Assembly: GCA_043812495.1 (NCBI GenBank) | Contig: JBDRMG010000008.1 | Span: 1,516 to 65,515 of the forward strand | Direction: 5' to 3' | Source of the DNA: Candidatus Omnitrophota bacterium | Lineage (GTDB): Bacteria; Omnitrophota; Gorgyraeia; Zapsychrales; JBDRMG01 | DNA: 64,000 nt | In this document: positions 1 through 64,000 of the stretch, piece by piece | How positions within the stretch are numbered: position 1 is the first letter of the stretch | How the letters are laid out: the number at the start of each line of letters is the position of its first letter | Translations under genes and position numbers: made by a program | Notes under the pieces: generated by a model | The model's input: the letters and a program-made list of their open reading frames with translations, nothing else | Database searches by the model: none | Told to the model about the DNA's origin: nothing

Positions 1-656
1 TCAAAATCGGAGAAAATATCGCTAAGCAATTCGCGAAAGAATTTGAGATGAGCGCCGACACCGAACTCAACGCAAAAGTAGCGCGGATCGGCCGTCGCCT
101 TACCGATATTTGCGACCGCAAAGAACTGGTCTATATCTTTCGGGTTATCAATGAAGACAAAGTGAATGCCGTGAGCCTGCCCGGCGGCTTTATTTACGTC
201 TTTCAAGGACTCATCGACCACGTGGAGACGGATGATGAACTGGCCTCTGTCATGGCTCATGAAATCGGGCATATCACAGCCAGACATGCCATAAAAAAGC
301 TGCAGAGCCTCTATGGCTATACGTTCTTAAAGCTTCTTACGATTCAGACACAAAGCGCGGCACTTTCCCAGGGCCTAGACGCCGCGTTTGCAACAGCCTT
401 CACGGAATATTCTCTGGAAGACGAATTTCTTGCCGATAAACTTGCGGTTAAATATCTTCAAGAAGCAGGGTATGATCCTCGGGCGGTCGTGACCTTCTTA
501 GCGAAATTAAGAGAGATACAACAAAAAGAACCTTCCAGGCCATTGAGCTATTGGCGGACCCATCCTTATATCACCCAGAGAATTTCTGCGGCCAATCAGG
601 TCCTGACCGGCCGATTAGAATTTAAAGATTATATTAACCTTATGGGGGAACAATGA
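1..656 (+). CDS. M48-family zinc metallopeptidase (BepA/YfgC-like), 5'-truncated at the window edge
   Basis: Frame 3 is open from position 3 to the listed ORF. HEIGH zinc motif (AHEIGHITARH). Stop at 654-656. Confidence 0.8.
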   Translation, partial: KIGENIAKQFAKEFEMSADTELNAKVARIGRRLTDICDRKELVYIFRVINEDKVNAVSLPGGFIYVFQGLIDHVETDDELASVMAHEIGHITARHAIKKLQSLYGYTFLKLLTIQTQSAALSQGLDAAFATAFTEYSLEDEFLADKLAVKYLQEAGYDPRAVVTFLAKLREIQQKEPSRPLSYWRTHPYITQRISAANQVLTGRLEFKDYINLMGEQ

Positions 657-1114
657 TGAGCCAATCGATTTGTCAACGAACAATCGTCGCAAGTTTATGC
701 CTTTTGATCCTTACGTCTTGCCATAAGGCCACAGAAAGCACGAATCGGGTATGTTTGGGGGGCCGTTGCTTTGAAGTGGAACTCGCTAGAAAACCAAAAG
801 ACATGATACGCGGTCTGCAGTTTCGAACATCCTTAGGGGGAAATGAAGGCATGCTTTTCATCTTTCCGACAGAAGGGGTTCATGAATTCTGGATGAAAGA
901 TACGCTGATTCCTCTGGACATGGTTTGGTTGGATAAGAACAAAAGGGTGATCGAAGTGGTTCGCGATCGCCCGCCTTGTTTGAAAGAACCTTGCCCTGTG
1001 TTCGGACCACGGGCTTATTCGAAATATGTCCTTGAAGTGAACGCAGGAACCATGCAGCCCTTGGGCGTAGAATCGGGCGACCAGGCTGTCTTTCATCTGA
1101 AGGACGGCGAATAG
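653..1114 (+). CDS. DUF192 (COG1430) domain protein, secreted or lipoprotein-like
   Basis: Signal/lipobox-like N-terminus (LCLLILTSC). Conserved DUF192 core (LARKPKDMIRGLQFR...MLFIFP...EFWMKDTLIPLDMVWLD). ATGA start overlaps the upstream stop. Confidence 0.7.
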   Translation: MMSQSICQRTIVASLCLLILTSCHKATESTNRVCLGGRCFEVELARKPKDMIRGLQFRTSLGGNEGMLFIFPTEGVHEFWMKDTLIPLDMVWLDKNKRVIEVVRDRPPCLKEPCPVFGPRAYSKYVLEVNAGTMQPLGVESGDQAVFHLKDGE

Positions 1115-1201
1115 GGTGTTTGTTTTGTGCGCATCCTGCTATCTGAGCAAAATGATGCTTTAAATGGTAGAATCGACTCGGTGTCAATGTTAGAATAAAT
1201 C

Positions 1202-2695
1202 ATGACTATCCGCCTCGACATTTTTAATTACCATCATTATACGTTTAATCCTTATTTCACCCCGCCTTTTCTTGTTGCCTGCCTTGTTTTGTGTTTGGGT
1301 TTCTTTATACTGAGTCTTGAAAAGAAATCCCCTTTAAACCGATCGTTTCTTTATTTTTGTTTGAGCACCGCCTTGTATCTTCTCGGGCAGTCTTTTGTTT
1401 TGTGCACAAAGTTTTTTCCAGCGATTCTTTTTTGGTCCCATGTGATGTATACGGGGCTTATTTTTATGTCTGTAACGATTTTCCATGTTTCCGTAGCCCA
1501 CACCGATCGCTTTGACTGGGAGAAGCGCTCCGTTATTTTACTTTATTGTCTGGCTTTACTTCTCTGGATTCTTCTTTTGGGCGGAAGGTGCATGACGGGT
1601 TTTCGCCAATATCCATGTGGTTATTGCGTTGATGCCCCCTGTATTTTGTCTGTGCTTCTGGTGTTTCTCTTGCTTGCCTTGACGCTGGGTATTATAAATC
1701 TGATCAGTTATTATCGATATGCGACAACTAGACGGGCACAAAAAAGAACAGTCAATTTGATGGTGATTTTTGTTTTTGCGGGTTTGAGTAGCGTTGATGT
1801 TTTGCAAAGTTACGGGATTAAAATTTATCCCCTGGGGTATGTTGCCATTTTATGCGTTGTGTTTGGCATCACCTATTCGATTGTTAAATATCATGCCTTG
1901 ATGTCAGAGCGCTACGCAAAGGAGCTCAAACGAGAAGTGGATAAAAAGACCCAAGAATTATCACAAACGATTGCGCAGCTCAAAGCGACGCAGGTTCGCC
2001 TTTTGGAAACGGGAAAAATATCCGCCATGGCCTCTTTAAGTGCAGGGATTTTGCATCAGATCACCCAGCCGATTACGGCCATCCACGGGCTTGTCAAATT
2101 CATGAGAAAAGAGATGAAGGAGACGGACCCCTTTTTGAAGCCAGTCAAAATCATGGACGAACAGACCGCTTACTTAAAGGATATGCTGGAAGATTTGATG
2201 GAGTTGATTCGCCATAGACAGATCAAAAAAGGCACCGTGGATGTCAACTTTTGTCTTAAGAAGACGCTGGAACTTTTGGCGGATGAATTGAGGATTCGCC
2301 GCGTCGATCTGCAGGTCACTATGGCAGACCATCTGCCGCCTGTTTATGCTGACGCTATTCATTTGCAGCAAATTTTTATGAATATCGTGGTCAATGCCAT
2401 TCAGGCTTTGGGGACATTGCCCAAAGGAGAGACACGTCGGCTCCTTATCGTCTCCCGTATTGATCGCAATGACGGTCAGATCATGGTGGCTTTTAAAGAC
2501 ACGGCGGGCGGCTTAAGTGAAGAGGACCGACAAAGTATTTTTGAACCGTTTTTCTCCACGAAAACAAAAGGCTCAGGAATTGGTCTGGCCCTATGCGAAG
2601 ATCTTATTGCGGAACACGGAGGAACGATTGATGTGCAAAACAAGCTTGGAGAAGGGGCAACGTTTATCGTAAAACTTCCTCCGAAAAAAGAGTAA
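1202..2695 (+). CDS. Sensor histidine kinase with N-terminal polytopic (7TM-like) membrane domain, HisKA and HATPase_c
   Basis: About 230 aa hydrophobic N-terminus, then a coiled coil, an H-box region, and N/G1/G2 boxes (GSGIGLALCEDLIAEHGG). Confidence 0.85.
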   Translation: MTIRLDIFNYHHYTFNPYFTPPFLVACLVLCLGFFILSLEKKSPLNRSFLYFCLSTALYLLGQSFVLCTKFFPAILFWSHVMYTGLIFMSVTIFHVSVAHTDRFDWEKRSVILLYCLALLLWILLLGGRCMTGFRQYPCGYCVDAPCILSVLLVFLLLALTLGIINLISYYRYATTRRAQKRTVNLMVIFVFAGLSSVDVLQSYGIKIYPLGYVAILCVVFGITYSIVKYHALMSERYAKELKREVDKKTQELSQTIAQLKATQVRLLETGKISAMASLSAGILHQITQPITAIHGLVKFMRKEMKETDPFLKPVKIMDEQTAYLKDMLEDLMELIRHRQIKKGTVDVNFCLKKTLELLADELRIRRVDLQVTMADHLPPVYADAIHLQQIFMNIVVNAIQALGTLPKGETRRLLIVSRIDRNDGQIMVAFKDTAGGLSEEDRQSIFEPFFSTKTKGSGIGLALCEDLIAEHGGTIDVQNKLGEGATFIVKLPPKKE

Positions 2696-2767
2696 AATAT
2701 CGAATAAATTCATTTTTTATTTTATAATATTTATGGAAATATTATTATTTCATTTGCTTAATTCCTC

Positions 2768-2874
2768 GCCCCGCTGCTTTCTTGCGAAAGCAGAAAGCGG
2801 GGCGAGGTCAATTCGGCCATGCACTTATGTTCTGCCGACTAATCGTCGGCATCCATAAGTGCAGGCCTCATTGA
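2768..2874 (+). repeat. Modular palindromic intergenic element, copy A (GC hairpin; 5' arm GGTCAATTCGGCCATGCACTTATG; variable inner hairpin; 3' arm CATAAGTGCAGGCCTCATTGA)
   Basis: Seen directly. The arms form a bulged stem of about 22 bp. The element ends 20 nt before the receiver start codon. Four related copies occur elsewhere in the window. Confidence 0.85.
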
Positions 2875-2894
2875 TCAAGAGGAACGAGGAAAGT

Positions 2895-3269
2895 ATGGCG
2901 GACAAGCTTAAGATATTAGTAGTGGATGATAAAAAAGTCATTGGTGATCTTTTTGACTATACCCTGGGCTATCGGGGTCACGAAATCACTGTGGTGGACA
3001 ATGTCCAGAAGACGCTAGAGGCCATCAAAAAAGAAAAGTACGATATTGTTTTCTTAGATATTGTCATTCCGGACACCGATGGCGTCGAAATATTCAAAAA
3101 AATAAAAGAAGTCGCTCCCGACCTTCCGATTGTTATGATGAGCGGTTATTCGGTTGAAGAGAGAAGGAAAGAAGCGATTGAAATGGGCGCTGTTGCCTGC
3201 TTGGTCAAGCCTTTTGAGATGGAGGAAGTCAGAAGAATTATCAAGGGAGTATTAGCGAAAGAAGTTTAA
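2895..3269 (+). CDS. Single-domain response regulator receiver (CheY-like)
   Basis: LKILVVDD...DIVFLDIVIPDTDG...MMSGY...K receiver motifs. RBS GAGGAA upstream. Start ATG 2895 preferred over 2859. Confidence 0.85.
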   Translation: MADKLKILVVDDKKVIGDLFDYTLGYRGHEITVVDNVQKTLEAIKKEKYDIVFLDIVIPDTDGVEIFKKIKEVAPDLPIVMMSGYSVEERRKEAIEMGAVACLVKPFEMEEVRRIIKGVLAKEV

Positions 3270-3282
3270 ATTCTGATTAATC

Positions 3283-3318
3283 AAAAACCCTGCATGATTC
3301 CTCTCTGCAGGGTTTTTG
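3283..3318. terminator. Bidirectional Rho-independent terminator between convergent genes
   Basis: AAAACCCTGCA-(11 nt)-TGCAGGGTTTTT. The hairpin has A-run and T-run flanks on both sides. Confidence 0.7.
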
Positions 3319-3340
3319 CTTTGGACCAAAACAAGGCGTT

Positions 3341-4747
3341 TTATTGATAAAAATTCAGAGCCGCTTCGCCAATCGTTTCCGAAAGCGTCGGATGCGGATA
3401 AATACTTGAGGCAATATCGGACACTTTGAGTCCCTGATCGACGGCGATGACGCCCTGCGCGATCAACTCGCCGGCGCCCACCCCGACAATACCCATTCCT
3501 AAGATTTTCTCTGATTGAGGATCCACAATAATTTTCGTTAAGCCGTCATTGCGCTTAAGCGTTGTGGCGCGTCCCGAGGCCATCCATGAGAATTTTTCTA
3601 TTTTAACTGGACGATTTTCTTTTTTAGCTTGAGTTTCAGATAAGCCGCAGGTCGCGATTTCGGGATCCGTAAAGACAACCGCCGGAATAGTTCGAATCCG
3701 TGCAACGTTGGTCTGACCGGCGATCACTTCGACGGCCATGCGCGCTTCAGCCGATGCTTTGTGGGCAAGCATGGGCGGACCTGTAACGTCACCAATCGCA
3801 AAAATAGAAGGGTCGTCGGTTTGGCATTTCTCGTTGGCTTTGATAAATCCGTCTTCATCCATTTGTGCTTGCGTGTTTTCTAATCCACAATGCTCCGTGT
3901 TGGGTTGCCGACCGACCGCCATCAATATTTTCTCGAACTCTTCTTCTGTCGTTTCTTTTTTCTCATTTTCCCATTTGGCACAAAGGCTGTTGTCTTTCTT
4001 ATGAATATCAATGAGTTTTGCTTGAAGATGTAGCGTTTTAAAAGTTTTATGTAAGCGTTTTTGTAAAACAGCCATCAAATCGGAATCTATACCGGCTAAC
4101 CATTGGCCGGTCATTTCTATAATCGTGACTTGCGATCCCAGGCGGGCATAAACGGTCCCGAGCTCAAGACCGATATAGCCGCCGCCTACAACCAGAAGGG
4201 TACGGGGAATATCATTGAGCTGCAAGGCTGATTGAGAATCAAGTAGGCAAGAAGAATCCCTTTTGATCCAAGAAGGCATGATTGGACGGGAACCTGTAGC
4301 GATAATGGCTTTGTCGAATGAAAGTTTTTCTTCGCACCCATCAGATTTTCTAATGAGAAGTGAAGACGAATCAAGAAAAGAGGCCTCCCCTTGGATGAGC
4401 GAGATACCCTGTTTTTTGATCAAATGATGAAGTCCGGCATATAATTTCTGAATGACGCTTTGGTTCCAGCTTCTGAGCTTTGCCCAATCGAGCTTTGCAG
4501 AGAATTCAATTCCAAAATCATTCGCCTCTTTAGATTCTGAAAGTAATTTGGCCACATGCAGTAAGGCCTTGGAGGGAATGCAGCCTTCATGAAGACAGAT
4601 GCCCCCGACCTTTTGGGCTTCAATCAGTGTGACATCGACTCCAAATTTGGCTGCTTGCAAAGCCGCTGTGACGCCGCCTGGGCCGCTTCCGATAATCGCA
4701 CAAGATGTTGTTTTTTTCTGCATCGTCTTGATGAATTTTTTAACCAC
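3341..4747 (-). CDS. lpdA: Dihydrolipoyl dehydrogenase-like class I pyridine nucleotide-disulfide oxidoreductase
   Basis: GxGxxG FAD motif (IIGSGPGG). Redox-active disulfide GGICLHEGCIPSK. NAD-binding GGGYIGLE. C-terminal dimerisation His-Pro region. Confidence 0.75.
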   Translation of the reverse strand: MVKKFIKTMQKKTTSCAIIGSGPGGVTAALQAAKFGVDVTLIEAQKVGGICLHEGCIPSKALLHVAKLLSESKEANDFGIEFSAKLDWAKLRSWNQSVIQKLYAGLHHLIKKQGISLIQGEASFLDSSSLLIRKSDGCEEKLSFDKAIIATGSRPIMPSWIKRDSSCLLDSQSALQLNDIPRTLLVVGGGYIGLELGTVYARLGSQVTIIEMTGQWLAGIDSDLMAVLQKRLHKTFKTLHLQAKLIDIHKKDNSLCAKWENEKKETTEEEFEKILMAVGRQPNTEHCGLENTQAQMDEDGFIKANEKCQTDDPSIFAIGDVTGPPMLAHKASAEARMAVEVIAGQTNVARIRTIPAVVFTDPEIATCGLSETQAKKENRPVKIEKFSWMASGRATTLKRNDGLTKIIVDPQSEKILGMGIVGVGAGELIAQGVIAVDQGLKVSDIASSIYPHPTLSETIGEAALNFYQ

Positions 4748-4876
4748 GAACTAAGTTTGAGAATATTGTATTACGCGTATGAACCAAGCGCAAGGATAAT
4801 TTGGCTATCCTGTTACATTTTTTATATTCAGCGTCTTGTTGAACCCCTTCGGGAAACATGATAGAATTTGAATACT

Positions 4877-5574
4877 ATGAAATCCATTGTCGTGACGCCC
4901 ACCTATAATGAACGGGACAATATCCAATCTTTCATTGAAGAAATTCTCAAAGTCAGCCCCGAATGCCATGTGTGCATTGTGGATGATCGATCTCCGGATG
5001 GAACAGGGCAGCTTGTTGAGGAGCTTTCCAAGAACGACGGACGAGTTCATGTGATTCACCGCACGGGAGAGCGCGGAAGAGGATTAGCGGATTTTGACGG
5101 TATCAGATTTGCGGTTGAGAACAATTTTGATTTTATTATTTCTATGGATGCCGATTTTTCTCATCAACCTTTTTTATTCCAAAGTTTCTAGAAGCGATCG
5201 AACATCATGACATTGTGATTGGTTCAAGGTTGATCCCCGGAGGAAAGATCGCGGGCCGAGGGCTTGGGCGCAATATCGTTACGCAGATGGCCAATCTTTA
5301 TATTCGCCTCATTCTCGGACTAAAAGCCAAAGATTGCACGTCAGGTTTTCGATGTTATAAAAAAGAAGTTTTGAATTCGATTCCTCTAAAGCATATGATT
5401 TCCAAAGGACCGTCCTCTTTAGAAGAGATACTCTACGCGTGCCAGAAAAAAGGTTTTAATATTTATGAAATTCCTATTACGTTTGTTGATCGAAGAAAAG
5501 GAAAATCCAAATTAGACCTTAAAGAACTCCTGAAAGTATTTTGGTCGATTCTAAGAATCCGATTTCAATCATGA
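4877..5574 (+). CDS. GT2 polyprenol-phosphate glycosyltransferase (Dpm1/Ppm1-like), interrupted by an apparent 1-nt frameshift in a T6 run (5170-5175)
   Basis: Frame 2 gives ...VVTPTYNE...VDDRSPDGT...DADFSHQP then a stop. Frame 1 continues with the canonical IPKFLEAIEHHDIVIGSR...GFRCY. One extra T in the homopolymer restores a single ORF of about 232 aa. Confidence 0.7.
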
Positions 5575-7301
5575 AGAAAAGCATGTCTTTCTCAAGCTTG
5601 AGTAACGGCTGGCTCATTGCCCTATTGGTTTTGGCAACATGCTTGGCTTACGGGCGATTTTTGGATAATCAATTTATTTGGGATGATTATCTTGTGCTTA
5701 AAAAGAATTCCTTTGTCCATTCTTGGAAGAATTTTCCTAAACTTTTCAGTCCCGAGTACATTACATCCCCCTCTCAGGTCTATGATGTTGGCAAGAAAGA
5801 TATCGGAGCCGGAGAACTGACCTACCGTCCCGTTTCGACGTTAACGTATTTTATTGAGTTTTCCTTTTGGCAGAAAAACCCCCTTGGGTATCATTTAACC
5901 AATCTTTTTCTACATATCTTAAATGTACTTTTAGTGTTTTGGTTCGTTCGTTTATTAAGCAAGGAACGAATGATTTCATTCGTCGCAGCCCTCATCTTTG
6001 CCCTTCATCCGGTTGGCTCAGAAGTTGTTTACAATATTTCTTTTCGGGAAGATCTCCTCGCATGCTTTTTTTGCCTGTTATCCTTTATTTTCTATATTCG
6101 CCTTGATTTGAAAGAAGGCCTTAAGAAAACGTTTTTCTATTCCCTATCTGTTCTGTTTTATTTTCTAGGCATTTTTTCTAAAGAAATGGCGATCACCTTG
6201 CCTATTCTACTTGTTGTTCACGATATCTATATTGCATTGCCGGGCGGGCGGACTCAATTATTCCAACGGATAAAATCGCGCTATTTCGGCTATATCCTGG
6301 TGACTTTATTTTATCTTTGGGTTTGGTTCTTTCCCATGGCGCGTCATCCGGAAGAAATGATTACTTATCCCTGCGAAAGCCTTTTTCTTAATATCCTAAC
6401 TATGATAAAGGTGTTTGCCAATTATGTATATTGGCTTTTCTTGCCCTTCACGGTTCACGCGACCATTCCTGATGGGGCCTATTTTGTGCGGACAGTTTTT
6501 GCATGGGATGTTCTTCTATCCTTTTTGGTCATCATTCTTTCTTTGATTTATGCGGTCCAAACATTCAAGACAAATCGTACGATTTGTTTCGGTTTGACAT
6601 GGTTTTTCATCGTACTTCTGCCGGTTTCCAATATTCTTCCTATCCAGAATATTATTGCGGCGAGGTATCTTTATCTTCCTATGGTCGGATTTTGTCTCGT
6701 GATCAGTTATTTCTTCTTCGGGATTCTCCTCAAGAGCCAATTTTTGGGAAGAAGTATTTATAAGACAACCATCAAGAGTTCATTGATAGGCCTTATGGTT
6801 TGTTATGTGTTGCTGACCTTTGCCAGAGGCTATACGTGGAGAAATGATATTACGCTATGGAAGGAAATTGTTCGTTTCTATCCTCAGAGTATTAGGGCTC
6901 ATAAGAGCTTGGCCTTTATCTATGCCAATGAGGGTTTTAAGGACAAAGCGATTCAAGAGTATTCTCAAGCCAAGAAATTGAACCCCAATGATGTTGAAGC
7001 CCGCTATGCATTAGGCCAGCTTTTTCTTTTTCAGGGAATCTTAGATAAGGCTCAAGAAGAGTTTCAGGCCGTTATTGAGCGTGATAAAAAAATGGACATT
7101 GCTTATAATAATTACTGCATGGCATTGTATTATAATCAAAGGCAGGATGAATCGATCACGTGTTTCCTCAAGATGATTGAGGAGCATCCGGGCTCTGCAA
7201 AGCCATATGAGAATCTTGGGATGATTTATGAAAAGATGGGTAAGGCCCAAGAAGCCCGAAAGATGCGGGATAAAGCCCGCCAGATAGAAGAGAATAATTG
7301 A
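5571..7301 (+). CDS. Polytopic membrane protein, GT-C/PMT-like, with C-terminal TPR repeats
   Basis: About 11 predicted TM helices, then TPR-like repeats (AHKSLAFIYANEGFKDKAIQEYSQAKKLNPND...). Follows the Dpm1-like GT2. Confidence 0.6.
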   Translation: MKKSMSFSSLSNGWLIALLVLATCLAYGRFLDNQFIWDDYLVLKKNSFVHSWKNFPKLFSPEYITSPSQVYDVGKKDIGAGELTYRPVSTLTYFIEFSFWQKNPLGYHLTNLFLHILNVLLVFWFVRLLSKERMISFVAALIFALHPVGSEVVYNISFREDLLACFFCLLSFIFYIRLDLKEGLKKTFFYSLSVLFYFLGIFSKEMAITLPILLVVHDIYIALPGGRTQLFQRIKSRYFGYILVTLFYLWVWFFPMARHPEEMITYPCESLFLNILTMIKVFANYVYWLFLPFTVHATIPDGAYFVRTVFAWDVLLSFLVIILSLIYAVQTFKTNRTICFGLTWFFIVLLPVSNILPIQNIIAARYLYLPMVGFCLVISYFFFGILLKSQFLGRSIYKTTIKSSLIGLMVCYVLLTFARGYTWRNDITLWKEIVRFYPQSIRAHKSLAFIYANEGFKDKAIQEYSQAKKLNPNDVEARYALGQLFLFQGILDKAQEEFQAVIERDKKMDIAYNNYCMALYYNQRQDESITCFLKMIEEHPGSAKPYENLGMIYEKMGKAQEARKMRDKARQIEENN

Positions 7302-7353
7302 TTTTGAGAATCGATTTACTTTTGAATTTTATGCGGAAGGAGAGATTTGCCTG

Positions 7354-7424
7354 CCTCATCCGCCAATTCTGCCAAAGGCAGAATTGGCGGATGGGTGAGG
7401 TCTCGCCCCGCCTTAGGCGGGGCG
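7354..7424. repeat. Two adjacent GC-rich hairpins between convergent genes (a 17 bp perfect palindrome ATCCGCCAATTCTGCC/GGCAGAATTGGCGGAT and CGCCCCGCC-ttag-GCGGGGCG)
   Basis: Seen directly. Neither hairpin has a canonical U-tract on either strand. Confidence 0.6.
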
Positions 7425-7443
7425 GAAACTCTTTAGAAAAAAA

Positions 7444-7527
7444 TGCCGAAGGTGGGACTCGAACCCACATGGCCGCGAAGCCACACGCCCCTGAAACGTG
7501 CGTGTCTACCAATTTCACCACTTCGGC
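7444..7527 (-). tRNA. tRNA-Leu (anticodon CAG), class II with long variable arm, CCA not encoded
   Basis: Manual fold of the reverse complement: acceptor GCCGAAG/CTTCGGC; D-arm GTG-AAATTGGTAGA-CAC; anticodon stem CACGT/GCGTG with loop TTCAGGG; variable arm of 16 nt; T-arm TGGG-TTCGAGT-CCCA; discriminator A. Confidence 0.85.
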
Positions 7528-7624
7528 TCGTCTTCGCAAAACAGCTTTAGCTCAGTATTTAAAAATTCCGTCTCAGTATACCCGCAAATTATTTTTCTGT
7601 CAATATGGCGTTCTGTCAAACGGA

Positions 7625-7652
7625 TTGCCATCAAATCACTTTATGATATAAT
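7625..7652 (+). promoter_or_regulatory. Sigma70-type promoter candidate (TTGCCA-16-TATAAT) for the AEC transporter gene
   Basis: Hexamers read directly, 12 nt upstream of the ATG at 7664. Confidence 0.45.
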
Positions 7653-7663
7653 ACGACCTAGCC

Positions 7664-8611
7664 ATGTTGCCTATTTCTTTTCAAACACTCTCGGCGGCTA
7701 TTCTGCAAATTCTTTTAATGGGCGCCTGCGGTTATATGCTGTTTAAAAAACGGCTCATCGATGAGGCGGGGTTGGATCTTCTGACGCGGCTTTTGATGAA
7801 TTTCTTCCTGCCGATCTTTATGTTTTATCAGCTGACCCAAAGGTTTCGGTTTTCCGTTTATCCGGATTGGTGGCTGTATCCGGTCTTGAGTTTTATCATT
7901 ACAGCGGTGGCCTTGGTGCTTAGCCGTTTGGTTCTTGCACTTAGCCAAAAAGTGAAATGCCCAAAGGAATTTATCAGCCTTTGTGTCTTCCAGAATTCCG
8001 GTTATATTCCTTTAATTTTAGTAGCGACTCTTTTTGAAGGACAACAGGCGGAAGATTTATTTGTCTATATTTTTCTATTTCTCATCGGCTTTAATCTGAC
8101 GATGTGGTCCCTGGGAACGTGGTTTGTCGCAAGTCAGAAAACGTCAAGATTTCAGATAAGAGAATTCTTTAATCCGCCTCTAATCGCCCTCTTGATCGCA
8201 TTTGGCTTGATTGCCTTAGGGTGGCAGCGTTTTGTGCCGCCGTTAATTCTGAAGCCCATGAAATTATTCAGTCAGTGTGTTTTTCCTCTGGCGATGATTA
8301 TGGTCGGAGGAAATCTGGGGCGCATACAAGTAAACGATATCCGCCCCAAAGAGATCATTCCGTTGGTGCTAACAAAATTGATCTTGCTTCCGCTTTGTGG
8401 CCTAGGAATAATTCTTCTTTTTCGTCTTCAGGGTCCCATGGCGTTTATTCTCATCCTGGAAACAGCCGTTCCGAGCGCGATTTCTTTGTCGATTATTTCC
8501 CGCCATTATCAAGTGGAGGAGTGCCTGATTAATCAGGGATTGCTGTTCACGCATTTAGCGAGCATTGTGACCATCCCTACGTTTCTCTCAATCTATAATT
8601 TGCTCCAATAA
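7664..8611 (+). CDS. AEC (auxin efflux carrier) family membrane transporter
   Basis: Ten-TM architecture. The N-terminal and C-terminal halves are typical of PF03547. Confidence 0.7.
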   Translation: MLPISFQTLSAAILQILLMGACGYMLFKKRLIDEAGLDLLTRLLMNFFLPIFMFYQLTQRFRFSVYPDWWLYPVLSFIITAVALVLSRLVLALSQKVKCPKEFISLCVFQNSGYIPLILVATLFEGQQAEDLFVYIFLFLIGFNLTMWSLGTWFVASQKTSRFQIREFFNPPLIALLIAFGLIALGWQRFVPPLILKPMKLFSQCVFPLAMIMVGGNLGRIQVNDIRPKEIIPLVLTKLILLPLCGLGIILLFRLQGPMAFILILETAVPSAISLSIISRHYQVEECLINQGLLFTHLASIVTIPTFLSIYNLLQ

Positions 8612-8613
8612 AT

Positions 8614-9075
8614 ATGGACCCAAAAAAAATAGCGACGAACAAAAAGGCCTTTCGTGATTATTTTTTTAGCGAAAAATGGGAGTGCGGCCTTGAACTCAAA
8701 GGAAGCGAGGTCAAATCTCTGCGGGCAAGTGAGGTGAGCTTTACCGATAGCTTTGCGCGCGTCGAACAGGGCCAGGTGATTCTTTACAATCTGCATATTG
8801 CTCCGTATCAACAGGGCAGTTATTTTAATCTGGAACCGACTCGACCGCGTCGGCTTCTTTTGCATAAAAAAGAAATCATGAGAATCGAAACTCATATGTC
8901 CCAAAAAGGACTGGCCCTGATTCCGACACGTATTTATTTCAACAGACGTGGCCTTGCCAAAGTGGAGCTGGCCTTGGGCCGCGGCAAGAAGCTTTTTGAC
9001 AAGCGGGAAGACATCAAGAAAAGAGATGTCGACCGCGAGATCAAACGCGCCGTACGGCATCAGCGCAAGCGTTAG
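8614..9075 (+). CDS. smpB: SsrA-binding protein SmpB
   Basis: Conserved SmpB core (NKKAFRDYF...GLELKGSEVKSLR...LYNLHIAPY...RPRRLLLHKKEI...RGLAKVELALGRGKKLFDKR). The tmRNA gene lies immediately downstream. Confidence 0.9.
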   Translation: MDPKKIATNKKAFRDYFFSEKWECGLELKGSEVKSLRASEVSFTDSFARVEQGQVILYNLHIAPYQQGSYFNLEPTRPRRLLLHKKEIMRIETHMSQKGLALIPTRIYFNRRGLAKVELALGRGKKLFDKREDIKKRDVDREIKRAVRHQRKR

Positions 9076-9189
9076 CCCCTCCAAAAGTATTTTTGCATAC
9101 CTGCCTTTCTTCGAGTATAATTACCATAGAAAATAAACTCCTATCCTGCTCTTTTCTATACGCTCAACGCTATACGCTTTACGCTAAGT

Positions 9190-9335
9190 TCGGGGGTGAC
9201 AAGGTCTCGACTCTGCTTCGCCCAAATGTTTTCACGTTGGGCTTCGCAGAGTCTTCACAGGCAATAATAGGCGAAGCAGCCCTACGAAGCTCCCAAACGA
9301 AAGTTTTGGAGCGAAGTGGGGTAAATATAGACTTT
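9190..9335 (+). repeat. Degenerate duplicate of the ssrA 5' end (GGGGGTGACAAGGTCTCGAC) fused to a copy of the ssrA 3'-flank hairpin element
   Basis: 9192-9212 matches the tmRNA 5' end (9354-9375) at about 20 of 23 positions. 9209-9330 aligns with 9754-9860 (CTTCGCCCAAATGTTTTC vs CTTCGCTCAAATGTTTC; CCCTACGAAGCTCCCAAACGAAAG vs GCTCTACGAAGCCAAACGCGAAGG). Confidence 0.65.
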
Positions 9336-9353
9336 TATTGTTCTTTAAAATTT

Positions 9354-9753
9354 GGGGGTGAAAAGGGTTCGACTTAGGTTCGACAGCGTATAAGTGGCAT
9401 GCGGAGGAAGCTTGGTAGGCCTCCTTAATCATCCAAGCACCAAATAAACGCAAAAGAAAACGCGTTATTACTAGCGAAAGCTAGCTCCATTGTTGAGCCT
9501 GTTTTCGCTGGCGAAACAGTCTCAGTTATTCGATAACTGAGCCCTCTTATCAGCAATGCCTGTGGGCTGATAAAAGGTCGCAAGCAGGCTGGTTTCGCCG
9601 GTTGCTTTCACTGGCGGAATAAGACTTAAGAAAGCTGGTCCTGACTACGTTTGTCTGTTTAGAAGGCCAGGATGAGATTCAAAAAATAGACTAAGCATGT
9701 AGAGGCTTATACACTGTAACCCAAGGACGCGAGTTCGATTCTCGCCACCTCCA
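9354..9753 (+). ncRNA. ssrA: tmRNA (ssrA)
   Basis: 5' GGGGGTGAAAAGGGTTCGAC and 3' ...GACTAAGCATGTAG...GGACGCGAGTTCGATTCTCGCCACCTCCA match the conserved tRNA-like ends of tmRNA (compare E. coli GGGGCUGAUUCUGGAUUCGAC ... GACUAAGCAUGUAG ... GGGUUCAACUCCCGCCAGCUCCA). Acceptor pairing GGGGGTG/CACCTCC. Immediately downstream of smpB. Confidence 0.85.
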
Positions 9754-9945
9754 TTCTTCTTCGCTCAAATGTTTCGTCTCCCTTCGGTCGACTGCACGTT
9801 TGAGCTTCGAAGAATAAATTCTGCCGAAGAAGAATGCTCTACGAAGCCAAACGCGAAGGACCCCGATGATATATCGGGGACGAAGCATTTTGGCGTAGTA
9901 GAGCACTATTCCTTTTCAATTCTTTCCATAAGACATAGTTACTTT

Positions 9946-10188
9946 ATGTTCATCGTCTACATCATCACAAGTTTAAAAGACCCTTCTAAACATTACGTTG
10001 GCTTTACGAAAGACTTAGATAGACGTCTTATAGCCCATAATGCTCGAAAATCACTCTTTTCTAGAAAGTACTCTCCCTGGAAGATCGAATCTTATATTAC
10101 CTTTACCGATGAGAGGAAAGCTATAGCATTTGAGAAGTACCTTAAGAAAGGCTCTGGCCACGCCTTCCTTACGAAACACCTTATCTAA
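9946..10188 (+). CDS. Small GIY-YIG nuclease superfamily protein (COG2827-like)
   Basis: MFIVYIITS...HYVGFTKDLDRRLIAHN...FTDERKAIAFEKYLK matches GIY-YIG plus the downstream conserved Arg/Glu. The longer ORF from 9769 overlaps the ssrA flank, so the start at 9946 is preferred. Confidence 0.65.
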   Translation: MFIVYIITSLKDPSKHYVGFTKDLDRRLIAHNARKSLFSRKYSPWKIESYITFTDERKAIAFEKYLKKGSGHAFLTKHLI

Positions 10189-10395
10189 TCTACATCGCTC
10201 AAACAATTTGATTTCTATAAGGTTACAGCAAATTAATTTTAAGAAAATACATTCCACTTCCCTCCCTCTTCGCAAAAAAATCACACCCAGATTCTTAATT
10301 TTCGATATATAATTGAAGGAACTTTTTAGAACTAATATTGGTCTAAATATATAGATATCAAATTAAAAGTCTTATTTCCAAAGGATCCTCAGAAT

Positions 10396-13300
10396 ATGCT
10401 TGAGAAATTTGTACAATATTTTGTCAAACGCCATCTGGTGACCAATCTCATTTTTCTCACAGTCTTTGTCGGGGGAATTTTCTCTTGGCAACAGATCAAG
10501 AAAGAAGAGATGCCGGATGTGACCTTTGACCGGGTAAGTATTTCCGCAAGCTATCCGGGCGCAACCGCCGAAGAGGTCGAACATTTTGTCACCCGCCCTA
10601 TCGAAGAAGCCGTTGAAGGTTTAGACGGTGTGTACCGCGTCACCAGCTCCGCAAGCGAAGGCTCCACAAACGTATCCGTTGAAATCGAGCAGGATTACCC
10701 CAATAAGGACGAAGTTATTACGGAAATCCGTAATGCTGTGTTGGATGTGGATTTACCCGAAGATGTCCGCGATGATCCTTCTGTGCATGTTTTTAAAACC
10801 ACCAAAAGGGCCATTATTGACGTGGCTCTTATTCATACCGGCGTCCATCTTTTGGATGTAAAAACTCGTCAGACTCTGCAGGAATATGGTCATTCCCTTG
10901 AGAATCAATTAGTGAATTTGCCTCAGATCAATAGCGTTAATAGATCCGGATATCTCAAAGAAGAAATTCAAATCAAGGTTGATCCTCAAAAGTTGATCGA
11001 ATACGACATTCCCTTAAGCCAGGTGATCAATGAGGTCAAGAATAATCATGTGCGCCAACCGGCCGGAAATATTGAGGCCAAAAATGAACCCAAAGTCACT
11101 TTGAATGCTCAGTTAGATGACCGGGAGAAGCTTAACAATCTGATTATCCAGGCCGGTTTTGAAGGGATGGCCATTCCTCTCAAAGACATAGCGACTGTTG
11201 AGCGGGGATTTAACCAAAACAAAGAAATTATTAAAGTTGATGGCCATGAGGCGATTATATTCAATGTCGTTAAGAACAGTTCTTATGGTATTCTTGATTC
11301 GATTCATGCCGTTGACCAATTGACTCAACAATATGCGAAACAGCAATTGTCAGGTACCCCCATCAAGATTGTCGTCTTGGATGACGAATCCATTGATGTG
11401 CGCAACCGTTTATCCATCATTGCGTATAACGGCGGAATCGGATTTACCCTTATTCTTTTGACTTTGTTTATTTTTCTCGATAAACGCTCAGGGCTTTGGG
11501 TCGGAATGGGGATTCCTTTTACGATTTGTTTCACTTTGCTTGCCGCAACCATGATCGGGTATTCCATTAATAATATCACCCTTGCCGCGGTCATCATTGT
11601 CATGGGGATGGTTGTGGACGATGCGATTGTTGTGGCTGAAAATATTTCCCGCTTACGAGCGCAAGGAGTCAGTCCTTATGAAGCAACGGTGAAGGGAACA
11701 GCCCAGGTCTTTTTACCTATCGTCGCGAGTATTCTAACGACCTGTATTGCTTTTGTGCCGTTATTCTTCTTTTCGGGCCGGTTCGGCCAGCTCAATAAGT
11801 TTATTCCGACCATCATTTTTCTGATGCTGGGTGCAAGCCTTTTTGAATCTTTAGTTATTCTGCCCGGGCATATGCTCCTTGAGCTTCCCAAATTCAATAA
11901 CCATTTCAGGAAAAAAGAAGTAAGTCTACCAATATCCAAAGCCCATTGGTTCGAGGCCGTTGAAGAGCGCTATGGCCGCTTTTTGAGCCGTGTGTTGCCG
12001 CGTAAACATTTTGTTTTTCTGGCTTTTATTATTTTGCTTGTTGCCTGCGGTTTGATCGCCAAAGCGAAAATGAAATTTAGTATGTTTCCCAACGAGGAGA
12101 CCAGAGAAGTCAGCATTTCCGCTTACGCACCTGAACAGGCAGATCGTTATGAAACAGCAGACTTAACAAGAAAGATCGAAGACGTGATTCGTCCGTTTGT
12201 TGGAAAAGAAGTCGTCGGGATCCGAACGGAGATCGCCCGCAGCCGCCGGGGAGGGGCCGTTGAGGAAAACCGATTTCGTATGAGCGTAGAGATCGTTCCC
12301 AAAGAAAAACGCAGGAAATCCGCGGATCAACTCATTGCTCTATGGAAGAAAGACATCGACCAGATCGAAGGGCTTAATAAGTTAATCATCCAAAAAAGCC
12401 GATGGGGCCAATCGAGCGGTAGCGCCATAGAGATTATCGTTCAGGAAAACGACGATGCCTTGCGGGAGAAGGCCGCAGACACGCTGGCTTCTCTTATGAA
12501 AGAAAATCCAGCCCTGATCAATGTGGAGATTGAACGTCCGATCAAAATTCCGGAATATAAAATCAGCTTGAAACGCGAGAGAGTCAAGCGGTTATCCATC
12601 AGTCCATTGGATATTTCATCGGCCTTTCGCGCGAGCCTGGAAGGAAACGTTCTCTACGAAATACCCAAAGGTGATGAGGAAATCGACGTACGCTTAACCA
12701 TTATTGATGAGGCGAAAACGGATATAGAGAATATTCTGGATGTTCCTGTTGAAAACAGGAATGATTATCTTGTTCCCTTGCGTGATGTCGTTGACATCGA
12801 AGAGACACAGACGCCCAATGCAATTTCCAGGAGAGATGCCAAACGCACAACCGCTGTGTATGCCGATATCAATCCTAAAGCCAAAAAGACGCCGCTCGAG
12901 ATTGCGGTGACACTTGAGCGGGATGTTTTTCCCAAAGTCATTGCTAAGCAGCCGACGACCACGTTGTCATTCGGCGGCGAAATCCAGGATACCAGAGAAT
13001 CCGGGGGTGATTTTAAAAACGCGATCATTCTGGTTTTGTTTTTGATCTTTGCCGTTTTGGCGGTTCTCTTTAATTCTCTGTCGCGACCTTTGATTATCAT
13101 GCTCGCCATTCCTTTTGGCTTGGTCGGCGTGATTTTGGCGTTTTTGTTGCACGGAAAGCTTCTGTTTGGATTTTTTGCGGCCATCGGGGCCTTGGGGCTG
13201 GCGGGCGTTGTCATTAATGATTCCATTGTCATGATTGCCAAGTTGGATAAGGAATTGGCAAACCGGCAGGGCAGAATCTCAAACGAAGAGATCGCCGGTA

Positions 13301-13533
13301 TTGCTCAAACGCGTTTACGCGCGGTGATCTTGACGACCGTAACAACGGTTGTCGGTGTTTTGCCCACGGCTTATGGCTTGGCAGGGTATGATGCGATGCT
13401 CTCCGAAATGATGTTGGCCCTGGCGTGGGGGCTGACTTTTGGGACATTGATTACACTTTTGCTTGTTCCGTGCATCTACAGCTTCATGGAAGATATGCGG
13501 TTTAAAATTCGACAGGTGGTGAGCGCGATATGA
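10396..13533 (+). CDS. RND-superfamily inner-membrane efflux transporter (AcrB/HAE1-like), 1045 aa
   Basis: 12-TM layout with two large periplasmic loops. Conserved TM4 region (VVDDAIVVAENI). Confidence 0.85.
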   Translation: MLEKFVQYFVKRHLVTNLIFLTVFVGGIFSWQQIKKEEMPDVTFDRVSISASYPGATAEEVEHFVTRPIEEAVEGLDGVYRVTSSASEGSTNVSVEIEQDYPNKDEVITEIRNAVLDVDLPEDVRDDPSVHVFKTTKRAIIDVALIHTGVHLLDVKTRQTLQEYGHSLENQLVNLPQINSVNRSGYLKEEIQIKVDPQKLIEYDIPLSQVINEVKNNHVRQPAGNIEAKNEPKVTLNAQLDDREKLNNLIIQAGFEGMAIPLKDIATVERGFNQNKEIIKVDGHEAIIFNVVKNSSYGILDSIHAVDQLTQQYAKQQLSGTPIKIVVLDDESIDVRNRLSIIAYNGGIGFTLILLTLFIFLDKRSGLWVGMGIPFTICFTLLAATMIGYSINNITLAAVIIVMGMVVDDAIVVAENISRLRAQGVSPYEATVKGTAQVFLPIVASILTTCIAFVPLFFFSGRFGQLNKFIPTIIFLMLGASLFESLVILPGHMLLELPKFNNHFRKKEVSLPISKAHWFEAVEERYGRFLSRVLPRKHFVFLAFIILLVACGLIAKAKMKFSMFPNEETREVSISAYAPEQADRYETADLTRKIEDVIRPFVGKEVVGIRTEIARSRRGGAVEENRFRMSVEIVPKEKRRKSADQLIALWKKDIDQIEGLNKLIIQKSRWGQSSGSAIEIIVQENDDALREKAADTLASLMKENPALINVEIERPIKIPEYKISLKRERVKRLSISPLDISSAFRASLEGNVLYEIPKGDEEIDVRLTIIDEAKTDIENILDVPVENRNDYLVPLRDVVDIEETQTPNAISRRDAKRTTAVYADINPKAKKTPLEIAVTLERDVFPKVIAKQPTTTLSFGGEIQDTRESGGDFKNAIILVLFLIFAVLAVLFNSLSRPLIIMLAIPFGLVGVILAFLLHGKLLFGFFAAIGALGLAGVVINDSIVMIAKLDKELANRQGRISNEEIAGIAQTRLRAVILTTVTTVVGVLPTAYGLAGYDAMLSEMMLALAWGLTFGTLITLLLVPCIYSFMEDMRFKIRQVVSAI

Positions 13534-14960
13534 AGAAACGGCCTCTTTTGCTAATTTTTCTTTGTGTTTTTGCGACAGCTAGCCTTGTTACTTACTCTTA
13601 TGTTTCTGCCCAAAATTCATCCGTACAACAAGAAAATGAAAAAAACCTATCTATCCAAGACTTCATTACCCTCGCGACAAAGAATGATACGGCATTTGAA
13701 GAAATTCTTATCGATGCCTTGAAGCTCAATTACCGCAAAGACCTAAACCTGCCGGCCCGTGATCTTGTTTTATCCGTTAAGGGGCAATATGATTTCTTTC
13801 TCAGCCAGGACAGGGAAGACCCGGCAGTCAGCGTATCGTTAAGCAAGCTTTTTCCCTTTACGGGAACGGAAGTCGAAACTTCTTATGGCCTTACTCCTTC
13901 GGCAAGCTCAGATTCAAGGACATCAGAATTTAACCTTCTCATTTCCCAGCCTATTGCCCAGAACGCCTTCGGGGCGGCCACGCGCCTTCAGGACAAAATT
14001 ATCGGCGTTGAAATCGATGTCATACGCTATCAAATCATAGAGGCTTATGAAGATTATTTGGCGACTTTGATTAATACTTATTACAACTGGTACTCGGCGT
14101 ATGAAAATTTAAAGATCAGCGAATCTTCCTATGAGCAAAATGAGAAACTGCTTGAGAATATGAACAAAAGGGCTGAAAGCAAGATTGCCCTGCCCGTTGA
14201 TGTCAATAAAGTCAAGCTGCTTGTTATCGGCAAGCAAGAAAATGTCATTGAGCTAGAAGAAGTTTATAAGAATTCGCTCAATCTTATTTACAAGGCTATT
14301 CGCTACGAAGGCGGTGATGAGCTGATTCCACAGGATCCGTCTGGCTTCCATTTATTTGACATTGATTTTGAGAACGATTACCAAAAGTTTAATCAAGGAA
14401 GCCGTACCTATGAAATCCTAAATCTATTAGAGAAGAAGAGCACTCTGGAAGTTAGCAAGAATGCCGACGGCTTGCTTGTCTCAACAAAACTTTTATTCGG
14501 CTATCAAGTCGAAGGCGATGAATGGCCGATCAAAAACGAAGACAATATGGTTTACGCAGGGATTTCCGTGGAATGGCCGTTTCCCGACCAAGTCGAACGG
14601 GCACAATACGAAACAGCAAAAATTGAACAAGACAAAAGACGTCTGACCAATCAAAACACCTACCTGGAGCTTTATACAACGCTTAAGAATATCCATTTAC
14701 AAATTCAAAGGGAAAAGGCCCTGATCAAGCTCGCCGATGAGAAAATCGGTTTGGCTGAAGCAGTTCTCAAAGACGAATCTCGGAACTATTCCTTTGGGAA
14801 GATTACGCTGAATGACTATATTGATGCCGTGAATAAGGTGGATACCAACAAATTCAATAAGATTCTCCATACCGTCCAGCTCAAGAAACTTCTTTTGGAA
14901 TGGCTTAGGCTAACCGATTCTCTTGTTGATAGAAGCATCCTCAAGAGCTCATCCCGTTAA
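13530..14960 (+). CDS. Outer-membrane efflux protein (TolC/OEP family)
   Basis: Signal peptide. Two OEP-like repeats with coiled-coil heptads. ATGA start overlaps the RND stop. Confidence 0.75.
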   Translation: MKKRPLLLIFLCVFATASLVTYSYVSAQNSSVQQENEKNLSIQDFITLATKNDTAFEEILIDALKLNYRKDLNLPARDLVLSVKGQYDFFLSQDREDPAVSVSLSKLFPFTGTEVETSYGLTPSASSDSRTSEFNLLISQPIAQNAFGAATRLQDKIIGVEIDVIRYQIIEAYEDYLATLINTYYNWYSAYENLKISESSYEQNEKLLENMNKRAESKIALPVDVNKVKLLVIGKQENVIELEEVYKNSLNLIYKAIRYEGGDELIPQDPSGFHLFDIDFENDYQKFNQGSRTYEILNLLEKKSTLEVSKNADGLLVSTKLLFGYQVEGDEWPIKNEDNMVYAGISVEWPFPDQVERAQYETAKIEQDKRRLTNQNTYLELYTTLKNIHLQIQREKALIKLADEKIGLAEAVLKDESRNYSFGKITLNDYIDAVNKVDTNKFNKILHTVQLKKLLLEWLRLTDSLVDRSILKSSSR

Positions 14961-15021
14961 AGAGAATTCCCTCCTTTAGCGATTCAATAAAAAGTTCTCT
15001 AAGAACGTTATAAGAAAAGAC

Positions 15022-15058
15022 TTGACAAATTCCTCAACTGAGACTATATTAGTCTCAG
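15022..15058 (+). promoter_or_regulatory. Sigma70 promoter (TTGACA-17-TATATT) with an overlapping 8 bp inverted repeat CTGAGACT-atatt-AGTCTCAG, a candidate Rrf2/NsrR operator
   Basis: Read directly. The palindrome spans the -10 element, 13 nt upstream of the Rrf2 GTG start. Confidence 0.65.
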
Positions 15059-15070
15059 AAAGGGGAAACA

Positions 15071-15529
15071 GTGGTGAAGCTTATAACCAAGAATACAGAT
15101 TATGCCATCCGGGCTCTTGTGGCGCTGGGTCAGGTGGGCGATGATTATATATCGGCGCGCGATCTTTCTCTTAAGCAGTCCATACCCTATGAATATTTGA
15201 GAAAAATCCTGCAGGTGCTTATTGGTGATGATTTGGTGGAATCTAAGGAAGGCGGAAGCGGCGGCTTCAAGCTGAATCCCAAGGCTCTCAAAATAAAAGT
15301 GACGGATGTCATGCGTATTTTCCAGGGCGATATTCAGCTTTCCGCATGTATGTTCAGAAAGAAATTATGCCCGCATCGCGATCAGTGCGCTCTGCGGGAC
15401 AATATTCAACAGATTGAACGCTCCGTAATCAGGCAATTCGGAAATTTAACCGTTGAGATCTTGATCCAACAAACAAAGAGGAAAGGCTATGAAAAGAAAA
15501 GTGATCAAAATCGACGAAGAAAAATGTAA
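15071..15529 (+). CDS. Rrf2-family transcriptional regulator (NsrR/IscR-like, with three Cys ligands)
   Basis: N-terminal wHTH (YAIRALVAL...ISARDLS). C-x6-C-x5-C cluster (CMFRKKLCPHRDQC). GTG start. Upstream of hcp. Confidence 0.8.
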   Translation: MVKLITKNTDYAIRALVALGQVGDDYISARDLSLKQSIPYEYLRKILQVLIGDDLVESKEGGSGGFKLNPKALKIKVTDVMRIFQGDIQLSACMFRKKLCPHRDQCALRDNIQQIERSVIRQFGNLTVEILIQQTKRKGYEKKSDQNRRRKM

Positions 15530-16205
15530 CGGGTGCGGCGAGTGCATACCCGATTGTCCGGAAGGGGCCTTAAAGATCGTCGACGGAAAAGTTAAACTCA
15601 TGAGCGAATCCCTCTGCGACGGACTCGGCGCTTGTGTGGGGCGGTGCCCGGTGGGCGCATTAACTATTGAAGAAAGAGACGCCGAGGAATTTGACGAAGA
15701 AAAGGCTCAGGACAATATGGAAAAAATGCACAGCGATCCCTCTCATCAGACGTCACAAGCCCATCAGGGTTGTCCCGGGATGATGGCTCGTCAGTGGCAG
15801 GACAACAAATCGCAAGCCACCGCTACCGTCCAAGGCGGTTCCGCGTTACGCCAGTGGCCGATTCAGCTGAAATTATTGAATCCGCACGCACCCTATTTTC
15901 AGGACGCGGAGTTAGTGATTGCGGCCGATTGCGTTCCGTTCAGTTTTGCCAATTTCCACGAACGGTTTCTCAAAGGTAAAATCTTAATCATTTTCTGCCC
16001 CAAGCTTGATTTTGCCCATGAGGAGTATGTCCAAAAATTAACGGAAATCATCAAAAGCAACAACATTAAATCCCTGACGACCGTCCATATGGAAGTTCCC
16101 TGTTGTAACGGCACAACGGTCTTGGCCGAAGAGGCCCTAAAAAGTTCCGGGAAAAACTTAATTCTCAAAGATTACACCATATCTCTTCAGGGGGAGATTA
16201 TCTAA
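15489..16205 (+). CDS. 2x[4Fe-4S] ferredoxin-domain protein with a C-terminal Cys-containing domain of unknown function
   Basis: [12 protein letters not shown] and [12 protein letters not shown] ferredoxin motifs. C-terminal CPKL...VPCCNG. Confidence 0.6.
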
Positions 16206-16215
16206 AGGAAATTCT

Positions 16216-17853
16216 ATGAGCATGTTTTGTAACCAATGCCAGGAAACAGCAAAGAATACAGGATGCACCGTCAAAGGAATATGCGGAAAGGATGAGCGTA
16301 CATCCAATTTGATGGATTTGCTCACTTTTACTCTAACGGGTTTATCGCTTTATGCGGAGGAATCCGAAAAGCCGTTAGACCGTAAGTATGGTATTTTTGT
16401 CACGCAAGCACTGTTTGCCTCAATCACCAATGTCAATTTTGACGAAGAGAGGATTATCGCACTTATCCAGAAATCGTTGTTTTTGAGGGAAGAGCTTAAA
16501 AATCAAATCCTATGGACTCATAAAAATGAGCTTCTCCCGCCAGCCACGTGGACTGCTAAGTCGAAAGACGAATTCTTAAAGAAAGCAAAAGAAGTCAGCC
16601 CTATGTCTTTTGATCAAGATGAAGATGCGCGCTCCTTAAAATCCTTAATTCTCTATGGCTTAAGAGGGATAGCCGCATATGCAGATCACGCGGCTATCCT
16701 TGGGTTTTATAATGACCAAATTTTCTCCTTTTTCTTTAAGGCCTTAGCTGCCTTGCCCAAAACAATTCCCATCGATGAATTAACGAAAATGGTCCTTGAA
16801 ACCGGGGATATTGCCGTTAAGGCCATGGCTCTTTTGGACGAAGCCAACACATCGACCTACGGCCACCCGGAAATCACAAAAGTCAATATCGGCGTGCGCA
16901 AAAATCCAGGAATACTAATTTCCGGTCATGACTTAAAAGATATGGAAGAGCTCTTGAAGCAGACCGAAGGAACGGGTGTGGATGTGTACACGCACAGCGA
17001 GATGCTTCCGGCCAATTATTATCCGGCCTTTAAAAAGTATAAACACTTTATAAGCAATTACGGAAGCTCATGGTGGAATCAAAACAAAGAATTTGAATCC
17101 TTCCATGGGCCGATTTTAATGACAACCAATTGTATTACACCGGTCAAAGAATCCTACAAGCATCGTATTTTCTCAACGGGAATGGCCGGTTATCCGGGCG
17201 TCAAACATATCCTTGATCGAGAGGACGGAAAACAAAAAGATTTCTCAGAAATCATTGCGCTGGCAAAGACTTGTCCACCGCCTCAAGAATTAGAACAGGG
17301 AGAAATCGTCGGAGGATTTGCCCATCATCAAGTTTTGCAATTGGCGGATGACATTGTTCGGGCCGTTCAATCGGGGGCTATTAAACGGTTTGTCGTCATG
17401 GCCGGTTGCGATGGCCGTCACGCAACGAGAAATTATTTTTCTGAGGTTGCTCAAGGATTGCCCAAAGATGCGGTGATTTTAACCGCAGGATGCGCCAAGT
17501 ATCGTTATAATAAACTTAATTTGGGACATATCAACGGTATCCCGAGGGTCCTGGACGCCGGACAATGCAATGATTCTTATTCCCTAGCCCTTATTGCTTT
17601 AAAATTAAAAGAAGTGTTTGGTGTTAACGATATTAATGAGTTACCCATTTCTTTTGATATTGCGTGGTATGAGCAAAAGGCGGTCTGCGTACTTTTGGCT
17701 TTGCTCTCGCTGGGTTTTAAAGGAATCCGATTGGGTCCGACATTACCGGCCTTTGTATCGCCAAATGTATTGAAGGTTTTAGTAGAAAAGTTTGACATAA
17801 AACCCATACATAATGCTCGAGAGGACGTCGAGGCTATAATGGCGGGACGTTAA
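16216..17853 (+). CDS. hcp: Hydroxylamine reductase / hybrid-cluster protein
   Basis: N-terminal [23 protein letters not shown] Cys motif typical of Hcp. Length 545 aa. Conserved hybrid-cluster Cys/His/Glu positions towards the C-terminus. Confidence 0.85.
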
Positions 17854-17932
17854 GTTTTTTTCTAAAGGAAGTTATCTGGCCGAAAGAGGCGGCCGTACAA
17901 GTACCCATAGGATCAAAACAACAAGGAGGTTA

Positions 17933-18397
17933 TTGATGAAACGGATTTTTATTATTGGTTTAGCTATTTTGTTTATTAGCGGTTTCCCTCCTTTTATCAT
18001 GGCACAGAATGATGACAGTCCAATGAAGGATCAGGGCATGATGATGGTCCCTATGACGAGCGGCGCAGGTATGATGGGTGAACAGGGCATGATGGGGCAG
18101 AAGAAGATAAAAGGAATGCACCCGATGGCCGGCATGATGATGAAGGCCATGACGGAAAAAACCCTTGTCCCAACCGAAGATGGAGGCGTTATCGTTTTAG
18201 TGGGCAATAAGTTAACGAAATATGACAAGAATCTTAATCTTGTCAAGGAAGTCGAAATAAAAGTCGATACCGAAGCCATGCGTCAGAATATGATGGATAT
18301 GATAAAAAACTGCCCCATGATGAAGGGCATGATGATGAATGAAAGCGCAACATCCGATCAGCCCGGTGATGAAGGGGCGCCGACAACCGGCAAATAA
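17933..18397 (+). CDS. Secreted methionine-rich protein (Met-rich repeats; possible Cu(I)/Ag(I)-binding or oxidant-sink periplasmic protein)
   Basis: Signal peptide. About 25% Met in clusters (GMMMVPM, GAGMMGEQGMMGQ, MHPMAGMMMKAM, CPMMKGMMMNE). Strong RBS AAGGAGG. Confidence 0.6.
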   Translation: MMKRIFIIGLAILFISGFPPFIMAQNDDSPMKDQGMMMVPMTSGAGMMGEQGMMGQKKIKGMHPMAGMMMKAMTEKTLVPTEDGGVIVLVGNKLTKYDKNLNLVKEVEIKVDTEAMRQNMMDMIKNCPMMKGMMMNESATSDQPGDEGAPTTGK

Positions 18398-18414
18398 TAA
18401 GAATTATAGCGATC

Positions 18415-18443
18415 CCTGCCTGTGAACAGGCAGGGATTTTTTT
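18415..18443 (+). terminator. Rho-independent terminator (CCCTGCCTG-tgaa-CAGGCAGGG followed by T7)
   Basis: Read directly after the Met-rich gene stop. Confidence 0.8.
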
Positions 18444-18497
18444 ATTGGAAGTATGCAAAAAAGAAAGCTAGAATGATAGAAATATCTCAGCTGGAAT

Positions 18498-18686
18498 TTT
18501 CGGATATTATTCTACTTTGCATAAGCAATGAAAATGATGGTATATGTCCTTCTTCGTCCGCCATTGTTTCGTTGGCGGACTCCGAAGGATTCCTCCATAG
18601 CCTTGGCGAAGGAGAACTTCGTAGAATATTCTCGTTGGAGTAATTTTCCGAAGCCTATACCGTTGCTTGCTATTGGTAAGGCGAAG
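18498..18686 (+). repeat. Structured intergenic repeat family 'R', copy 1 (contains an internal partial tandem duplication)
   Basis: Shares TATTCTACTTTGCATAA..CTTCGTAGAATATTCTC..CCGAAGCCT.TACC..GGCGAAGGAGAATA with 52932-53050. Copy 1 has an extra unit of about 70 nt. Confidence 0.8.
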
Positions 18687-18735
18687 GAGAATAGGATAAG
18701 TTCAAGTAATCTATGCAGATCCATAAGGGGGTTTT

Positions 18736-19479
18736 ATGAAGAAGTTCATGACCTGGCAGGTCGGTTTAGGGTTGGGTTTGATCGCACTTTCGGCAACGGT
18801 TTATTTCATTCATTACCTTATTTTCAGAGACGCCCACCATATTTTTATTTATCTCGTTGGAGATATTGCCTTTGTATTCTTAGAAGTTTTAATGGTGGCG
18901 CTCGTGATTCACGAATTGCTTATCCATCGGGAAAAGCAGTCTTTGCTTCATAAACTTAACATGGTCATCGGAGTATTTTTTAGTGAAGTCGGAACGCATT
19001 TGCTCAAAACCATAACAGGTTTTATGGCTGAATCTTTTCAGGCGGATAAAGATTTGATTGTAACCAAGGACTGGTCAGAAAAAGATTTTTACAAGAAGAC
19101 CAAGCAATTTAGAGACTATGCTTTTCCGATCAAAAGCGAACACGGCGATTTGATATCCTTAAGAGATTTTTTGATAGAAAAAAGGCCGCTTTTGGTCAAT
19201 CTCTTGGAAAATCCGAATCTTTTAGAGCATGAATCTTTCACGGATTGCCTATGGGCGGTGTTCCATTTGGCCGAAGAACTCTCCTTCAGAAAAGATTTCG
19301 GACAATTACCCGAAACAGATTATCAGCACCTCTCCGGAGACATTCAAAGAGTCTATAGGGTCCTGATTGTCCAGTGGTTGTCCTATATGAAACATCTCAA
19401 GGACGATTATCCGTATCTGTTTTCCCTTGCCGCGAGGAGAAATCCTTTTGACAGAAATGCTTCGATTGTTATTCATTAA
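18736..19479 (+). CDS. Hypothetical membrane-anchored protein (2 N-terminal TM helices plus a soluble domain)
   Basis: ORF with RBS-like GGGGG upstream. I recognise no motif. Confidence 0.5.
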   Translation: MKKFMTWQVGLGLGLIALSATVYFIHYLIFRDAHHIFIYLVGDIAFVFLEVLMVALVIHELLIHREKQSLLHKLNMVIGVFFSEVGTHLLKTITGFMAESFQADKDLIVTKDWSEKDFYKKTKQFRDYAFPIKSEHGDLISLRDFLIEKRPLLVNLLENPNLLEHESFTDCLWAVFHLAEELSFRKDFGQLPETDYQHLSGDIQRVYRVLIVQWLSYMKHLKDDYPYLFSLAARRNPFDRNASIVIH

Positions 19480-19483
19480 CTTT

Positions 19484-19570
19484 TCAATGAGGCCTGCGCT
19501 TATGGATGCCGCGCCCGCCATTGATTCAGTGGCGGGCGGGGCAGAACATAAGTGCATGGCCGAATTGACC
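19484..19570 (-). repeat. Modular palindromic intergenic element, copy B (minus orientation; inner hairpin carries the CCCGCCCGCCA/TGGCGGGCG module)
   Basis: The reverse complement reads GGTCAATTCGGCCATGCACTTATG-ttc-[hairpin]-tc-CATAAGCGCAGGCCTCATTGA. Confidence 0.8.
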
Positions 19571-19617
19571 CAGCACTAATTTTGTAATCCTATTGACATG
19601 CAAAAATTAGTGCTGGG
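19569..19617 (+). promoter_or_regulatory. Perfect 15 bp inverted repeat CCCAGCACTAATTTT/AAAATTAGTGCTGGG whose 19 nt loop contains TTGACA; candidate operator/promoter for the MarC-family gene
   Basis: Read directly. A related half-site motif, CGCTAAATTTT-aga-AAAATTAGCG, lies inside element copy C (44503-44525). Confidence 0.5.
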
Positions 19618-19708
19618 ATAAAACAAATGCTATTATTATTTCCTTATTTACTTAAAAAATAATGATTAAAAAGCTAATGCATAAGACAAACGAAAGGATG
19701 AGATTACG

Positions 19709-20293
19709 ATGACAAACATTTTTCTAGCCTTTATTCCCATTTTTGTCGCGGTTGACGCCATCGGCGTTCTGCCGATTTTTATTAGCCTGACACAGGGATA
19801 CCAGCCTGAAGAAAAACAAAAAGTGATCCGACAATCTTTGTATACGGCTGTGGCCCTTGCTTTTGGTTTCATTTTCTTGGGAAAAATAATCTTTCGTTTT
19901 CTCGGTATTACCATGAGCGATTTTATGGTGGCGGGAGGATTAATTCTTTTTTGTATCGCTATACTCGATTTGCTGAGACCCGGCAAACAAAGACGCATGC
20001 CTCCCAAAGAACTGGGTGCTGTTCCTATCGGAACACCTTTGATTGTGGGACCGGCGGTTCTGACGACATCTCTGATGATTGTCGACCAATATGGCGTGAC
20101 GGCGACCTTGATTTCCGTTTTGTGCAATATTTTCTTAGCCGGGCTGATTTTTCAAATGTCCGAAAAGCTTATAAAATTTTTGGGTCAGGCCGGCGCAAGA
20201 GCTTTATCCAAAGTCACCATGCTTCTTCTGGCTGCGATTGCTGTGATGATGATTCGTAAAGGGATCTTCGGCATCTTGAATGCCGGCGGTTAG
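19709..20293 (+). CDS. MarC-family (UPF0056) integral membrane protein
   Basis: Six-TM profile. N-terminal FIPIFVAVDAIGVLPIF is typical of the MarC family. Confidence 0.7.
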   Translation: MTNIFLAFIPIFVAVDAIGVLPIFISLTQGYQPEEKQKVIRQSLYTAVALAFGFIFLGKIIFRFLGITMSDFMVAGGLILFCIAILDLLRPGKQRRMPPKELGAVPIGTPLIVGPAVLTTSLMIVDQYGVTATLISVLCNIFLAGLIFQMSEKLIKFLGQAGARALSKVTMLLLAAIAVMMIRKGIFGILNAGG

Positions 20294-20436
20294 AGCATAT
20301 TCTGATCAAGTAAGATTTTAAATAAAGATTTAAATCTAGGAATACCTTTTCAACCTTTTATCTTGTTTTGAAGCATTTACGGAGTTAAAATAAAATATAG
20401 TTATTTTTGTAGATATCAAAGAAAGGGACAAAAATC

Positions 20437-21501
20437 ATGGTTCGACCTATCAAGATGATCTCCAAAACGCTTGGGTTACCGCCCGGAACACCTGTTTTGG
20501 TTGGAAATGAAAGAATCGGAAAAGCAAAAATTACGGTTTTTGACTATGATGCGGCCAATGTCGAGGAGAAAGAAGCCAAAACCGTCGAAGAATGCTTTCC
20601 CTTTAAGGACAAGCCCAGTGTGACCTGGATCAATGTGGATGGAATCGGAGATGTGGAGACGATTGAAAAAGTGAATGAGCATTTCGGCATTCATCCTCTT
20701 GTCTTGGAAGACATTCTGAACACTACACAGCGTCCGAAAATGGAAGACTTCGAGGATTATATTTTTATTGTCCTGAAGATGATCCATTTTGAAGGCAAGA
20801 CAGATGAAGTTATTTCCGAGCAAGTCTGTTTGATCGTTGGTCCAAATTATGTGATTTCTTTTCAAGAAACTGAAGGGGATCTCTTTGATCTTATACGGGA
20901 CCGTATCCGGCAAAACAAGGGCCGTATTAGAAAAATGGGTGCGGATTATTTGGCTTATTCCCTCATTGATGCGATCGTGGATGGTTATTTTGTCATCCTT
21001 GAGAAACAAGGCGATGAGATCGAGAATTTGGAAGAAGAATTACTCAAAGGAGCCGAGCCCAAGATGCCTCAGGAGATTCATCAACTGAAACGGGAAATGA
21101 TTTTTTTGCGCAAACACATCTGGCCGTTGCGTGAAGTGATTAACGGGCTTCAGAAAAGCGAAGTCGAACTCATCAAGAAGGCGACAAGTTTTTATTTACG
21201 CGATGTCTATGATCACACAATTCAGATCATTGACACGGTTGAATCATTTCGCGATATGCTCTCCGGCATGCTCGATATTTATCTTTCCAGCATCAGCAAC
21301 CGCATGAACGAAGTCATGAAAGTCTTAACGATTATAGCCACCATCTTTATTCCGCTGACCTTCATCGCCGGTGTTTATGGGATGAATTTTAAATATATGC
21401 CTGAGCTAGAGTGGCGCTGGGGTTATTTTGGTGCCTTAGGCCTGATGGCTCTTGTCGGGATTCTCATGCTCAATTTTTTCAGAAGGAAAAAGTGGTTGTA
21501 G
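20437..21501 (+). CDS. corA: CorA-family Mg2+/Co2+ transporter
   Basis: C-terminal two TM helices with YGMNF signature (GVYGMNFKYMPEL). Cytoplasmic N-terminal domain. Confidence 0.85.
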   Translation: MVRPIKMISKTLGLPPGTPVLVGNERIGKAKITVFDYDAANVEEKEAKTVEECFPFKDKPSVTWINVDGIGDVETIEKVNEHFGIHPLVLEDILNTTQRPKMEDFEDYIFIVLKMIHFEGKTDEVISEQVCLIVGPNYVISFQETEGDLFDLIRDRIRQNKGRIRKMGADYLAYSLIDAIVDGYFVILEKQGDEIENLEEELLKGAEPKMPQEIHQLKREMIFLRKHIWPLREVINGLQKSEVELIKKATSFYLRDVYDHTIQIIDTVESFRDMLSGMLDIYLSSISNRMNEVMKVLTIIATIFIPLTFIAGVYGMNFKYMPELEWRWGYFGALGLMALVGILMLNFFRRKKWL

Positions 21502-21615
21502 GAAAATCTTAGTGTTATCCCTTCCTTAAAGTTTTCTCCGATTCACCCCTTTCGACAACAGATATATTGTGACCCCTTAGAACACTGATGTCGTTTTTTT
21601 GCCATCAAGTTATAG

Positions 21616-21714
21616 CTAGTGCCGCCCCAACTAAATATGCTGAATATGCTCTATCTGATCTAAAGGCAGGAGGAGAGATGAATAATACGCAAAAGAAAGT
21701 TGGGGCGGCACTAG
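21616..21714. repeat. Perfect 17 bp inverted repeat (CTAGTGCCGCCCCAACT/AGTTGGGGCGGCACTAG) enclosing 65 bp
   Basis: Read directly. The loop carries a 15-codon micro-ORF with a good RBS (AGGAGGAGAG-ATG). Confidence 0.7.
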
Positions 21715-21800
21715 CCGTTGATTGATCTTATTTTAGCTTTATTTTACTTGATTTTAAGCTTATAATAATCTCAAAATCTTGTTAATATTAATATGAATTT

Positions 21801-23663
21801 ATGAAATCTGCCAAAAATCAGAAAAATTTCTGGGTCATCTTTCTTGCTTTAACCATCCTTTTTTTCCTTATCAAATACCAGGGACCGCAGGTTATTCGCA
21901 CCCTCTATCAAAACAATTCCTTCCAGACCCTTGACAGACTCACCAGAGCCAAGGGCCCCCACTCCCTGGATTATTATTTGGGTCGGACGGATGATGTTTT
22001 GTTTGGTCCATTAAGTTCTCTGGTTTCCGGCCTAGTTCTTTTGGGTTTCTCTCTCGCGTATCTGCAAAAATCTCAAGCTTTAAAATTTGCACTCGCCATT
22101 TTCGCTTATCTTCTAATTACCCGCCCAGAAATTCTTTTTTACCCTCCTTATGGGGATGCTGTCACGGGAATATTTTTTGACGTGATATGGATTGCCCGGC
22201 ATTCGTTTGATTACATCGGGTTATTCCATCAAAATAATTTCGGCGTCGGCGCGCCCCAGGCGTATCCTATTTCTCTTTTTCCGAGTTTTCTGGCCTTCCT
22301 GATGCAAGTAACCCCAACAACAAAAACTTTTCTTATAACAACACACTTAGTTATTTTTTTGATGGCCGCAGGCGCCGTATCCTCTTTTCGAGAAGTCTTG
22401 CGAAAAACATTTGATGAAACGATTGCCATTTTTGGTTCGATGATTCTTTTGGCGCTTCCGCTTTTTCAATGCATGGCCGAATTGATCAACCAGGAAGTGG
22501 CCTGCCTTTTTTTTGCTATTCTTGCCGTTTACTTTCTGTTTCTAAGAAGTTTGGGAAGAGCCATGCTGTTTTCGGCCCTATCGTTGCTTGTTAAAGCGCC
22601 CGGGGGAATAACTTGTTTTGCGATGTCCTGGGCGGGCATCCTTATGTTTTTAACGGAAAAAGACAACAAGGGTCGTATGAAAACTTTGCTGTGGGCCATC
22701 GGAGCAGCTGTTTTTGTTATGACCATGTTTCTTATCAGGCGATGGCGGACCGGAGAACACATGATTGATACAACCAATGTGACGGGATTTCTCATTGGCT
22801 GGAAGAATATTTCAGGTTTAGTGACATTTTGGATTTTTCTCGCCGTGGTTGTCTTTTTTATCATTCAGAGCATTATGGAGTGGCGAAAACGACCTGACAA
22901 TCAAAGGAGACTTGCCTCTTTTATCCATGAGCATCAGCCTGTTTTGATTGTCGGTTCGGTTGTCATTCTTTGGTTTGGTCTTTATGTTAATTTCCTGGTG
23001 ATGATTGACCGATACAAGTTGTTATTGGCGCCGTTTTATATAGTTTTCTTGATGTATGTTTTTACGCCTGTCATTAAAGATCAGAAAAGAATTCAGAAGA
23101 TTTTAATGGCTGTCATTGTTATTTTTCTTCTTTCTTCCCACGGTCATATCGGACAAAGGACCTTCGCTAACGGCTATTACAGCGGTTTTGAACGCAGCCT
23201 GGAATACCGTAACAATCTCAAAATGGCCATGCGGGTTACAAAGGAGATCGAGAACAATTATTATCCGGGGTATACGATTGCCGCGCCGTTTGTCATTGCG
23301 CATATGCTTAATTTTTCCGAGATTGGTTATGTAGATCAACCGCTCAATGTCGTTATGTACGGGATGAACAGCCATTTTAAAGGCATTGATATCTTTAAAG
23401 GTTTAAGCCTCATGAATATTGAAAAGACCGTTTGGATTGGATTCCCGGATTATTTTCTCAATGAACAAATCCCATATCCGATCGGTCCCGGCGACCAGAT
23501 AATCAAAGAAATAGAAGTCGGGGATCGGAAAGTGGCACTTTTTAAAGGCGGTTATGCCATCGAAAGGATGAGATTGCTGGTTATGCTCAAGCAGAGAGGC
23601 GTGTTAGATAAATTTATCCAGAGAGCGAAAGAACATCAAGCAAAATCAAAAGGAACCCGATGA
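21801..23663 (+). CDS. Large polytopic membrane protein (about 13 TM), possibly a GT-C-type glycosyltransferase
   Basis: Hydrophobicity pattern only. The genomic context is sugar-nucleotide genes. The function call is weak. Confidence 0.45.
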   Translation: MKSAKNQKNFWVIFLALTILFFLIKYQGPQVIRTLYQNNSFQTLDRLTRAKGPHSLDYYLGRTDDVLFGPLSSLVSGLVLLGFSLAYLQKSQALKFALAIFAYLLITRPEILFYPPYGDAVTGIFFDVIWIARHSFDYIGLFHQNNFGVGAPQAYPISLFPSFLAFLMQVTPTTKTFLITTHLVIFLMAAGAVSSFREVLRKTFDETIAIFGSMILLALPLFQCMAELINQEVACLFFAILAVYFLFLRSLGRAMLFSALSLLVKAPGGITCFAMSWAGILMFLTEKDNKGRMKTLLWAIGAAVFVMTMFLIRRWRTGEHMIDTTNVTGFLIGWKNISGLVTFWIFLAVVVFFIIQSIMEWRKRPDNQRRLASFIHEHQPVLIVGSVVILWFGLYVNFLVMIDRYKLLLAPFYIVFLMYVFTPVIKDQKRIQKILMAVIVIFLLSSHGHIGQRTFANGYYSGFERSLEYRNNLKMAMRVTKEIENNYYPGYTIAAPFVIAHMLNFSEIGYVDQPLNVVMYGMNSHFKGIDIFKGLSLMNIEKTVWIGFPDYFLNEQIPYPIGPGDQIIKEIEVGDRKVALFKGGYAIERMRLLVMLKQRGVLDKFIQRAKEHQAKSKGTR

Positions 23664-24670
23664 ATAAAACCGAGAAGAAAATATGCGTGACGGGTGGGGC
23701 AGGTTTTATCGGCAGCCATTTGGTCGAACGATTGATCTTATCGAATCATCATGTCATTGTGGTCGATAACTTTTCAACAGGTCGTTATGAGAATTTACCA
23801 TTTCGGAAAAACTGTAAAAACCTATCAATCATCAATGCGGATGTGGCAGATCCTGACAAAATGATTAATTGTTTTAAGGGTGTAGAAATTGTTTTTCATT
23901 GCGCGGCGTTGGCCGATATTGTTCCTTCGATCGTTCATCCCGATCGTTATTACCGGTCCAACGTGACCGGGACTTTTTGCGTGGCTGAGGCCGCGAGAAA
24001 GGCGCAAGTCAAGAAATTTATTTATACAGCCAGCTCCTCTTGCTATGGGATCGCAACAAATTTACCGACGAAAGAGAGTGATCCGATCGATCCTCAATAT
24101 CCTTATGCGCTAACCAAATATTTGGGCGAGCAAATTACATTTCATTGGGGAAAGGTCTATGGACTGCCGGTTGTTTCTTTACGGCTTTTTAATGTGTACG
24201 GTCCGCGTTCGCGAACCTCCGGAACCTATGGCGCTGTGTCCGGAGTTTTTCTGGCTCAGAAACTGGCCGGAAAGCCCTATACGGTCGTGGGGGACGGAAC
24301 ACAAACGAGAGACTTTATCTATGTCTCTGATGTCGTCGAAGCATTTCTTGCGGCCGCTTTTTCTGATATCAAAAATGAAATTTTCAATGTTGGCTGCGGA
24401 AATCCTCAAAGCGTTAATACGCTTGTATCGCTTTTGGGCGGAGAGAAAGTCCATATTCCCAAACGGCCGGGTGAGCCTGATTGCACGTGGGCCGATATCG
24501 CTAAAATTAAAAATAAGCTGGATTGGCAACCCAAAATTTCTTTTGAGGAAGGTATCGGGAATATTCTTCAGCATATTCAGGATTGGCGCAGTGCTCCGGT
24601 TTGGACGCCGGAGAAAATCGAAGAAGCCACCAAAGATTGGTTTACATACCTAGCAAAGGAAAAGCCATGA
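23660..24670 (+). CDS. NAD-dependent sugar-nucleotide epimerase/dehydratase (SDR family)
   Basis: GGAGFIGSHL Rossmann motif. YxxxK (YALTKYLGE). ATGA overlap with the upstream stop. Confidence 0.8.
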   Translation: MNKTEKKICVTGGAGFIGSHLVERLILSNHHVIVVDNFSTGRYENLPFRKNCKNLSIINADVADPDKMINCFKGVEIVFHCAALADIVPSIVHPDRYYRSNVTGTFCVAEAARKAQVKKFIYTASSSCYGIATNLPTKESDPIDPQYPYALTKYLGEQITFHWGKVYGLPVVSLRLFNVYGPRSRTSGTYGAVSGVFLAQKLAGKPYTVVGDGTQTRDFIYVSDVVEAFLAAAFSDIKNEIFNVGCGNPQSVNTLVSLLGGEKVHIPKRPGEPDCTWADIAKIKNKLDWQPKISFEEGIGNILQHIQDWRSAPVWTPEKIEEATKDWFTYLAKEKP

Positions 24671-26202
24671 ATAAAGATGTCTTAAAAAAGATTAAAAAAA
24701 TTCAGCAGCTGGCGGATATCGTCGCCCATTGCAAACGGCAAGGCAAGAAAGTTGTTCACTGTCATGGGGTGTTTGATCTCTTGCACCCTGGGCACTTAAA
24801 ACATTTTGAGTCCGCCAAGAAAAAAGGCGATGTATTGGTTGTCACCGTGACGCCGGATGAGCATGTCAACCGGGGGCCGGGACGGCCGATTTTTAATCAG
24901 GATCTGCGCGCCGAAAGCATTGCCCATCTGGCCTGTGTCGATTTTGTGGCGATTAATGAATGGCCTACAGCGGTTGAGGCCATCAAAACCATACGGCCCG
25001 ATTTTTATATTAAGGGCAGCGAATACGCGATCAAAGAAGATGACGTCACGGGGAAAATCTTTGATGAAGAGGAAGCCGTCAAAAAAGTCGGCGGGCAATT
25101 GGATTTTACCGATGATATCACGTTCAGCTCCACATCGATTATCAATGATCTTTTGGCTCCCTATCCGGAGGAAGCCCAGGATTTCCTCAAAAGTCTAAAA
25201 AAACGCTACAGTACCGAAGATATTATACGTTATTTGCAGGGTGTTCGATCAGTTAAAGTGCTTGTGATCGGTGATGTGATTATCGACGAATATCATTATT
25301 GCGTCGGCATGGCCAAGACACAGAAAGACAATATCATCGCGACTCGTTTTATTTCAGCCGAACAGTTTGCCGGCGGCGTCTTGGCGGCGGCCAATCATAT
25401 TGCCGGTTTTTGTAAAGACGTAACGCTTTTAAGCTGTATCGGGACAGGGGAGAATTACCAACCCTTTATTACCGATCGCCTGAAACCCAACATACAGACA
25501 AAGTTTTATCAACGCAAAGATGCCCCGACGGTCGTTAAACGCCGTTTTGTAGATAAGAATTTCTTAACAAAACTTTTTGAAATATGTTATTTGGACGATC
25601 TGACGATGCTGCCCACTTCTGTAGAAAATAAAATCTGCGATTATCTTCGCAAGAATCTCAAGAAATTCGACATGGTTCTTGTGGCGGATTTTGGCCACGG
25701 AATGATCACGCCTAAGATCATTAAAATTTTATGCGAAAAGGCAAAGTTTTTAGCTCTCAATGTCCAGACCAATAGCTCCAATATCGGGTTTAATCTTGTG
25801 CCGAAATTTCCTCGTGCCGATTATATCTGTATTGATGAACCTGAATTGCGCTTTGCCTGCCATGACCGGTTTTCCAAACCGGAAGATTTGGTTCTGAAGA
25901 TCACAAAAAAAATGAAATGCGATCACATGATCATTACACGGGGACACCGGGGCGCGCTGACGTATTCCAAGAAAAAAGGATTTTCGCAGATCCCTGTTTT
26001 TTCAAAAGAAGTCATCGACCGCATTGGGGCCGGAGACGCTTTTTTCTCGATTACTTCGCCATGTATTTTTAAGGGTGTGCCTACAGAGGTTGTGGGCGTT
26101 ATCGGAAATGCGGTAGGAGCCATGAAAGTTCTTATCGTGGGTAATCGGGCCAGCGTTGAACCGGCCCCGTTACTCAAATACATAGGGACATTATTGAAAT
26201 GA
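24666..26202 (+). CDS. Bifunctional heptose 1-phosphate adenylyltransferase (N-terminal) / PfkB-family heptose 7-phosphate kinase (C-terminal), HldE-like with swapped domain order
   Basis: N-terminal HxGH nucleotidyltransferase motif (VVHCHGVFDLLHPGHLKHF). C-terminal ribokinase-like domain with DRIGAGDAF. Start ATG 24666 overlaps the epimerase stop. Confidence 0.7.
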
Positions 26203-26768
26203 ATTATTTTAAAGAGCTCATCGATTTATGTCAGCATATTACGATCAATGATCAGAAGGGGAGGCCCTTGTTGATCGAAAAGGCCTTTGACAGAACAGTC
26301 CAGATGATTATGGACCACAAAAATAAAGGCAAAGTTTTTTTGATAGGAAACGGCGGCAGCGCGGCCATTGCCAGCCACACCATGACGGATTTTATCCGTA
26401 ATGCGAAGATTCCGGCCATGGCTTTTAATGACGCCGCTCTTTTGACATGCATGTCCAATGATTATGGATACGAAAAGGTTTACGAAAAGCCCATTGAAGT
26501 TGTCGTCAAAAGAGGAGACGTGCTGATTGCGATCAGTAGCTCGGGAAAATCGAAAAATATTATCCGGGCCGTCAGAGCCGCACAGAAGAATAAGGCGCGC
26601 GTTATTACTCTTTCGGGGTTCAACCGGAACAACTATTTGAGCAAGCTCGGGGAAATCAACTTCTACGTTCCTTCCAGCTCTTACGGGTTCGTCGAGTCCA
26701 TACACTTTCTCATCTGCCACTGCATTGTTGATACTTTGATAGCGAAAAAGAAAAGAAAAAATGGATAA
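26199..26768 (+). CDS. gmhA: Phosphoheptose isomerase (SIS domain)
   Basis: LIGNGGSAAIASHTMTDF and AISSSGKSKNI SIS motifs. Confidence 0.8.
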   Translation: MNYFKELIDLCQHITINDQKGRPLLIEKAFDRTVQMIMDHKNKGKVFLIGNGGSAAIASHTMTDFIRNAKIPAMAFNDAALLTCMSNDYGYEKVYEKPIEVVVKRGDVLIAISSSGKSKNIIRAVRAAQKNKARVITLSGFNRNNYLSKLGEINFYVPSSSYGFVESIHFLICHCIVDTLIAKKKRKNG

Positions 26769-27828
26769 GTTCAGAATCGACAGCCATAAGCTCACGTATC
26801 ATGTCCAGCGCGTCCATGATTGGTTGAATGGAAAAAACATTTATCCGGTGTATATAGAAATCAGCCCTACGGGCGCGTGCAACCACCGCTGTATTTTCTG
26901 CGGTTTAGACTTTATGGAATACAAAGCCCGGTCGCTTGATACGGCCCTATTGAAAGAACGTTTAAAAGAATTGGGCGAACTTGGCGTCAAAAGCATCATG
27001 TACGCCGGCGAAGGTGAGCCTTTCTTGCATCGAGACATCGTCGAGATCATTCAGCATACGAAAAATTCCGGAATAGATGTCGCGGTCACAACCAACGGCG
27101 TTTTATTTTCAAAAGAAAAAGCCGAAAACTCACTTGGGTATATGGAATGGATTAAGATCGGCATCGATGCCGGAACTAAAGAAACCTACGCGAAAATTCA
27201 TCGATGCCGAGAACAAGACTTCGATCGCCTCATTGAAAATATGAAAGAGGCTGTCCGGATTAAACGCAAAAGCGGTTACTCTTGCGCGATCGGCGCTCAG
27301 GCTTTGCTTTTACCCGACAATCAAAAGGAGATGGTGGGTCTCGCCAAGCTTATCAAAGATATTGGATTAGACTATCTTGTCGTCAAACCCTATTCTCAGC
27401 ATCCGCAGAGCAAAACCAAACAATATAGTGAGATTAAATATGACGACTATGGCGGGCTCGAAGAACAATTATCTCAGCTTAAGTCGGACAAGTTTCAAGT
27501 GATCGTGCGTATCCATACCATGAGAAAATGGGATGATAAGAAAAAAGAATATGAATGCTGTCTCGCACTTCCGTTTTGGTCGTATATTGATGCGGGGGGA
27601 AATGTCTGGGGCTGCAGCGTATATTTAGGGGATGAACGCTTCTTTTACGGCAATATCAATGAGCAGTCTTTTAAAGAAATATGGGAATCACAAAAACGTG
27701 TTGATTCACTACGCTTTGTTCAAGAGAAGCTCAACGCCTCAACGTGCCGAGTGAATTGCCGCATGGATGAAGTGAATCGTTATTTGTGGGAGCTAAAAAA
27801 CCCTCCCGACCATGTGAATTTTATATAA
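26761..27828 (+). CDS. Radical SAM enzyme with C-terminal Cys-rich auxiliary-cluster (SPASM/twitch-like) domain; paralog of 34473-35771
   Basis: CNHRCIFC (Cx3Cx2C). C-terminal Cys pairs (ECCLALP...GCSVY...STCRVNCRMD). Shared terminal motif KNPPDHVNFI. Confidence 0.75.
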   Translation: MDKFRIDSHKLTYHVQRVHDWLNGKNIYPVYIEISPTGACNHRCIFCGLDFMEYKARSLDTALLKERLKELGELGVKSIMYAGEGEPFLHRDIVEIIQHTKNSGIDVAVTTNGVLFSKEKAENSLGYMEWIKIGIDAGTKETYAKIHRCREQDFDRLIENMKEAVRIKRKSGYSCAIGAQALLLPDNQKEMVGLAKLIKDIGLDYLVVKPYSQHPQSKTKQYSEIKYDDYGGLEEQLSQLKSDKFQVIVRIHTMRKWDDKKKEYECCLALPFWSYIDAGGNVWGCSVYLGDERFFYGNINEQSFKEIWESQKRVDSLRFVQEKLNASTCRVNCRMDEVNRYLWELKNPPDHVNFI

Positions 27829-27844
27829 GAGTAAATGAAAATTG

Positions 27845-27992
27845 TTTTGGTTCTGGTGAGTTGGTAACGTTGGAGTCTTGTTGTGGTTATGGTTTTAGGT
27901 GTCGTTTAGAACAGAAATAATGATTTTAACCAAAACAACAACTAAAACGACAACGAAACACCAACGTTACCGATACCAAAAACGAAAACAAC
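27845..27992. repeat. Long imperfect palindrome: a GT-rich arm of about 63 nt and an AC-rich arm of about 65 nt around a 20 nt centre
   Basis: The arms are about 75% reverse-complementary and share a GGTAACGTTGG/CCAACGTTACC core. Strongly strand-asymmetric in composition. Confidence 0.7.
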
Positions 27993-28024
27993 TTTATAGG
28001 TTTTTGGAAAACCCTTGAATTTGA

Positions 28025-28543
28025 TTGGAGGAAAAAATGAAGAGAGCTGTCATTATTACAGCCACAAATTTTCAGGATGAGGAATTTACCTATCCGTATT
28101 ATCGATTACTGGAAGAGGGTTTTGCGGTTGATGTGGCCACGCCGGATAAAGCGCCGGTTTGCGGCAAATACGGCGTCCCGGCCCGACCCAACAAAGATAC
28201 AAAAGAATTGAAGGTCTCCGATTACGATCTTGTCATTCTTCCCGGCGGATTTGAAGCTCCGGATCGCCTGCGTATTCGTCCGGAAGTTTTGGCCTTCGTC
28301 AAAGAGATGTTTGAGACCAAAAAGATTGTGGCGGCCATCTGCCACGGACCCTGGATTTGTATTTCCGCGGGAATCCTCAAAGGGAAGAAGGCAACGGGGT
28401 ATATGTCCATCGCCGATGATATCAAAAATGCCGGCGCGACTTATATGGAAGAGGATGTTGTGATTGACGGAAATCTGATTACATCTCCGCACTATCGCAA
28501 TAACGGCGATTTTATGAAAGCCGTTCTCAAAACCATCAAATAA
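28025..28543 (+). CDS. DJ-1/PfpI-family protein (class I glutamine amidotransferase-like fold)
   Basis: Nucleophile elbow AAICHGPW. Confidence 0.8.
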   Translation: MEEKMKRAVIITATNFQDEEFTYPYYRLLEEGFAVDVATPDKAPVCGKYGVPARPNKDTKELKVSDYDLVILPGGFEAPDRLRIRPEVLAFVKEMFETKKIVAAICHGPWICISAGILKGKKATGYMSIADDIKNAGATYMEEDVVIDGNLITSPHYRNNGDFMKAVLKTIK

Positions 28544-28546
28544 ATG

Positions 28547-28700
28547 AGCCCCAAGGGAATTTCTATCGATGGGGCTCACCCTGAGCAAGCCCAAAGGGCG
28601 AGCCGAAGGGTCTCTTACTAGGGATCCTTCGACTCCGCTCCGACTAGGGTCGGAGCTTCGCTCAGGATTTCGGGGTCGAAACACCACGACCCCTCAAATA
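28547..28700 (+). other. GC-rich multi-hairpin intergenic segment (candidate structured leader or ncRNA)
   Basis: Nested stems: GAGCCCC/GGGGCTC; CCTGAGCAAGC/GCTTCGCTCAGG; CCGAC-tag-GGTCGG; GGGGTCG/CGACCCC. Local GC is much higher than in the flanks. Confidence 0.4.
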
Positions 28701-28701
28701 A

Positions 28702-31380
28702 ATGATCTATTTGTTATCTAATAAAGGGACGAAAACAAAGTACCAAGCCAAGAAGCGCAAGGTCAAGGATTCGCGCGTTGATGCGTTCGACGACACCCAA
28801 ATCCCGCCCTTTAGGGCGGGGAAACGGGCGCCGCTCAGCATCAACCCTGAGCAAATCCCGGCCTTTAGGCCGGGGTGCGTCGAACGGGTTGATTACTCCA
28901 AGGTGATTGTCAAAAAACCCTGGGGCTATGAGTATTTGGTTTTTCAAAATGATTATGTGGCGATATGGATGCTGCAAATTATTCCGCAGCGTCGAACATC
29001 CATGCACTGCCACCCAGCCAAAAAGACCGGCCTCATTGTGTTATCCGGAAAAGCCAAACTCCATCATGTGGACGGCGCCCTTGAGCTCGACACCCTAGAT
29101 GGCGTCATGATCGACCCCGGAGTATTTCATTGCACCGAGGCCTTCAATCCTTATCCTTTAACACCTCAATCGGAAAACGGGATCTGGGTTATGGAAATTG
29201 AATCACCACCCATGAAAAGCGATTTGATCCGCCTGGACGATGCTTATGGCCGCAAAAATGAATCCTACGAAGGCCAAAAACATATGGTGCATGAACCGGC
29301 CAAGCGGCTTGAGTTTTCTGTTCCATCAAAGACAAAAATTAGCCATAAGAAATTTTTTAATTGTGATTTCAGTATTCGCCAAGGGTCCTTTAAGACAGAG
29401 CGTCCGCGCGACCATGCCCTTATTTCTGTGATCGGGAAAAATGCACGCGCCAAAAGCAATAATCCTTACTTAAAAATCGGCGCTTTAACAACATTCAAGG
29501 AGTTTGAGAATAAGACACGCCAGGAGGATTTAGGTTCTTATACTTTTCTTGTGATCGAAAGAAAAGAGCAGGTGATGAAGGTTGCGGATTATGTTTTTTC
29601 ATCCATCGCCGAGCTTGGCATCAAACAGGTTTTTGCTGTTTCAGGCGGGGGCGCGATGCATCTTGTGGATTCGCTCGGCCGCCATCCCAAATTGGAATAT
29701 ATTGCAACCTATCATGAGCAAGCGGCCGCGATGGCGGCTGAAGCTTACGCTCGCCTGTCTGATACACCAGGGGCTGCACTTGTGACATCAGGCCCCGGCG
29801 GAACAAATACCATCACCGGTGTTTGTGGGGCGTGGATTGATTCGATCCCTACGATTTTTATCTCGGGGCAGGTGACAACAGATACGCTTTTGCGGAAAAT
29901 GGGCCTGCGTCAATTCGGCATCCAGGAGGCGGATATTGTCAGTCTTGTAAAGCCAATCACAAAATATGCCGTAACGGTGACCGATCCAAAAACAATTAAA
30001 TATCATGTGCAAAAAGCTATTCATCTGGCGACGAGCGGCCGGCCCGGTCCGGTGTGGTTAGATATTCCGCTTGATGTGCAAAGTAAACTCCTTAACATTG
30101 ATGAACTGAAATCCTTTACGCCAAAGAAAGACACGCTGTCTTTGCAAGGCAAACAACTCAAAAAAGAAACCGCCAAAGCGCTGGCCCTTTTGAAAAAAGC
30201 CAAGCGGCCCGTTCTTATTAGCGGCTACGGTGTCCGCCTGGCTAAGGCAACAAATGAATTTCAAAAGCTTTTGACATTACTCAATATTCCCCTTGTGTCA
30301 TCGTGGACGTCGAGCGATCTTGTAGATACAAAACATCGGCTTTATGTGGGTCGAGGCGGCATTATGGGTGAGAGAGCCGCGAATTTTGCCGTGCAGAATG
30401 CCGATGTGCTTTTGATTATTGGCTCAAGGATGTCCATTCCTCAAGTAGGCTATAATTATCGCGCCTTTGCCCGCGAAGCCAAAAAGATTGTTGTGGATAT
30501 CGACAGTGTTGAATTAAAAAAGAAATCTCTGAAACCCGATCTTGCGATTCGTACCGATGCCAAAGATTTTATTGCGGAGTTAACACGTCAGTTTCAAAGT
30601 ACGCGCGTAAAACTTGGAAACAACCAATGGCGCGCAAAATGCCAAGGATGGAAAAAACGCTATCCGGTCGTTTTACCGGAGTATCGACAAAATAAAAAAG
30701 GTGTGAACTCATTTTATTTTATCGATGTCCTTTCGAAAAAATTAAAAAAGGACGCCATTGTGGTCACCGACATGGGAACAAGTTTTACCTGCACCATGCA
30801 GACCTTTAAGGTGAAAAAGGGCCAGCGTCTTTTTACCTCAAGCGGACACGCCTCCATGGGATTCGGACTTCCCGGGGCGATCGGGGCTTGCTTCGGCAGC
30901 GGTCGAAAAAAGGTCATTTGCGTGAGCGGAGACGGCGGTTTACAGATGAATATTCAGGAATTACAAACCCTTATTCATTATCGCCTGCCCGTCATTTTAT
31001 TCGTCTTGAACAACCAAGGATATCTGACGATCAAGCTGATGCAGCAAAATCATTTTGGGCGATATGTGGGTTCGGATGCCGGAAGCGGTGTGAGTTTTCC
31101 TGATATCGTCAAAGTGGCGCGGGCCTATGGTATCCGTGCGACAAAGATCAGTAATCAAAAACAATTACGCGGAAAGATCGACAGAATATTGGCCGAACGC
31201 GGACCGTTTGTCTGCGAAATTGTTATGCCCGAAGATCAACCGTTGATTCCAAGGGTCTCATCGCTCAAGAAACCAGACGGCACGATTATCTCACGGCCCC
31301 TGGAGGATCTCTACCCGTTTTTGAGCCGCGAAGAATTTGCGAAAAATATGATAGTCAAACCTTTTGAACCACTCAAATGA
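28702..31380 (+). CDS. Fusion protein: N-terminal cupin domain and C-terminal thiamine-diphosphate-dependent enzyme (acetolactate-synthase/YerE-like fold)
   Basis: Cupin core (WGYEYLVF...MHCHP...GLIVLSGKAKL). TPP-enzyme N-terminal domain (VFAVSGGGAMHLVDSL). TPP-binding GDGG...NN motif (VSGDGGLQMNIQELQT...VLNNQGY). The real start is probably near 28880, not 28702. Confidence 0.7.
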   Translation: MIYLLSNKGTKTKYQAKKRKVKDSRVDAFDDTQIPPFRAGKRAPLSINPEQIPAFRPGCVERVDYSKVIVKKPWGYEYLVFQNDYVAIWMLQIIPQRRTSMHCHPAKKTGLIVLSGKAKLHHVDGALELDTLDGVMIDPGVFHCTEAFNPYPLTPQSENGIWVMEIESPPMKSDLIRLDDAYGRKNESYEGQKHMVHEPAKRLEFSVPSKTKISHKKFFNCDFSIRQGSFKTERPRDHALISVIGKNARAKSNNPYLKIGALTTFKEFENKTRQEDLGSYTFLVIERKEQVMKVADYVFSSIAELGIKQVFAVSGGGAMHLVDSLGRHPKLEYIATYHEQAAAMAAEAYARLSDTPGAALVTSGPGGTNTITGVCGAWIDSIPTIFISGQVTTDTLLRKMGLRQFGIQEADIVSLVKPITKYAVTVTDPKTIKYHVQKAIHLATSGRPGPVWLDIPLDVQSKLLNIDELKSFTPKKDTLSLQGKQLKKETAKALALLKKAKRPVLISGYGVRLAKATNEFQKLLTLLNIPLVSSWTSSDLVDTKHRLYVGRGGIMGERAANFAVQNADVLLIIGSRMSIPQVGYNYRAFAREAKKIVVDIDSVELKKKSLKPDLAIRTDAKDFIAELTRQFQSTRVKLGNNQWRAKCQGWKKRYPVVLPEYRQNKKGVNSFYFIDVLSKKLKKDAIVVTDMGTSFTCTMQTFKVKKGQRLFTSSGHASMGFGLPGAIGACFGSGRKKVICVSGDGGLQMNIQELQTLIHYRLPVILFVLNNQGYLTIKLMQQNHFGRYVGSDAGSGVSFPDIVKVARAYGIRATKISNQKQLRGKIDRILAERGPFVCEIVMPEDQPLIPRVSSLKKPDGTIISRPLEDLYPFLSREEFAKNMIVKPFEPLK
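28797..28875 (+). repeat. Two tandem 24 nt hairpin repeats CAAATCCCG(C/G)CCTTTAGG(G/C)CGGGG separated by 30 nt, upstream of the cupin domain
   Basis: Read directly. They lie inside the annotated 5' extension of the 28702 ORF and are probably leader sequence rather than coding. Confidence 0.6.
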
Positions 31381-32945
31381 GACACTCTATGAAATATAAG
31401 AAACGAAAATTCGATAGTGTTTGTTTGGTGATGAACTTAAAGTCGGACCAGGTCGCGATTGCCAAAGAAGATATTGCGTCCGGCAGCATTCTTATTCATG
31501 AGGGCCGGACCGTCAAAATAAAAAAAGATATTAAAAAGGGCCATCGCTTGGCTATGAAAGAAATTCCCAAAGGAGAGTATGTACGGCAATACGGCCATCC
31601 TTTTGGATGCTCCAAGGGTATTCAAAGCGGAGAGCCCATTACGATTGCGAATATCAAAAACGTTTTGCCGAGACAAAATCTAAAGGATTTTAAGAAACCC
31701 GCACAAACACGATACCAAAAGGATCTTGTGAAAAAGGCCTTTGCGGGGTATGTAAGAAAAAACGGTGCGGTTGGAACACGCAATTATTATTTGATTGTTC
31801 CCACGTCAATGTGCGCGAGTGAAACAGCGCTTCAAGTGGCGCTCACGTTACAGGCGGATAAGCGAATTTCAAAAAAGCATTCCTCGTTTGACGGAATTGT
31901 GGCGATTCCTCATACAGAAGGGTGCGGGTGCGATTCAGGGTTGTCGATCGAGAGGCTCCTGCGTGTTCTCAAAACTTATATCGCGCATCCCAATGTCGGC
32001 GGTTGTCTCATCATGGATTTGGGATGCGAGCAGACCAATTATGAAAAGGTTCACCCTTACCTTAAAAAACTTGTTAGCCAAAAGATCAAGCCGATTGATT
32101 GGGTCAGTATTGAGGAGTCCGGCGGGATTACGGCCGCGCGAAAAAAAGCCGAAACGCTTATTCGAAAACGTCTCCCCCAGGTTATACGACAAAAGCGCCA
32201 GGCGTGTTCTCTCGGAAAATTAATTGTCGGAACCGAATGCGGCGCCTCCGATACGTTTTCCGGAATCACGGCCAATCCCCTGATTGGGTATGCGGTCGAT
32301 CAAATCATATACGCCAAAGGCTCAGCCATTCTCTCGGAGATTCCGGAAATGGTGGGAACGTTTGACATGTTATGGCCGCGCTTTCGCAGCCTGAAAGCGG
32401 CGCGTAAATTTCAGAAGATCATGAGTTGGTATGTGACATTGGCCAAAAAGCTGGGAACAACACTTGAGGCCAATTTGGTCCCCAAAAATGTCGAAGTAGG
32501 GCTCATCAATAATTATATCAAAAGTTTGGGAGCCGTGATCAAAGGAGGCACAACGGTTATAGAAGATGTTCTTGAGTATGCAGAACCCCTAACGAAACGA
32601 GGCCTTCATATTATGCAAGGTCCGGGCAATGACCTTGAATCCGTTACGGGAATCGTTGCTTCGGGGGCTAACCTCGTATGTTTCTCGACCGGCCAAGGGA
32701 CACCGACCGGTAGCGCGATTTGTCCTGTCATCAAAATTGCATCGACGAATTCTATTTTTAAAAAACTTTCCAAGGATATTGATTTCAATGCAGGTCAATT
32801 GCTTCAAACAAAACCAAATTTGGAAACTTTAGGGTGCGAGTTGCTTTCTTTGATGATTAAAGTCGCCTCCGGTCAGAAGACATGCAGTGAAAAATTAGGA
32901 CAACGACAATTTCAAATATGGACAGCCGGCAAGTTGCCGCTGTAA
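31377..32945 (+). CDS. SAF-domain sugar-acid dehydratase family protein (UxaA/GarD-like)
   Basis: N-terminal SAF-like beta-clip (DQVAIAKEDIASGSIL...GHRLAMKEI). C-terminal dehydratase-like domain. The exact substrate cannot be assigned. Confidence 0.55.
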   Translation: MRHSMKYKKRKFDSVCLVMNLKSDQVAIAKEDIASGSILIHEGRTVKIKKDIKKGHRLAMKEIPKGEYVRQYGHPFGCSKGIQSGEPITIANIKNVLPRQNLKDFKKPAQTRYQKDLVKKAFAGYVRKNGAVGTRNYYLIVPTSMCASETALQVALTLQADKRISKKHSSFDGIVAIPHTEGCGCDSGLSIERLLRVLKTYIAHPNVGGCLIMDLGCEQTNYEKVHPYLKKLVSQKIKPIDWVSIEESGGITAARKKAETLIRKRLPQVIRQKRQACSLGKLIVGTECGASDTFSGITANPLIGYAVDQIIYAKGSAILSEIPEMVGTFDMLWPRFRSLKAARKFQKIMSWYVTLAKKLGTTLEANLVPKNVEVGLINNYIKSLGAVIKGGTTVIEDVLEYAEPLTKRGLHIMQGPGNDLESVTGIVASGANLVCFSTGQGTPTGSAICPVIKIASTNSIFKKLSKDIDFNAGQLLQTKPNLETLGCELLSLMIKVASGQKTCSEKLGQRQFQIWTAGKLPL

Positions 32946-33047
32946 CGGAAGAAGGAATCAATACAAAGGTCATCACTCCTCTGAGCTTCTCAAATTGAAT
33001 CATCTTTTCAGAGAGAGTTCACCAAACTTAAAATACCTTTTCTATTC

Positions 33048-34457
33048 ATGAAAATATTGTTCACGAACTCACCTTTACATTTCAGCCACGGACATACGTT
33101 TACTCAACCGGATTGGCAAACCCTCGTCTTGCCGCTTTTAGCGGCGATTGCCGGTGATGAACATGAAATCAAACTTTTTGATAACAACGCATTATTTTTT
33201 GAATCCAACAGAATTCTCTGTGAAATAAAAGAGATGTGTCCTGATGTTGTCGGATTTAGTATCATTGCGGCCAGAGATGTATTCAATACCCTCCAAATCA
33301 TCCAAGAGGTTCGCAAAGAGTATCCAGAATTAAAACTCATTGCAGGCGGACAAGCCGCAACATTTTACGGTCGATTGTTGCTTGAGAGCGGAATTGATTT
33401 TGTAGTTCACGGTGAAGGAGAGATAACGCTCAAAGAACTCATTGGGGCCATTTCTGAGAATGCGCCTGATTATTCAGGGATCCAGGGGATTTCTTATTGT
33501 CGTGAAGGAAATGTTTATAAGACCGCGGATCGTTCCAAGATCAAAAATCTTGATGATTCTCCTTTTCCGGCTATCCATCTGATGCCGCTTCGAAAGTCAA
33601 AATGGTTTCCCGGACGCTTTACCGGTTCAATTGAGACATCACGTGGGTGTCCGTTTGATTGCAATTTTTGCGCCATTACGTCCTTTTGGGACAGAACGTT
33701 CCGCGAAAAATCAAATGAGCGCATTCTCGATGAGATGAAATTTCTTGTTGAAAGCGGACGGTCTCATTTTTATATGGCGGATGATAACTTCGGGATGAAC
33801 ATCAAAAAGCATATTGATCTCTTTGAAAGGATTTTGAAAGAGGGCCTCGATATCCGATTCTTTGCGCAGATGAGAACCGATACTATCGGCCTGCATCCCG
33901 ACATGGTTTCGATCGCGGCCCGGGCAGGGCTATATGGTGCGTTAATCGGTTTTGACACCTATGATCCGGAGACATTTCACCATGTGACAAAAGCAGGAAG
34001 CGTTGAATTAAATATACAGTGCGCAGAGGTGATGAGGAAAAACAAGATCATGATTTTTGGTTCGCATATTTACGGTCTTCCGACGCAGAAAAAACCGCTC
34101 GATTTTGCAAAGACATTTTGGATGGGGCGCAGAAACTCAGATTTGTTTCGCATGCCGCGATTTTCTTTGCTTCCCGGAACAAAAGCGTATGGTCAGATGA
34201 TCACTCAAGAGATGATTGACAGCAAAACCGGCAGCGGAGATTTTAGGTTATTTATTCGACCCGCAAAAGAACAAAAGAAATTTCAGCGCTGGTATGCGCT
34301 CTTTAATTTCCTGAATATATTCCTTCCGGATGAGATTCTCAAAGCCTTTTTTCATCCGAATCGCAATATCAGAAAAATAAAACAGTATGGATATATCAGC
34401 ATTGTGCGGCATAATTTTTATCGGATGTTAAGAACGCTGTGTTTATGCGATATTTAA
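33048..34457 (+). CDS. Cobalamin-binding radical SAM protein (class B, COG1032-like)
   Basis: N-terminal B12-binding Rossmann-like segment. SRGCPFDCNFCAI Cx3Cx2C motif. Confidence 0.75.
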   Translation: MKILFTNSPLHFSHGHTFTQPDWQTLVLPLLAAIAGDEHEIKLFDNNALFFESNRILCEIKEMCPDVVGFSIIAARDVFNTLQIIQEVRKEYPELKLIAGGQAATFYGRLLLESGIDFVVHGEGEITLKELIGAISENAPDYSGIQGISYCREGNVYKTADRSKIKNLDDSPFPAIHLMPLRKSKWFPGRFTGSIETSRGCPFDCNFCAITSFWDRTFREKSNERILDEMKFLVESGRSHFYMADDNFGMNIKKHIDLFERILKEGLDIRFFAQMRTDTIGLHPDMVSIAARAGLYGALIGFDTYDPETFHHVTKAGSVELNIQCAEVMRKNKIMIFGSHIYGLPTQKKPLDFAKTFWMGRRNSDLFRMPRFSLLPGTKAYGQMITQEMIDSKTGSGDFRLFIRPAKEQKKFQRWYALFNFLNIFLPDEILKAFFHPNRNIRKIKQYGYISIVRHNFYRMLRTLCLCDI

Positions 34458-34472
34458 TAAACGGAGAAATCA

Positions 34473-35771
34473 ATGGCACAAAAGAAATCAAAAGCCCCTA
34501 CGCATAAAAAGGGAAAGATCGTCAAAATTCCTCAAAAGATGAAAACCCTCAAGCACGGCGGGCATGTTCTTCGTACAGGCAAACAAATTGTTGACCGCGC
34601 CAAGCTTAATCAAATCAAAGCTAAGTCGAAAACAAGCGCCAAGCAGCCCAACCAATATACGGGCCATACATTTCTCAATAAACCTTTACGATTCCGTTTG
34701 GACAGCCATAAGTTGTTGCATCATCTGGATCGGGTGCTCGCCTGGCAGCGTGGCGAACGGATTACTCCGATCCATATCGACATGGGATTGACAAAATTCT
34801 GTAACGTCGGTTGCATATACTGTATCGGCGTTACGCAGATTATGACTAAAGGAGAGCTGATCGCACGTGAGGCTTTGCTTCGATTAATCGATGATTGCGC
34901 GCGCCTTGGGGTGCGCAGCCTTGCCTTTATCGGCGACGGTGAGCCAACGCTGAACCCCGCTATGTATGATGCCGTTGTGCGCGCAAAGAGTTTAGGGATC
35001 GATGTCGGCATGGCCACCAATGGCATTCTCATCAAAATGGACCGTGCGCACGATCTTTTACGCGATTTGACGTTCTTGCGGATTAATTTAAGCGCGGCTG
35101 AACCCAAGAGTTTTGAAAGAATTCATCAAGCGCCGGGCCGGCAGCTCGACCTTCTGATGGACAAGCTAAAGGCCATGGTGAAAATACGCAAAGAAAACGG
35201 ATACACCTGCACTCTTGGGATTCAGATGGTCTTAATACCGGAAAATTTTGATCAGATCATTAAGCTCACCGAGCTCGGCCGGGACATCGGTGTTGATTAT
35301 TTTCAGATTAAACAATGCTCCGATACGGAATATAAAGAAATCGGCGTTGATTACGGCCAATATCGTAAGGCCGAAAAAGATCTTAAAAGAGCCGAACAGC
35401 TAAGCACAGACAGTTATTTTGTTCAGGTCAAATGGAACAAAATTAACATTGCAGGTGAGACAAATGTGTATAAAGGCGGAATACGCAAATACGATATCTG
35501 CTATGGCACGCCGTTTCTCGGTCAAATCAGCGGGAACGGAAAAGTTTATCCATGTGGCCCATTTTTCTCAAAGGAACGTTTCTTAATGGGCGATATTCAC
35601 AAACAGTCTTATTATGATATCGTCAAAAGCGATCGCTATTGGCAAGTGCACCAGGATATCATCGACAACGTTGACGTTCACTGCGACTGCACCGTGGGAT
35701 GCCGGCAGGACTATATCAATAAATTTTTGTGGGATATTAAAAATCCTCCACAACATGTCAATTTCATTTAG
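34473..35771 (+). CDS. Radical SAM enzyme with C-terminal auxiliary-cluster domain and Lys-rich N-terminal extension; paralog of 26761-27828
   Basis: CNVGCIYC. C-terminal CDCTVGC. Shared motifs DSHKL.HH..RV..W and KNPPQHVNFI. Confidence 0.75.
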   Translation: MAQKKSKAPTHKKGKIVKIPQKMKTLKHGGHVLRTGKQIVDRAKLNQIKAKSKTSAKQPNQYTGHTFLNKPLRFRLDSHKLLHHLDRVLAWQRGERITPIHIDMGLTKFCNVGCIYCIGVTQIMTKGELIAREALLRLIDDCARLGVRSLAFIGDGEPTLNPAMYDAVVRAKSLGIDVGMATNGILIKMDRAHDLLRDLTFLRINLSAAEPKSFERIHQAPGRQLDLLMDKLKAMVKIRKENGYTCTLGIQMVLIPENFDQIIKLTELGRDIGVDYFQIKQCSDTEYKEIGVDYGQYRKAEKDLKRAEQLSTDSYFVQVKWNKINIAGETNVYKGGIRKYDICYGTPFLGQISGNGKVYPCGPFFSKERFLMGDIHKQSYYDIVKSDRYWQVHQDIIDNVDVHCDCTVGCRQDYINKFLWDIKNPPQHVNFI

Positions 35772-35780
35772 CGCACAATA

Positions 35781-37361
35781 ATGGTTTACCGGAACCTAGA
35801 TAATATCCAAACCACAGTTCGCACACCAAAAGTTCTTCTTTTAAATCCACCTGACGATGAGCATTCCTATAAGTTGTTTCGTGCATCGTTTCCGCTAGGA
35901 TTATGTTACCTGGGTACCTATCTTAAAAAAGAGAAATATCAGGTAAAGATTGTTGATGCGAAGGTAGGAAACATTAAGAGAGTCCCATTAGAAAAAGAAG
36001 GAATGGTTAGGGTTGGACTTTCCTTAAATGAGATAGAAAATATTATTAATGATTTTTCACCAGATGTTCTTGGCCTTTCCTGTATTTTTCACACAAATTT
36101 TAATCCTACTTTAGATATCGCGAAATTGGCAAAAACCAAATGCCATATTCCTTATGTTGTAGCAGGAGGGAGCTATGCCTCGGTGGTTCCAAAGAAGATC
36201 ATGGAGTCTCCCTATATTGATTATTTAGTTCTTGGAGAAGGGGAGGTAACATTTGAGAAATTATTACAAAAGTTGTTTAATCCCACAGGCAATCAAGAGT
36301 TGGGCGATTTAGATGGAGTCGTATTGAGGGATAACGACGGCAAAGTTTGTGTAAAAAATAGGACTGAATACATCTCTTCAGATGAGTTTTTTACCCCCAA
36401 TAGAGATTTTCTCCCAGTTGAAAAGTATATAAAGTTTCGAAGCCCTCACAATATCTTATCCCGAGGGCATCGGGCGTTAGAAGTTATCACTTCACGAGGG
36501 TGTAATGCGCGTTGCACATTTTGTTCAGCCCCGTTGTTATGGGGTAAATTCAGAATGAGAAGCGTAAAGGGTATTATCGATGAATTGAAATTTCTCAAAG
36601 AGAAGTACCATATTGATGAGGTTCAGTTCATTGATGATAATCTGACCTTCGATAAAAAAAGAGCGGAAGATCTCTTCCAGCGTATGATAGATGACAAATT
36701 GAACCTTAAGTGGTGCGCTCCCAATGGCATTGCGATACATACTCTCGATGAAAATTTGATACGCTTAATGAAAGAAAGCGGCTGTTATTTGGTTACATTG
36801 GCCATTGAAAGTGGGAGTCAACGCGTACTGACTGAATTAATAAAGAAGCCTTTGTTGTTGGAGAAGGTACACGCAACAGTTAAGCTGTTAAAGAAATACA
36901 AGCTCGCCGCAGAAGCTTTCTTTGTTATCGGAATGCCAGGGGAGACATTTGAAGAGATTAAAAAAACATTTGATCTTGCATTTAAGCTGGGTATATTCAG
37001 GGCACACTTCAGCTATATTACTCCTATTCCGTCGACACCAGTTTACAAGACATATCTAGAACTGAAAAGGCATAATGCATCTGATAGCAGCACTACTGAT
37101 CTTATTGATGAAAGCTGTTTCGATTTTAGATTTCCTGCGATATCAACGAAAGAATGGACTAACAAGCAGCTTAAAAGATATACTTCTATTCTGTCATTTA
37201 AATTTTATTTGAAATTCTTAATTTTAAAACCGCATATTTTTATTAAAGAAGTCAGCCTTATTATTAGCCGTCCAAAGCTCCTTTTGGGATTAATGGTTAT
37301 TTTTAAGGATGTTATTTTAGGAAATCTATTATCTAAAGAAAAGGTCACTGTCAATGAATAA
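35781..37361 (+). CDS. Cobalamin-binding radical SAM protein (class B)
   Basis: B12-binding N-terminal domain. SRGCNARCTFCSA motif. Confidence 0.75.
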   Translation: MVYRNLDNIQTTVRTPKVLLLNPPDDEHSYKLFRASFPLGLCYLGTYLKKEKYQVKIVDAKVGNIKRVPLEKEGMVRVGLSLNEIENIINDFSPDVLGLSCIFHTNFNPTLDIAKLAKTKCHIPYVVAGGSYASVVPKKIMESPYIDYLVLGEGEVTFEKLLQKLFNPTGNQELGDLDGVVLRDNDGKVCVKNRTEYISSDEFFTPNRDFLPVEKYIKFRSPHNILSRGHRALEVITSRGCNARCTFCSAPLLWGKFRMRSVKGIIDELKFLKEKYHIDEVQFIDDNLTFDKKRAEDLFQRMIDDKLNLKWCAPNGIAIHTLDENLIRLMKESGCYLVTLAIESGSQRVLTELIKKPLLLEKVHATVKLLKKYKLAAEAFFVIGMPGETFEEIKKTFDLAFKLGIFRAHFSYITPIPSTPVYKTYLELKRHNASDSSTTDLIDESCFDFRFPAISTKEWTNKQLKRYTSILSFKFYLKFLILKPHIFIKEVSLIISRPKLLLGLMVIFKDVILGNLLSKEKVTVNE

Positions 37362-38148
37362 TACAAACATAAAAGTTTCCGTCATTACGCCAGCTTTGAA
37401 TGAAGAAAAGAATATTAGATTTACGATTGATCGCATTCTGGATGTTTTTGAAAGATGCAATATTTCTGGTGAGATCATTGTCGTCAATGATGGCAGTACG
37501 GATAGGACAGAGGAGCTGGTGGAGGATTTTATCCAAAGCGACTCCCGGGTCAAGGTACTCAAACACGAAACACCGCAAGGCATGGGGGCCTCCTTCTGGG
37601 ATGGCTTCGACCATGCTAAGGGTGAAATCATTGTCGTGATTCCCGGCGATAACGAGAATGATCCGTGGGAAATCCTGCGGTATTACTCTTTGTTAGAGCA
37701 TGTCGATATCGTTATTCCCTTTATTTTTAATCGTGAAGTGAGGCCTTTTTTGCGCAACATCCTTTCTTTGCTTTTTCGCTTGATTATCAATTCAACTTTT
37801 GTTGTCAATTTTAATTACACGAATGGGACAATACTTTACCGGAAGGATATTATTCAGGATGTAAAGTATCGAAGCAGCAGCTTTTTCTTTCAGACAGACA
37901 TTTTGATACGACTTGTTAAAAAAGGATATTTATTTGCCGAAGTTCCCTTTCGTTTAGACATCAGAGAGCAAGGCCGCTCAAAGGCTGTTTCTTTTCCTTC
38001 TCTGTTGCAGGTGATGAAGGGGTATTTTCGCTTAATCCGCGATCTTTATTTTGCCAAAGAAAGTAAGATTAAGGTACGTTTCTCACAAAAATCTGCAACA
38101 GCCAAAAGGCGACAAAATAATTTGATCCAACAGAATCGTAATCAATGA
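37354..38148 (+). CDS. Family 2 glycosyltransferase
   Basis: VSVITPALNEEKNI...VVNDGSTDRTEEL...D-x-D-like GDNEND region. Confidence 0.8.
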   Translation: MNNTNIKVSVITPALNEEKNIRFTIDRILDVFERCNISGEIIVVNDGSTDRTEELVEDFIQSDSRVKVLKHETPQGMGASFWDGFDHAKGEIIVVIPGDNENDPWEILRYYSLLEHVDIVIPFIFNREVRPFLRNILSLLFRLIINSTFVVNFNYTNGTILYRKDIIQDVKYRSSSFFFQTDILIRLVKKGYLFAEVPFRLDIREQGRSKAVSFPSLLQVMKGYFRLIRDLYFAKESKIKVRFSQKSATAKRRQNNLIQQNRNQ

Positions 38149-39641
38149 TATTAATTAATCCCGGTTATAATCGAGAACAAAAACTTGGCGCTTTTTCCCG
38201 ATATGTCCCTTTAAGTGTTCCTATGGGCATTGGATATCTTGCGGCCTATCTGAAAAAGCACGATTGCAAGGTTCAAATAATCGATGAAGAAGTGACGCCT
38301 TTGTCGGATGCGCTTCTTTGTGAATATACAAAAAACCTCGAACGTCCTTATATTTTCGGTATATCCGCGTTAACGGCAGGAATCGAGCGTGCCTACCGTG
38401 TTGCCGATATCCTCAAAGAAAAGTATCCCGAGTGCAAGGTTCTATTTGGTAATGTGCATCCCACTGTTTTGCCAGAAGAAGTTTTAAGCCATCAAAGTGT
38501 TGATCTTGTTGTTCGAGGGGAAGCCGAAGAGATCTTGACCGAACTATACTATCGAATGAAAAACCATCAGGATTATCAAGATATTAAAGGAATCTCATTT
38601 CGCAAAAATGGCCAAATCGTTCACAATGAACCTTCTCCCTTGCCAGATCTTAAAAAAATTCCTCCATTTCCTTATCATCTATTTGAACAGTTCGCCGGTC
38701 AATATGATTTTGGATTTGTAGCGAGCTCTCGCGGCTGTCCGTTTAACTGTATTTTCTGCTCCCAGCGCAGTATTTCGGGCCGACAGTATCGATTTTTTCC
38801 TGCGGACGTTGTTGTCCATTCCATGGAGGAAATTATCTTGAAATACAAACGTTCCTATATTGGTTTTGTCGATGATTTATTCATTATTAATAAAGCCAGG
38901 GTTTTTGAACTTTGCGAAATGATTCGAAAGAAAGGTCTACACAAAAAAGGAATGTTTGACTGTCAGGCACGAGGGGATTTTGTGGATGAAGAGATTCTGA
39001 CCACTCTTAAAGCGTCGGGCTTTCGAACGCTGCATTTTGGCATTGAGACGGCCTCCGAACGCCTGATGAAACTGATCAACAAAAAAGAAACCGTGGCACA
39101 GGTGGTCGGAGGAATTAAACTGGCCAAGAAAATTGGCCTCAGGGTGTCCGGGACTTTTATTTTGGGTCTTCCTACAGAAACTAGAGAAGAGAGACGGGCC
39201 GCTTATCGATTGGCTAAAGAATTGTCCTTGGATTATGTACGTTTTAATAACGCCACACCTTATCCCGGGACGGAATTGTACAATATTGCCGTTAAGGAAA
39301 ATCGTCTCAATCCTGGCAAGAACTGGGAAAATCTTAATGCTTGCGGAACGCTTGTGGAATCACCTTTTAAGGAAAACCCTTTGGCGTACGTGCCACTCGG
39401 CACATCTGAAAGAGTTTTGCGATGCGATATCTTAAAGTATAATCTGTTTTATTCGTTTCGCTTACAGAGCATTATCAAAATCTTAAGAGAAAGAATTGCC
39501 GCCGGCGCCTGGCTGACGCTTCCGGAAAAATGGTATTTTAAGATTGAAGAATGGATCTATTTAATCAAGTTTGCTTTTCGAATTCTATTCTCATTTGGAA
39601 AGGTTTTTCTGTATAGTATTCTGACTATGTTTGAAAGGTAA
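38145..39641 (+). CDS. Cobalamin-binding radical SAM protein (class B)
   Basis: B12-binding N-terminal domain. SSRGCPFNCIFCSQ motif. Confidence 0.75.
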   Translation: MILINPGYNREQKLGAFSRYVPLSVPMGIGYLAAYLKKHDCKVQIIDEEVTPLSDALLCEYTKNLERPYIFGISALTAGIERAYRVADILKEKYPECKVLFGNVHPTVLPEEVLSHQSVDLVVRGEAEEILTELYYRMKNHQDYQDIKGISFRKNGQIVHNEPSPLPDLKKIPPFPYHLFEQFAGQYDFGFVASSRGCPFNCIFCSQRSISGRQYRFFPADVVVHSMEEIILKYKRSYIGFVDDLFIINKARVFELCEMIRKKGLHKKGMFDCQARGDFVDEEILTTLKASGFRTLHFGIETASERLMKLINKKETVAQVVGGIKLAKKIGLRVSGTFILGLPTETREERRAAYRLAKELSLDYVRFNNATPYPGTELYNIAVKENRLNPGKNWENLNACGTLVESPFKENPLAYVPLGTSERVLRCDILKYNLFYSFRLQSIIKILRERIAAGAWLTLPEKWYFKIEEWIYLIKFAFRILFSFGKVFLYSILTMFER

Positions 39642-39645
39642 GAAG

Positions 39646-40170
39646 ATGAGTGTCTTTTTATATGGACTACTGTTGTTTGGTTTGAGTGTTTGTGTGCATT
39701 TTTGTATCTGGAAAATTCACGCGCCAAAAAATCATGCGCGGGCACTCGTTTGGATATTTGTGGGTGTATATTTCATTTCGATACTTCTATTTCTTTGCTG
39801 TCGCGGCACGATGACTCTTTTTGGGGTCGTTTTACCTCAAACAATCCTTAGATATACACAATTTTCTTTTTTGTTTTCTTCTTTGGCTGTTTTTTATGTC
39901 GCCAATTATCCCTCGATCGAAGTAGATAGTCCTTCGATGGTGATGATTCTCGCTATCGCTCAAAAAGGACGTGAGGGACTTGATAAGAAAACTTTTGAAC
40001 AGGACATGAATGATGACATTCTTGTTGTTCCGCGCGTGTATGATCTTCACAAAGGCGGCATGACCTATTTAGAGGACAATCGGTATAAACTCACAACAAG
40101 CGGAAAGTTGATTGCCCGTTTGTTTGTATTTCAGCGGATGCTTTTAGGCAAGAAAGAAAAGGGTGGTTAA
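39646..40170 (+). CDS. Small membrane protein (4 TM plus a C-terminal soluble domain), hypothetical
   Basis: The listed ORF begins with TTG at 39631. The first ATG is at 39646. Architecture is similar to the next gene. Confidence 0.5.
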   Translation: MSVFLYGLLLFGLSVCVHFCIWKIHAPKNHARALVWIFVGVYFISILLFLCCRGTMTLFGVVLPQTILRYTQFSFLFSSLAVFYVANYPSIEVDSPSMVMILAIAQKGREGLDKKTFEQDMNDDILVVPRVYDLHKGGMTYLEDNRYKLTTSGKLIARLFVFQRMLLGKKEKGG

Positions 40171-40176
40171 CGGCTC

Positions 40177-40692
40177 ATGGGAATTGTTCGATATATATAC
40201 TCACCTTTCTTCGGCTTGGCTGTGAGCATTATTGTTCAGGTGCTGATCCTCCGCTTCAACAGCCGTTTTAGCCTCTTGAAATCCATGGTGATTGGGTTTT
40301 TTTGTGGGTTTGCCGGTCTTATGATAATCGACATCGGATATAATGTATCCACCGCTTCAAGAGGAGAGCTCTTATTAAACCTGAATCTCTTTATTTATTG
40401 TCTGTGGGCCAATGTTTATTTTCATTTTGTGAATATGGGGGAAACGGCGCGGCGCATAAGAATTTTAAGAGAGCTTTATGAAGCTTCAGGCGGCCTGACT
40501 TTGGATGAGCTTCTTGAACGCTATAATGCCAAGGGGATCATTGAAAAAAGAATCGAACGATTAGTGCACAATGATCAGATTATTTTTAAGGAAGGGAAAT
40601 ATTATATTAAGAATCGATTATTATGGCTGGTCGCAAAGATGATTATTTCAATGAAGTTCATCTTTCTTGGTAAAAGAAGCGAATTTGATTAG
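40177..40692 (+). CDS. Small membrane protein (4 TM plus a C-terminal soluble domain), hypothetical
   Basis: ORF only. Architecture resembles the preceding gene. Confidence 0.5.
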   Translation: MGIVRYIYSPFFGLAVSIIVQVLILRFNSRFSLLKSMVIGFFCGFAGLMIIDIGYNVSTASRGELLLNLNLFIYCLWANVYFHFVNMGETARRIRILRELYEASGGLTLDELLERYNAKGIIEKRIERLVHNDQIIFKEGKYYIKNRLLWLVAKMIISMKFIFLGKRSEFD

Positions 40693-40705
40693 GCAATAAA
40701 AGAAA

Positions 40706-40765
40706 TCATTTGTCAGCAATAAATTTCAACCAAATCTGCCGGGTTCTCGGTCCGTCAAACTCCAT
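40706..40765 (-). pseudogene. Diverged duplicate of the last 19 codons of yjbQ (encodes MEFDGPRTRQIWLKFIADK* versus the true MEFDGPRTREVWLKFISD*)
   Basis: About 85% nucleotide identity to 40842-40895. The two copies are separated by the 73 nt hairpin element. Confidence 0.7.
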
Positions 40766-40838
40766 TCTTCTTCGCTCTCATGTTTTCACATGAGAGCTCC
40801 GAAGCAATTTCAAACTTTAGAGCGAAGCAGAACCTTTT
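40766..40838. repeat. Hairpin element of the TTCTTCTTCGCTC family, inserted between the true and duplicated yjbQ 3' ends
   Basis: TTCTTCTTCGCTCT...AGAGCGAAGCAGAA outer stem. Inner hairpin GCTCTCATG-ttttca-CATGAGAGC. The 18-mer CTCCATTCTTCTTCGCTC (40760-40777) is identical to 9749-9766 at the ssrA 3' end. Confidence 0.7.
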
Positions 40839-41234
40839 TCAATCTGAAATAAATTTTAACCAAACTTCTCTGGTTCTCGGTCCGTCAAACTCCATCAAAA
40901 AGATCCCTTGCCATGTTCCCAACTGCAGATTTCCGTTCTCCACGATAAAAGTCTGAGAAAAACCCATGAGGCTGCCCTTGATATGGGCATCGGCGTTATC
41001 TTCCGCATGATTAAATCCGAAATCTTGCGGCACGGTTTTCTTCAAGAAATAATGGATGTCCCGCTTGACATCGGGATCCGCGTTCTCATTGACCGTTAAG
41101 GCTGCCGTGGTATGAGGAGAGTAGACGACTAAAATCCCTGAGTCGCATTTTTCCTTGCGAAGATAGTCTTTGATGTCAGGTGTTAAGTCAATAATTTGCT
41201 CTCTTTGGGTTGTTGGAACGTTGAACTTATACAT
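40839..41234 (-). CDS. YjbQ/UPF0047-family protein
   Basis: Conserved UPF0047 segments (GILVVYSPHTTAALTVNEN...DAHIKGSLMG...LGTWQGIFLMEFDGPR). Confidence 0.8.
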   Translation of the reverse strand: MYKFNVPTTQREQIIDLTPDIKDYLRKEKCDSGILVVYSPHTTAALTVNENADPDVKRDIHYFLKKTVPQDFGFNHAEDNADAHIKGSLMGFSQTFIVENGNLQLGTWQGIFLMEFDGPRTREVWLKFISD

Positions 41235-41409
41235 AAATTAATTATATACCTTTTTGAGTAGTCCAAAAAGTTATTTCATAAACTCACAAAAGGTTTAAGA
41301 TGACTATCGGGCATTGTCGGCAGAGGCATCGAATCCGACAAATTCCAATAAAAATATTCAACTTCATGCAAATTTTATATTCGCATTCATCATTTAGTAG
41401 TATAATTTC

Positions 41410-42639
41410 ATGGAATCGAGTACGATTAACGACATGACTCTTATTTCCAGAAAATGTAATTTTGCGATCCTGTCCGTTGTCCTTGTGATCATTGGCTGCC
41501 TTGGCATTGCTGAGAGCGTGATACGCATTCATAATGCCTTTGAGAAGAAAAGAAGAAAAATTTGGATTCCGGATCCTTTCATCGGTTACGTCCACGCGCC
41601 CAACAATGAATTTGTTTGGGAGAATAAATCTCTTGAAGAATTCTCGGTGCACCATAAAACAAATTCCTTAGGCCTCCTGGGCGATGAGATTTCCATTCAA
41701 AAACCTGCCCATGTTTTCCGTATCATCATGCTTGGTGATTCCTTCACAGAGGCCCTGCAGATTGAAAAAGGTAAGAGTTTTTGTAAAAGACTTGAGAAGC
41801 TGCTGAATGAAAATATGGCACCAGGCACGGAAAGGTTTGAAGTTCTTAATGCGGGTGTTTCGGGTTATTCCCCTATCATGCAATACCAATATTATAAAAG
41901 GAAATTGTCAAGGCTTAATCCAGATCTTGTCATTTTGCAAATGTGGACCAATGATGTTTTTGAGGACTACAAGGTCGCTGCGATGAGCGTCTTAGACAAA
42001 GAGGGCCTTCCCACAAAAATCAATCTATTTTTTAATAAGAAGTATATTAATCATTCCGAATCCGCTATCAAAAATTTAAGATTCATCTCGTTCGTTTACG
42101 ATTTAAACAACTTCCTGATGGATCATAGCCGTTTTTATGAATACATGTATGGTCTTTTTGTCAGGCTGAATAAGAATAGTCCGTATAATAAGAAAATGAC
42201 AAGCCAGGTCGAATATGACGACGGTTATCAGTTTTCCGTTATCATGTCCTCTTGTCTTGGAAATCATACCCAAAGAGCCCTTGCCAATACGGAAAAATAT
42301 ATTTTGGCCTTGAAAAGGATCGTCGAGGAGAACGGAAGCCGTTTTTTTGTTTTTTATATTCCTCACGAGGCACAACTTGCACTCGACCATTACAGTAGCC
42401 ACACAACCAGGTATTTTAGCCAATTGCCGGCCGATACCTGTATCGATGATTTTCTTAAAGAAGAAAGCCAAAAACAAAAATTTGAGTTTTTCGATTTACT
42501 AGACACCTTCGAGACTAATAAACAGAAAAAAATGTTTATCGATTATGACGGCCACTTAAATGAAGTGGGGCACGAAGTGGTTGCGCAGGCGTTGTTTAAT
42601 TTTTACCAGGAGCGTGGAAAGGGTTTAGGCGAGAAATAA
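41410..42639 (+). CDS. SGNH/GDSL-hydrolase-family protein with N-terminal membrane anchor
   Basis: GDSF (block I, IIMLGDSFTEAL). Catalytic DxxH near the C-terminus (DYDGHLNEVGH). Confidence 0.65.
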   Translation: MESSTINDMTLISRKCNFAILSVVLVIIGCLGIAESVIRIHNAFEKKRRKIWIPDPFIGYVHAPNNEFVWENKSLEEFSVHHKTNSLGLLGDEISIQKPAHVFRIIMLGDSFTEALQIEKGKSFCKRLEKLLNENMAPGTERFEVLNAGVSGYSPIMQYQYYKRKLSRLNPDLVILQMWTNDVFEDYKVAAMSVLDKEGLPTKINLFFNKKYINHSESAIKNLRFISFVYDLNNFLMDHSRFYEYMYGLFVRLNKNSPYNKKMTSQVEYDDGYQFSVIMSSCLGNHTQRALANTEKYILALKRIVEENGSRFFVFYIPHEAQLALDHYSSHTTRYFSQLPADTCIDDFLKEESQKQKFEFFDLLDTFETNKQKKMFIDYDGHLNEVGHEVVAQALFNFYQERGKGLGEK

Positions 42640-42675
42640 ACAGACCATAGCATTGTGTCCAAAGGAAAAGCTACA

Positions 42676-42712
42676 GGCAACTTGAGAGCAACTTGAGTTG
42701 CCTTATTTTTTT
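42676..42712 (+). terminator. Rho-independent terminator (GGCAACT...AGTTGCC followed by a T-run)
   Basis: Read directly after the SGNH gene stop. Confidence 0.7.
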
Positions 42713-42732
42713 GACCCTAGAAAAGATAGTGC

Positions 42733-42762
42733 TTGACATACCCCAAGGGGGTATGCTATACA
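42733..42762 (+). promoter_or_regulatory. Sigma70 promoter (TTGACA-18-TATACA) with the GC-rich palindrome ATACCCC-aag-GGGGTAT in the spacer; candidate CsoR operator
   Basis: Read directly. The palindrome type matches known CsoR operators (ATACCC...GGGTAT-like). Lies 23 nt upstream of the csoR start. Confidence 0.65.
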
Positions 42763-42784
42763 AGAAGGGAAGGAGGATTGAGCA

Positions 42785-43072
42785 ATGAAAAAACACAGCT
42801 ACCCGGACCATGCCGCGCAGATTGTCTCTTTGAGGCGCATCGAAGGGCAGATCCGGGGGATTCAGAAAATGATTGAGGACAAACGGTATTGCGTCGATGT
42901 TCTCATCCAGCTTCGTTCTGTCGTTAAAGCCATTGGTAGCGTGAGAGAGAAAATATTACGCCGGCATTTGGAACATTGCGTCAAAGATGCCCTTCAAGGA
43001 AAATCCGAAGCCGAGCGGCAGAAGAAAATTGACGAGGTTATCAACCTGTTAAGCAGACACAACGGAGATTGA
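42785..43072 (+). CDS. csoR: CsoR/RcnR-family (DUF156) metal-sensing transcriptional repressor
   Basis: LRRIEGQIRGIQKMIEDKRYCVDVLIQL...HLEHCV. The x-Y-x-C ... H ... C arrangement fits a Cu(I)-type CsoR. Confidence 0.8.
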   Translation: MKKHSYPDHAAQIVSLRRIEGQIRGIQKMIEDKRYCVDVLIQLRSVVKAIGSVREKILRRHLEHCVKDALQGKSEAERQKKIDEVINLLSRHNGD

Positions 43073-43073
43073 G

Positions 43074-44339
43074 ATGAAGAATAAATTATTGCTTCCTATC
43101 TTTTTATGCATGGGCGTTCTTTTTGTTTCTTCGCTGTCCTTCGCTCAAGGGGAGCAACAAGATATTTTAGGAGGATTTGTTCAAGAAGCGCTGGAACATA
43201 ATCCTCGAATCCAAGCAGCGCTTAATCGCTGGGAAGCTGCTCAGTATGCTATCGGACGTGTCCAAGGCCTTCCTGACCCTGTCGCTAGCTACGGGTATTT
43301 CGGGGAAAACGTTCAAACGAAGACAGGTCCCCAAGAGCAGAAATTCGGTTTTTCTCAAAAGATTCCATTCCCGGGTAAGCTCAATCTCAAAGGAAAAGCT
43401 CAAGGTAAACAAGCGCAAATATTGAAGGAACAATATGAAGGAACCCGGCGCGAAGTGATCAAAGAGGTCAAGCTAACCTTTTATGATCTTTATTGGATTG
43501 ATCAAGCTATCCGGGTAACGGATGAAGAAAAGGGCATCCTCGAAAACCTTGAGAGGGTTTCCCGCCGAAAGTATGAAACCAATCTGGCGAATCAACAAGA
43601 TGTCATTAAAGCCCAGGTCGAATTGTCTAAACTCGTCGATAAATTGTACCTTCTTAAGCAAAATCGGCAAAGTCTTCAAGCAAAAATGAAAAGTCTTCTC
43701 AACCGAACAGAGAATTTATCACTCGAAAATATTTCTCAGATTAAGGAACGGGATTACTCGTATACTCTCGATACATTAATGGCTTGGGCTGAGGAAACTA
43801 GACCGGAATTGTTGAGCGCGAATCTGGCGACGGAAAAAGCCCAATTTGAGAAATCATTGGCCCGCATGGATTACCTTCCCGATTTTACGTTTGGCGTAGA
43901 ATATATCGATATCGGCGGAGGCACAACGGCGCTTGCGGATGATGGCCAAGATGCCTGGATGGGTATGGTTTCCGTAAACATTCCTCTTTGGTTTGGCCGA
44001 TTAAATACGCAGCTCAATGAAAAAAAGGCAGATTTGAGAGCCGCGCAGAATTACGCTGACAACGTTAAGAATAGCGTGACATACGAAGTGCAGGATATTC
44101 ATTTTAAAATCCTCGCTTATCAAGATATCGTCACCTTATATGAAACGACCCTTATCCCTCAGGCCCAACAGGCTTTTGATGGCGCGAAAACAGGATATGA
44201 ACGCGGCCGGATCGATTTCCTGAATTGGCTGGATGCGCAGAGAACACTTTTACAGACGTGGCTTGCCTATTATAAGGCCGTGGCGGACTATCATAAATCG
44301 ATTGCTTTCTTAGAAAGAATCGTGGGTCGGGATTTATAA
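43074..44339 (+). CDS. Outer-membrane factor of heavy-metal efflux system (CusC/CzcC-like)
   Basis: Signal peptide. Duplicated OEP repeats. ATGA overlap with the csoR stop. Confidence 0.75.
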   Translation: MKNKLLLPIFLCMGVLFVSSLSFAQGEQQDILGGFVQEALEHNPRIQAALNRWEAAQYAIGRVQGLPDPVASYGYFGENVQTKTGPQEQKFGFSQKIPFPGKLNLKGKAQGKQAQILKEQYEGTRREVIKEVKLTFYDLYWIDQAIRVTDEEKGILENLERVSRRKYETNLANQQDVIKAQVELSKLVDKLYLLKQNRQSLQAKMKSLLNRTENLSLENISQIKERDYSYTLDTLMAWAEETRPELLSANLATEKAQFEKSLARMDYLPDFTFGVEYIDIGGGTTALADDGQDAWMGMVSVNIPLWFGRLNTQLNEKKADLRAAQNYADNVKNSVTYEVQDIHFKILAYQDIVTLYETTLIPQAQQAFDGAKTGYERGRIDFLNWLDAQRTLLQTWLAYYKAVADYHKSIAFLERIVGRDL

Positions 44340-44405
44340 GTTTTTATTGATTACAATGGATCGGAAGGATAATAAGAGAATTATCATCATTTAATTTGCT
44401 TACTT

Positions 44406-44559
44406 CCCCTCGTCCGCCATCGATTTTAGCAGTGGACTCGGGGTCAATTCGGCCATGCACTTATGTTTCCGTCAATTCGATAGAATCGAATTGACGAGAC
44501 CTCGCTAAATTTTAGAAAATTAGCGGACATTATCATTCCATAAGTGCAGGCCTCATGGA
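44406..44559 (+). repeat. Modular palindromic intergenic element, copy C (longest; inner hairpin GTCAATTCGAT/ATCGAATTGAC plus inserted CGCTAAATTTT/AAAATTAGCG module)
   Basis: 5' arm 44442-44465. 3' arm 44538-44559 (CATAAGTGCAGGCCTCATgGA). Ends 14 nt before the cusB-like start. Confidence 0.85.
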
Positions 44560-44573
44560 AAGGAGTATGAACC

Positions 44574-45839
44574 ATGAAGACAAAAGTGATTGTTTTGATT
44601 TTGCTTTGCGGACTCATGACGATGGCACTCTATGGAACAAAGGCGACGGCTGAAAATCCCGAAATCAATTACTATACCTGCGGTATGCATCCCAGCGTGA
44701 AGGTATCCCTCGAAGATTATAATAGAGGAAATCAAAGTTGCCCCATTTGCCATATGAATTTGACACCGGTCTATCAAGAAGCGAGGGTCATGCCGTCGAA
44801 AAAAGAACGGAAAGTTCTTTTTTACCGAAATCCGATGAACCCGAGCATCACGTCCAAGGTCCCGGCCAAGGATGAAATGGGCATGGATTATATTCCTGTC
44901 TACGAAGAAGGGGCACAAGAGACATCGACCCCACAAGCTTACATCGAACGTGTTATGGTTAAAGCTGATCAGGCAAAGTTAGCCGGCATTCAAACAGAAC
45001 CCGTAAGAAAATATCATCTTTTCAAAGAAATCCGAACCGTTGGGACCGTGGCCTACGACCCAGAAATGGCGGTGGCACAGGATGAATTTATTTCGGCTGT
45101 AGCGACCCTGGAAAAAATTCGGCAAGGAAAAATTTCCGATATTACCGAGCGGGCCGAAGCCCTGGTGAAATCCTCAGAAAGAAAGTTGCGTCTGCTTGGA
45201 TTAAACCAGTCCCAAATCGATGAATTGGCGCAGACACGAAGCATTCAAGAAAACCTGATTCTTCCAGAGGAAAAAATGTGGGTCTACGCAGAGGTCTATG
45301 AATACGATTTGCCGTGGATCAGCGAAGGAAACAAGATTACGATGACAACGGCTAGTCTACCTGGAGAAGAATTCTACGGCGTTGTGACATCCGTCAATCC
45401 CGTTGTAAATCCGAAAACCCGCTCCGTGACTCTTCGCGCGCAAGTTGATAATCCGGATTTAAAACTTAAACCCGATATGTATGTTGATGTCGTCGTAAAA
45501 AGCATGTACAAGGGGCCGCAAGGCGAAGAGATGATCCTGGCCGTACCCAAAGAAGCTGTTTTAGATACGGGAACAAGAAAGATCGTTTGGGTCGATGACG
45601 GTAATGGAACCTATGAAGGCCGGGAAGTGATCATCGGCCCGGAAGCTATCGCCATGACAGAGAAGAAAGAAATGGAGGCCTATCCCGTTCTGCAAGGTCT
45701 TCAAGAGGGCGATCAGGTTGTCACAAAAGGAAATTTCCTGATTGATTCGCAAAGCCAGATTACGGGAGTGGCGGCTTCGGCTTACAGCGGGGCGTTGGAT
45801 TCACAAAAGGAAAAGATAGCTCCGGCGCATCAACATTGA
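44574..45839 (+). CDS. RND efflux membrane fusion protein (CusB/CzcB-like) with N-terminal metal-binding motif
   Basis: N-terminal YTCGMHP...CPICHMNL Cys/His motif, then the HlyD-like lipoyl/beta-barrel region. Confidence 0.8.
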   Translation: MKTKVIVLILLCGLMTMALYGTKATAENPEINYYTCGMHPSVKVSLEDYNRGNQSCPICHMNLTPVYQEARVMPSKKERKVLFYRNPMNPSITSKVPAKDEMGMDYIPVYEEGAQETSTPQAYIERVMVKADQAKLAGIQTEPVRKYHLFKEIRTVGTVAYDPEMAVAQDEFISAVATLEKIRQGKISDITERAEALVKSSERKLRLLGLNQSQIDELAQTRSIQENLILPEEKMWVYAEVYEYDLPWISEGNKITMTTASLPGEEFYGVVTSVNPVVNPKTRSVTLRAQVDNPDLKLKPDMYVDVVVKSMYKGPQGEEMILAVPKEAVLDTGTRKIVWVDDGNGTYEGREVIIGPEAIAMTEKKEMEAYPVLQGLQEGDQVVTKGNFLIDSQSQITGVAASAYSGALDSQKEKIAPAHQH

Positions 45840-45880
45840 TTAATAAAGAAAAGGAAATATTATAGCTGCATTTGCTTAAT

Positions 45881-45982
45881 CCCCGCCCGCCATTGATTCA
45901 GTGGCGGGCGGGGTCAATTCGGCCATGCACTTATGTTCTCCGCCATAATTCGTGGCGGATCCATAAGCGCAGGCCTCATTGA
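45881..45982 (+). repeat. Modular palindromic intergenic element, copy D (GC hairpin CCCCGCCCGCCA-ttgattcag-TGGCGGGCGGGG plus arms)
   Basis: 5' arm 45912-45935. 3' arm 45961-45982. Ends 14 nt before the ATG at 45997. Confidence 0.85.
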
Positions 45983-45996
45983 GAGAAAGAATCTTC

Positions 45997-48900
45997 ATGA
46001 TTCATAAAATCATCGAAGCGTGTCTAAAAAATAGATTTTTGGTCATCGCCGCCTTTGTCTTTCTTATCCTCTGGGGTTACTCGTCGATGAGAAATACTCC
46101 CGTTGATGCCATCCCTGATATCGGAGAACTCCAGGTGATTGTTTATGCCGACTGGCCGGGACGCAGCCCGCGGGACGTGGAGGACCAGGTGATTTATCCT
46201 CTCACGACGGGTCTGATGGGGACACCCGGCGTGAAGGTTGTGCGCTCCAGTTCAGCATTTGGATTTGGCCTGGTGAATATGATTTTTAACGAAGGCACAG
46301 ACTACTACTGGGCCAGGACAAGAGTTTTGGAAAGGCTGGATTTTGCCAAAAAAGGCTTGCCGGAAAATGCCGCGGTGACGCTCGGTCCCGATGCGACCGC
46401 CTTGGGCCAAATATTCTGGTATACGGTAGAGGGCGAGGGATACGATTTAGACCAACTGCGTTCCATTCAAGATTGGTATGTGCGCTATCAGCTCAACGCG
46501 GTTCAGGGCGTTTCCGAAGTGGCTTCTGTCGGCGGATACGTCAAACAGTACCAAATCGATATCGACCCGAATAAATTACTTGCCTATAACATCAAGATCA
46601 ATGACGTAATCAATGCCGTCCAAAGGTCTAATATTGACGTGGGGGCGAAGGTTTTTGAAGAAGGGGGCATCGAGTTTATCGTCCGCGGTGTCGGTTTTAT
46701 TAAAAAGTTGAAAGATATCGAAGATATTGTTGTCGGTTCGCAAGCCGGAACCCCCGTTTATATCAAAAATATCTCGACCGTAACTATTGGTTCGGATTTT
46801 CGCCGGGGCGCTCTTGACAAAGAAGGCCAGGAAGTGACCGGCGGTGTTGTATTGATGCGTTACGGAGAAAATCCGTTGAAGGTCATTGAGCGCATCAAAA
46901 ACAAGATCGCGGAACTATCCGTCGGATTACCGCCCGGCGTGAAAATCGTTCCCTTTTACGACCGCACTGGATTGATCCTGCGTTCCATTGGCACATTAAA
47001 GACGGCGCTGATTCAGGAAACTCTGATTACGGTTTTTGTTATTGTCGTCTTTCTTTTGCATTTCTGGGGGAGCGTTATCATATCGATTGTTCTTCCCATC
47101 GGCATCTTGATCGCTTTTATCTTCATGAGGCAGTTTGGGGTGGACGCGAATATCATGTCGTTGGGCGGACTCGCGATTGCCATTGGCGTCATGGTCGATT
47201 CAGGATGCATTTTGGTCGAAAATATTTACAGGCGCATCGCCACAAGGCGTCACGAATTAGGCGTTGAGAAGCTTACCCCCGAGGAGCGGCTGGATGTCTG
47301 CATCGATGCGTCTTCGGAAGTGGGTAAGCCAGTTTTGTTTGCCCTTCTGACGACAATCATCGGATTTATTCCTGTTTTTGTTCTGACGGGCCAAGCCGGA
47401 AAACTTTTTAGACCCCTGGCTTTCACGAAGACCTTTGCCATGGTCGCGGCCGCCTTGATTGCCCTTACGCTTTTGCCGACCCTGTCCTATTATCTCCTGC
47501 GGGGAAAATTGAAACTTGTCGAAGACAATAGGACCACCCGGTTTCTTCATGGGGTGTATCGTCCCTTGATCAGCTGGTCTTTAAAAAACAAGAAGCTCGT
47601 TATTTTTTTCTTTGTCGGCATCATTTTTATCGGTTTGTTATGCGGTTTTCTGATGAAGCAGGAATTCATGCCGCCTTTAGATGAAGGCGATCTTCTTTTT
47701 ATGCCGGTTCTTCTTCCGGGGGCTTCCTTGACACAAGTCATGGATGTGATGAGAAAACAGGACATTATTATCAAAGATGAATTTCCTGAAGTCGAATGGG
47801 CCGTGGGCAAGCTTGGGCGCGCCGAAACATCCACGGACCCCGCGCCCGTCGTCATGATCGAAACCATCATTCATCTTAAAGATAAGAAATTCTGGCGTAA
47901 AGGCATGACGCGGGAAAAACTGATTACACAGATTCAGGAAAAGACGCGGATGCCCGGCGTCAGTCCCATCATGACTCAGCCTATCCGCAACCGCATCGAT
48001 ATGTTGGCGACCGGCATACAGACACCGGTGGGCATCAAGGTTTTCGGGCCCGATTTAAATAAAACCGTCGAGATTGCTATTCAAATCGAGAAAATCGTCA
48101 GCCAGGTGGAAGGGGCCGTTAGTCCCTATGCGGAGAGGATATCCAATAGGCCCTATTATGAGATTGAAATCGACCGGGAAAAAGCGGCTCGTTACGGTAT
48201 TAAGGTCGCGGATATTCAACAGGTGATTATGACAGCCATCGGAGGCATGAATTTGACGACGACCGTCGAAGGACGGGAACGATACCCCGTACGCGTCCGT
48301 TATCTTAGAGAATTACGAGACAGTCCCGAAGCCATGGAGAGAATATTTATTCCGACACAAAGCGGAGCCCAGATTCCATTGGCGCAGGTGGCCACGCTCA
48401 AGAAAACGCCCGGGCCTGCGGTGATCAATGCTGAAAATACGCTGACGTATGCCCGCATTTTTATTAATGTGAATCAGGCCAAAGTCGGCTTGATTGATTT
48501 TGTTGAAAACGCCCAAAAAGCGGTCAAGGACAAAATTGATCAAGGGGAGCTGACGCTGCCGTCAGGCTATTTTGTTTCTTGGTCCGGCCAATTCGAATCC
48601 GAAACGGAATCACGGCAAAGGCTGATTCCTTCGCTTTTGATAGCCCTGGCTGTCATTCTTCTTTTATTATATATGGCTTTCAAAAATTTCAGTTCTTTAC
48701 TTATCCTAGCGACAGGGATTCCCACGTCTCTGATGGGTGGCATTATTTTATTGTTCCTGCTGAGATTCAAATTTTCAACAGCTGTTTGGGTAGGTTTTAT
48801 CGCCCTCTTCGGAGTTGCGACCGACAATGCCGTTGTTTTGCTTTCGACGCTGGACGGATTATTTGGAAAGAAGATTCCTCAAAACGTCGAAGAGATACGG

Positions 48901-49146
48901 CGGACCGTCATCGAAGGCGGATTGCTTAGGGTCCGGCCTGCGATGATGACAACAATGACGACTATTATCGCCCTTTTGCCGGTCATGTTCTCTCGTGGCG
49001 CAGGTTCCGAGATCATGAAACCCATGGCTTCACCGACGGTCGGCGGCCTGGTGACGGCGACATTAGCCAATCTGATCCTTGTTCCGGTTTTATACTGCTG
49101 GATCAAAGAAAGACAATTTAAGCTCATCCAAAGAGAATCCAAATAA
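45997..49146 (+). CDS. Heavy-metal efflux RND transporter (CusA/CzcA-like, HME family)
   Basis: MIHKIIEACLKNRFLVIAAF N-terminus is typical of CusA/CzcA. 12-TM layout with large periplasmic loops. The listed ORF starts at TTG 45979; ATG 45997 is preferred. Confidence 0.85.
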   Translation: MIHKIIEACLKNRFLVIAAFVFLILWGYSSMRNTPVDAIPDIGELQVIVYADWPGRSPRDVEDQVIYPLTTGLMGTPGVKVVRSSSAFGFGLVNMIFNEGTDYYWARTRVLERLDFAKKGLPENAAVTLGPDATALGQIFWYTVEGEGYDLDQLRSIQDWYVRYQLNAVQGVSEVASVGGYVKQYQIDIDPNKLLAYNIKINDVINAVQRSNIDVGAKVFEEGGIEFIVRGVGFIKKLKDIEDIVVGSQAGTPVYIKNISTVTIGSDFRRGALDKEGQEVTGGVVLMRYGENPLKVIERIKNKIAELSVGLPPGVKIVPFYDRTGLILRSIGTLKTALIQETLITVFVIVVFLLHFWGSVIISIVLPIGILIAFIFMRQFGVDANIMSLGGLAIAIGVMVDSGCILVENIYRRIATRRHELGVEKLTPEERLDVCIDASSEVGKPVLFALLTTIIGFIPVFVLTGQAGKLFRPLAFTKTFAMVAAALIALTLLPTLSYYLLRGKLKLVEDNRTTRFLHGVYRPLISWSLKNKKLVIFFFVGIIFIGLLCGFLMKQEFMPPLDEGDLLFMPVLLPGASLTQVMDVMRKQDIIIKDEFPEVEWAVGKLGRAETSTDPAPVVMIETIIHLKDKKFWRKGMTREKLITQIQEKTRMPGVSPIMTQPIRNRIDMLATGIQTPVGIKVFGPDLNKTVEIAIQIEKIVSQVEGAVSPYAERISNRPYYEIEIDREKAARYGIKVADIQQVIMTAIGGMNLTTTVEGRERYPVRVRYLRELRDSPEAMERIFIPTQSGAQIPLAQVATLKKTPGPAVINAENTLTYARIFINVNQAKVGLIDFVENAQKAVKDKIDQGELTLPSGYFVSWSGQFESETESRQRLIPSLLIALAVILLLLYMAFKNFSSLLILATGIPTSLMGGIILLFLLRFKFSTAVWVGFIALFGVATDNAVVLLSTLDGLFGKKIPQNVEEIRRTVIEGGLLRVRPAMMTTMTTIIALLPVMFSRGAGSEIMKPMASPTVGGLVTATLANLILVPVLYCWIKERQFKLIQRESK

Positions 49147-49295
49147 GGATTATTTTCGCAAGAGCGCTTCTTTGCTGTGAATGATCTCCAACTCAAACTT
49201 CATAAGTTGAATGAAATGATGGACACTTTCTTTGTCGCAAGTTAGAATAATTAACTAACAACTCATTTATTGGTCTTTTCCTTATTAATGGAACA

Positions 49296-49378
49296 GTCAA
49301 TAATATTCTCTCTATACGAGAAAGAAGACCTAATATTGACTTCCACCGTTCCTTTAATAAAGAGAAAGTCAATAATAT
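49296..49378 (+). promoter_or_regulatory. Three copies of an operator-like motif (GTCAATAATAT direct at 49296 and 49368; inverted AATATTGAC at 49332)
   Basis: Read directly. The strong RBS CACAAGGAGGG follows. Confidence 0.5.
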
Positions 49379-49454
49379 CCACAAGGAGGGCAGAATAATG
49401 TGCAAAGAAACACCGGACAACGACAAGAAAAAAGGAAAAAATATTTTTGGCAGA

Positions 49455-49550
49455 ATGATGGACAAGCTTGATAAGAAGATGGAAGAAAAGGCCAAGACGT
49501 CCTGCTGCGGCAAGAAAGATAATTCCCAGGGACCTTCATGCTGCAAATAG
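49455..49550 (+). CDS. Cys-rich micro-ORF ([31 protein letters not shown]), translationally coupled to the permease
   Basis: 31 codons. The stop overlaps the permease ATG. An upstream 19-codon ORF starting at 49399 with the strong RBS would fuse to it with a 1-nt change in an A-run, giving a peptide of about 50 aa. Confidence 0.35.
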
Positions 49551-50500
49551 CTACAGACTGGTTGGTGTATTCTGTCTTTCGCCTGGATCCCGCTTCGAGG
49601 CTGGGGGCGAGCATCAATTTCTTTGTTTACGACTCGATTAAAATCCTCTTATTGCTTTTTGTGATGATCGCCTTTGTCGGTTTCTTGAGGTCTTTTTTGT
49701 CCCAAAAAAAAGTAAGGGGCTGGTTGAGTGAGAAGAAATCATTCGGAAACCTTTACGCGTCTTTATTCGGCGCTGTTACGCCCTTTTGTTCTTGTTCGTC
49801 GATTCCCATTTTTCTGAGTTTCTTGAAGGCCGGCGTTCCTCTTGGCATCACTTTTTCTTTTTTGATCACGTCGCCTTTAATCAATGAATACTTGGCTGTT
49901 TTGATGCTCGGCTTTTTTGGATGGAAGATTACCATTATGTACATTATCAGTGGAATTTGCATCGGTGTTTTGGCCGGTCTAATCCTGGGAAGAATGAACC
50001 TTAACCGGTACATTGTCAAAGATATGGTCGCTGCCAATGATCAAGTTGAGGATGGGATGGAATTCAAAGGTTTCTTGCAAAGGATTGCTTTCGGTATGTC
50101 AGAGGCCCGAGATATCGTCAGAAAATTATGGATATGGATTTTGGTGGGTGTTGGCATCGGCGCTCTTATCCATAATTATATTCCCGACCAAGCCGTTCAG
50201 TCGATTATCAGTAAAACGGGAATTTTTTCTGTGCCGCTTGCAACCATTTTAGGCGTTCCGATGTATGGGAGCTGCGCCGCGATTGTTCCCATTGCTGTTG
50301 TTTTATTCCAGAAAGGAATACCTCTGGGAACGGCCCTGGCCTTTATGATGGCAACCGCGGCCCTCAGTCTGCCGGAAGCTATTCTCTTAAGGCGCGCGAT
50401 GAAGATTCAGCTCATCGGGATCTTTTTCGGGATTACAACCTTGGGAATCATCTTCACGGGATATTGTTTTAATTTTCTGCAAAGACTTTTGGTTTATTAA
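49538..50500 (+). CDS. COG0701/DUF318-family permease
   Basis: Two-repeat membrane topology. Conserved FCSCSSIP motif. This family commonly neighbours small CxxC redox proteins. Confidence 0.7.
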
Positions 50501-50501
50501 G

Positions 50502-50870
50502 ATGGGTAAAAATAAGAAGATATTGATTATTGACGACAACGAACAAGACCAAAAGGCTATGACGGTTGCTCTCCGCAAAGCAGGTTATGGTGATATTGCA
50601 TCGGCTCAAAATCAACAGGAGGGAATTCAAAAGACCGCCTCCCTTTGCCCCGCCATTATATTTATTGACGTTGTTTTGGGCAGCGTCGATGGATTCGATG
50701 TCTGCCGGCAGATTAAATCCTTAAACGGTTGCCAGGCGAAAATCATTATGGTCACAGGTCACTTAGATGCCGTTGAAGCATCCAAAGCCAAGGCCTCCGG
50801 GGCCGATGAAATTATTGAGAAGACATTTGGCTTCGCGAATCTGTCCAAAACGATTGAAAGTATCCTCTGA
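50502..50870 (+). CDS. Single-domain response regulator receiver
   Basis: ILIIDD...IFIDVVLGSVDG...MVTGH...K receiver signature. Confidence 0.8.
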   Translation: MGKNKKILIIDDNEQDQKAMTVALRKAGYGDIASAQNQQEGIQKTASLCPAIIFIDVVLGSVDGFDVCRQIKSLNGCQAKIIMVTGHLDAVEASKAKASGADEIIEKTFGFANLSKTIESIL

Positions 50871-50899
50871 TTTTTTTAAAGAATTTATGGTAAATCCAT

Positions 50900-50933
50900 A
50901 GGCAATTCACCAATGTGAATTGCCTTTCATTTT
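50900..50933 (+). terminator. Rho-independent terminator (AGGCAATTCAC-caat-GTGAATTGCCT followed by a T-rich tail)
   Basis: Read directly. Confidence 0.7.
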
Positions 50934-50959
50934 AGAGGTAGAAAGAATTAGGATATTTT

Positions 50960-50988
50960 TTGTATAAAAAAGTCGAAATTGTTATAAT
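50960..50988 (+). promoter_or_regulatory. Sigma70 promoter candidate TTGTAT-17-TATAAT with extended -10 TG
   Basis: Read directly, 30 nt upstream of the kinase ATG. Confidence 0.55.
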
Positions 50989-51018
50989 AGACTAACTAGC
51001 AAAACTTATGAGTCATCC

Positions 51019-52947
51019 ATGACGGGTAAAACAGTCCATAAACTCCGGTTCAAAAATTTCAAGATTCGCCAAAAGCTCATCCTGATCCTGTTGGTCATTT
51101 CTTTGATTCCGCTTTTGGCCGTCAGCATCTATAATTTCTACTACGCAAAATCAGAACTTGAAAAGAAGGCCATTGACCGACTGAAGGCCGTAACCCTGGC
51201 GCGGGAAGCCCATATCAATCACTTCATCCAATTGCGGCAGGAGCAAGCCAAGCAAATTGCCGGCGGTTTTTTGCCTCGTCAGTTAAGAGAATCCGGCCTC
51301 AATGATCCGGAAATTGTTCGCGGTATCCAGGCTGATATTAATGCCGCTTTCTACGATTTAAATCTGGAACCCTCCGGATATTACAAAAATATCGATCAGA
51401 AGACAGACATTGAAATCATCGGCATATGGGATGTTCTCGGGACGATCATCGCCAATACCAACAGAGACCTGATCGGGAAAAAAATGCCCATTGAATATAT
51501 GCAGAATGTCTATAAACAGGGGACATTTTTCGGAGGGCTTGAGAAGGATCCTCTGACCGGAAAGAATTTCTTAATTATCTTAGAACTGATCCGCAATTGG
51601 AGAACAAATGAAATCGTGGGGGCTGTTTCATTAAAGATCAGAGCCAAGACGCTTAATGAAATCACAACCGCCGGAGAAGGCTTAGGCCAGACCGGCGAAA
51701 GCTATATTGTCGATAAGCATTACCGTATGATCACGCCGTCGCGTTTTGCGGATAATGCAATTCTCAAGCTTAGCGTTAAAACCGAAGGGACCCGGGCCTG
51801 CTTTCGGCAAACCAAAGCACCCACCCTCTACAAGAATTATCGGGATACCTTAGTCTTGGGCGTCCAAAGATATCTGCCGGATGAGGATTGGTGTCTTGTA
51901 ACGGAAATTAATGCCAACGAGGCCTTTGCGACGACAGAGGCCCTGCGTAACCGGACGCTCGTGATCGGAGGGCTTTTTCTTTTTGTTATTTTATTCTTGA
52001 CCTATAAAGCCACAGAGTCTTTTGTCCAGCCTATTATCAAACTGCGCAATGCCTCGAGTCAGGTGGCCCAGGGCGATTATGATGTTGTGCTTCATGAAGA
52101 TAGCCAGGATGAAATCGGAGAGCTCTCTAAAGTGTTCAATGAAATGGCCAAAAATCTAACCGCTTTCAAGTCGGAATTGGAAGAAAAAAACAAAGAGCTT
52201 TTTAAGAGCCTTGCGGTATCCACTCAACAGAAGAAGGAATTAAAGAAAGTCAACCAGGAGCTGGATAGTTTCGTTTATACGGCCAGTCATGATCTTCGCG
52301 CACCTTTGCGCGGCATTGCTTCCTTCGCCACTTTCTTAGAAGAAGATTACAAGAACAAACTTGACGATGAAGGGAAAGGCTATATTGACGAAATTCGAAA
52401 AGGCGCGACCAAAATGAACGCCCTCATCGAGGACTTGCTGTCCTTGTCCCGTATTTCCCGCATCAAGAATCCTTACGAAGATGTGCCGATCAGGCCATTG
52501 ATTGATTCCGTCTTGGAGCGCATCAAAGTCGATATCCAAAAGGAAAAAGTCCGCTTGATCATTGCGGAGAATTTGCCGACCGTTTACTGCGACCGCATTA
52601 AGATGGCCGAGGTGTTCTTGAATCTCATTAACAATGCGATCAAATTTTCCTCAAAAAACAACAAAGACCATCCTCAGGTGGAAATTGGCTATATGGCTGA
52701 GGATGACCATCATAAATTTTTCGTAAAAGACAACGGTATCGGGATTGATCCCAAATACCATGAACAAATATTCGGTATCTTTAAACGCTTACATACGGAC
52801 AAGGAATATGAAGGAACGGGAGCGGGTTTAAGCATTATTAAACGCGTAATCGATGATCACCACGGCAAAATTTGGATCGAATCGAAACTCGGACAGGGCG
52901 CCGCGTTCTTTTTTACGATCCCCAAGAATTTATTCTACTTTGCATAA
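51019..52947 (+). CDS. Sensor histidine kinase with periplasmic Cache-like domain, HAMP, HisKA and HATPase_c
   Basis: Two TM helices flank a periplasmic domain of about 270 aa. H-box SHDLRAPL. N, G1 and G2 boxes. Confidence 0.85.
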   Translation: MTGKTVHKLRFKNFKIRQKLILILLVISLIPLLAVSIYNFYYAKSELEKKAIDRLKAVTLAREAHINHFIQLRQEQAKQIAGGFLPRQLRESGLNDPEIVRGIQADINAAFYDLNLEPSGYYKNIDQKTDIEIIGIWDVLGTIIANTNRDLIGKKMPIEYMQNVYKQGTFFGGLEKDPLTGKNFLIILELIRNWRTNEIVGAVSLKIRAKTLNEITTAGEGLGQTGESYIVDKHYRMITPSRFADNAILKLSVKTEGTRACFRQTKAPTLYKNYRDTLVLGVQRYLPDEDWCLVTEINANEAFATTEALRNRTLVIGGLFLFVILFLTYKATESFVQPIIKLRNASSQVAQGDYDVVLHEDSQDEIGELSKVFNEMAKNLTAFKSELEEKNKELFKSLAVSTQQKKELKKVNQELDSFVYTASHDLRAPLRGIASFATFLEEDYKNKLDDEGKGYIDEIRKGATKMNALIEDLLSLSRISRIKNPYEDVPIRPLIDSVLERIKVDIQKEKVRLIIAENLPTVYCDRIKMAEVFLNLINNAIKFSSKNNKDHPQVEIGYMAEDDHHKFFVKDNGIGIDPKYHEQIFGIFKRLHTDKEYEGTGAGLSIIKRVIDDHHGKIWIESKLGQGAAFFFTIPKNLFYFA

Positions 52948-53050
52948 CCAATGGAAATAATAGTATCTGCTTCGTAGAATATTCTCCTCGGAATAATTCT
53001 CCGAAGCCTGTACCATTATGTTCCATTAGTAAGGCGAAGGAGAATAAAGG
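52932..53050 (+). repeat. Structured intergenic repeat family 'R', copy 2
   Basis: Aligns with 18498-18686 apart from a deletion of about 70 nt. The first 16 nt overlap the last codons and stop of the kinase gene. Confidence 0.8.
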
Positions 53051-53106
53051 AAAAAGAGAAGCATACTGAAGAGAATCCTTCATCATAAAAATAAGAAAAT
53101 TGTCTT

Positions 53107-53583
53107 ATGACCCCAGACGCAAACAAGGAACCGATAAAAGATTTTCCCCTGGACATTCTCCTGGTGGAGGATAGTGAAGCGGATATCATCATCACCAAAA
53201 GGGCTTTTAAGAACGCAAAATTAAAGAATAACCTTTTCATTGTCGGCAATGGCCAAGAGTGTCTTGACTTTGTCCGCCATGGGGGCGCTTATCAAGACAA
53301 ACAAAAATATCCGCGACCGGACCTTATTTTTCTCGATGTCAATATGCCCAAGATAGATGGGTTTAGCGTCTTAGAGGTCCTCAAAGAAGAAGAACGAACC
53401 AGGACGATTCCCATCATTATGCTGACAGGATCAAAAAATGAAAGCGATATTATGAAAAGCTATATGCTGGGCGCCAACAGTTTCATTCAGAAGCCCGTAA
53501 CTTATGAAGAATTTGTCGAGATCATCGATGGATTCAACTTTTATTGGCATAGAATTAACCGATTACCTCAGAAAAATCAATAA
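53107..53583 (+). CDS. Single-domain response regulator receiver (158 aa)
   Basis: ILLVEDSEAD...LIFLDVNMPKIDG...MLTGS...K. Confidence 0.8.
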   Translation: MTPDANKEPIKDFPLDILLVEDSEADIIITKRAFKNAKLKNNLFIVGNGQECLDFVRHGGAYQDKQKYPRPDLIFLDVNMPKIDGFSVLEVLKEEERTRTIPIIMLTGSKNESDIMKSYMLGANSFIQKPVTYEEFVEIIDGFNFYWHRINRLPQKNQ

Positions 53584-53594
53584 GAGGCGAAACG

Positions 53595-53960
53595 ATGGCC
53601 GGAAAAATATTACTTATTGATGACAACGAACAAGATCTCAAAATCATGAAAAGGTATCTGAGCCCCCTTGGTTTCGATGAAATCTTAATGGCCGAAACCG
53701 GAGAGCAGGGCCTTGAGCTGGCCAAGACCGAGCAACCGGACATTGTCATCACGGATACGCAAATGCCGGGGGTGGACGGATTCGAGGTCTGTCAGAAAAT
53801 CAAGGAAGCCGGTTTAGAAAGCAAAGTGATCATCATCACCGGACACATTGATGCCGTGGATGCGGTCAAAGCCATAAAAATGGGAGCCGCCGATTATTGC
53901 GTTAAAACAGATGATTACGATTTTCTCTTACAAGCTGTTAAAGGACAAATGTCCGCGTAA
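53595..53960 (+). CDS. Single-domain response regulator receiver
   Basis: ILLIDD...IVITDTQMPGVDG...IITGH...K. Confidence 0.8.
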   Translation: MAGKILLIDDNEQDLKIMKRYLSPLGFDEILMAETGEQGLELAKTEQPDIVITDTQMPGVDGFEVCQKIKEAGLESKVIIITGHIDAVDAVKAIKMGAADYCVKTDDYDFLLQAVKGQMSA

Positions 53961-54007
53961 ATTTTACAAGACTTTAAAGAAGAAATAGTTAATTCTTATT
54001 TGCTGTA

Positions 54008-54044
54008 CCCAGCCCGCCGTTGAATCAATGGCGGGCCTCATTGA
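54008..54044 (+). repeat. Modular palindromic intergenic element, truncated copy E (GC hairpin GCCCGCC-gttgaatcaat-GGCGGGC plus the terminal CTCATTGA)
   Basis: Shares the hairpin module and the 3' terminus of copies A-D. Ends 12 nt before the receiver ATG. Confidence 0.65.
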
Positions 54045-54056
54045 AAGGACAAAACG

Positions 54057-54422
54057 ATGATTAAAAAAATTCTCATTGTCGAAGATAATGAAGTGGATCG
54101 AAAATTGATGCTGCGAGCCTTGATCAGCGCCGGTTATGCGAATGATATCTACGTAGCTGACTCCGGAGAGAAGGGAGTCGAACGATTTAAGGACAATAAG
54201 CCGGATGTCGTCGTTTTGGATACGGTTTTGCCGGGCATGGATGGCTTCGAAACCTGCAAAAGGATTAAAGATATCGATCAGAACGCGAACATCATCATCT
54301 TGACCGGTGAGATGGGCGCATTAAACCGTGAAAAAGCCAAAGAAGCCGGCGCCAATGAATATATCGCCAAAGGCTTGAACTATGCCGCCCTCAAAGATGT
54401 TTTCTGTAAAATCAATCAGTAA
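54057..54422 (+). CDS. Single-domain response regulator receiver
   Basis: ILIVEDNEVD...VVVLDTVLPGMDG...ILTGE...K. Confidence 0.8.
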   Translation: MIKKILIVEDNEVDRKLMLRALISAGYANDIYVADSGEKGVERFKDNKPDVVVLDTVLPGMDGFETCKRIKDIDQNANIIILTGEMGALNREKAKEAGANEYIAKGLNYAALKDVFCKINQ

Positions 54423-54677
54423 TTTTACCTTCAAGATTATCAGCTTGTTCCCGCCTTATTATTTATATTGATTGTCCCAAGATTTGCCTAACTGTCTGCC
54501 CTACTAAAAGAAGGCAAATTTTATTCAAAAAGAAAAAATGGAAATTTTTGGCATTATATTCTATAATACTAATTCTTATATTGATTTATAGAGATCATAA
54601 TGTTTATTCCTAACTTCATAAGTGGCAATATGTTTAAGCTTTAGAGAAAATATACTAAATAATCGGGAAGATGCAAA

Positions 54678-56810
54678 ATGGCCAAGAAAGCTGAAAAAGA
54701 ACAAACCTTTGAAAAGATCAATCCGCATCATCAAGTCAGCATCGAGAATGTCAGTCCACAAGTCGATCATGGCAGGTTTCCGGCGAAACGCGTTGTGGGT
54801 GAAAAAGTCACGGTTCAGGCCGATATTTTTGTAGGCGGTCATGATGAGGTTAGCGCGCGATTGCTGTATCGCAAGGCAGATGAAAAAGACTGGCATATTG
54901 TGCCTATGACGTTTCTTTCAAATGATATATGGCAGGGAGAATTTACTATCGAAGAGCAACTTTCCTATTGTTTTACCGTGCAAGGATGGGTGGATCATTT
55001 TCAGACGTGGCAAAAGGATTTGCGCAAAAGGTTTGAAGCCCATCAAGATCTCAAGGTCGAGCTTCTGATCGGCATAAAAATATTGGAAGAACTGATCCGG
55101 GATCATAAGGGAGACGGTCCGGGAAAGATCAGGAAATTTGTTAAAGCTATCCAGGATGCTAAGGATATATCCAAGGCCGCATCTTTAGCTCTTGAGAGGG
55201 AACTGCTTGATTTTGCTAGAAGCATTCCGGATGAAAAAAGCCTTGTGACTTATGGAAAAACACTCGAAATCATTGTTGACCGACCCAAAGCCCTCTTTAG
55301 CACGTGGTATGAGTTTTTTCCTCGCTCCTTCGGGACGGACGGACGGCATGGAACATTTAAAGATACTGAAAAAATTTTGCCCGAAATTGCCCGCATGGGT
55401 TTTGACGTTGTCTATTTGCCCCCGATCCATCCGATCGGAAAAACGCATCGAAAAGGCAAGAATAACTCACCCTCTTGCTTGCCTCAAGATCCGGGAAGCC
55501 CCTGGGCGATTGGCTCAAAAGAAGGCGGCCATAAAGCCATTCATTCTCAATTAGGGACTATGAAGGATTTTCTGCATTTTGTTGACCGCGCGAAAAGTTT
55601 TAATCTTGAAGTGGCTATGGACCTGGCCTTTCAATGTTCTGCGGACCATCCGTATGTAAAAGAACATCCCGAATGGTTTAAGAGGCGGCCGGACGGAACT
55701 ATTCAATTTGCCGAGAATCCGCCCAAAAAATACGAAGATATTTATCCTTTGAATTTTGATACGCAAGATTGGGAATCGCTTTGGCAAGAGCTCAAGAGTA
55801 TTGTGGTGTTCTGGCTTGAGAAAGGCGTGCGTATTTTTCGCGTTGATAATCCGCACACCAAACCCTTTGCCTTTTGGTCATGGTTGATCAAGGAAATAAC
55901 GAAAGACTATCCTGACGTGATTTTTCTCTCCGAGGCCTTTACGCGGCCCAAGGTCATGCAGCAGCTGGCCAAGCTGGGTTTTCATCAATCGTATACTTAT
56001 TTTACTTGGCGTACGTCTAAATGGGATTTCACCCAGTACATGAACGAATTGACAAAAACAGAAATAGCCGATTATTTCCGACCCAATTTCTGGACCAACA
56101 CACCCGATATCTTGGCCTATCATTTTCAGTATGCGGGCAGGCCTATGTTTGTCGTTCGCTTTCTTCTCGCCGCGACTTTGTCATCCAACTATGGTCTCTA
56201 TGGACCGGCCTTTGAGCTCTGCGTGAACGAGCCCGTCGGAGGCAAAGAAGAATACCTTTATTCAGAGAAATACGAGCTTAAGAAATGGAATTGGGATCAA
56301 GAGGGAAATCTAAAAGATCTTATCGCGCACATTAATCAAATCCGAAAAGAGAATCCGGCCTTACAGCAGACGTGCAATATTCAATTTTGTGAGATTCCTA
56401 ACGGTGCCCTTTTGTGTTATCTCAAGAGCGATGATAAAAAAGAGAATCTTCTTCTGATCGCCATCAATTTGGATTGTTATTGCACGCAATCGGGTTGGGT
56501 GCGAATTCCTCTGAGTGAATACGGATTAGATGCGTCCAAGTCCTATAAAGTCGTAGATCTCATCACAAAAGATAAATACATCTGGCACGGAGAATGGAAT
56601 TATATTCAGCTCAATCCCTTTATCATGCCGGCCCATATTTTTCGTATAGGAAGAATACAGAAGAATAATAGAAGGACATTAACGTGCCTTATCGAGATTC
56701 AAAACTCAGCGATGATCCCCAATGGTATAAAGATGCCGTTATTTACCAGACGCATGTCAAATGCTTTTATGACAGCAACGGGGACGGTATCGGAGACTTC
56801 AAAGGTCTAA
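54678..56810 (+). CDS. glgE: Alpha-1,4-glucan:maltose-1-phosphate maltosyltransferase GlgE (GH13_3); 3' end uncertain
   Basis: N-terminal domain typical of GlgE (VSPQVDHGRFPAKRVVGEKV). GH13 catalytic regions (FRVDNPHTKP, EAFTRPK). The last 40 or so residues are non-conserved and overlap the treS start by 127 nt. Confidence 0.75.
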   Translation: MAKKAEKEQTFEKINPHHQVSIENVSPQVDHGRFPAKRVVGEKVTVQADIFVGGHDEVSARLLYRKADEKDWHIVPMTFLSNDIWQGEFTIEEQLSYCFTVQGWVDHFQTWQKDLRKRFEAHQDLKVELLIGIKILEELIRDHKGDGPGKIRKFVKAIQDAKDISKAASLALERELLDFARSIPDEKSLVTYGKTLEIIVDRPKALFSTWYEFFPRSFGTDGRHGTFKDTEKILPEIARMGFDVVYLPPIHPIGKTHRKGKNNSPSCLPQDPGSPWAIGSKEGGHKAIHSQLGTMKDFLHFVDRAKSFNLEVAMDLAFQCSADHPYVKEHPEWFKRRPDGTIQFAENPPKKYEDIYPLNFDTQDWESLWQELKSIVVFWLEKGVRIFRVDNPHTKPFAFWSWLIKEITKDYPDVIFLSEAFTRPKVMQQLAKLGFHQSYTYFTWRTSKWDFTQYMNELTKTEIADYFRPNFWTNTPDILAYHFQYAGRPMFVVRFLLAATLSSNYGLYGPAFELCVNEPVGGKEEYLYSEKYELKKWNWDQEGNLKDLIAHINQIRKENPALQQTCNIQFCEIPNGALLCYLKSDDKKENLLLIAINLDCYCTQSGWVRIPLSEYGLDASKSYKVVDLITKDKYIWHGEWNYIQLNPFIMPAHIFRIGRIQKNNRRTLTCLIEIQNSAMIPNGIKMPLFTRRMSNAFMTATGTVSETSKV

Positions 56811-59800
56811 CCGAGAAACTCGATTACTTAGAGAGCCTCGGCATCAATGCCCTTTGGCTTCTTCCTTTTTATCCGTCGCCGCTGAAAGATGATGGCTATG
56901 ATATCGCGGATTACTTCAATGTTCATCCGCAGTATGGAACACTGCGCGATTTTAAGGAATTCCTCAGAGCGGCCCATAAACGCGGGATTCGCGTCATCAC
57001 CGAACTCGTCATCAATCATACGTCTGACCAGCATGCGTGGTTTGCGCGCGCCCGGACCTCAAAACCCAATTCCTCTTTCCGCAATTACTATGTCTGGAGC
57101 AACACGCCGACCAAATTCAAGGATGCGCGGATTATTTTTAAAGATTTCGAGAAGTCCAATTGGACATGGGATCCCGTGGCCAAGGCCTATTTCTGGCACC
57201 GGTTTTATTCTCACCAGCCCGATCTAAACTTTGATAATCCTCAAGTGCAAAAAGAAATTTGTCGCATGGCCGATTTCTGGCTGGGGATGGGTGTCGATGG
57301 GCTGCGCTTAGACGCGGTGCCTTATCTTTTTGAACGCGAAGGAACGAATTGCGAGAATCTTCCCGAGACGTATGAGTTCTTAAGAAAGCTTCGTGCGCAC
57401 ATCGATCGGAAATTCAAAAACAAAATGCTCTTGGCTGAGGCCAATCAATGGCCGGAAGACGCGAGCGCCTACTTTGGAGCTGGCGATATCTGCCACATGG
57501 CCTTTCATTTTCCTTTGATGCCCCGCATGTTTATGAGCATGCAGATGGAAGACCGTTTTCCGATCGTTGATATTTTGGAGCAGACCCCGCAAATATCCCC
57601 CACAAACCAATGGGCGATTTTCTTAAGAAATCACGATGAGCTGACGCTCGAGATGGTCACCGACGAAGAAAGAGACTACATGTACCGTGTCTACGCCAAG
57701 GACCCTTTGACCAAAATTAATTTAGGTATTCGCCGGCGCCTGGTTCCCCTTTTGGGGAATAACCGCAAGAAAGTAGAGCTGATGAATATCCTTTTATTTT
57801 CTCTTGTGGGCAGCCCTATTATTTATTACGGCGATGAAATCGGTATGGGAGATAATTATTATTTGGGTGACCGCAACGGTGTGCGCACACCCATGCAGTG
57901 GAGCCCGGATAAAAATGCGGGTTTCTCCAAGGTCAATCCGCAGAGTCTCTATTTGCCCGTCGTGATCGATCCCGAGTATCGCCATGAGGCCGTCAACGTT
58001 GAGACGCAAGAAAGCAATTTGTCGTCTTTGTTATGGTGGATGCGCCGCGTGATTGGTATCCGTAAAAAATTCAAGGCGTTTAGCCGGGGAAGCTTGGAGT
58101 TTCTTTTTCCGGATAATCCCAAGATTTTAGCCTTTATCCGCAAGCACGAGGAAGAGACAATTCTTGTTGTCATCAATCTATCGCGCTTTTCGCAGGTGGC
58201 TGAGTTTGATCTTTCGTCCTACGCCGGTTTTGTGCCCCAAGAAATCGTCAGCAATAATAAATTTCCAGTGATCCGCAAAACGCCTTATGTGCTCACCTTT
58301 GGTCCGTATGATCATTTTTGGCTGACCCTCAAGAAAGAAAAGCGCGTGGCCTCCAATCATAAGAAGGCCGACATTCCGACATTGAAAGTGAAAGGCGAAT
58401 GGAAGAATCTTTTTAAAGATCCTCTCATCAATAAGCTGACCGACGATGTCCTGCCGCAATACCTTAAAAAATGCCGATGGTTCAGCCGAAAGGCCAGCAC
58501 CATCCGCAGCATTCGCATTGTGGAGAAGATTCCCTTAAGCGGACTCGACAGCTTTTTGCTGTTGCTTCGCGTCAGTTTTAATGAAGGCCTTCAGGACCAA
58601 TACTTTCTGCCGATTTCTTTTCTGCCGAAAGAAAAATTTACTTCGATGATGCATGAAGCGCCCCAAAGCGTTATCGTTCAGTTGCAGGCAGATACGCAAG
58701 AGGGAATTTTATGTGATGCGATTTATCATGAAGAATTCCGCAAGAGACTTTTAACATTGATCTTGCAGAAAAGAAAAGTCAGAACAGATTTCGGTGAACT
58801 CATTTTTTATCCGGGAAAGAAAACAGCCGGCCTTTCGCCGGAGCAAATCCTTCAGGAACCCTCTCAATTGGTCAAGGCCGAACAAAGCAATACGTCCGTT
58901 ATTTATGGCACGTCATTGATTCTCAAGCTTTATCGGCGTATCGAAGAAGGTGTTAATCCCGATTTAGAAATCACCCGTTATCTGACGGAAAAGACAAAAA
59001 TTTCTCATATTTCACCTTTTTTGGGAGCCATCGAGTACCGCACGAATAGTTCACAGCCTATGCTCATCGGGCTCTTAAGCGGATTTGTCGTAAATCATGG
59101 CGAAGGGTGGACCTATGCCCTGGATGAGTTGGGACGTTATTATGAACGTTTGTTGTCTTTGGGTGAGAAGATCAATGAATGTCCTGCGCTTCCCTTGTCT
59201 TTGCTGGATGGCGATTTGAGTCAGCTGTCGCAACTTTTTGCGCAATCTGTCGATGCTATGTATCTGGAGATGATCCGACTTCTGGGGCGTCGCACGAGAG
59301 AGCTCCATGATGCCTTAGGGGCTGAAACGTCAGATAGTTATTTCACGCCCGAAAATTTCTCGACATTATATCAGCGTTCGGTTTATCAATCGATGCGTTC
59401 TCAGGCGAGACGGGCCTTTCAGACATTATCCCAAAGTCTTAAGATGATCCCTAAAGATTTGCGCAAAGAAGCCAGCGACCTTCTCCCGTTAGAAAAAGAT
59501 GTCATGCGCTGTTTCCAGAGAATTCTTCAAAAGAAGATCGGCGTTCAGAAAATCCGTATTCATGGCGATTATCATCTGGGCCAGGTTCTGTTTACCGGAA
59601 AAGATTTTACCATTATCGATTTTGAGGGAGAGCCGATTCGCTCTCTGAGCGAGCGACGGCTCAAAAGAACGTGTTTTCGCGATATCGCGGGCATGATCCG
59701 CTCGTTTCATTATGCGGCCTATAGCGCCCTTTACCTTCGCTTTCATAACAGCCCCAAGGATATTGAACTTCTCAAGCCTTGGGCCGAAGTGTGGTATTTT

Positions 59801-60031
59801 TATGTGAGCGCCGTATTCTTACAAGCCTATCTGGAGAATGCCGAACAGACAAGCTTTTTGCCTAAAGACAAAAATGACACGGAAACATTATTATCGTTGT
59901 TTCTTTTGGATAAAGCTATTTATGAATTGAATTACGAGCTCAATAATCGTCCGGATTGGATCATGTTGCCGATTGAAGGAATCCGACGACTGGTTGGGAA
60001 CTTCCTTGCCAAGGAACAACTTACGAAATAA
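56684..60031 (+). CDS. treS: Trehalose synthase fused to maltokinase (TreS-Pep2/Mak)
   Basis: N-terminal GH13 TreS regions ([29 protein letters not shown]; [10 protein letters not shown]; EANQWPED). C-terminal kinase with [10 protein letters not shown] and [14 protein letters not shown] start with GAAGGA RBS. Confidence 0.8.
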
Positions 60032-60048
60032 ACGAAAGGAATCGCTTT

Positions 60049-62043
60049 ATGGCTAAGTCAGCAAAGAATAGAGAAAATCCGAAAGATCAGACCCAAATCC
60101 TTGATCCTGTCATTTACGGCAAAAGCCTTATTAATGAACATGATATTTATCTCTTCAAGGAGGGCAGTCACTTTGAGCTTTATAACCATTTGGGCGCTCA
60201 TGTGACATCGTTTGATGGGATCAAAGGAACCTATTTTGCTGTCTGGGCCCCCAATGCCGAAAGCGTTTCTGTCATTGGTGATTTCAACGGATGGAATCGG
60301 GATTCGCATAAACTAGGCGCGCGATGGGATTCCTCAGGTATTTGGGAAGGTTTTATTCCTACCATCGGCAAAGAACAGATTTATAAGTATTTTATCAAAT
60401 CCAACCATAACGGATTCCAGGTGGAAAAAAGAGACCCGTTTGCTTTTTACAGCGAAATTCCGCCGAAAACAGCTTCTGTAACCTGGGATTTGGAGTACTC
60501 TTGGGGCGACGAAGAATGGATGAAGAATCGCCATAAATACAATGCGCTCAATGCCCCTATTTCCGTCTATGAAGTTCATTTGGGTTCATGGCGACGCGTT
60601 ATCGAAGAAGGAAACCGCTCCTTAACGTACCGGGAGCTCGCCAAGCATCTTGTGGATTATGTCAAAAAAATGGGATTTACCCATGTGGAATTTTTACCCG
60701 TGATGGAACATCCGTTTTATGGATCATGGGGATATCAAAGCATCGGATATTTTTCTCCGACCTGCCGCTATGGCAATCCTCAGGATTTTATGTATCTGGT
60801 TGACCTTTTGCATCAAAACGGCATCGGTGTTTTCTTAGACTGGGTTCCGTCGCACTTTCCGTCAGATGAGCATGGCCTTGTGTATTTTGACGGCACGCAT
60901 CTCTTTGAGCACGCGGATCCCAAGCAAGGATTTCATCCTGATTGGAATAGCTATATCTTCAATCATGGGCGCAAGGAAGTGAGAGAGTTTCTCATTTCAA
61001 GCGCGTTTTTCTGGCTGGATAAATTCCATGCGGATGGATTAAGGGTCGATGCGGTCGCGTCCATGCTTTATTTGGATTATTCACGCAAAGAAGGGGAATG
61101 GATTCCCAATCAGTACGGAGGCCGAGAAAATCTGGAAGCGATGGAGTTCTTAAAAAGATTAAATACGTCTGTGTATGAGCGGTTTCCCGATGTCCTCATG
61201 ACGGCTGAGGAATCCACCGCTTGGATGGGAGTTTCGCGTCCGACCTATCTCGGTGGGCTTGGCTTTGGCATGAAATGGAATATGGGATGGATGCATGATA
61301 CCCTCAAATATTTTGGCGAAGACCCGGTTCATAGAAAATATCACCACAATGAATTGACGTTTAGCTTTATCTATATGTTTACGGAAAATTTCTTGATTTC
61401 CCTGTCTCATGATGAAGTGGTTCACGGAAAAGGCTCGCTCTATGGAAAAATGTCAGGAGACAGTTGGCAGAAATTTGCTAATTTGCGTCTTTTGATGGGC
61501 TATATGTACGGCCATCCTGGAAAGAAATTGTTGTTTATGGGCGGAGAAATCGCGCAATGGTCCGAATGGAACCATGAGGGGAGTCTCGATTGGCATGTCT
61601 TGGATTATTTATTTCATCGGGGGCATCAAAAATGGATGCAGGATCTGAACCATCTGCTGCGAAGTGAAAATGCTCTACACGAATATGATTTCTCATTCCA
61701 GGGATTCCATTGCGTCGATTCCAGTGACTGGGAACAGAGTGTCATCACGTTCTTGCGCAAAGGCAAAGATCCGGACGATCAAATATTGGTTGTTTGTAAT
61801 TTCACCCCTATGGTGCGCCATCGTTACCGCATCGGCGTTCCCCAGGCAGGCTACTGGAAAGAATTGCTCAATAGCGATGCGATCGAATACGGAGGAAGCG
61901 GAGTCGGCAATATGGGCGGCCAAGAGACCTTACCGGTGCCGTCACACGGATTTTATTATTCCGTTTCTTTGACATTGCCGCCCTTAGGCATTATTTTCTT
62001 AAAGCGGTCCAATCCTAAAAATAAGATGGAGATCATCGCGTGA
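60049..62043 (+). CDS. glgB: 1,4-alpha-glucan branching enzyme (GH13_9)
   Basis: CBM48 N-terminal region ([21 protein letters not shown]). GH13 regions ([12 protein letters not shown]; catalytic EESTAW). Confidence 0.85.
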
Positions 62044-64000
62044 ACAAATACATCTGTATCCACGGCCATTTTTATCAGCCCCCTCGAGAAAATCCCTGGC
62101 TCAATGAAGTCGAGCCACAAATGTCGGCGTATCCTTATCATGATTGGAACGAGCGCATTTCGGCGGAATGTTATGCGCGCAATACCGCCTCCAGAATCCT
62201 GGATGCGGAGAATAAAATCGTTGATATTGTGATCAACTACTCCAAGATCAGTTTTAATTTTGGACCGTCGCTTCTCTCCTGGATGCAGCGTAAAGATCCG
62301 AAAATTTATGAAGCCATTTTAGATGCTGACCGCATTAGTCAAAAGAATTTCTCCGGACACGGATCGGCCCTCGCTCAGGTGTACAGTCATCTGATTATGC
62401 CTTTGGCCAGCAGCCGGGATAAGCGTACGCAAGTTTTGTGGGGCATCAAGGATTTTGAATACCGTTTCAAACGCTTCCCCGAGGGTATGTGGGCAGCTGA
62501 AACAGCCATAGACTTAGAAACCCTTGATCTGATGGCTGAGTACGGAATTAAGTTTACGATCCTTGCGCCTCATCAAGCCAAACGGTTTCGGATCATCAAT
62601 GATGCTAAATGGACAACTTGTGATGGCCATGCCATTGATACGCACCGGCCCTATTTGTGCCGGCTCCCTTCCGGCAAGACGATTTCGATTTTCTTTTATC
62701 ATGGTCCGATTTCTATCGCTGTTGCGTTTGAAGGACTCTTAAGAAACGGAGCGGATTTTGCCCATAGAATTATCGGAAGCCTGGACCACGAACCCAAAGA
62801 ACCGCAATTGGCGCACATTGCGACTGACGGCGAGTCTTACGGCCACCATCATAGATTCGGGGATATGGCCTTGGCCTACTGCCTTCATCATATTGAATCC
62901 AAGCATCTGGCCCGCGTCACTATTTATGGGGAATATCTGGAGAAATTTCCGCCGACCCATGAAGTGGAAATTTACGAAAATAGTTCATGGAGCTGTGCGC
63001 ATGGGGTGGAACGCTGGAGAAGTGATTGCGGGTGCAATGTGGGCTCCCATCCGCGATGGAATCAAAAATGGAGAGGGCCCCTGCGCGAAGCCTTGGATTA
63101 CCTGCGGGACCAGCTGATTACTCTTTTTGAAAAGGAAATAAGTTCCTACACAAAAGAGCCTTGGCATTTACGCGATAGTTATATCGATGTGGCCTTGGAT
63201 CGCAGCACGGAAAATGTCGAGCAGTTTCTGTTAAGAAGCACGCATCGGGGGATTTCTGAGGATGAAAAGATCAAGGTCTTAAAGCTTCTGGAAATGCAGT
63301 ACAACGCCATTTTAATGTATACGAGCTGCGGTTGGTTTTTTGATGATATTTCCGGTATTGAGTCTAAGCAAATCATTCTCTATGCCGCCCGCGCTCTTCA
63401 ACTGGCCAGGGAAATCACAGGCATCGATCTGGAACCGGATTTTCTAAAGATTCTGAAAAAAGCCCAAAGCAACGTTCCCGATTTAAAAAATGGGGCTTTG
63501 ATTTACGAAAATTATATTCGGCCCTCGCAGGTTGATCTTTTGCGTGTGGGCGCCCATTATGCGGTGACCGCTTTGTACGAGGAATATCCTGAAAACACCA
63601 AGATGTATTGCTATACGGCCAAAAGCGATCATTACGACCATCGGGAGGCGGGACGATTGGAAATGTCCCTTGGCCAGGCGATGATCAAATCCGATGTCAC
63701 CTGGGAGAAGCAGCATATTTATTTTGTAGCTCTGCATTTCGGGGATCATAATTTTATCTGCGGGGTCGAATATTTTAAATCCCAGGAAATCTTTACTGAT
63801 TTAAAAGAAAAGATTATGGCGACTTTTCTCGCAAGCAACGTGCCGGAGACGATCAATCTCATCAGCCAGCATTTCGGCCCGCATATTTATTCCCTGCGGC
63901 ATTTGTTTAAGGAAGAACAGCAAAAAGTACTCAATAAGGCTCTGGAATCAACGATGAGCGAGATTGAAGCGTCGTTTCGGCAGATTTACGAGCATCACTA
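62040..64000 (+). CDS. Glycoside hydrolase family 57 protein, 3'-truncated at the window edge
   Basis: Frame 3 is open from GTG 62040 to the window end and is not in the supplied ORF list. GH57 region I, HGHFYQP. Catalytic-nucleophile region [13 protein letters not shown]. Confidence 0.7.

Follow-up and report, generated by a model that had tools for sequence, protein, structure and literature searches.

A possible gene-end-restoring recombination patch, with a hairpin at its joint, at the 3′ end of yjbQ in an Omnitrophota genome

Elements that supply their own gene ends

The restoration of a gene end by the mobile unit that interrupts it is so far known from kilobase-sized prophages, from ICEs and from mitochondrial endonuclease ORFs. 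The elements e14 and phage 21 enter the 3′ end of icd, and ICESt1 and ICESt3 that of fda; all carry a substitute gene end. CIMEs are deleted derivatives of such integrative elements, flanked by attL and attR. In mitochondria, mobile endonuclease ORFs give rise to gene hybrids, which have been described for atp6 of Allomyces and for atp6, atp9, cox2 and nad3 of Glomus (PMC3630166). Each hybrid carries a foreign C-terminal end in phase, then the mobile insert and, downstream, the native C-terminal end; most differences between the inserted end and the native one are synonymous, which has been read as horizontal transfer, and the insert is a LAGLIDADG or GIY-YIG endonuclease ORF of 0.4–1 kb that drives mobility (PMC3630166).

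The locus described here lies in a 64,000-nt stretch of Omnitrophota DNA, the whole of which we refer to as the window. The 3′ end of yjbQ in this window has the same three-part layout as the mitochondrial hybrids, with a putatively foreign end in phase and a native end downstream. It differs from them in being bacterial, in the size of the insert (41–73 nt across this locus and two recurrences) and in that no endonuclease ORF lies between the two ends.

The two ends of yjbQ and their recurrences

In the window, yjbQ occupies positions 40839–41234 of the minus strand and is an intact ORF of 131 amino acids belonging to the UPF0047/secondary thiamine-phosphate synthase family (Pfam UPF0047/YjbQ, E = 3.7e-41). 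Its working end (tail A; 40839–40895, minus strand) comprises the last 18 codons and the stop, encoding MEFDGPRTREVWLKFISD. Downstream, we observed a second, untranslated gene end with a stop of its own (tail B, hereafter the echo; 40706–40765, minus strand), which runs from ATGGAG at 40765 to GACAAATGA at 40706 and would encode MEFDGPRTRQIWLKFIADK. Both ends begin with an identical 24-nt core, ATGGAGTTTGACGGACCGAGAACC (40872–40895 in yjbQ and 40742–40765 in the echo, minus strand), for which shuffles give an expectation of 0 matches. A repeat search returns the pair as a direct repeat of 53 nt with 85% identity, and no other local direct repeat in the 64 kb is as strong. The claim of a sequence-only reading of this DNA, that the yjbQ end is duplicated around a 73-nt hairpin element, holds at the coordinates given there and far beyond chance.

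The 73-nt insert between the two ends (40766–40838, plus strand) contains a hairpin that we term E1, with its core at 40767–40804 and a second right arm, complementary to the left arm, at 40812–40832, followed by CCTTTTT. Read on the yjbQ strand, from 40838 to 40766, the stop of the gene is followed by the short spacer AAAAAGG and then by the hairpin, which adjoins the echo without any spacer. The echo is offset by 76 nt and lies out of frame with the real yjbQ stop, so that it has not been kept by read-through, and read-through or bypass into it can be dismissed on the same grounds. On the far side, the stop of a convergent plus-strand gene (40177–40692; 171 amino acids, no Pfam match) lies 13 nt from that of the echo.

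The two tails have diverged in the manner of coding sequence. They differ at nine of 54 bases and three of 18 residues, with no change at codon position 2 (P = 0.004), and the differences include a double synonymous replacement, AGA/CGG. All nine fall in the 30 nt beyond the core, where the tails are 70% identical. This coding-type divergence indicates that each end evolved as a functional gene end, in a different lineage from the other, before the two were joined. One of the ends is thus an import from another lineage, and the insertion would have brought its own replacement gene end. Which tail is the foreign one cannot be told, the codon usage of the two being equal (−16.7 and −17.0) and the relatives too distant.

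Two further genomes show the same arrangement. In the single-cell genome L004, the layout recurs in yjbQ and starts at the same codon, in the EFDGPR motif, with a boundary within 3 nt of that in the window; the two ends differ at 18 of 51 nt yet at only four amino acids (P = 5e-6), and the echo is again out of frame with the yjbQ stop, by 47 nt. In the metagenome-assembled genome L009, it is the end of ilvC that is duplicated, with a 33-nt echo 46 nt downstream; all eight differences are synonymous (P < 2e-6), and a canonical terminator follows the echo. The inserts in the three cases measure 41–73 nt and none contains an ORF, while the nucleotide divergence between gene end and echo amounts to about 17%, 27% and 35%.

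A scan of 7,918 ORF tails returned seven echoes, compared with none in three shuffled controls, and the three of hairpin type all belong to relatives of this lineage. In the remaining candidates (L044, L073, L211 and L041), the second copy belongs to a tandem repeat or to an adjacent paralogue, a different phenomenon. About 0.45 Mb of lineage DNA yielded four cases, against none of the hairpin type in over 2 Mb from elsewhere; the cases number only three or four, and two of them came from a yjbQ-directed search. A codon-position-aware repeat scan recovered the ilvC echo but was too strict for the yjbQ cases of the window and L004; its remaining matches are tandem protein repeats and satellite arrays. 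Additional strain sets of two Omnitrophota species contained no more echoes.

In the three nearest relatives examined, yjbQ carries no insert. Its end lies 10 nt from the next gene, or overlaps it, in two of them (P0002 and P0003; 76–78% amino-acid identity) and is separated from it by about 43 nt in the third (P0005; 73%). EFDGPR is not repeated at any of about 160 other yjbQ loci, and metagenome and genome scans with YjbQ, which reached mostly distant phyla, found the layout repeated only in L004. We conclude from these comparisons that the duplication is in all probability a derived state. Neither observation that would have counted against the sequence-only reading is made: the duplicate is clearly similar to the gene end, and relatives, far from having it as a conserved gene of its own, lack it entirely. 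The 90% protein cluster of this YjbQ has a single member, the exact protein is absent from the contig index, the nearest relatives are 73–78% identical, and none of the recorded strains has an empty site.

The hairpin family and the ssrA locus

E1 folds better than its shuffled counterparts, both as a 79-nt DNA (z = −3.5) and in a 201-nt RNA context (z = −3.2), and its ends form the inverted repeats TTCTTCTTCGCTCT and AGAGCGAAGCAGAA. It is one of four related hairpins in the window, E1–E4, all on the plus strand, against a background of about two weak matches per Markov shuffle; terminal inverted repeats and multiple dispersed copies are features of MITEs as well. Across the family, folding z-scores range from −3.1 to −3.5, seven of 17 stem pairs are changed on both sides and 91% of cells are paired, a result reached by none of 500 shuffles. 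A covariance model recovers E1–E4 at E ≤ 2e-11 and one E-type element in a relative (L286), upstream of tRNA-Leu; it found nothing in 1.07 Mb from other phyla. No Rfam family matches the hairpins better than E of about 1, with only tmRNA and tRNA passing thresholds. Clusters of CTTCG/CGAAG proved useless as a family signature, since matches in G+C-rich coding sequence drowned the signal. In viral contigs, a degenerate pattern for the E hairpin matched 120 times; all of these matches were noise, with the 5-bp inner stem in only three.

One clean insertion is that of E4 (18547–18616, plus strand; core 18546–18590, plus 27 nt). This hairpin forms a 70-nt insertion in a promoter/leader repeat (18507–18693), as judged against an uninterrupted paralogue of the repeat at 52930–53046, which argues that the E family inserts. 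There is no target duplication at E4, nor a duplicated terminus at E4 or E2, and duplication is therefore not an obligatory product of E insertion. E1 belongs to a family of structured elements that is lineage-specific, shows strand bias and is prone to insert. The left flanks of the four copies read CTCCA (E1 and E2), CTCGA (E3) and ATATG (E4), and E1 and E2 have 18 identical nucleotides in common, including the 6-nt flank CTCCAT. On the plus strand, E1 and its T5 run may act as a putative terminator of the convergent operon. For yjbQ itself, a scan for intrinsic terminators reports none; on the gene strand, the hairpin continues into ATGGAG and not into a T-run. The E-family model matches neither the L004 nor the L009 insert, and the former is not significantly structured (z = −0.9), so that echoes do not depend on a single family of hairpins, and E1 may be a mere passenger.

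Two of the E hairpins flank ssrA (tmRNA; 9354–9753, plus strand), in which CCA is not encoded, unlike in relatives. On the 5′ side, we observe a displaced copy of the ssrA 5′ end (9192–9212, plus strand; GGGGGTGACAAGGTCTCGACT) that matches the working gene over 21 nt with three mismatches, where 0 matches are expected by chance. The copy carries GGTCTCGACT as the relatives do, and it sits behind the promoter on the smpB side, where ssrA stands in those genomes. It is followed by the adjoining E3 (9209–9279, plus strand; core 9209–9253, second right arm 9270–9279), by H2 (9280–9321, minus strand), a long hairpin with a CGAAG/CGAAG internal loop that is related, on the opposite strand, to the E model, and by the working ssrA, where about 16 nt of the gene's own leader remain, as in L288. 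Relatives have no hairpins between promoter and ssrA, and it is the displaced copy that agrees with the 5′ end of their ssrA. On the 3′ side, E2 (9753–9833, plus strand) starts right after the discriminator base of the tmRNA. An 80-aa GIY-YIG ORF, a bare catalytic domain without a DNA-binding domain, lies beside ssrA and 30 kb from E1; a degenerate GIY-YIG ORF adjoins ssrA in L288, and two other relatives (L290 and L291) carry integrase islands there.

The presence of one hairpin family on both ssrA flanks, proposed in the sequence-only reading, is borne out by E3 (9209–9253) and E2 (9753–9815). The accompanying proposal of a duplicated terminus each time stands for the 5′ end alone: E2 merely adjoins the real 3′ end, of which the 64-kb window contains no second copy. 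The ssrA 5′ flank and yjbQ share the same polarity, with a displaced copy, an abutting E hairpin and then the working terminus, which makes a single mechanism for the two loci plausible on that side; it does not extend to the 3′ flank, where there is no duplication.

Origin of the patch and its place among known elements

Building on the duplication, its coding-type divergence, the independent recurrences, the absence from relatives, the structured E family and the one clean E insertion, we think it possible, if a little short of probable, that the yjbQ locus carries a gene-end-restoring recombination patch of foreign origin with a hairpin at its joint. Recombination would have placed a short foreign patch at the 3′ end of yjbQ while leaving the gene whole. 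One of the ends would have been made in the yjbQ of another lineage, would have arrived joined to E1 and would now form a tandem with the resident end; translation would be confined to the upstream end, the downstream one being the displaced echo. The position of E1 exactly at the joint corresponds to the layout of a natural unit of gene end, spacer and downstream hairpin, and we infer that the hairpin defines the joint and that the element would carry along the piece of gene next to which it lay in its previous host. Landing would have taken place at the homologous position, on the plus strand next to CTCCA, the same 5-mer that E2 follows at the tmRNA 3′ end. Four further points are likewise presumed in this scheme: an active role of the hairpin, a single-stranded intermediate, a preference for CTCCA as target and the identity of the foreign end. 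With its own copy of the gene end supplied, the insertion would be neutral and able to persist, and the echo would give it a homologous flank on either side, through which ordinary recombination could spread it further.

Formally, the product would equal the Campbell or site-specific integration of a tiny circle of gene tail plus hairpin within the 24-nt core. A double-stranded circle of 130 bp is too stiff for integrase chemistry, while REP/REPIN sequences and the hairpins derived from IS200/IS605 (PATEs) are moved by Y1 HUH transposases via single-stranded circles small enough for about 100 nt. In the 64-kb window, whose ORF translations were read through and six of whose ORFs were compared with Pfam, no recombinase, transposase or HUH enzyme is visible, including any integrase-like ORF in or near the insert, Y1 transposase or RAYT; the sole nuclease-like ORF is the GIY-YIG ORF near ssrA. 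A broader generalization, which we regard as doubtful, is that ORF-less hairpin elements, about 40–130 nt long, are present in the Omnitrophota and their neighbours and invade conserved gene ends (yjbQ, ilvC, ssrA) harmlessly, each with a substitute end from its previous host and with the displaced native end as a homology arm. Such an element would be minimal, self-healing and homing-like, and would be moved in trans via a single-stranded intermediate.

Two other explanations likewise allow for a foreign gene end. In one, which we hold to be unlikely, the patch is a one-off transfer accident in which yjbQ, its stop and a hairpin from a related lineage entered by homologous recombination on the gene side and by illegitimate recombination on the other, leaving the resident tail behind. 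Homology-facilitated illegitimate recombination would be one route; in another, a break would be repaired by copying foreign DNA until the repair aborted at the hairpin. The hairpin would matter only in that, by stopping an exonuclease or polymerase, it sets the end of the imported piece. This would explain the foreign tail, the natural order of stop, short spacer and hairpin, and the unrelated hairpins at the L004 and L009 joints, and it needs no dedicated enzyme, in keeping with the lack of any seen in the window. An accident does not, however, account for the near-identical yjbQ boundary in two lineages, the shared polarity at the ssrA 5′ end, the CTCCAT flank common to E1 and E2 or the concentration of cases in this lineage, and no microhomology is visible at the hairpin–echo joints. 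In the other, which we find quite unlikely, a larger element that used the yjbQ 3′ end as an attachment or homing site, and brought a replacement gene end, has lost its interior, so that attL and attR now lie 73 nt apart and the hairpin is a leftover or later arrival. It could have been a tyrosine-integrase island, comparable to e14 and phage 21 in icd or to ICESt1/3 in fda, or else a free-standing homing endonuclease gene of the kind found in the mitochondrial mORF gene hybrids. The expected layout is present, with an identical core at the gene-proximal edge, diverged tails and the foreign end in frame; the conserved EFDGPR codon was struck twice independently, as by a site-specific enzyme targeting a conserved sequence, and both integrase islands and GIY-YIG ORFs occur at ssrA in this group. 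Against a remnant, three ORF-less cases of 41–73 nt would require three near-total interior deletions, E1 is not random debris but, complete and well folded, one of several members of a repeated family, the GIY-YIG protein of the window is a bare catalytic domain, and a search of 2.9 million viral contigs for fragments of the yjbQ tail gave 0 matches. A cis-mobilizable element, with attL and attR but no integrase, would have an autonomous relative that uses the same attachment site; among about 160 yjbQ loci, none has an element there.

A MITE with a very long target-site duplication was one of two possibilities raised in the sequence-only reading. Like replication slippage round the hairpin, it would mean an origin in situ, after which the unused copy drifted, and a direct repeat flanking a hairpin with inverted-repeat ends does resemble a MITE with its target duplication. 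Drift, however, predicts most changes in the unused copy, about 70% of them peptide-altering, whereas the divergence is of coding type in all three cases and E4 inserted without any target duplication; we consider this origin highly improbable. The second possibility, the footprint of a 3′-end-targeting integrative or recombining element, fits two ends that diverged under protein-coding constraint. Were the echo functional in place, as an alternative C-terminus reached by read-through or bypass, as a DGR template repeat or as a regulatory pairing partner, its intact reading frame and own stop would be expected, and a DGR likewise puts a second copy of a gene 3′ end behind a hairpin. The echoes of both the window and L004 are nonetheless out of frame with the real stops, and the layout is missing from nearly all relatives. 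A DGR can be set aside altogether: the mismatches involve all bases in either direction and not just adenines, no reverse transcriptase lies nearby, and the repeat is only 57 nt long. There is accordingly very little probability that the echo functions in place. Because the source is a metagenome-assembled genome and the tails differ at strain-to-species level, two strain variants of the yjbQ end might also have been joined in one contig. The tails have only 24 nt in common, however, and a mis-join would give one tail, not a tandem pair with a hairpin-to-core junction; the same layout occurs in a single-cell genome and in a second MAG, with copies too diverged for amplification chimeras. An assembly artefact is thus scarcely credible.

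If a gene-end-restoring patch is the correct reading, it has practical consequences. Patches of this kind would make the last codons of conserved genes chimeric, so that phylogenies and strain typing can be misled, and would leave short pseudo-ends that annotation pipelines ignore. They would also mark recent DNA exchange among uncultured Omnitrophota lineages, with the echoes as a dated record of the divergence between donor and recipient.

Among small structured elements, REP/PATE elements are small extragenic hairpins with imperfect stems, present in many copies with strand bias and a short specific target, and they cause no target duplication. The E elements, on the strength of four copies, may resemble them as small, strand-biased hairpins (four of four on the plus strand), one of which, E4, inserted without duplication. 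The GTAG head of REP is absent from the E core, whereas neighbouring H-type hairpins carry CGTAG, and REP/PATE elements are not known to carry gene ends. The attC sites of integrons follow a short cargo with a hairpin for single-strand recombination that has paired boxes, an unpaired central spacer, a variable loop and a crossover at its base. A short cargo joined to a structured hairpin is common to both, but E1–E4 lack the R′′/R′ consensus (RYYYAAC/GTTRRRY), an integron integrase and an attI array, and the target of E1, unlike that of integron cassettes, lies inside a housekeeping gene. With the integrative elements of icd and fda, the yjbQ patch shares a gene-end direct repeat, an identical gene-proximal core, diverged tails and a gene that remains functional; those elements measure kilobases and have, or had, an integrase, whereas the insert here is 73 nt long without an ORF. 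Were the hairpin the active agent, no mobile unit that repairs its own target gene would be known to be smaller, and gene-end restoration would be achieved with neither integrase nor endonuclease encoded within the element. By analogy, the yjbQ patch may be regarded as a miniature, ORF-less bacterial counterpart of the end-restoring prophages, ICEs and mitochondrial endonuclease ORFs.

Two yjbQ ends around a hairpin

The yjbQ gene (41234..40839, minus strand) encodes a protein of 131 residues that matches the Pfam UPF0047/YjbQ family (E=3.7e-41); a MAG of Candidatus Omnitrophota carries this protein under the name YjbQ. Read directly from the sequence, its translated 3' end, or working end (40895..40839, minus; ATGGAG...GATTGA, encoding MEFDGPRTREVWLKFISD and a stop), is followed by a 73-nt insert (40838..40766, minus) that consists of the spacer AAAAAGG and then a hairpin, and beyond this by an untranslated second copy that we call the echo (40765..40706, minus; ATGGAG...GACAAATGA, encoding MEFDGPRTRQIWLKFIADK and a stop). 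The stop of the echo lies 13 nt from that of the convergent gene. In a repeat search, the two ends form the strongest short-range direct repeat of the window (53 nt, 85% identity); the copies agree at each of the first 24 nt, a match that shuffles produced 0 times, and all 9 differences fall within the last 30 nt. The duplicated gene end that the sequence-only reading placed here is exact in its coordinates, real and statistically solid. An assembly error is unlikely. The DNA between the ends folds better than its shuffles (z = -3.5 as DNA).

The closest recorded relatives of this YjbQ share 73-78% of its residues, and no variant at the level of strains is recorded for this species. None of the nearest relatives P0002, P0003 and P0005 has an insert at the yjbQ end: the gene ends 10 nt from a convergent gene in P0002, much as the echo does in the window, overlaps one in P0003 and is followed by a gap of ~43 nt in P0005. 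We read the insert as the derived state.

Nine of 54 nt but no more than 3 of 18 residues distinguish the two ends, with four changes at first, none at second and five at third codon positions, among them the Arg/Arg pair AGA/CGG. When an equal number of substitutions was placed at random in simulation, so few amino-acid changes with no stop arose at P=0.004. A 76-nt offset puts the echo in a different frame from that of the real stop, so that read-through could not have maintained it; a function of the echo in place, including one in a DGR, is likewise unlikely. This coding-type divergence and the frame offset indicate that both ends diverged while they were translated gene ends, and hence in different lineages. 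The same pattern rules out slippage in situ as the source of the echo, leaves in situ duplication in general unlikely and rejects one of the two origins proposed earlier, a MITE with a long target duplication. The other, a recombining element that brings in a gene end, is supported, and it is sharpened to an imported gene end and extended to ssrA and two other genomes; the origin is in this sense partly explained. Neither codon usage nor distant relatives discriminated a foreign from a native yjbQ tail.

The E hairpins and the ssrA locus

The hairpin in the yjbQ insert, E1, shares its architecture with three further hairpins, E2 (9753-9815), E3 (9209-9253) and E4 (18546-18590), and all four lie on the plus strand. 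A pyrimidine-rich outer stem of the CTTC/GAAG type encloses a symmetric internal loop, which reads TTC/TTC or TTC/TCC. This is followed by a G:C pair and by an inner stem, 6-10 bp long, that is complementary in every copy and wholly different in sequence between copies; the loop measures 4-23 nt, and a second right arm beyond a spacer is perfectly complementary to the left arm. In the alignment, 7 of 17 pairs have changed on both sides and 91% of cells pair, which 0 of 500 shuffles equalled. A covariance model recovers the four copies at E<=2e-11 and, on the opposite strand, the neighboring hairpins H2 and H4 and leader hairpins at 18642 and 52995 at E=3e-6 to 0.03. Across 1.07 Mb of DNA of other phyla the model gave no hit, and Rfam holds no match to the E hairpins.

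E4 lies within a promoter-like stretch and structured leader that is repeated at 84-88% identity (18507-18693 and 52930-53046) before two unrelated genes, one for a membrane protein and the other for a response regulator. Together with 27 nt, it forms a clean 70-nt insertion relative to the uninterrupted paralogue, with no target duplication, which argues that the family inserts, or once did. A further E-type element was detected by the model in a relative, at L286:8799-8923 (minus), ~40 nt upstream of tRNA-Leu(CAG), with the arms of E3 (CTGCTTCGCCC...GGGCTTCGCAG) and a loop of ~90 nt containing its own hairpin. Because the tRNA-Leu of the window has no such element, the family is insertion-polymorphic between relatives.

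Upstream of ssrA, a consensus promoter (TTGCAT-17-TATAAT) comes after the end of smpB at 9075. A displaced copy of the ssrA 5' end (GGGGGTGACAAGGTCTCGACT, 9192-9212; 3 mismatches, 0 expected by chance) lies ~66 nt past this promoter and abuts E3; H2 and then 31 nt of AT-rich sequence lead on to the working tmRNA gene (9354-9753). In relatives with 72-74% identical SmpB, ssrA begins 36-70 nt past the promoter with no hairpins between, and its 5' end reads GGTCTCGACT, as in the displaced copy; the working copy reads GGGTTCGACT, and the ~16 nt leader before it resembles that of locus L288. The ssrA 5' end thus parallels yjbQ in structure and in polarity to E, from displaced copy through E to working terminus. 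E2 starts directly past the discriminator base, in place of the CCA encoded by relatives, and the window tmRNA gene thus lacks an encoded 3' CCA. The claim that E hairpins sit by duplicated termini at both ssrA flanks holds for the 5' flank and fails at the 3' flank, whose gene end has no second copy in the window. E1 and E2 have 18 identical nt in common, including the flank CTCCAT, which together with the E3 flank CTCGA suggests a target preference, although the flank of E4 differs.

Several other features adjoin these sites. ARAGORN assigns the tmRNA a tag peptide (EPSYQQCLWADKRSQAGWFRRLLSLAE and a stop) with an end unlike usual tags, and the resume codon is probably misplaced. An 80-residue GIY-YIG protein consisting of the nuclease domain only (9946-10188, plus) lies ~190 nt downstream of ssrA behind E2 and H4, and L288 has a truncated GIY-YIG remnant after ssrA as well (15750-15860), although its ssrA does not adjoin smpB; the two genes may form a linked unit. 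A gene for a tyrosine integrase (Phage_integrase; L290:5680-6726, L291:5602-6648) begins ~280 nt past ssrA in a relative, which makes this a classical tmRNA-gene island of the same lineage.

A modular repeat of ~130-190 nt (2735-2877, 44377-44562 and 45853-45985, plus; 19480-19570, minus) sits just upstream of genes for a response regulator and two efflux-pump proteins. Its flanks, GGTCAATTCGGCCATGCACTTATG ... CCATAAGTGCAGGCCTCAT, are conserved and able to pair, the enclosed hairpin modules vary by copy, its CCCGCCATTGATTCAGTGGCGGG hairpin recurs by itself at 18552 and 54008, and no Rfam family scored above threshold. A copy follows each of two adjacent ORFs (43074-44339, 44574-45839) of exactly 421 residues and different sequence. 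In the region of 28579-28665 and 28798-28875, a long imperfect hairpin with internal CGAAG/CTTCG motifs lies just upstream of an 892-residue ORF, whose annotated 5' part contains two 24-nt copies of CAAATCCCGSCCTTTAGGSCGGGG 54 nt apart; the true start of this gene may lie further downstream. Another Omnitrophota species carries two intergenic tandem arrays (L292:13822-14249, 15864-16316; unit 89-91 nt, ~5 copies, 93-95% matches), the first of which is 268 nt, or three units, shorter in the L294 strain.

Gene-end echoes in other genomes

Among YjbQ-relative loci from genomes (80) and metagenomes (80), a second EFDGPR-encoding stretch occurs, besides the window, in L004 alone, a single-cell genome whose YjbQ is 67% identical. 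There, VEFDGPRNRNVWLKIIGS and its stop are followed by 41 nt and then by EFDGPRQRQVWLKIIPQ and a stop, and the start of the repeat is no more than one codon away from that in the window. Of the nucleotides, 18 of 51 differ between the copies, but only 4 of 17 residues do (P=5e-6). A scan of 7,918 ORF tails from all loci collected, for a downstream echo ending in its own stop, returned seven matches, with 0 in three shuffled controls. Four proved to be tandem repeats or neighboring paralogues; the others are the window, L004 and L009, a MAG with 63% identical YjbQ.

The L009 echo, the third independent case, belongs to a different gene, ilvC (14704-14815, minus). The C terminus MPWLKTKKLV and its stop are followed by 46 nt, comprising 14 nt and the hairpin CCCTGAAGCGAGCGCTTCGCTCTGCTTTAGGG (z=-4.7), and by a 33-nt echo in which each of the 8 coding differences is synonymous (0 of 500,000 simulations). 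The canonical terminator 3' of the echo would be expected if the sequence downstream were the original context of ilvC. In all three cases, the echo abuts the distal end of the insert without a spacer, and 7-16 nt separate the working stop from the insert. The insert of L004 shows no significant structure (z=-0.9). The E-family model matches neither the L004 nor the L009 insert, despite CTTCG/CGAAG palindromes in both; GCTTCGCTCT of E1 is also present in that of L009.

Mechanism and known systems

Formally, the product corresponds to a small unit of gene tail, stop, spacer and hairpin, integrated via a crossover in the 24-nt core. Such units measure 130 nt in the window, ~95 nt in L004 and ~79 nt in L009, and their small size speaks against integrases and circles of double-stranded DNA. 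It fits either an intermediate that is single-stranded, like that of HUH-type hairpin elements, or a linear imported fragment whose end was set by the hairpin. We tentatively favor an element-associated mechanism because one yjbQ codon was the site of two independent events, an echo accompanies two of the window's four E copies in the same polarity, E1 and E2 have a flank in common and the phenomenon clusters in this lineage. Two rival readings keep a lower but real probability, about equal for both: one-off homology-facilitated illegitimate recombination with the hairpin as a passenger, and the decayed remnant of an element that bore an integrase or endonuclease.

Integrases replace gene ends where e14 and phage 21 enter icd and ICESt1/3 enter fda, and the integrase-less CIMEs derived from such elements keep attL and attR. 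The closest documented layout to the yjbQ case is the mitochondrial 'gene hybrid', in which a foreign C-terminal end joined in phase is followed by a mobile endonuclease ORF and, downstream, by the native C-terminal end; differences between the two ends are mainly synonymous (PMC3630166). A check for the defining enzyme gene came back negative, and the yjbQ case is not assigned to any of these families. It differs in that its insert, at ~0.1 kb, contains no ORF; it is also bacterial, and exactly at its joint stands a structured hairpin that belongs to a repeated family.

Follow-up and report, generated by a model that had tools for sequence, protein, structure and literature searches.

A dispersed double-hairpin repeat family in an Omnitrophota genome, with copies inserted in the cus operon

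Copies and anatomy of the repeat

The stretch of Omnitrophota DNA analyzed here, 64 kb long and referred to below as the window, contains a csoR-cusC-cusB-cusA operon, histidine kinase and receiver genes, and a family of extragenic palindromes represented by four full copies (A to D) and one truncated copy (E). By Pfam assignment, copy A lies between a histidine kinase gene and a receiver gene, copies C and D occupy the cusC-cusB and cusB-cusA spacers, and copy E separates two receiver genes. The copies are given below together with a stand-alone hairpin that is related to one of their modules.

2735..2874, plus strand: copy A, full (exact arms, RNA fold, covariance model 86.6 bits); AT module 2735-2763, hairpin 1 2764-2807, hairpin 2 2806-2874; between a histidine kinase gene (1202-2695) and a receiver gene (2895-3269), both by Pfam
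18552..18584, plus strand: stand-alone mini GC hairpin, CGTCCGCCA-TTGTTTCGT-TGGCGGAC
19484..19645, minus strand: copy B, full, inverted (exact arms, fold, covariance model 82.2 bits); hairpin 2 19484-19570, hairpin 1 19571-19620, AT module about 19618-19645; between a transmembrane gene without assigned function (18736-19479) and MarC (start 19709)
44377..44559, plus strand: copy C, full (exact arms, fold, covariance model 70 bits); AT module 44377-44405, hairpin 1 44406-44443, hairpin 2 44442-44559; between cusC (stop 44339) and cusB (ATG 44574)
45853..45982, plus strand: copy D, full (exact arms, fold, covariance model 91.5 bits); AT module 45853-45880, hairpin 1 (the GC module) 45881-45913, hairpin 2 45912-45982; between cusB (stop 45839) and cusA (ATG 45997)
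53981..54044, plus strand: copy E, truncated (arm/GC part 54008-54044); AT module about 53981-54007, GC hairpin 54008-54036, 3' tail GGCCTCATTGA 54034-54044; between receiver genes 53595-53960 and 54057-54422

The initial annotation had proposed a family of five copies sharing two arms, and this is borne out by four exact arm pairs and the truncated copy E. The 5' arm GGTCAATTCGGCCATGCACTTATG occurs with 0 mismatches at 2806(+), 19547(-), 44442(+), and 45912(+), with 0 occurrences expected from shuffled sequence, and the 3' arm CATAAGYGCAGGCCTCATKGA occurs at 2854, 19484(-), 44539, and 45962, with 0.01 expected by chance. A covariance-model scan of the entire window with filters off yielded no further full copy. 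The copies had been sized at 87 to 154 nt, which does not hold; the repeated unit is 130 to 185 nt, because an AT-rich module of about 30 nt, GGAAATATTAT-N6-CATTTGCTTAAT, precedes the hairpins in all five window copies. For copy B, hairpin 2 at 19484-19570 had been delimited correctly but hairpin 1 had been missed, and the copy is longer than first described since this hairpin is also present, at 19571-19620.

Each full copy is thus ordered as AT-rich module, hairpin 1, and hairpin 2. In hairpin 1 only the shape is kept, with a variable palindrome enclosed by a CCC(C)...GGGG closure; its sequences in copies A to D are unrelated. The foot of hairpin 2, GGGGTCAATTCGGCC / GGCCTCATTGA, is invariant and can be read as GGGG-TCAAT-TC-GGCC ... 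GGCC-TC-ATTGA. Pairing in hairpin 2 runs from 5 bp through a 2x2 internal loop to 4 bp, then past a 1-nt bulge to 10 bp and the apex. Its arms (24 and 21 nt) are 100% and at least 95% identical across the four full copies, whereas the spacers between them (24 to 73 nt) are unrelated. As previously suggested, these spacers enclose a different inner hairpin in every full copy, the apex being well paired each time; in copy C it comprises two hairpins, one a GTCAATTCGAT/ATCGAATTGAC palindrome that reuses 5'-arm sequence and the other CGCTAAATTTT/AAAATTAGCG. Copy E can be derived from a B-like copy by two internal deletions, at CCCAGC|CCGCC and GGCGGGC|CTCATTGA.

The two tandem hairpins are predicted in every full copy, with RNA folding z-scores of -5.5 to -9.4 (copy A, -73 kcal/mol and z -7.2) and single-stranded DNA z-scores of -7.6 to -12.8, both strands being stable. 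Pairing is maintained across the family: 93% of the alignment cells pair, compared with 18 to 44% in slid controls. Double compensatory changes occur at 4 of 19 pairs, all located in the inner stem, and the outer 9 bp are invariant.

A GC hairpin module is shared by copies D (as hairpin 1), B (as the apex of hairpin 2), and E. This sharing had been recognized at the outset, but the orientation is not uniform, as B and E carry the module of D in reverse complement ("flop"). The stand-alone hairpin at 18552-18584 is of the module type seen in hairpin 1 of copies C and D and sits in a 70-nt insertion (18547-18616) within a different repeat family. In the window, the motif CCGCC[AG]N4-12[TC]GGCGG occurs five times, against 0.025 expected, and the GC hairpin is found as hairpin 1, as apex, and alone, in both orientations. 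A close homologue, tCCGCCATTGAATCGTCGGCGGa, is inserted into a tRNA-His copy from another UBA6210 relative, where it occupies the D-arm and is flanked by a CTCAG repeat. The inner stem and apex of hairpin 2 accept other small palindromes, notably CCGCCA-loop-TGGCGG, and this sharing, inversion, and nesting of modules supports the reading of the family as a mosaic dispersed repeat.

Insertion sites and homologues in other genomes

Copies A, C, D, and E end 20, 14, 14, and 12 nt, respectively, upstream of an ATG. The elements had been described as always abutting a start codon, which is accurate for these four but not for copy B; the latter is inverted, begins 4 nt past the stop codon of gene 18736-19479, and lies at least 63 nt before the MarC gene (19709), with no credible gene downstream of it. 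A special link to start codons is not supported: besides copy B, the copies outside the window depart from it by lying in tRNA contexts in the opposite orientation, and the flank statistics are unremarkable. The position of four of the five copies, in sense and 12 to 20 nt before an ATG, could nevertheless reflect selection for a function instead of survival of harmless insertions. Four of the five are also co-oriented with their operons, that is, sense to the protein genes, and would therefore be transcribed into polycistronic mRNA, in line with the earlier proposal of 5' UTR or intercistronic transcription, from which the inverted copy B departs. Outside the window, the copies at L008, L009, and L012 are sense to tRNA genes, in the orientation opposite to that of the window copies. 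Orientation relative to transcription is not conserved, and there is no strand-specific RNA role across the family.

Within the cus operon, the cusC-cusB spacer measures 234 nt, compared with 12 to 42 nt in relatives (CusB 62 to 63% identical), and the cusB-cusA spacer measures 157 nt, compared with 8 to 23 nt. In the relatives' cus loci, the arms could not be traced with up to five substitutions or by covariance model. Copies C and D are therefore insertions, and, because the relatives' cusB-cusA spacer is only 8 to 23 nt long, the AT module must have been inserted together with the hairpins.

A two-part pattern search for the foot, with about 0.13 chance matches expected, returned four matches, two of which are clear homologues with the hairpin 1 plus hairpin 2 architecture. 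The other two, in a CRISPR array (L006) and in a coding sequence (L007), were rejected as chance matches in GC-rich DNA forced by the search pattern. The first homologue (L008, Omnitrophica UBA6210, 7059-7194) interrupts a duplicated 28-nt 5' fragment of tRNA-His; in a relative whose neighboring protein is 90% identical (L029), DUF748 is followed by an intact tRNA-His and the element is absent, which provides an empty site. The second (L009) is found on a single 3.4-kb contig that owes its Planctomycetales label to having been binned into a MAG. Here the core makes up about the first 105 nt of a group I intron of 397 nt, and removing the intron in silico restores tRNA-Asn(GTT). The P1 pairing GCUGU/GCAGC is retained, and the element thus sits in the P1 loop. 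Both homologues are without the AT module.

Conservation of the arms in related genomes and insertion polymorphism had been named as checks on the family. The hairpin 2 foot is kept in two other genomes, so that a lack of conservation cannot be held against it, and polymorphism is seen as presence in L008 versus absence in L029. The copies known amount to five in the window and, outside it, two clear ones and one diverged one, from which a high copy number would be an extrapolation. When run on relatives of the cus operon, on syntenic tmRNA/GIY-YIG loci, and on DUF748 relatives, the covariance model gave only weak, diverged matches (19 to 25 bits), and about 200 kb of other Omnitrophota DNA held no copy. 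The exact 20-mer AATTCGGCCATGCACTTATG had no match in 185,579 species genomes or in JGI metagenomes, so that the source genome is absent from both collections; a gapped pattern of the inner stem had none in JGI metagenomes, and the foot pattern had none in viral contigs.

Alternative readings of the element

Among the alternatives, a portable promoter cassette survives best, although we consider it unlikely. The AT module would be an outward-facing sigma-70-type promoter and the hairpins a stabilizing 5' end, such that every insertion would give the downstream gene a new transcription start, and mobility would be compatible with this role. In the window, the hairpins of all five copies have the module on their 5' side and move together with it; its TATTAT is scored as a -10 box, accompanied by an acceptable -35 box, in copies A (2721-2748) and D (45836-45863). 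However, these scores are no better than those of shuffled AT-rich DNA, with the reservation that the Omnitrophota consensus may differ; no promoter is called for copies B, C, and E; the -35 box of D falls outside the module; and the L008 and L009 copies do without the module altogether. A sigma-54 promoter and a small open reading frame were also considered for the AT module and rejected, as spacing and reading frames are not conserved when inspected by eye. The role of this module is not explained by the dispersed-repeat reading that we prefer.

Distinctly improbable is a cis-regulatory RNA leader, be it a riboswitch, an attenuator, or the site of an RNA-binding regulator, kept by selection upstream of the receiver, cusB, and cusA genes, whose translation or mRNA fate it would govern. 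The placement of four copies on the sense strand just 5' of the ribosome-binding site would fit such a leader, as would the strong fold with covariation and the predicted folds in which the tail CUCAUUG pairs weakly with AUGA of the start region. Yet the downstream genes are functionally unrelated, the inverted copy B has no gene 3' of it, and orthologous cus operons do without the element. In addition, the helices are conserved in sequence and the loops and apices vary freely, which is the opposite of what ligand-binding RNAs display, the homologues in a tRNA fragment and an intron loop are oppositely oriented, and no Rfam family matches.

We regard as very unlikely a classical MITE, which would derive by deletion from an insertion sequence with a DDE transposase and would move like Correia elements by cut-and-paste through terminal inverted repeats. 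The small size, the intergenic location, the long stem formed by two conserved arms, and the presence/absence polymorphism are all reminiscent of such elements, and a MITE was among the roles initially envisaged; in its classical form, it is contradicted by the absence of terminal inverted repeats and of target duplication. The inverted arms are internal, forming the foot of hairpin 2, and the ends of the core as defined by the L008/L029 alignment, CCCC... and ...CATTGA, do not form an inverted repeat. Comparison of L008 with the empty site in L029 shows no target duplication, the flanking direct repeats of the five window copies are not significant (p = 0.09 to 0.55), and no insertion sequence lies nearby. 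Purine-rich direct repeats at copies C and D were examined as target-site duplications and discarded, being no better than shuffled or cross-copy controls.

Finally, it is hardly credible that the element is a relic or part of another hairpin system, namely an integron attC site, a solitary CRISPR repeat (with Cas6/Cas5d-type processing), or a group I intron fragment. That attC sites of integrons are bulged imperfect palindromes between co-oriented genes would favor the first of these; however, RYYYAAC/GTTRRRY core sites are lacking (the ends read GGTCAAT...ATTGA(N)), no integrase is encoded in the window, and cusCBA is a single operon in relatives. A CRISPR repeat seen in L006 and in a published Thiodictyon genome has a 3' end identical to the tail GGCCTCATTGAA(A/G), but this resemblance is largely forced by the search pattern, and the window has neither a regular repeat-spacer array nor a cas gene. 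One homologue (L009) does lie inside a group I intron; we reject an intron remnant because that intron is complete, including its P1, without the element and because the window contains no intron core.

Relation to known repeat families and mobilization

The initial annotation placed the element in the REP/BIME, BOX, or Correia class of mosaic dispersed repeats without assigning it to a family, and both parts of this statement have stood up: the class by virtue of the insertions, the polymorphism, and the shuffled modules, and the lack of a family by searches of Rfam, phage and plasmid collections, and the full text of the published literature for the sequence, all without a match. Rfam 15 at gathering thresholds identifies only tmRNA and tRNA in the window, and the best subthreshold matches over the elements reach 21 to 25 bits, against thresholds of 40 to 76 bits. 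We read the element as a previously undescribed family of REP/MITE-like kind, more probably than as a gene-specific regulatory switch.

Correia elements have terminal inverted repeats of 26 bp together with a TA duplication and an IHF site. The Omnitrophota element resembles these Neisseria repeats (CREE/NEMIS) and the BOX and RUP repeats of pneumococci in its length of 100 to 200 nt, its location beside genes, its co-transcription, its stems as potential RNase III substrates, and its modular build (compare BOX A/B/C). It differs from Correia elements in missing all three of the features just named, and from all of these repeats in its unrelated sequence and in that its modules are nested in one another's loops instead of arranged in a row.

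The likeness to the REP, REPIN, and BIME repeats of Enterobacteria and Pseudomonas is more extensive. These are likewise extragenic, dispersed, often within operons, and co-transcribed, and REPs are bulged imperfect palindromes without terminal inverted repeats or target duplication. REPs are also short and numerous within a genome; the count here is five copies in 64 kb. As in REPINs, two conserved inverted arms form one long hairpin with a less conserved middle. The reuse of the GC module in both orientations and at different positions recalls the mosaics of alternating palindromic units in BIMEs, although the BIME motifs (Y/Z PUs; S, L, r, l), which are enterobacterial, are absent. In contrast to these repeats, the unit is larger (130 to 185 nt) with two tandem hairpins and, in this genome, an added AT-rich module, and the apices hold unrelated, well-paired palindromes. 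Furthermore, the phylum is Omnitrophota, of the PVC group. In a REPtron, the repeats flank their cognate Y1/HUH transposase gene; no RAYT gene of the PF01797 type was found among about 50 ORFs of the window or near L008. REP sequences bear a GTAG/GTGG (or CGTC) tetranucleotide 0 to 2 nt from the hairpin foot (PMC3733652, PMC6006769). None of GTAG, GTGG, and CGTC occurs at either end of the Omnitrophota element; GGGG precedes the hairpin 2 foot in all copies and in both outside homologues.

This GGGG recalls the repeats that flank genes of the TIRYT / TnpA-REP subclass 2.1, which are inverted, carry a GGGG[AT][CG]A[CG] motif, and are partly self-complementary or "double palindromic" and moderately abundant (Di Nocera 2013, PMC3733652; Quentin 2018, PMC6006769). 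The invariant GGGGTCAA fits seven of the eight positions of the published motif, to which alone it was compared, the eighth being A instead of C/G; no TIRYT gene was seen, and GGGGTCAA is absent from the supplementary files of PMC3733652. We treat the TIRYT / Y1 connection as a lead only. Similarly, IS200/IS605-derived PATEs have hairpins at both ends, are foldable as single-stranded DNA, and lack terminal inverted repeats and target duplication, but hairpin 1 of the Omnitrophota element is not sequence conserved, no TnpA or TnpB gene was found, and the flanks differ among seven copies, without the conserved 4- to 5-nt target at the left flank that is typical of PATEs.

Taken together, we favor, with a probability of roughly 0.6, a selfish element of the REP/REPIN/BIME type, namely a nonautonomous dispersed repeat that forms hairpins and is restricted to its lineage. 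In its source genome, it would have inserted into the short spacers between a stop codon and the following ribosome-binding site, the spreading unit also carrying the ~30-nt AT-rich module on its 5' side, and in other genomes copies would have entered tolerant loops of structured RNA genes. Given the lack of terminal inverted repeats and the absence of target duplication at the empty site, propagation would most likely depend on an enzyme supplied in trans that recognizes the folded foot in single-stranded DNA, with a Y1/HUH transposase (RAYT/TIRYT or IS200/IS605 type) as the foremost candidate, though as a lead only. Pfam searches of about 50 ORFs in the window brought up no gene for a transposase, RAYT, integrase, or Cas protein, and none lies beside the L008 copy, so that the enzyme is purely inferred. 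A GIY-YIG gene was considered as an autonomous partner and set aside, as it follows the tmRNA gene in conserved synteny across Omnitrophota, at loci without the element.

On the mRNA, the two very stable stem-loops are probably generic barriers or processing sites, for instance toward 3'-exonucleases or for RNase III, and would change how stable the flanking cistrons are relative to each other; a signal-responsive switch is improbable. An intrinsic terminator was considered and rejected, as no terminator-like site was called at any copy.

A bolder proposal, and quite an unlikely one, is a so far unrecognized structure-targeting mobilization system in PVC-group bacteria, with the foot GGGG-TCAAT-TC-GGCC/GGCC-TC-ATTGA and CCGCCA..TGGCGG as its substrates. 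Such a system would insert palindromes preferentially into hairpin loops (apices, tRNA D-loops, the P1 loop of a group I intron), which would explain the nested, shuffled copies, the flip/flop of the GC hairpin, and survival within structured RNA genes. Its enzyme might be a small nuclease encoded, like the 80-aa GIY-YIG proteins, in clusters with tRNA and tmRNA genes of these genomes, and if true, this would constitute a mode of transposition distinct from those of RAYT, IS200, and DDE enzymes.

Returning to the dispersed repeat itself, nearly everything known to us of Omnitrophota and related bacteria derives from metagenome bins, and hardly any of their repeats have been characterized. A double-hairpin family with a searchable 24-nt foot can serve as a marker when strains are typed, assembly breaks explained, or operons annotated; without it, one would take the 150- to 230-nt gaps inside cusCBA for promoters or small RNAs. 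The very stable stem-loops in the cusC-cusB and cusB-cusA spacers may also uncouple the stoichiometry of the tripartite efflux pump. The invariant foot in different phylum-level lineages, the exchangeable inner palindromes, and the insertions in tRNA and intron loops point to a trans-acting enzyme that reads DNA structure, the identification of which would extend the REP/RAYT paradigm beyond Proteobacteria.

Anatomy of the repeat in the window

The 24-nt 5' arm of the repeat occurs in four mismatch-free copies in the window (2806+, 19547-, 44442+, and 45912+), with 0 expected from shuffles, and the 21-nt 3' arm has four copies at matching positions. With a truncated copy at 54008-54044, which keeps nothing but a GC hairpin (CCGCCA-loop-TGGCGG) and the tail GGCCTCATTGA, all sequence features listed in the initial annotation are present, and Pfam confirms its two-component and csoR-cusCBA gene calls.

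Repeat copies and solitary module in the window, with gene context
2735-2874, plus strand: copy A, full; histidine kinase, A, receiver (Pfam)
19484-19645, minus strand: copy B, full; inverted, 4 nt after the stop of gene 18736-19479, with a MarC gene at 19709 well downstream
44377-44559, plus strand: copy C, full; CsoR, CusC-like OEP, C, CusB-like adaptor (Pfam)
45853-45982, plus strand: copy D, full; CusB-like adaptor, D, CusA-like RND pump (Pfam)
53981-54044, plus strand: copy E, truncated; receiver, E, receiver (Pfam)
18552-18584: solitary mini GC hairpin

Every full copy folds into two adjacent hairpins, with z-scores of -5.5 to -9.4 for RNA and -7.6 to -12.8 for single-stranded DNA. Hairpin 1 is unrelated in sequence among A, B, C, and D, always opening with CC(C) and closing with GGG(G). 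The arms form the foot of hairpin 2. From the bottom up, its conserved base consists of TCAAT/ATTGA, an internal TC/TC loop, GGCC/GGCC, a single bulged base, and 10 bp, capped by a well-paired apex that differs in each full copy. When the whole window was searched without filters, a covariance model built on hairpin 2 returned the four full copies at 70 to 92 bits and E weakly, with no further match. An AT-rich module of ~30 nt (GGAAATATTAT-N6-CATTTGCTTAAT) preceding all five copies had been missed, as had B's own hairpin 1 (19571-19620).

The GC hairpin is indeed common to B, D, and E, with B and E carrying the reverse complement of that in D; its motif occurs five times in the window versus 0.025 expected, one of these being the solitary copy at 18552-18584. 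Copy E reads as a B-like copy minus two internal segments (at CCCAGC/CCGCC and GGCGGGC/CTCATTGA), and the copies are thus related by descent as whole units.

Other repeats are also observed. A second family of ~118 nt (18507-18693 and 52930-53046; 84 to 88% identical) lies 40 to 60 nt upstream of the start codons of a transmembrane protein (18736) and a receiver (53107), and might serve both as promoter or leader. Inserted in its first copy are 70 nt (18547-18616) that include a mini GC hairpin resembling hairpin 1 of C. A third, CGAAG/CTTCG-rich hairpin type (CTTCGC.CAAATGTTT...; 9200-9320, 9757-9905, and 40760-40835) is found on both sides of the tmRNA gene and again near 40.8 kb. There, a small hairpin insertion (40766-40842) lies between the two units of a long, 53-nt direct repeat (40713-40765 and 40843-40895; 85% identical), a duplication of the UPF0047 gene's 3' end (40839-41234, minus strand), recalling the duplicated tRNA-His end of an Omnitrophica UBA6210 locus (L008). 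An 80-aa GIY-YIG nuclease gene (9946-10188) directly follows the tmRNA gene. The order SmpB-tmRNA-GIY-YIG recurs in three Omnitrophota loci (L020, L024, and L026), and similar small GIY-YIG genes adjoin tRNA genes in UBA6210 relatives.

Insertion into operons

The closest other CusB is 62 to 63% identical to that of the window. The cusC-cusB spacer is 12 nt in one relative, while the other has an intervening P-II gene followed by 42 nt; cusB and cusA are separated by 8 or 23 nt. The corresponding window spacers measure 234 and 157 nt, and nothing arm-like was detected in the relatives' cus loci, either with the arms at up to 5 substitutions or with the covariance model. Judged from these sequences, C and D are insertions. 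The additional DNA corresponds to the element together with its AT-rich module, so the module must have come in with the hairpins. Partial synteny with other Omnitrophota is seen at 3341-4747, 7664-9075, and 15071-17853, and the Mem_trans-SmpB-tmRNA order matches L024. The Rrf2-ferredoxin-prismane genes adjoin the cus operon in another locus (L004) but lie apart from it here, so the operon's neighborhood differs in this genome.

Copies A, C, D, and E lie 12 to 20 nt from an ATG. The claim that the repeat always abuts a start codon fails for B, which is inverted, 4 nt past a stop, with no plausible gene behind it. The simplest explanation of the constant 12- to 20-nt distance is survival: where spacers measure a few tens of nucleotides, an insertion persists only if it lies ahead of the ribosome-binding site; selection for a function is possible. 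The window copies are almost certainly transcribed together with their operons. No terminators were called at the copies, no promoter-like signal stands out, and a -10 box score for TATTAT in the AT-rich module is obtained for A and D only. Between cistrons, such a pair of hairpins (-50 to -73 kcal/mol) would be expected to block exonucleases or to be cut by RNase III, by analogy with the REP and Correia elements of other bacteria, for which this has been shown.

Homologues in tRNA loci

The exact source sequence has no match in genome and metagenome collections. A search of 185,579 species genomes for the hairpin 2 foot, written as a two-part pattern with 24 specified bases (~0.13 chance matches expected), returned four places. 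Two of them are homologues with the full hairpin 1 and hairpin 2 layout, L008 and a Planctomycetales-labelled contig (L009); the foot is thus conserved outside this genome. Omnitrophota belongs to the PVC group. The other two matches, one within a CRISPR array and one within coding sequence, were set aside as chance in GC-rich DNA. In the array (L006 1600-1960, Candidatus Azophilus; repeat ATTTCCCCCGCCTCAGCGCGGGGGCCTCATTGAAGC), the last 15 nt of the repeat also occur at the 3' terminus of the L008 element and flank taken together, and GGTCAATTCGGCCTT is part of one spacer, a resemblance that is probably a coincidence forced by the search pattern.

In L008, the core (7059-7194) splits a duplicated 28-nt tRNA-His 5' copy between tRNA nucleotides 13 and 14, with the intact gene just downstream. 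A relative whose neighboring DUF748 protein is 90% identical presents the empty site: DUF748 stop, 29 nt, and intact tRNA-His. By this comparison the core is hairpin 1 plus hairpin 2 alone, with no AT-rich module, terminal inverted repeats, or target duplication. In L009, a group I intron of 397 nt (441-837; Rfam, 74 bits) lies in the anticodon loop of tRNA-Asn(GTT) (406-880), a tRNA that ARAGORN accepts once the intron is excised in silico; the core makes up the intron's initial ~105 nt. Because the P1 pairing GCUGU/GCAGC is intact, the element is located in the P1 loop, a site tolerant of insertions. Just upstream lies a gene whose translation we take to be a four-helix-bundle (23S rRNA IVS-type) protein.

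In further UBA6210 relatives, tRNA-Pro and tRNA-Arg are separated by a 645-nt insertion that holds a weak, diverged relative (25 bits); elsewhere among these relatives the spacer is 45 nt. In a 94% relative of UBA6210, the mini GC hairpin tCCGCCATTGAATCGTCGGCGGa interrupts the D-arm of a tRNA-His copy, flanked by a CTCAG repeat. At L008 ~6797-6975, the tRNA-His 3' end (AATCCCGTTACCCACCC) is repeated ~140 nt downstream, and the GC-rich DNA enclosed between the two is the second small insertion at this gene. In another locus (L012 9425-9495), the D-loop of a tRNA-Arg(ACG) 5' fragment contains a perfect palindrome of 20 nt (CCTGCCTGCCGGCAGGCAGG); from the anticodon on, the fragment runs directly into a GIY-YIG ORF, followed by intact tRNA-Arg(TCT).

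Proposed recognition and class of the element

In all six sequences compared, hairpin 2 keeps the same outer 9 bp and the same GGG ahead of them, whereas the inner stem shows double compensatory changes in 4 pairs (93% of cells paired versus 18 to 44% in slid controls). Constraint thus falls on sequence in the foot and on structure alone in the inner stem, with the apex free. Orientation relative to transcription is not constant: the strand that is sense to protein genes in four window copies has UC/UC in the internal loop, and the strand that is sense to tRNA genes in the three outside copies is the opposite one (GA/GA). Together, these patterns argue against an RNA role tied to one strand across the family and for recognition of the foot as folded DNA.

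In our reading, the element belongs with the non-autonomous hairpin repeats of REP/REPIN/BIME type; its insertion status, outside homologues, and nested modules support the class proposed initially. DDE-type MITEs have defining ends that are missing here, and flank comparisons revealed no target duplication. Classical REPs carry a GTAG/CGTC tag (PMC3733652), whereas GGGG occupies the tag position here. Repeats flanking TIRYT/TnpA-REP subclass 2.1 genes contain GGGG[AT][CG]A[CG] (PMC3733652, PMC6006769), to which GGGGTCAA conforms at 7 of 8 positions. This fit makes a Y1/HUH enzyme acting on single-stranded DNA hairpins our best guess at a candidate mobilizer, as a lead; no transposase, integrase, Y1/HUH, or Cas protein was found by Pfam among ~50 window ORFs. 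As in BIME mosaics, small palindromes are reused, inverted, and nested, here in the apex and hairpin 1 positions, which suggests that palindromes collect where an existing hairpin stays undisturbed.

As first noted, no known family matches: Rfam gave no hit at gathering thresholds and no plausible one below, plasmid and phage collections contain nothing similar, and none of the papers searched has the arm sequences in a relevant context. Judged against these sources, the kind of element is well known but this variant has not been described before. Its interest lies in an invariant foot common to phylum-level lineages, in palindromic modules that nest and exchange, and in insertions into tRNA and intron loops that hint at a structure-reading enzyme.
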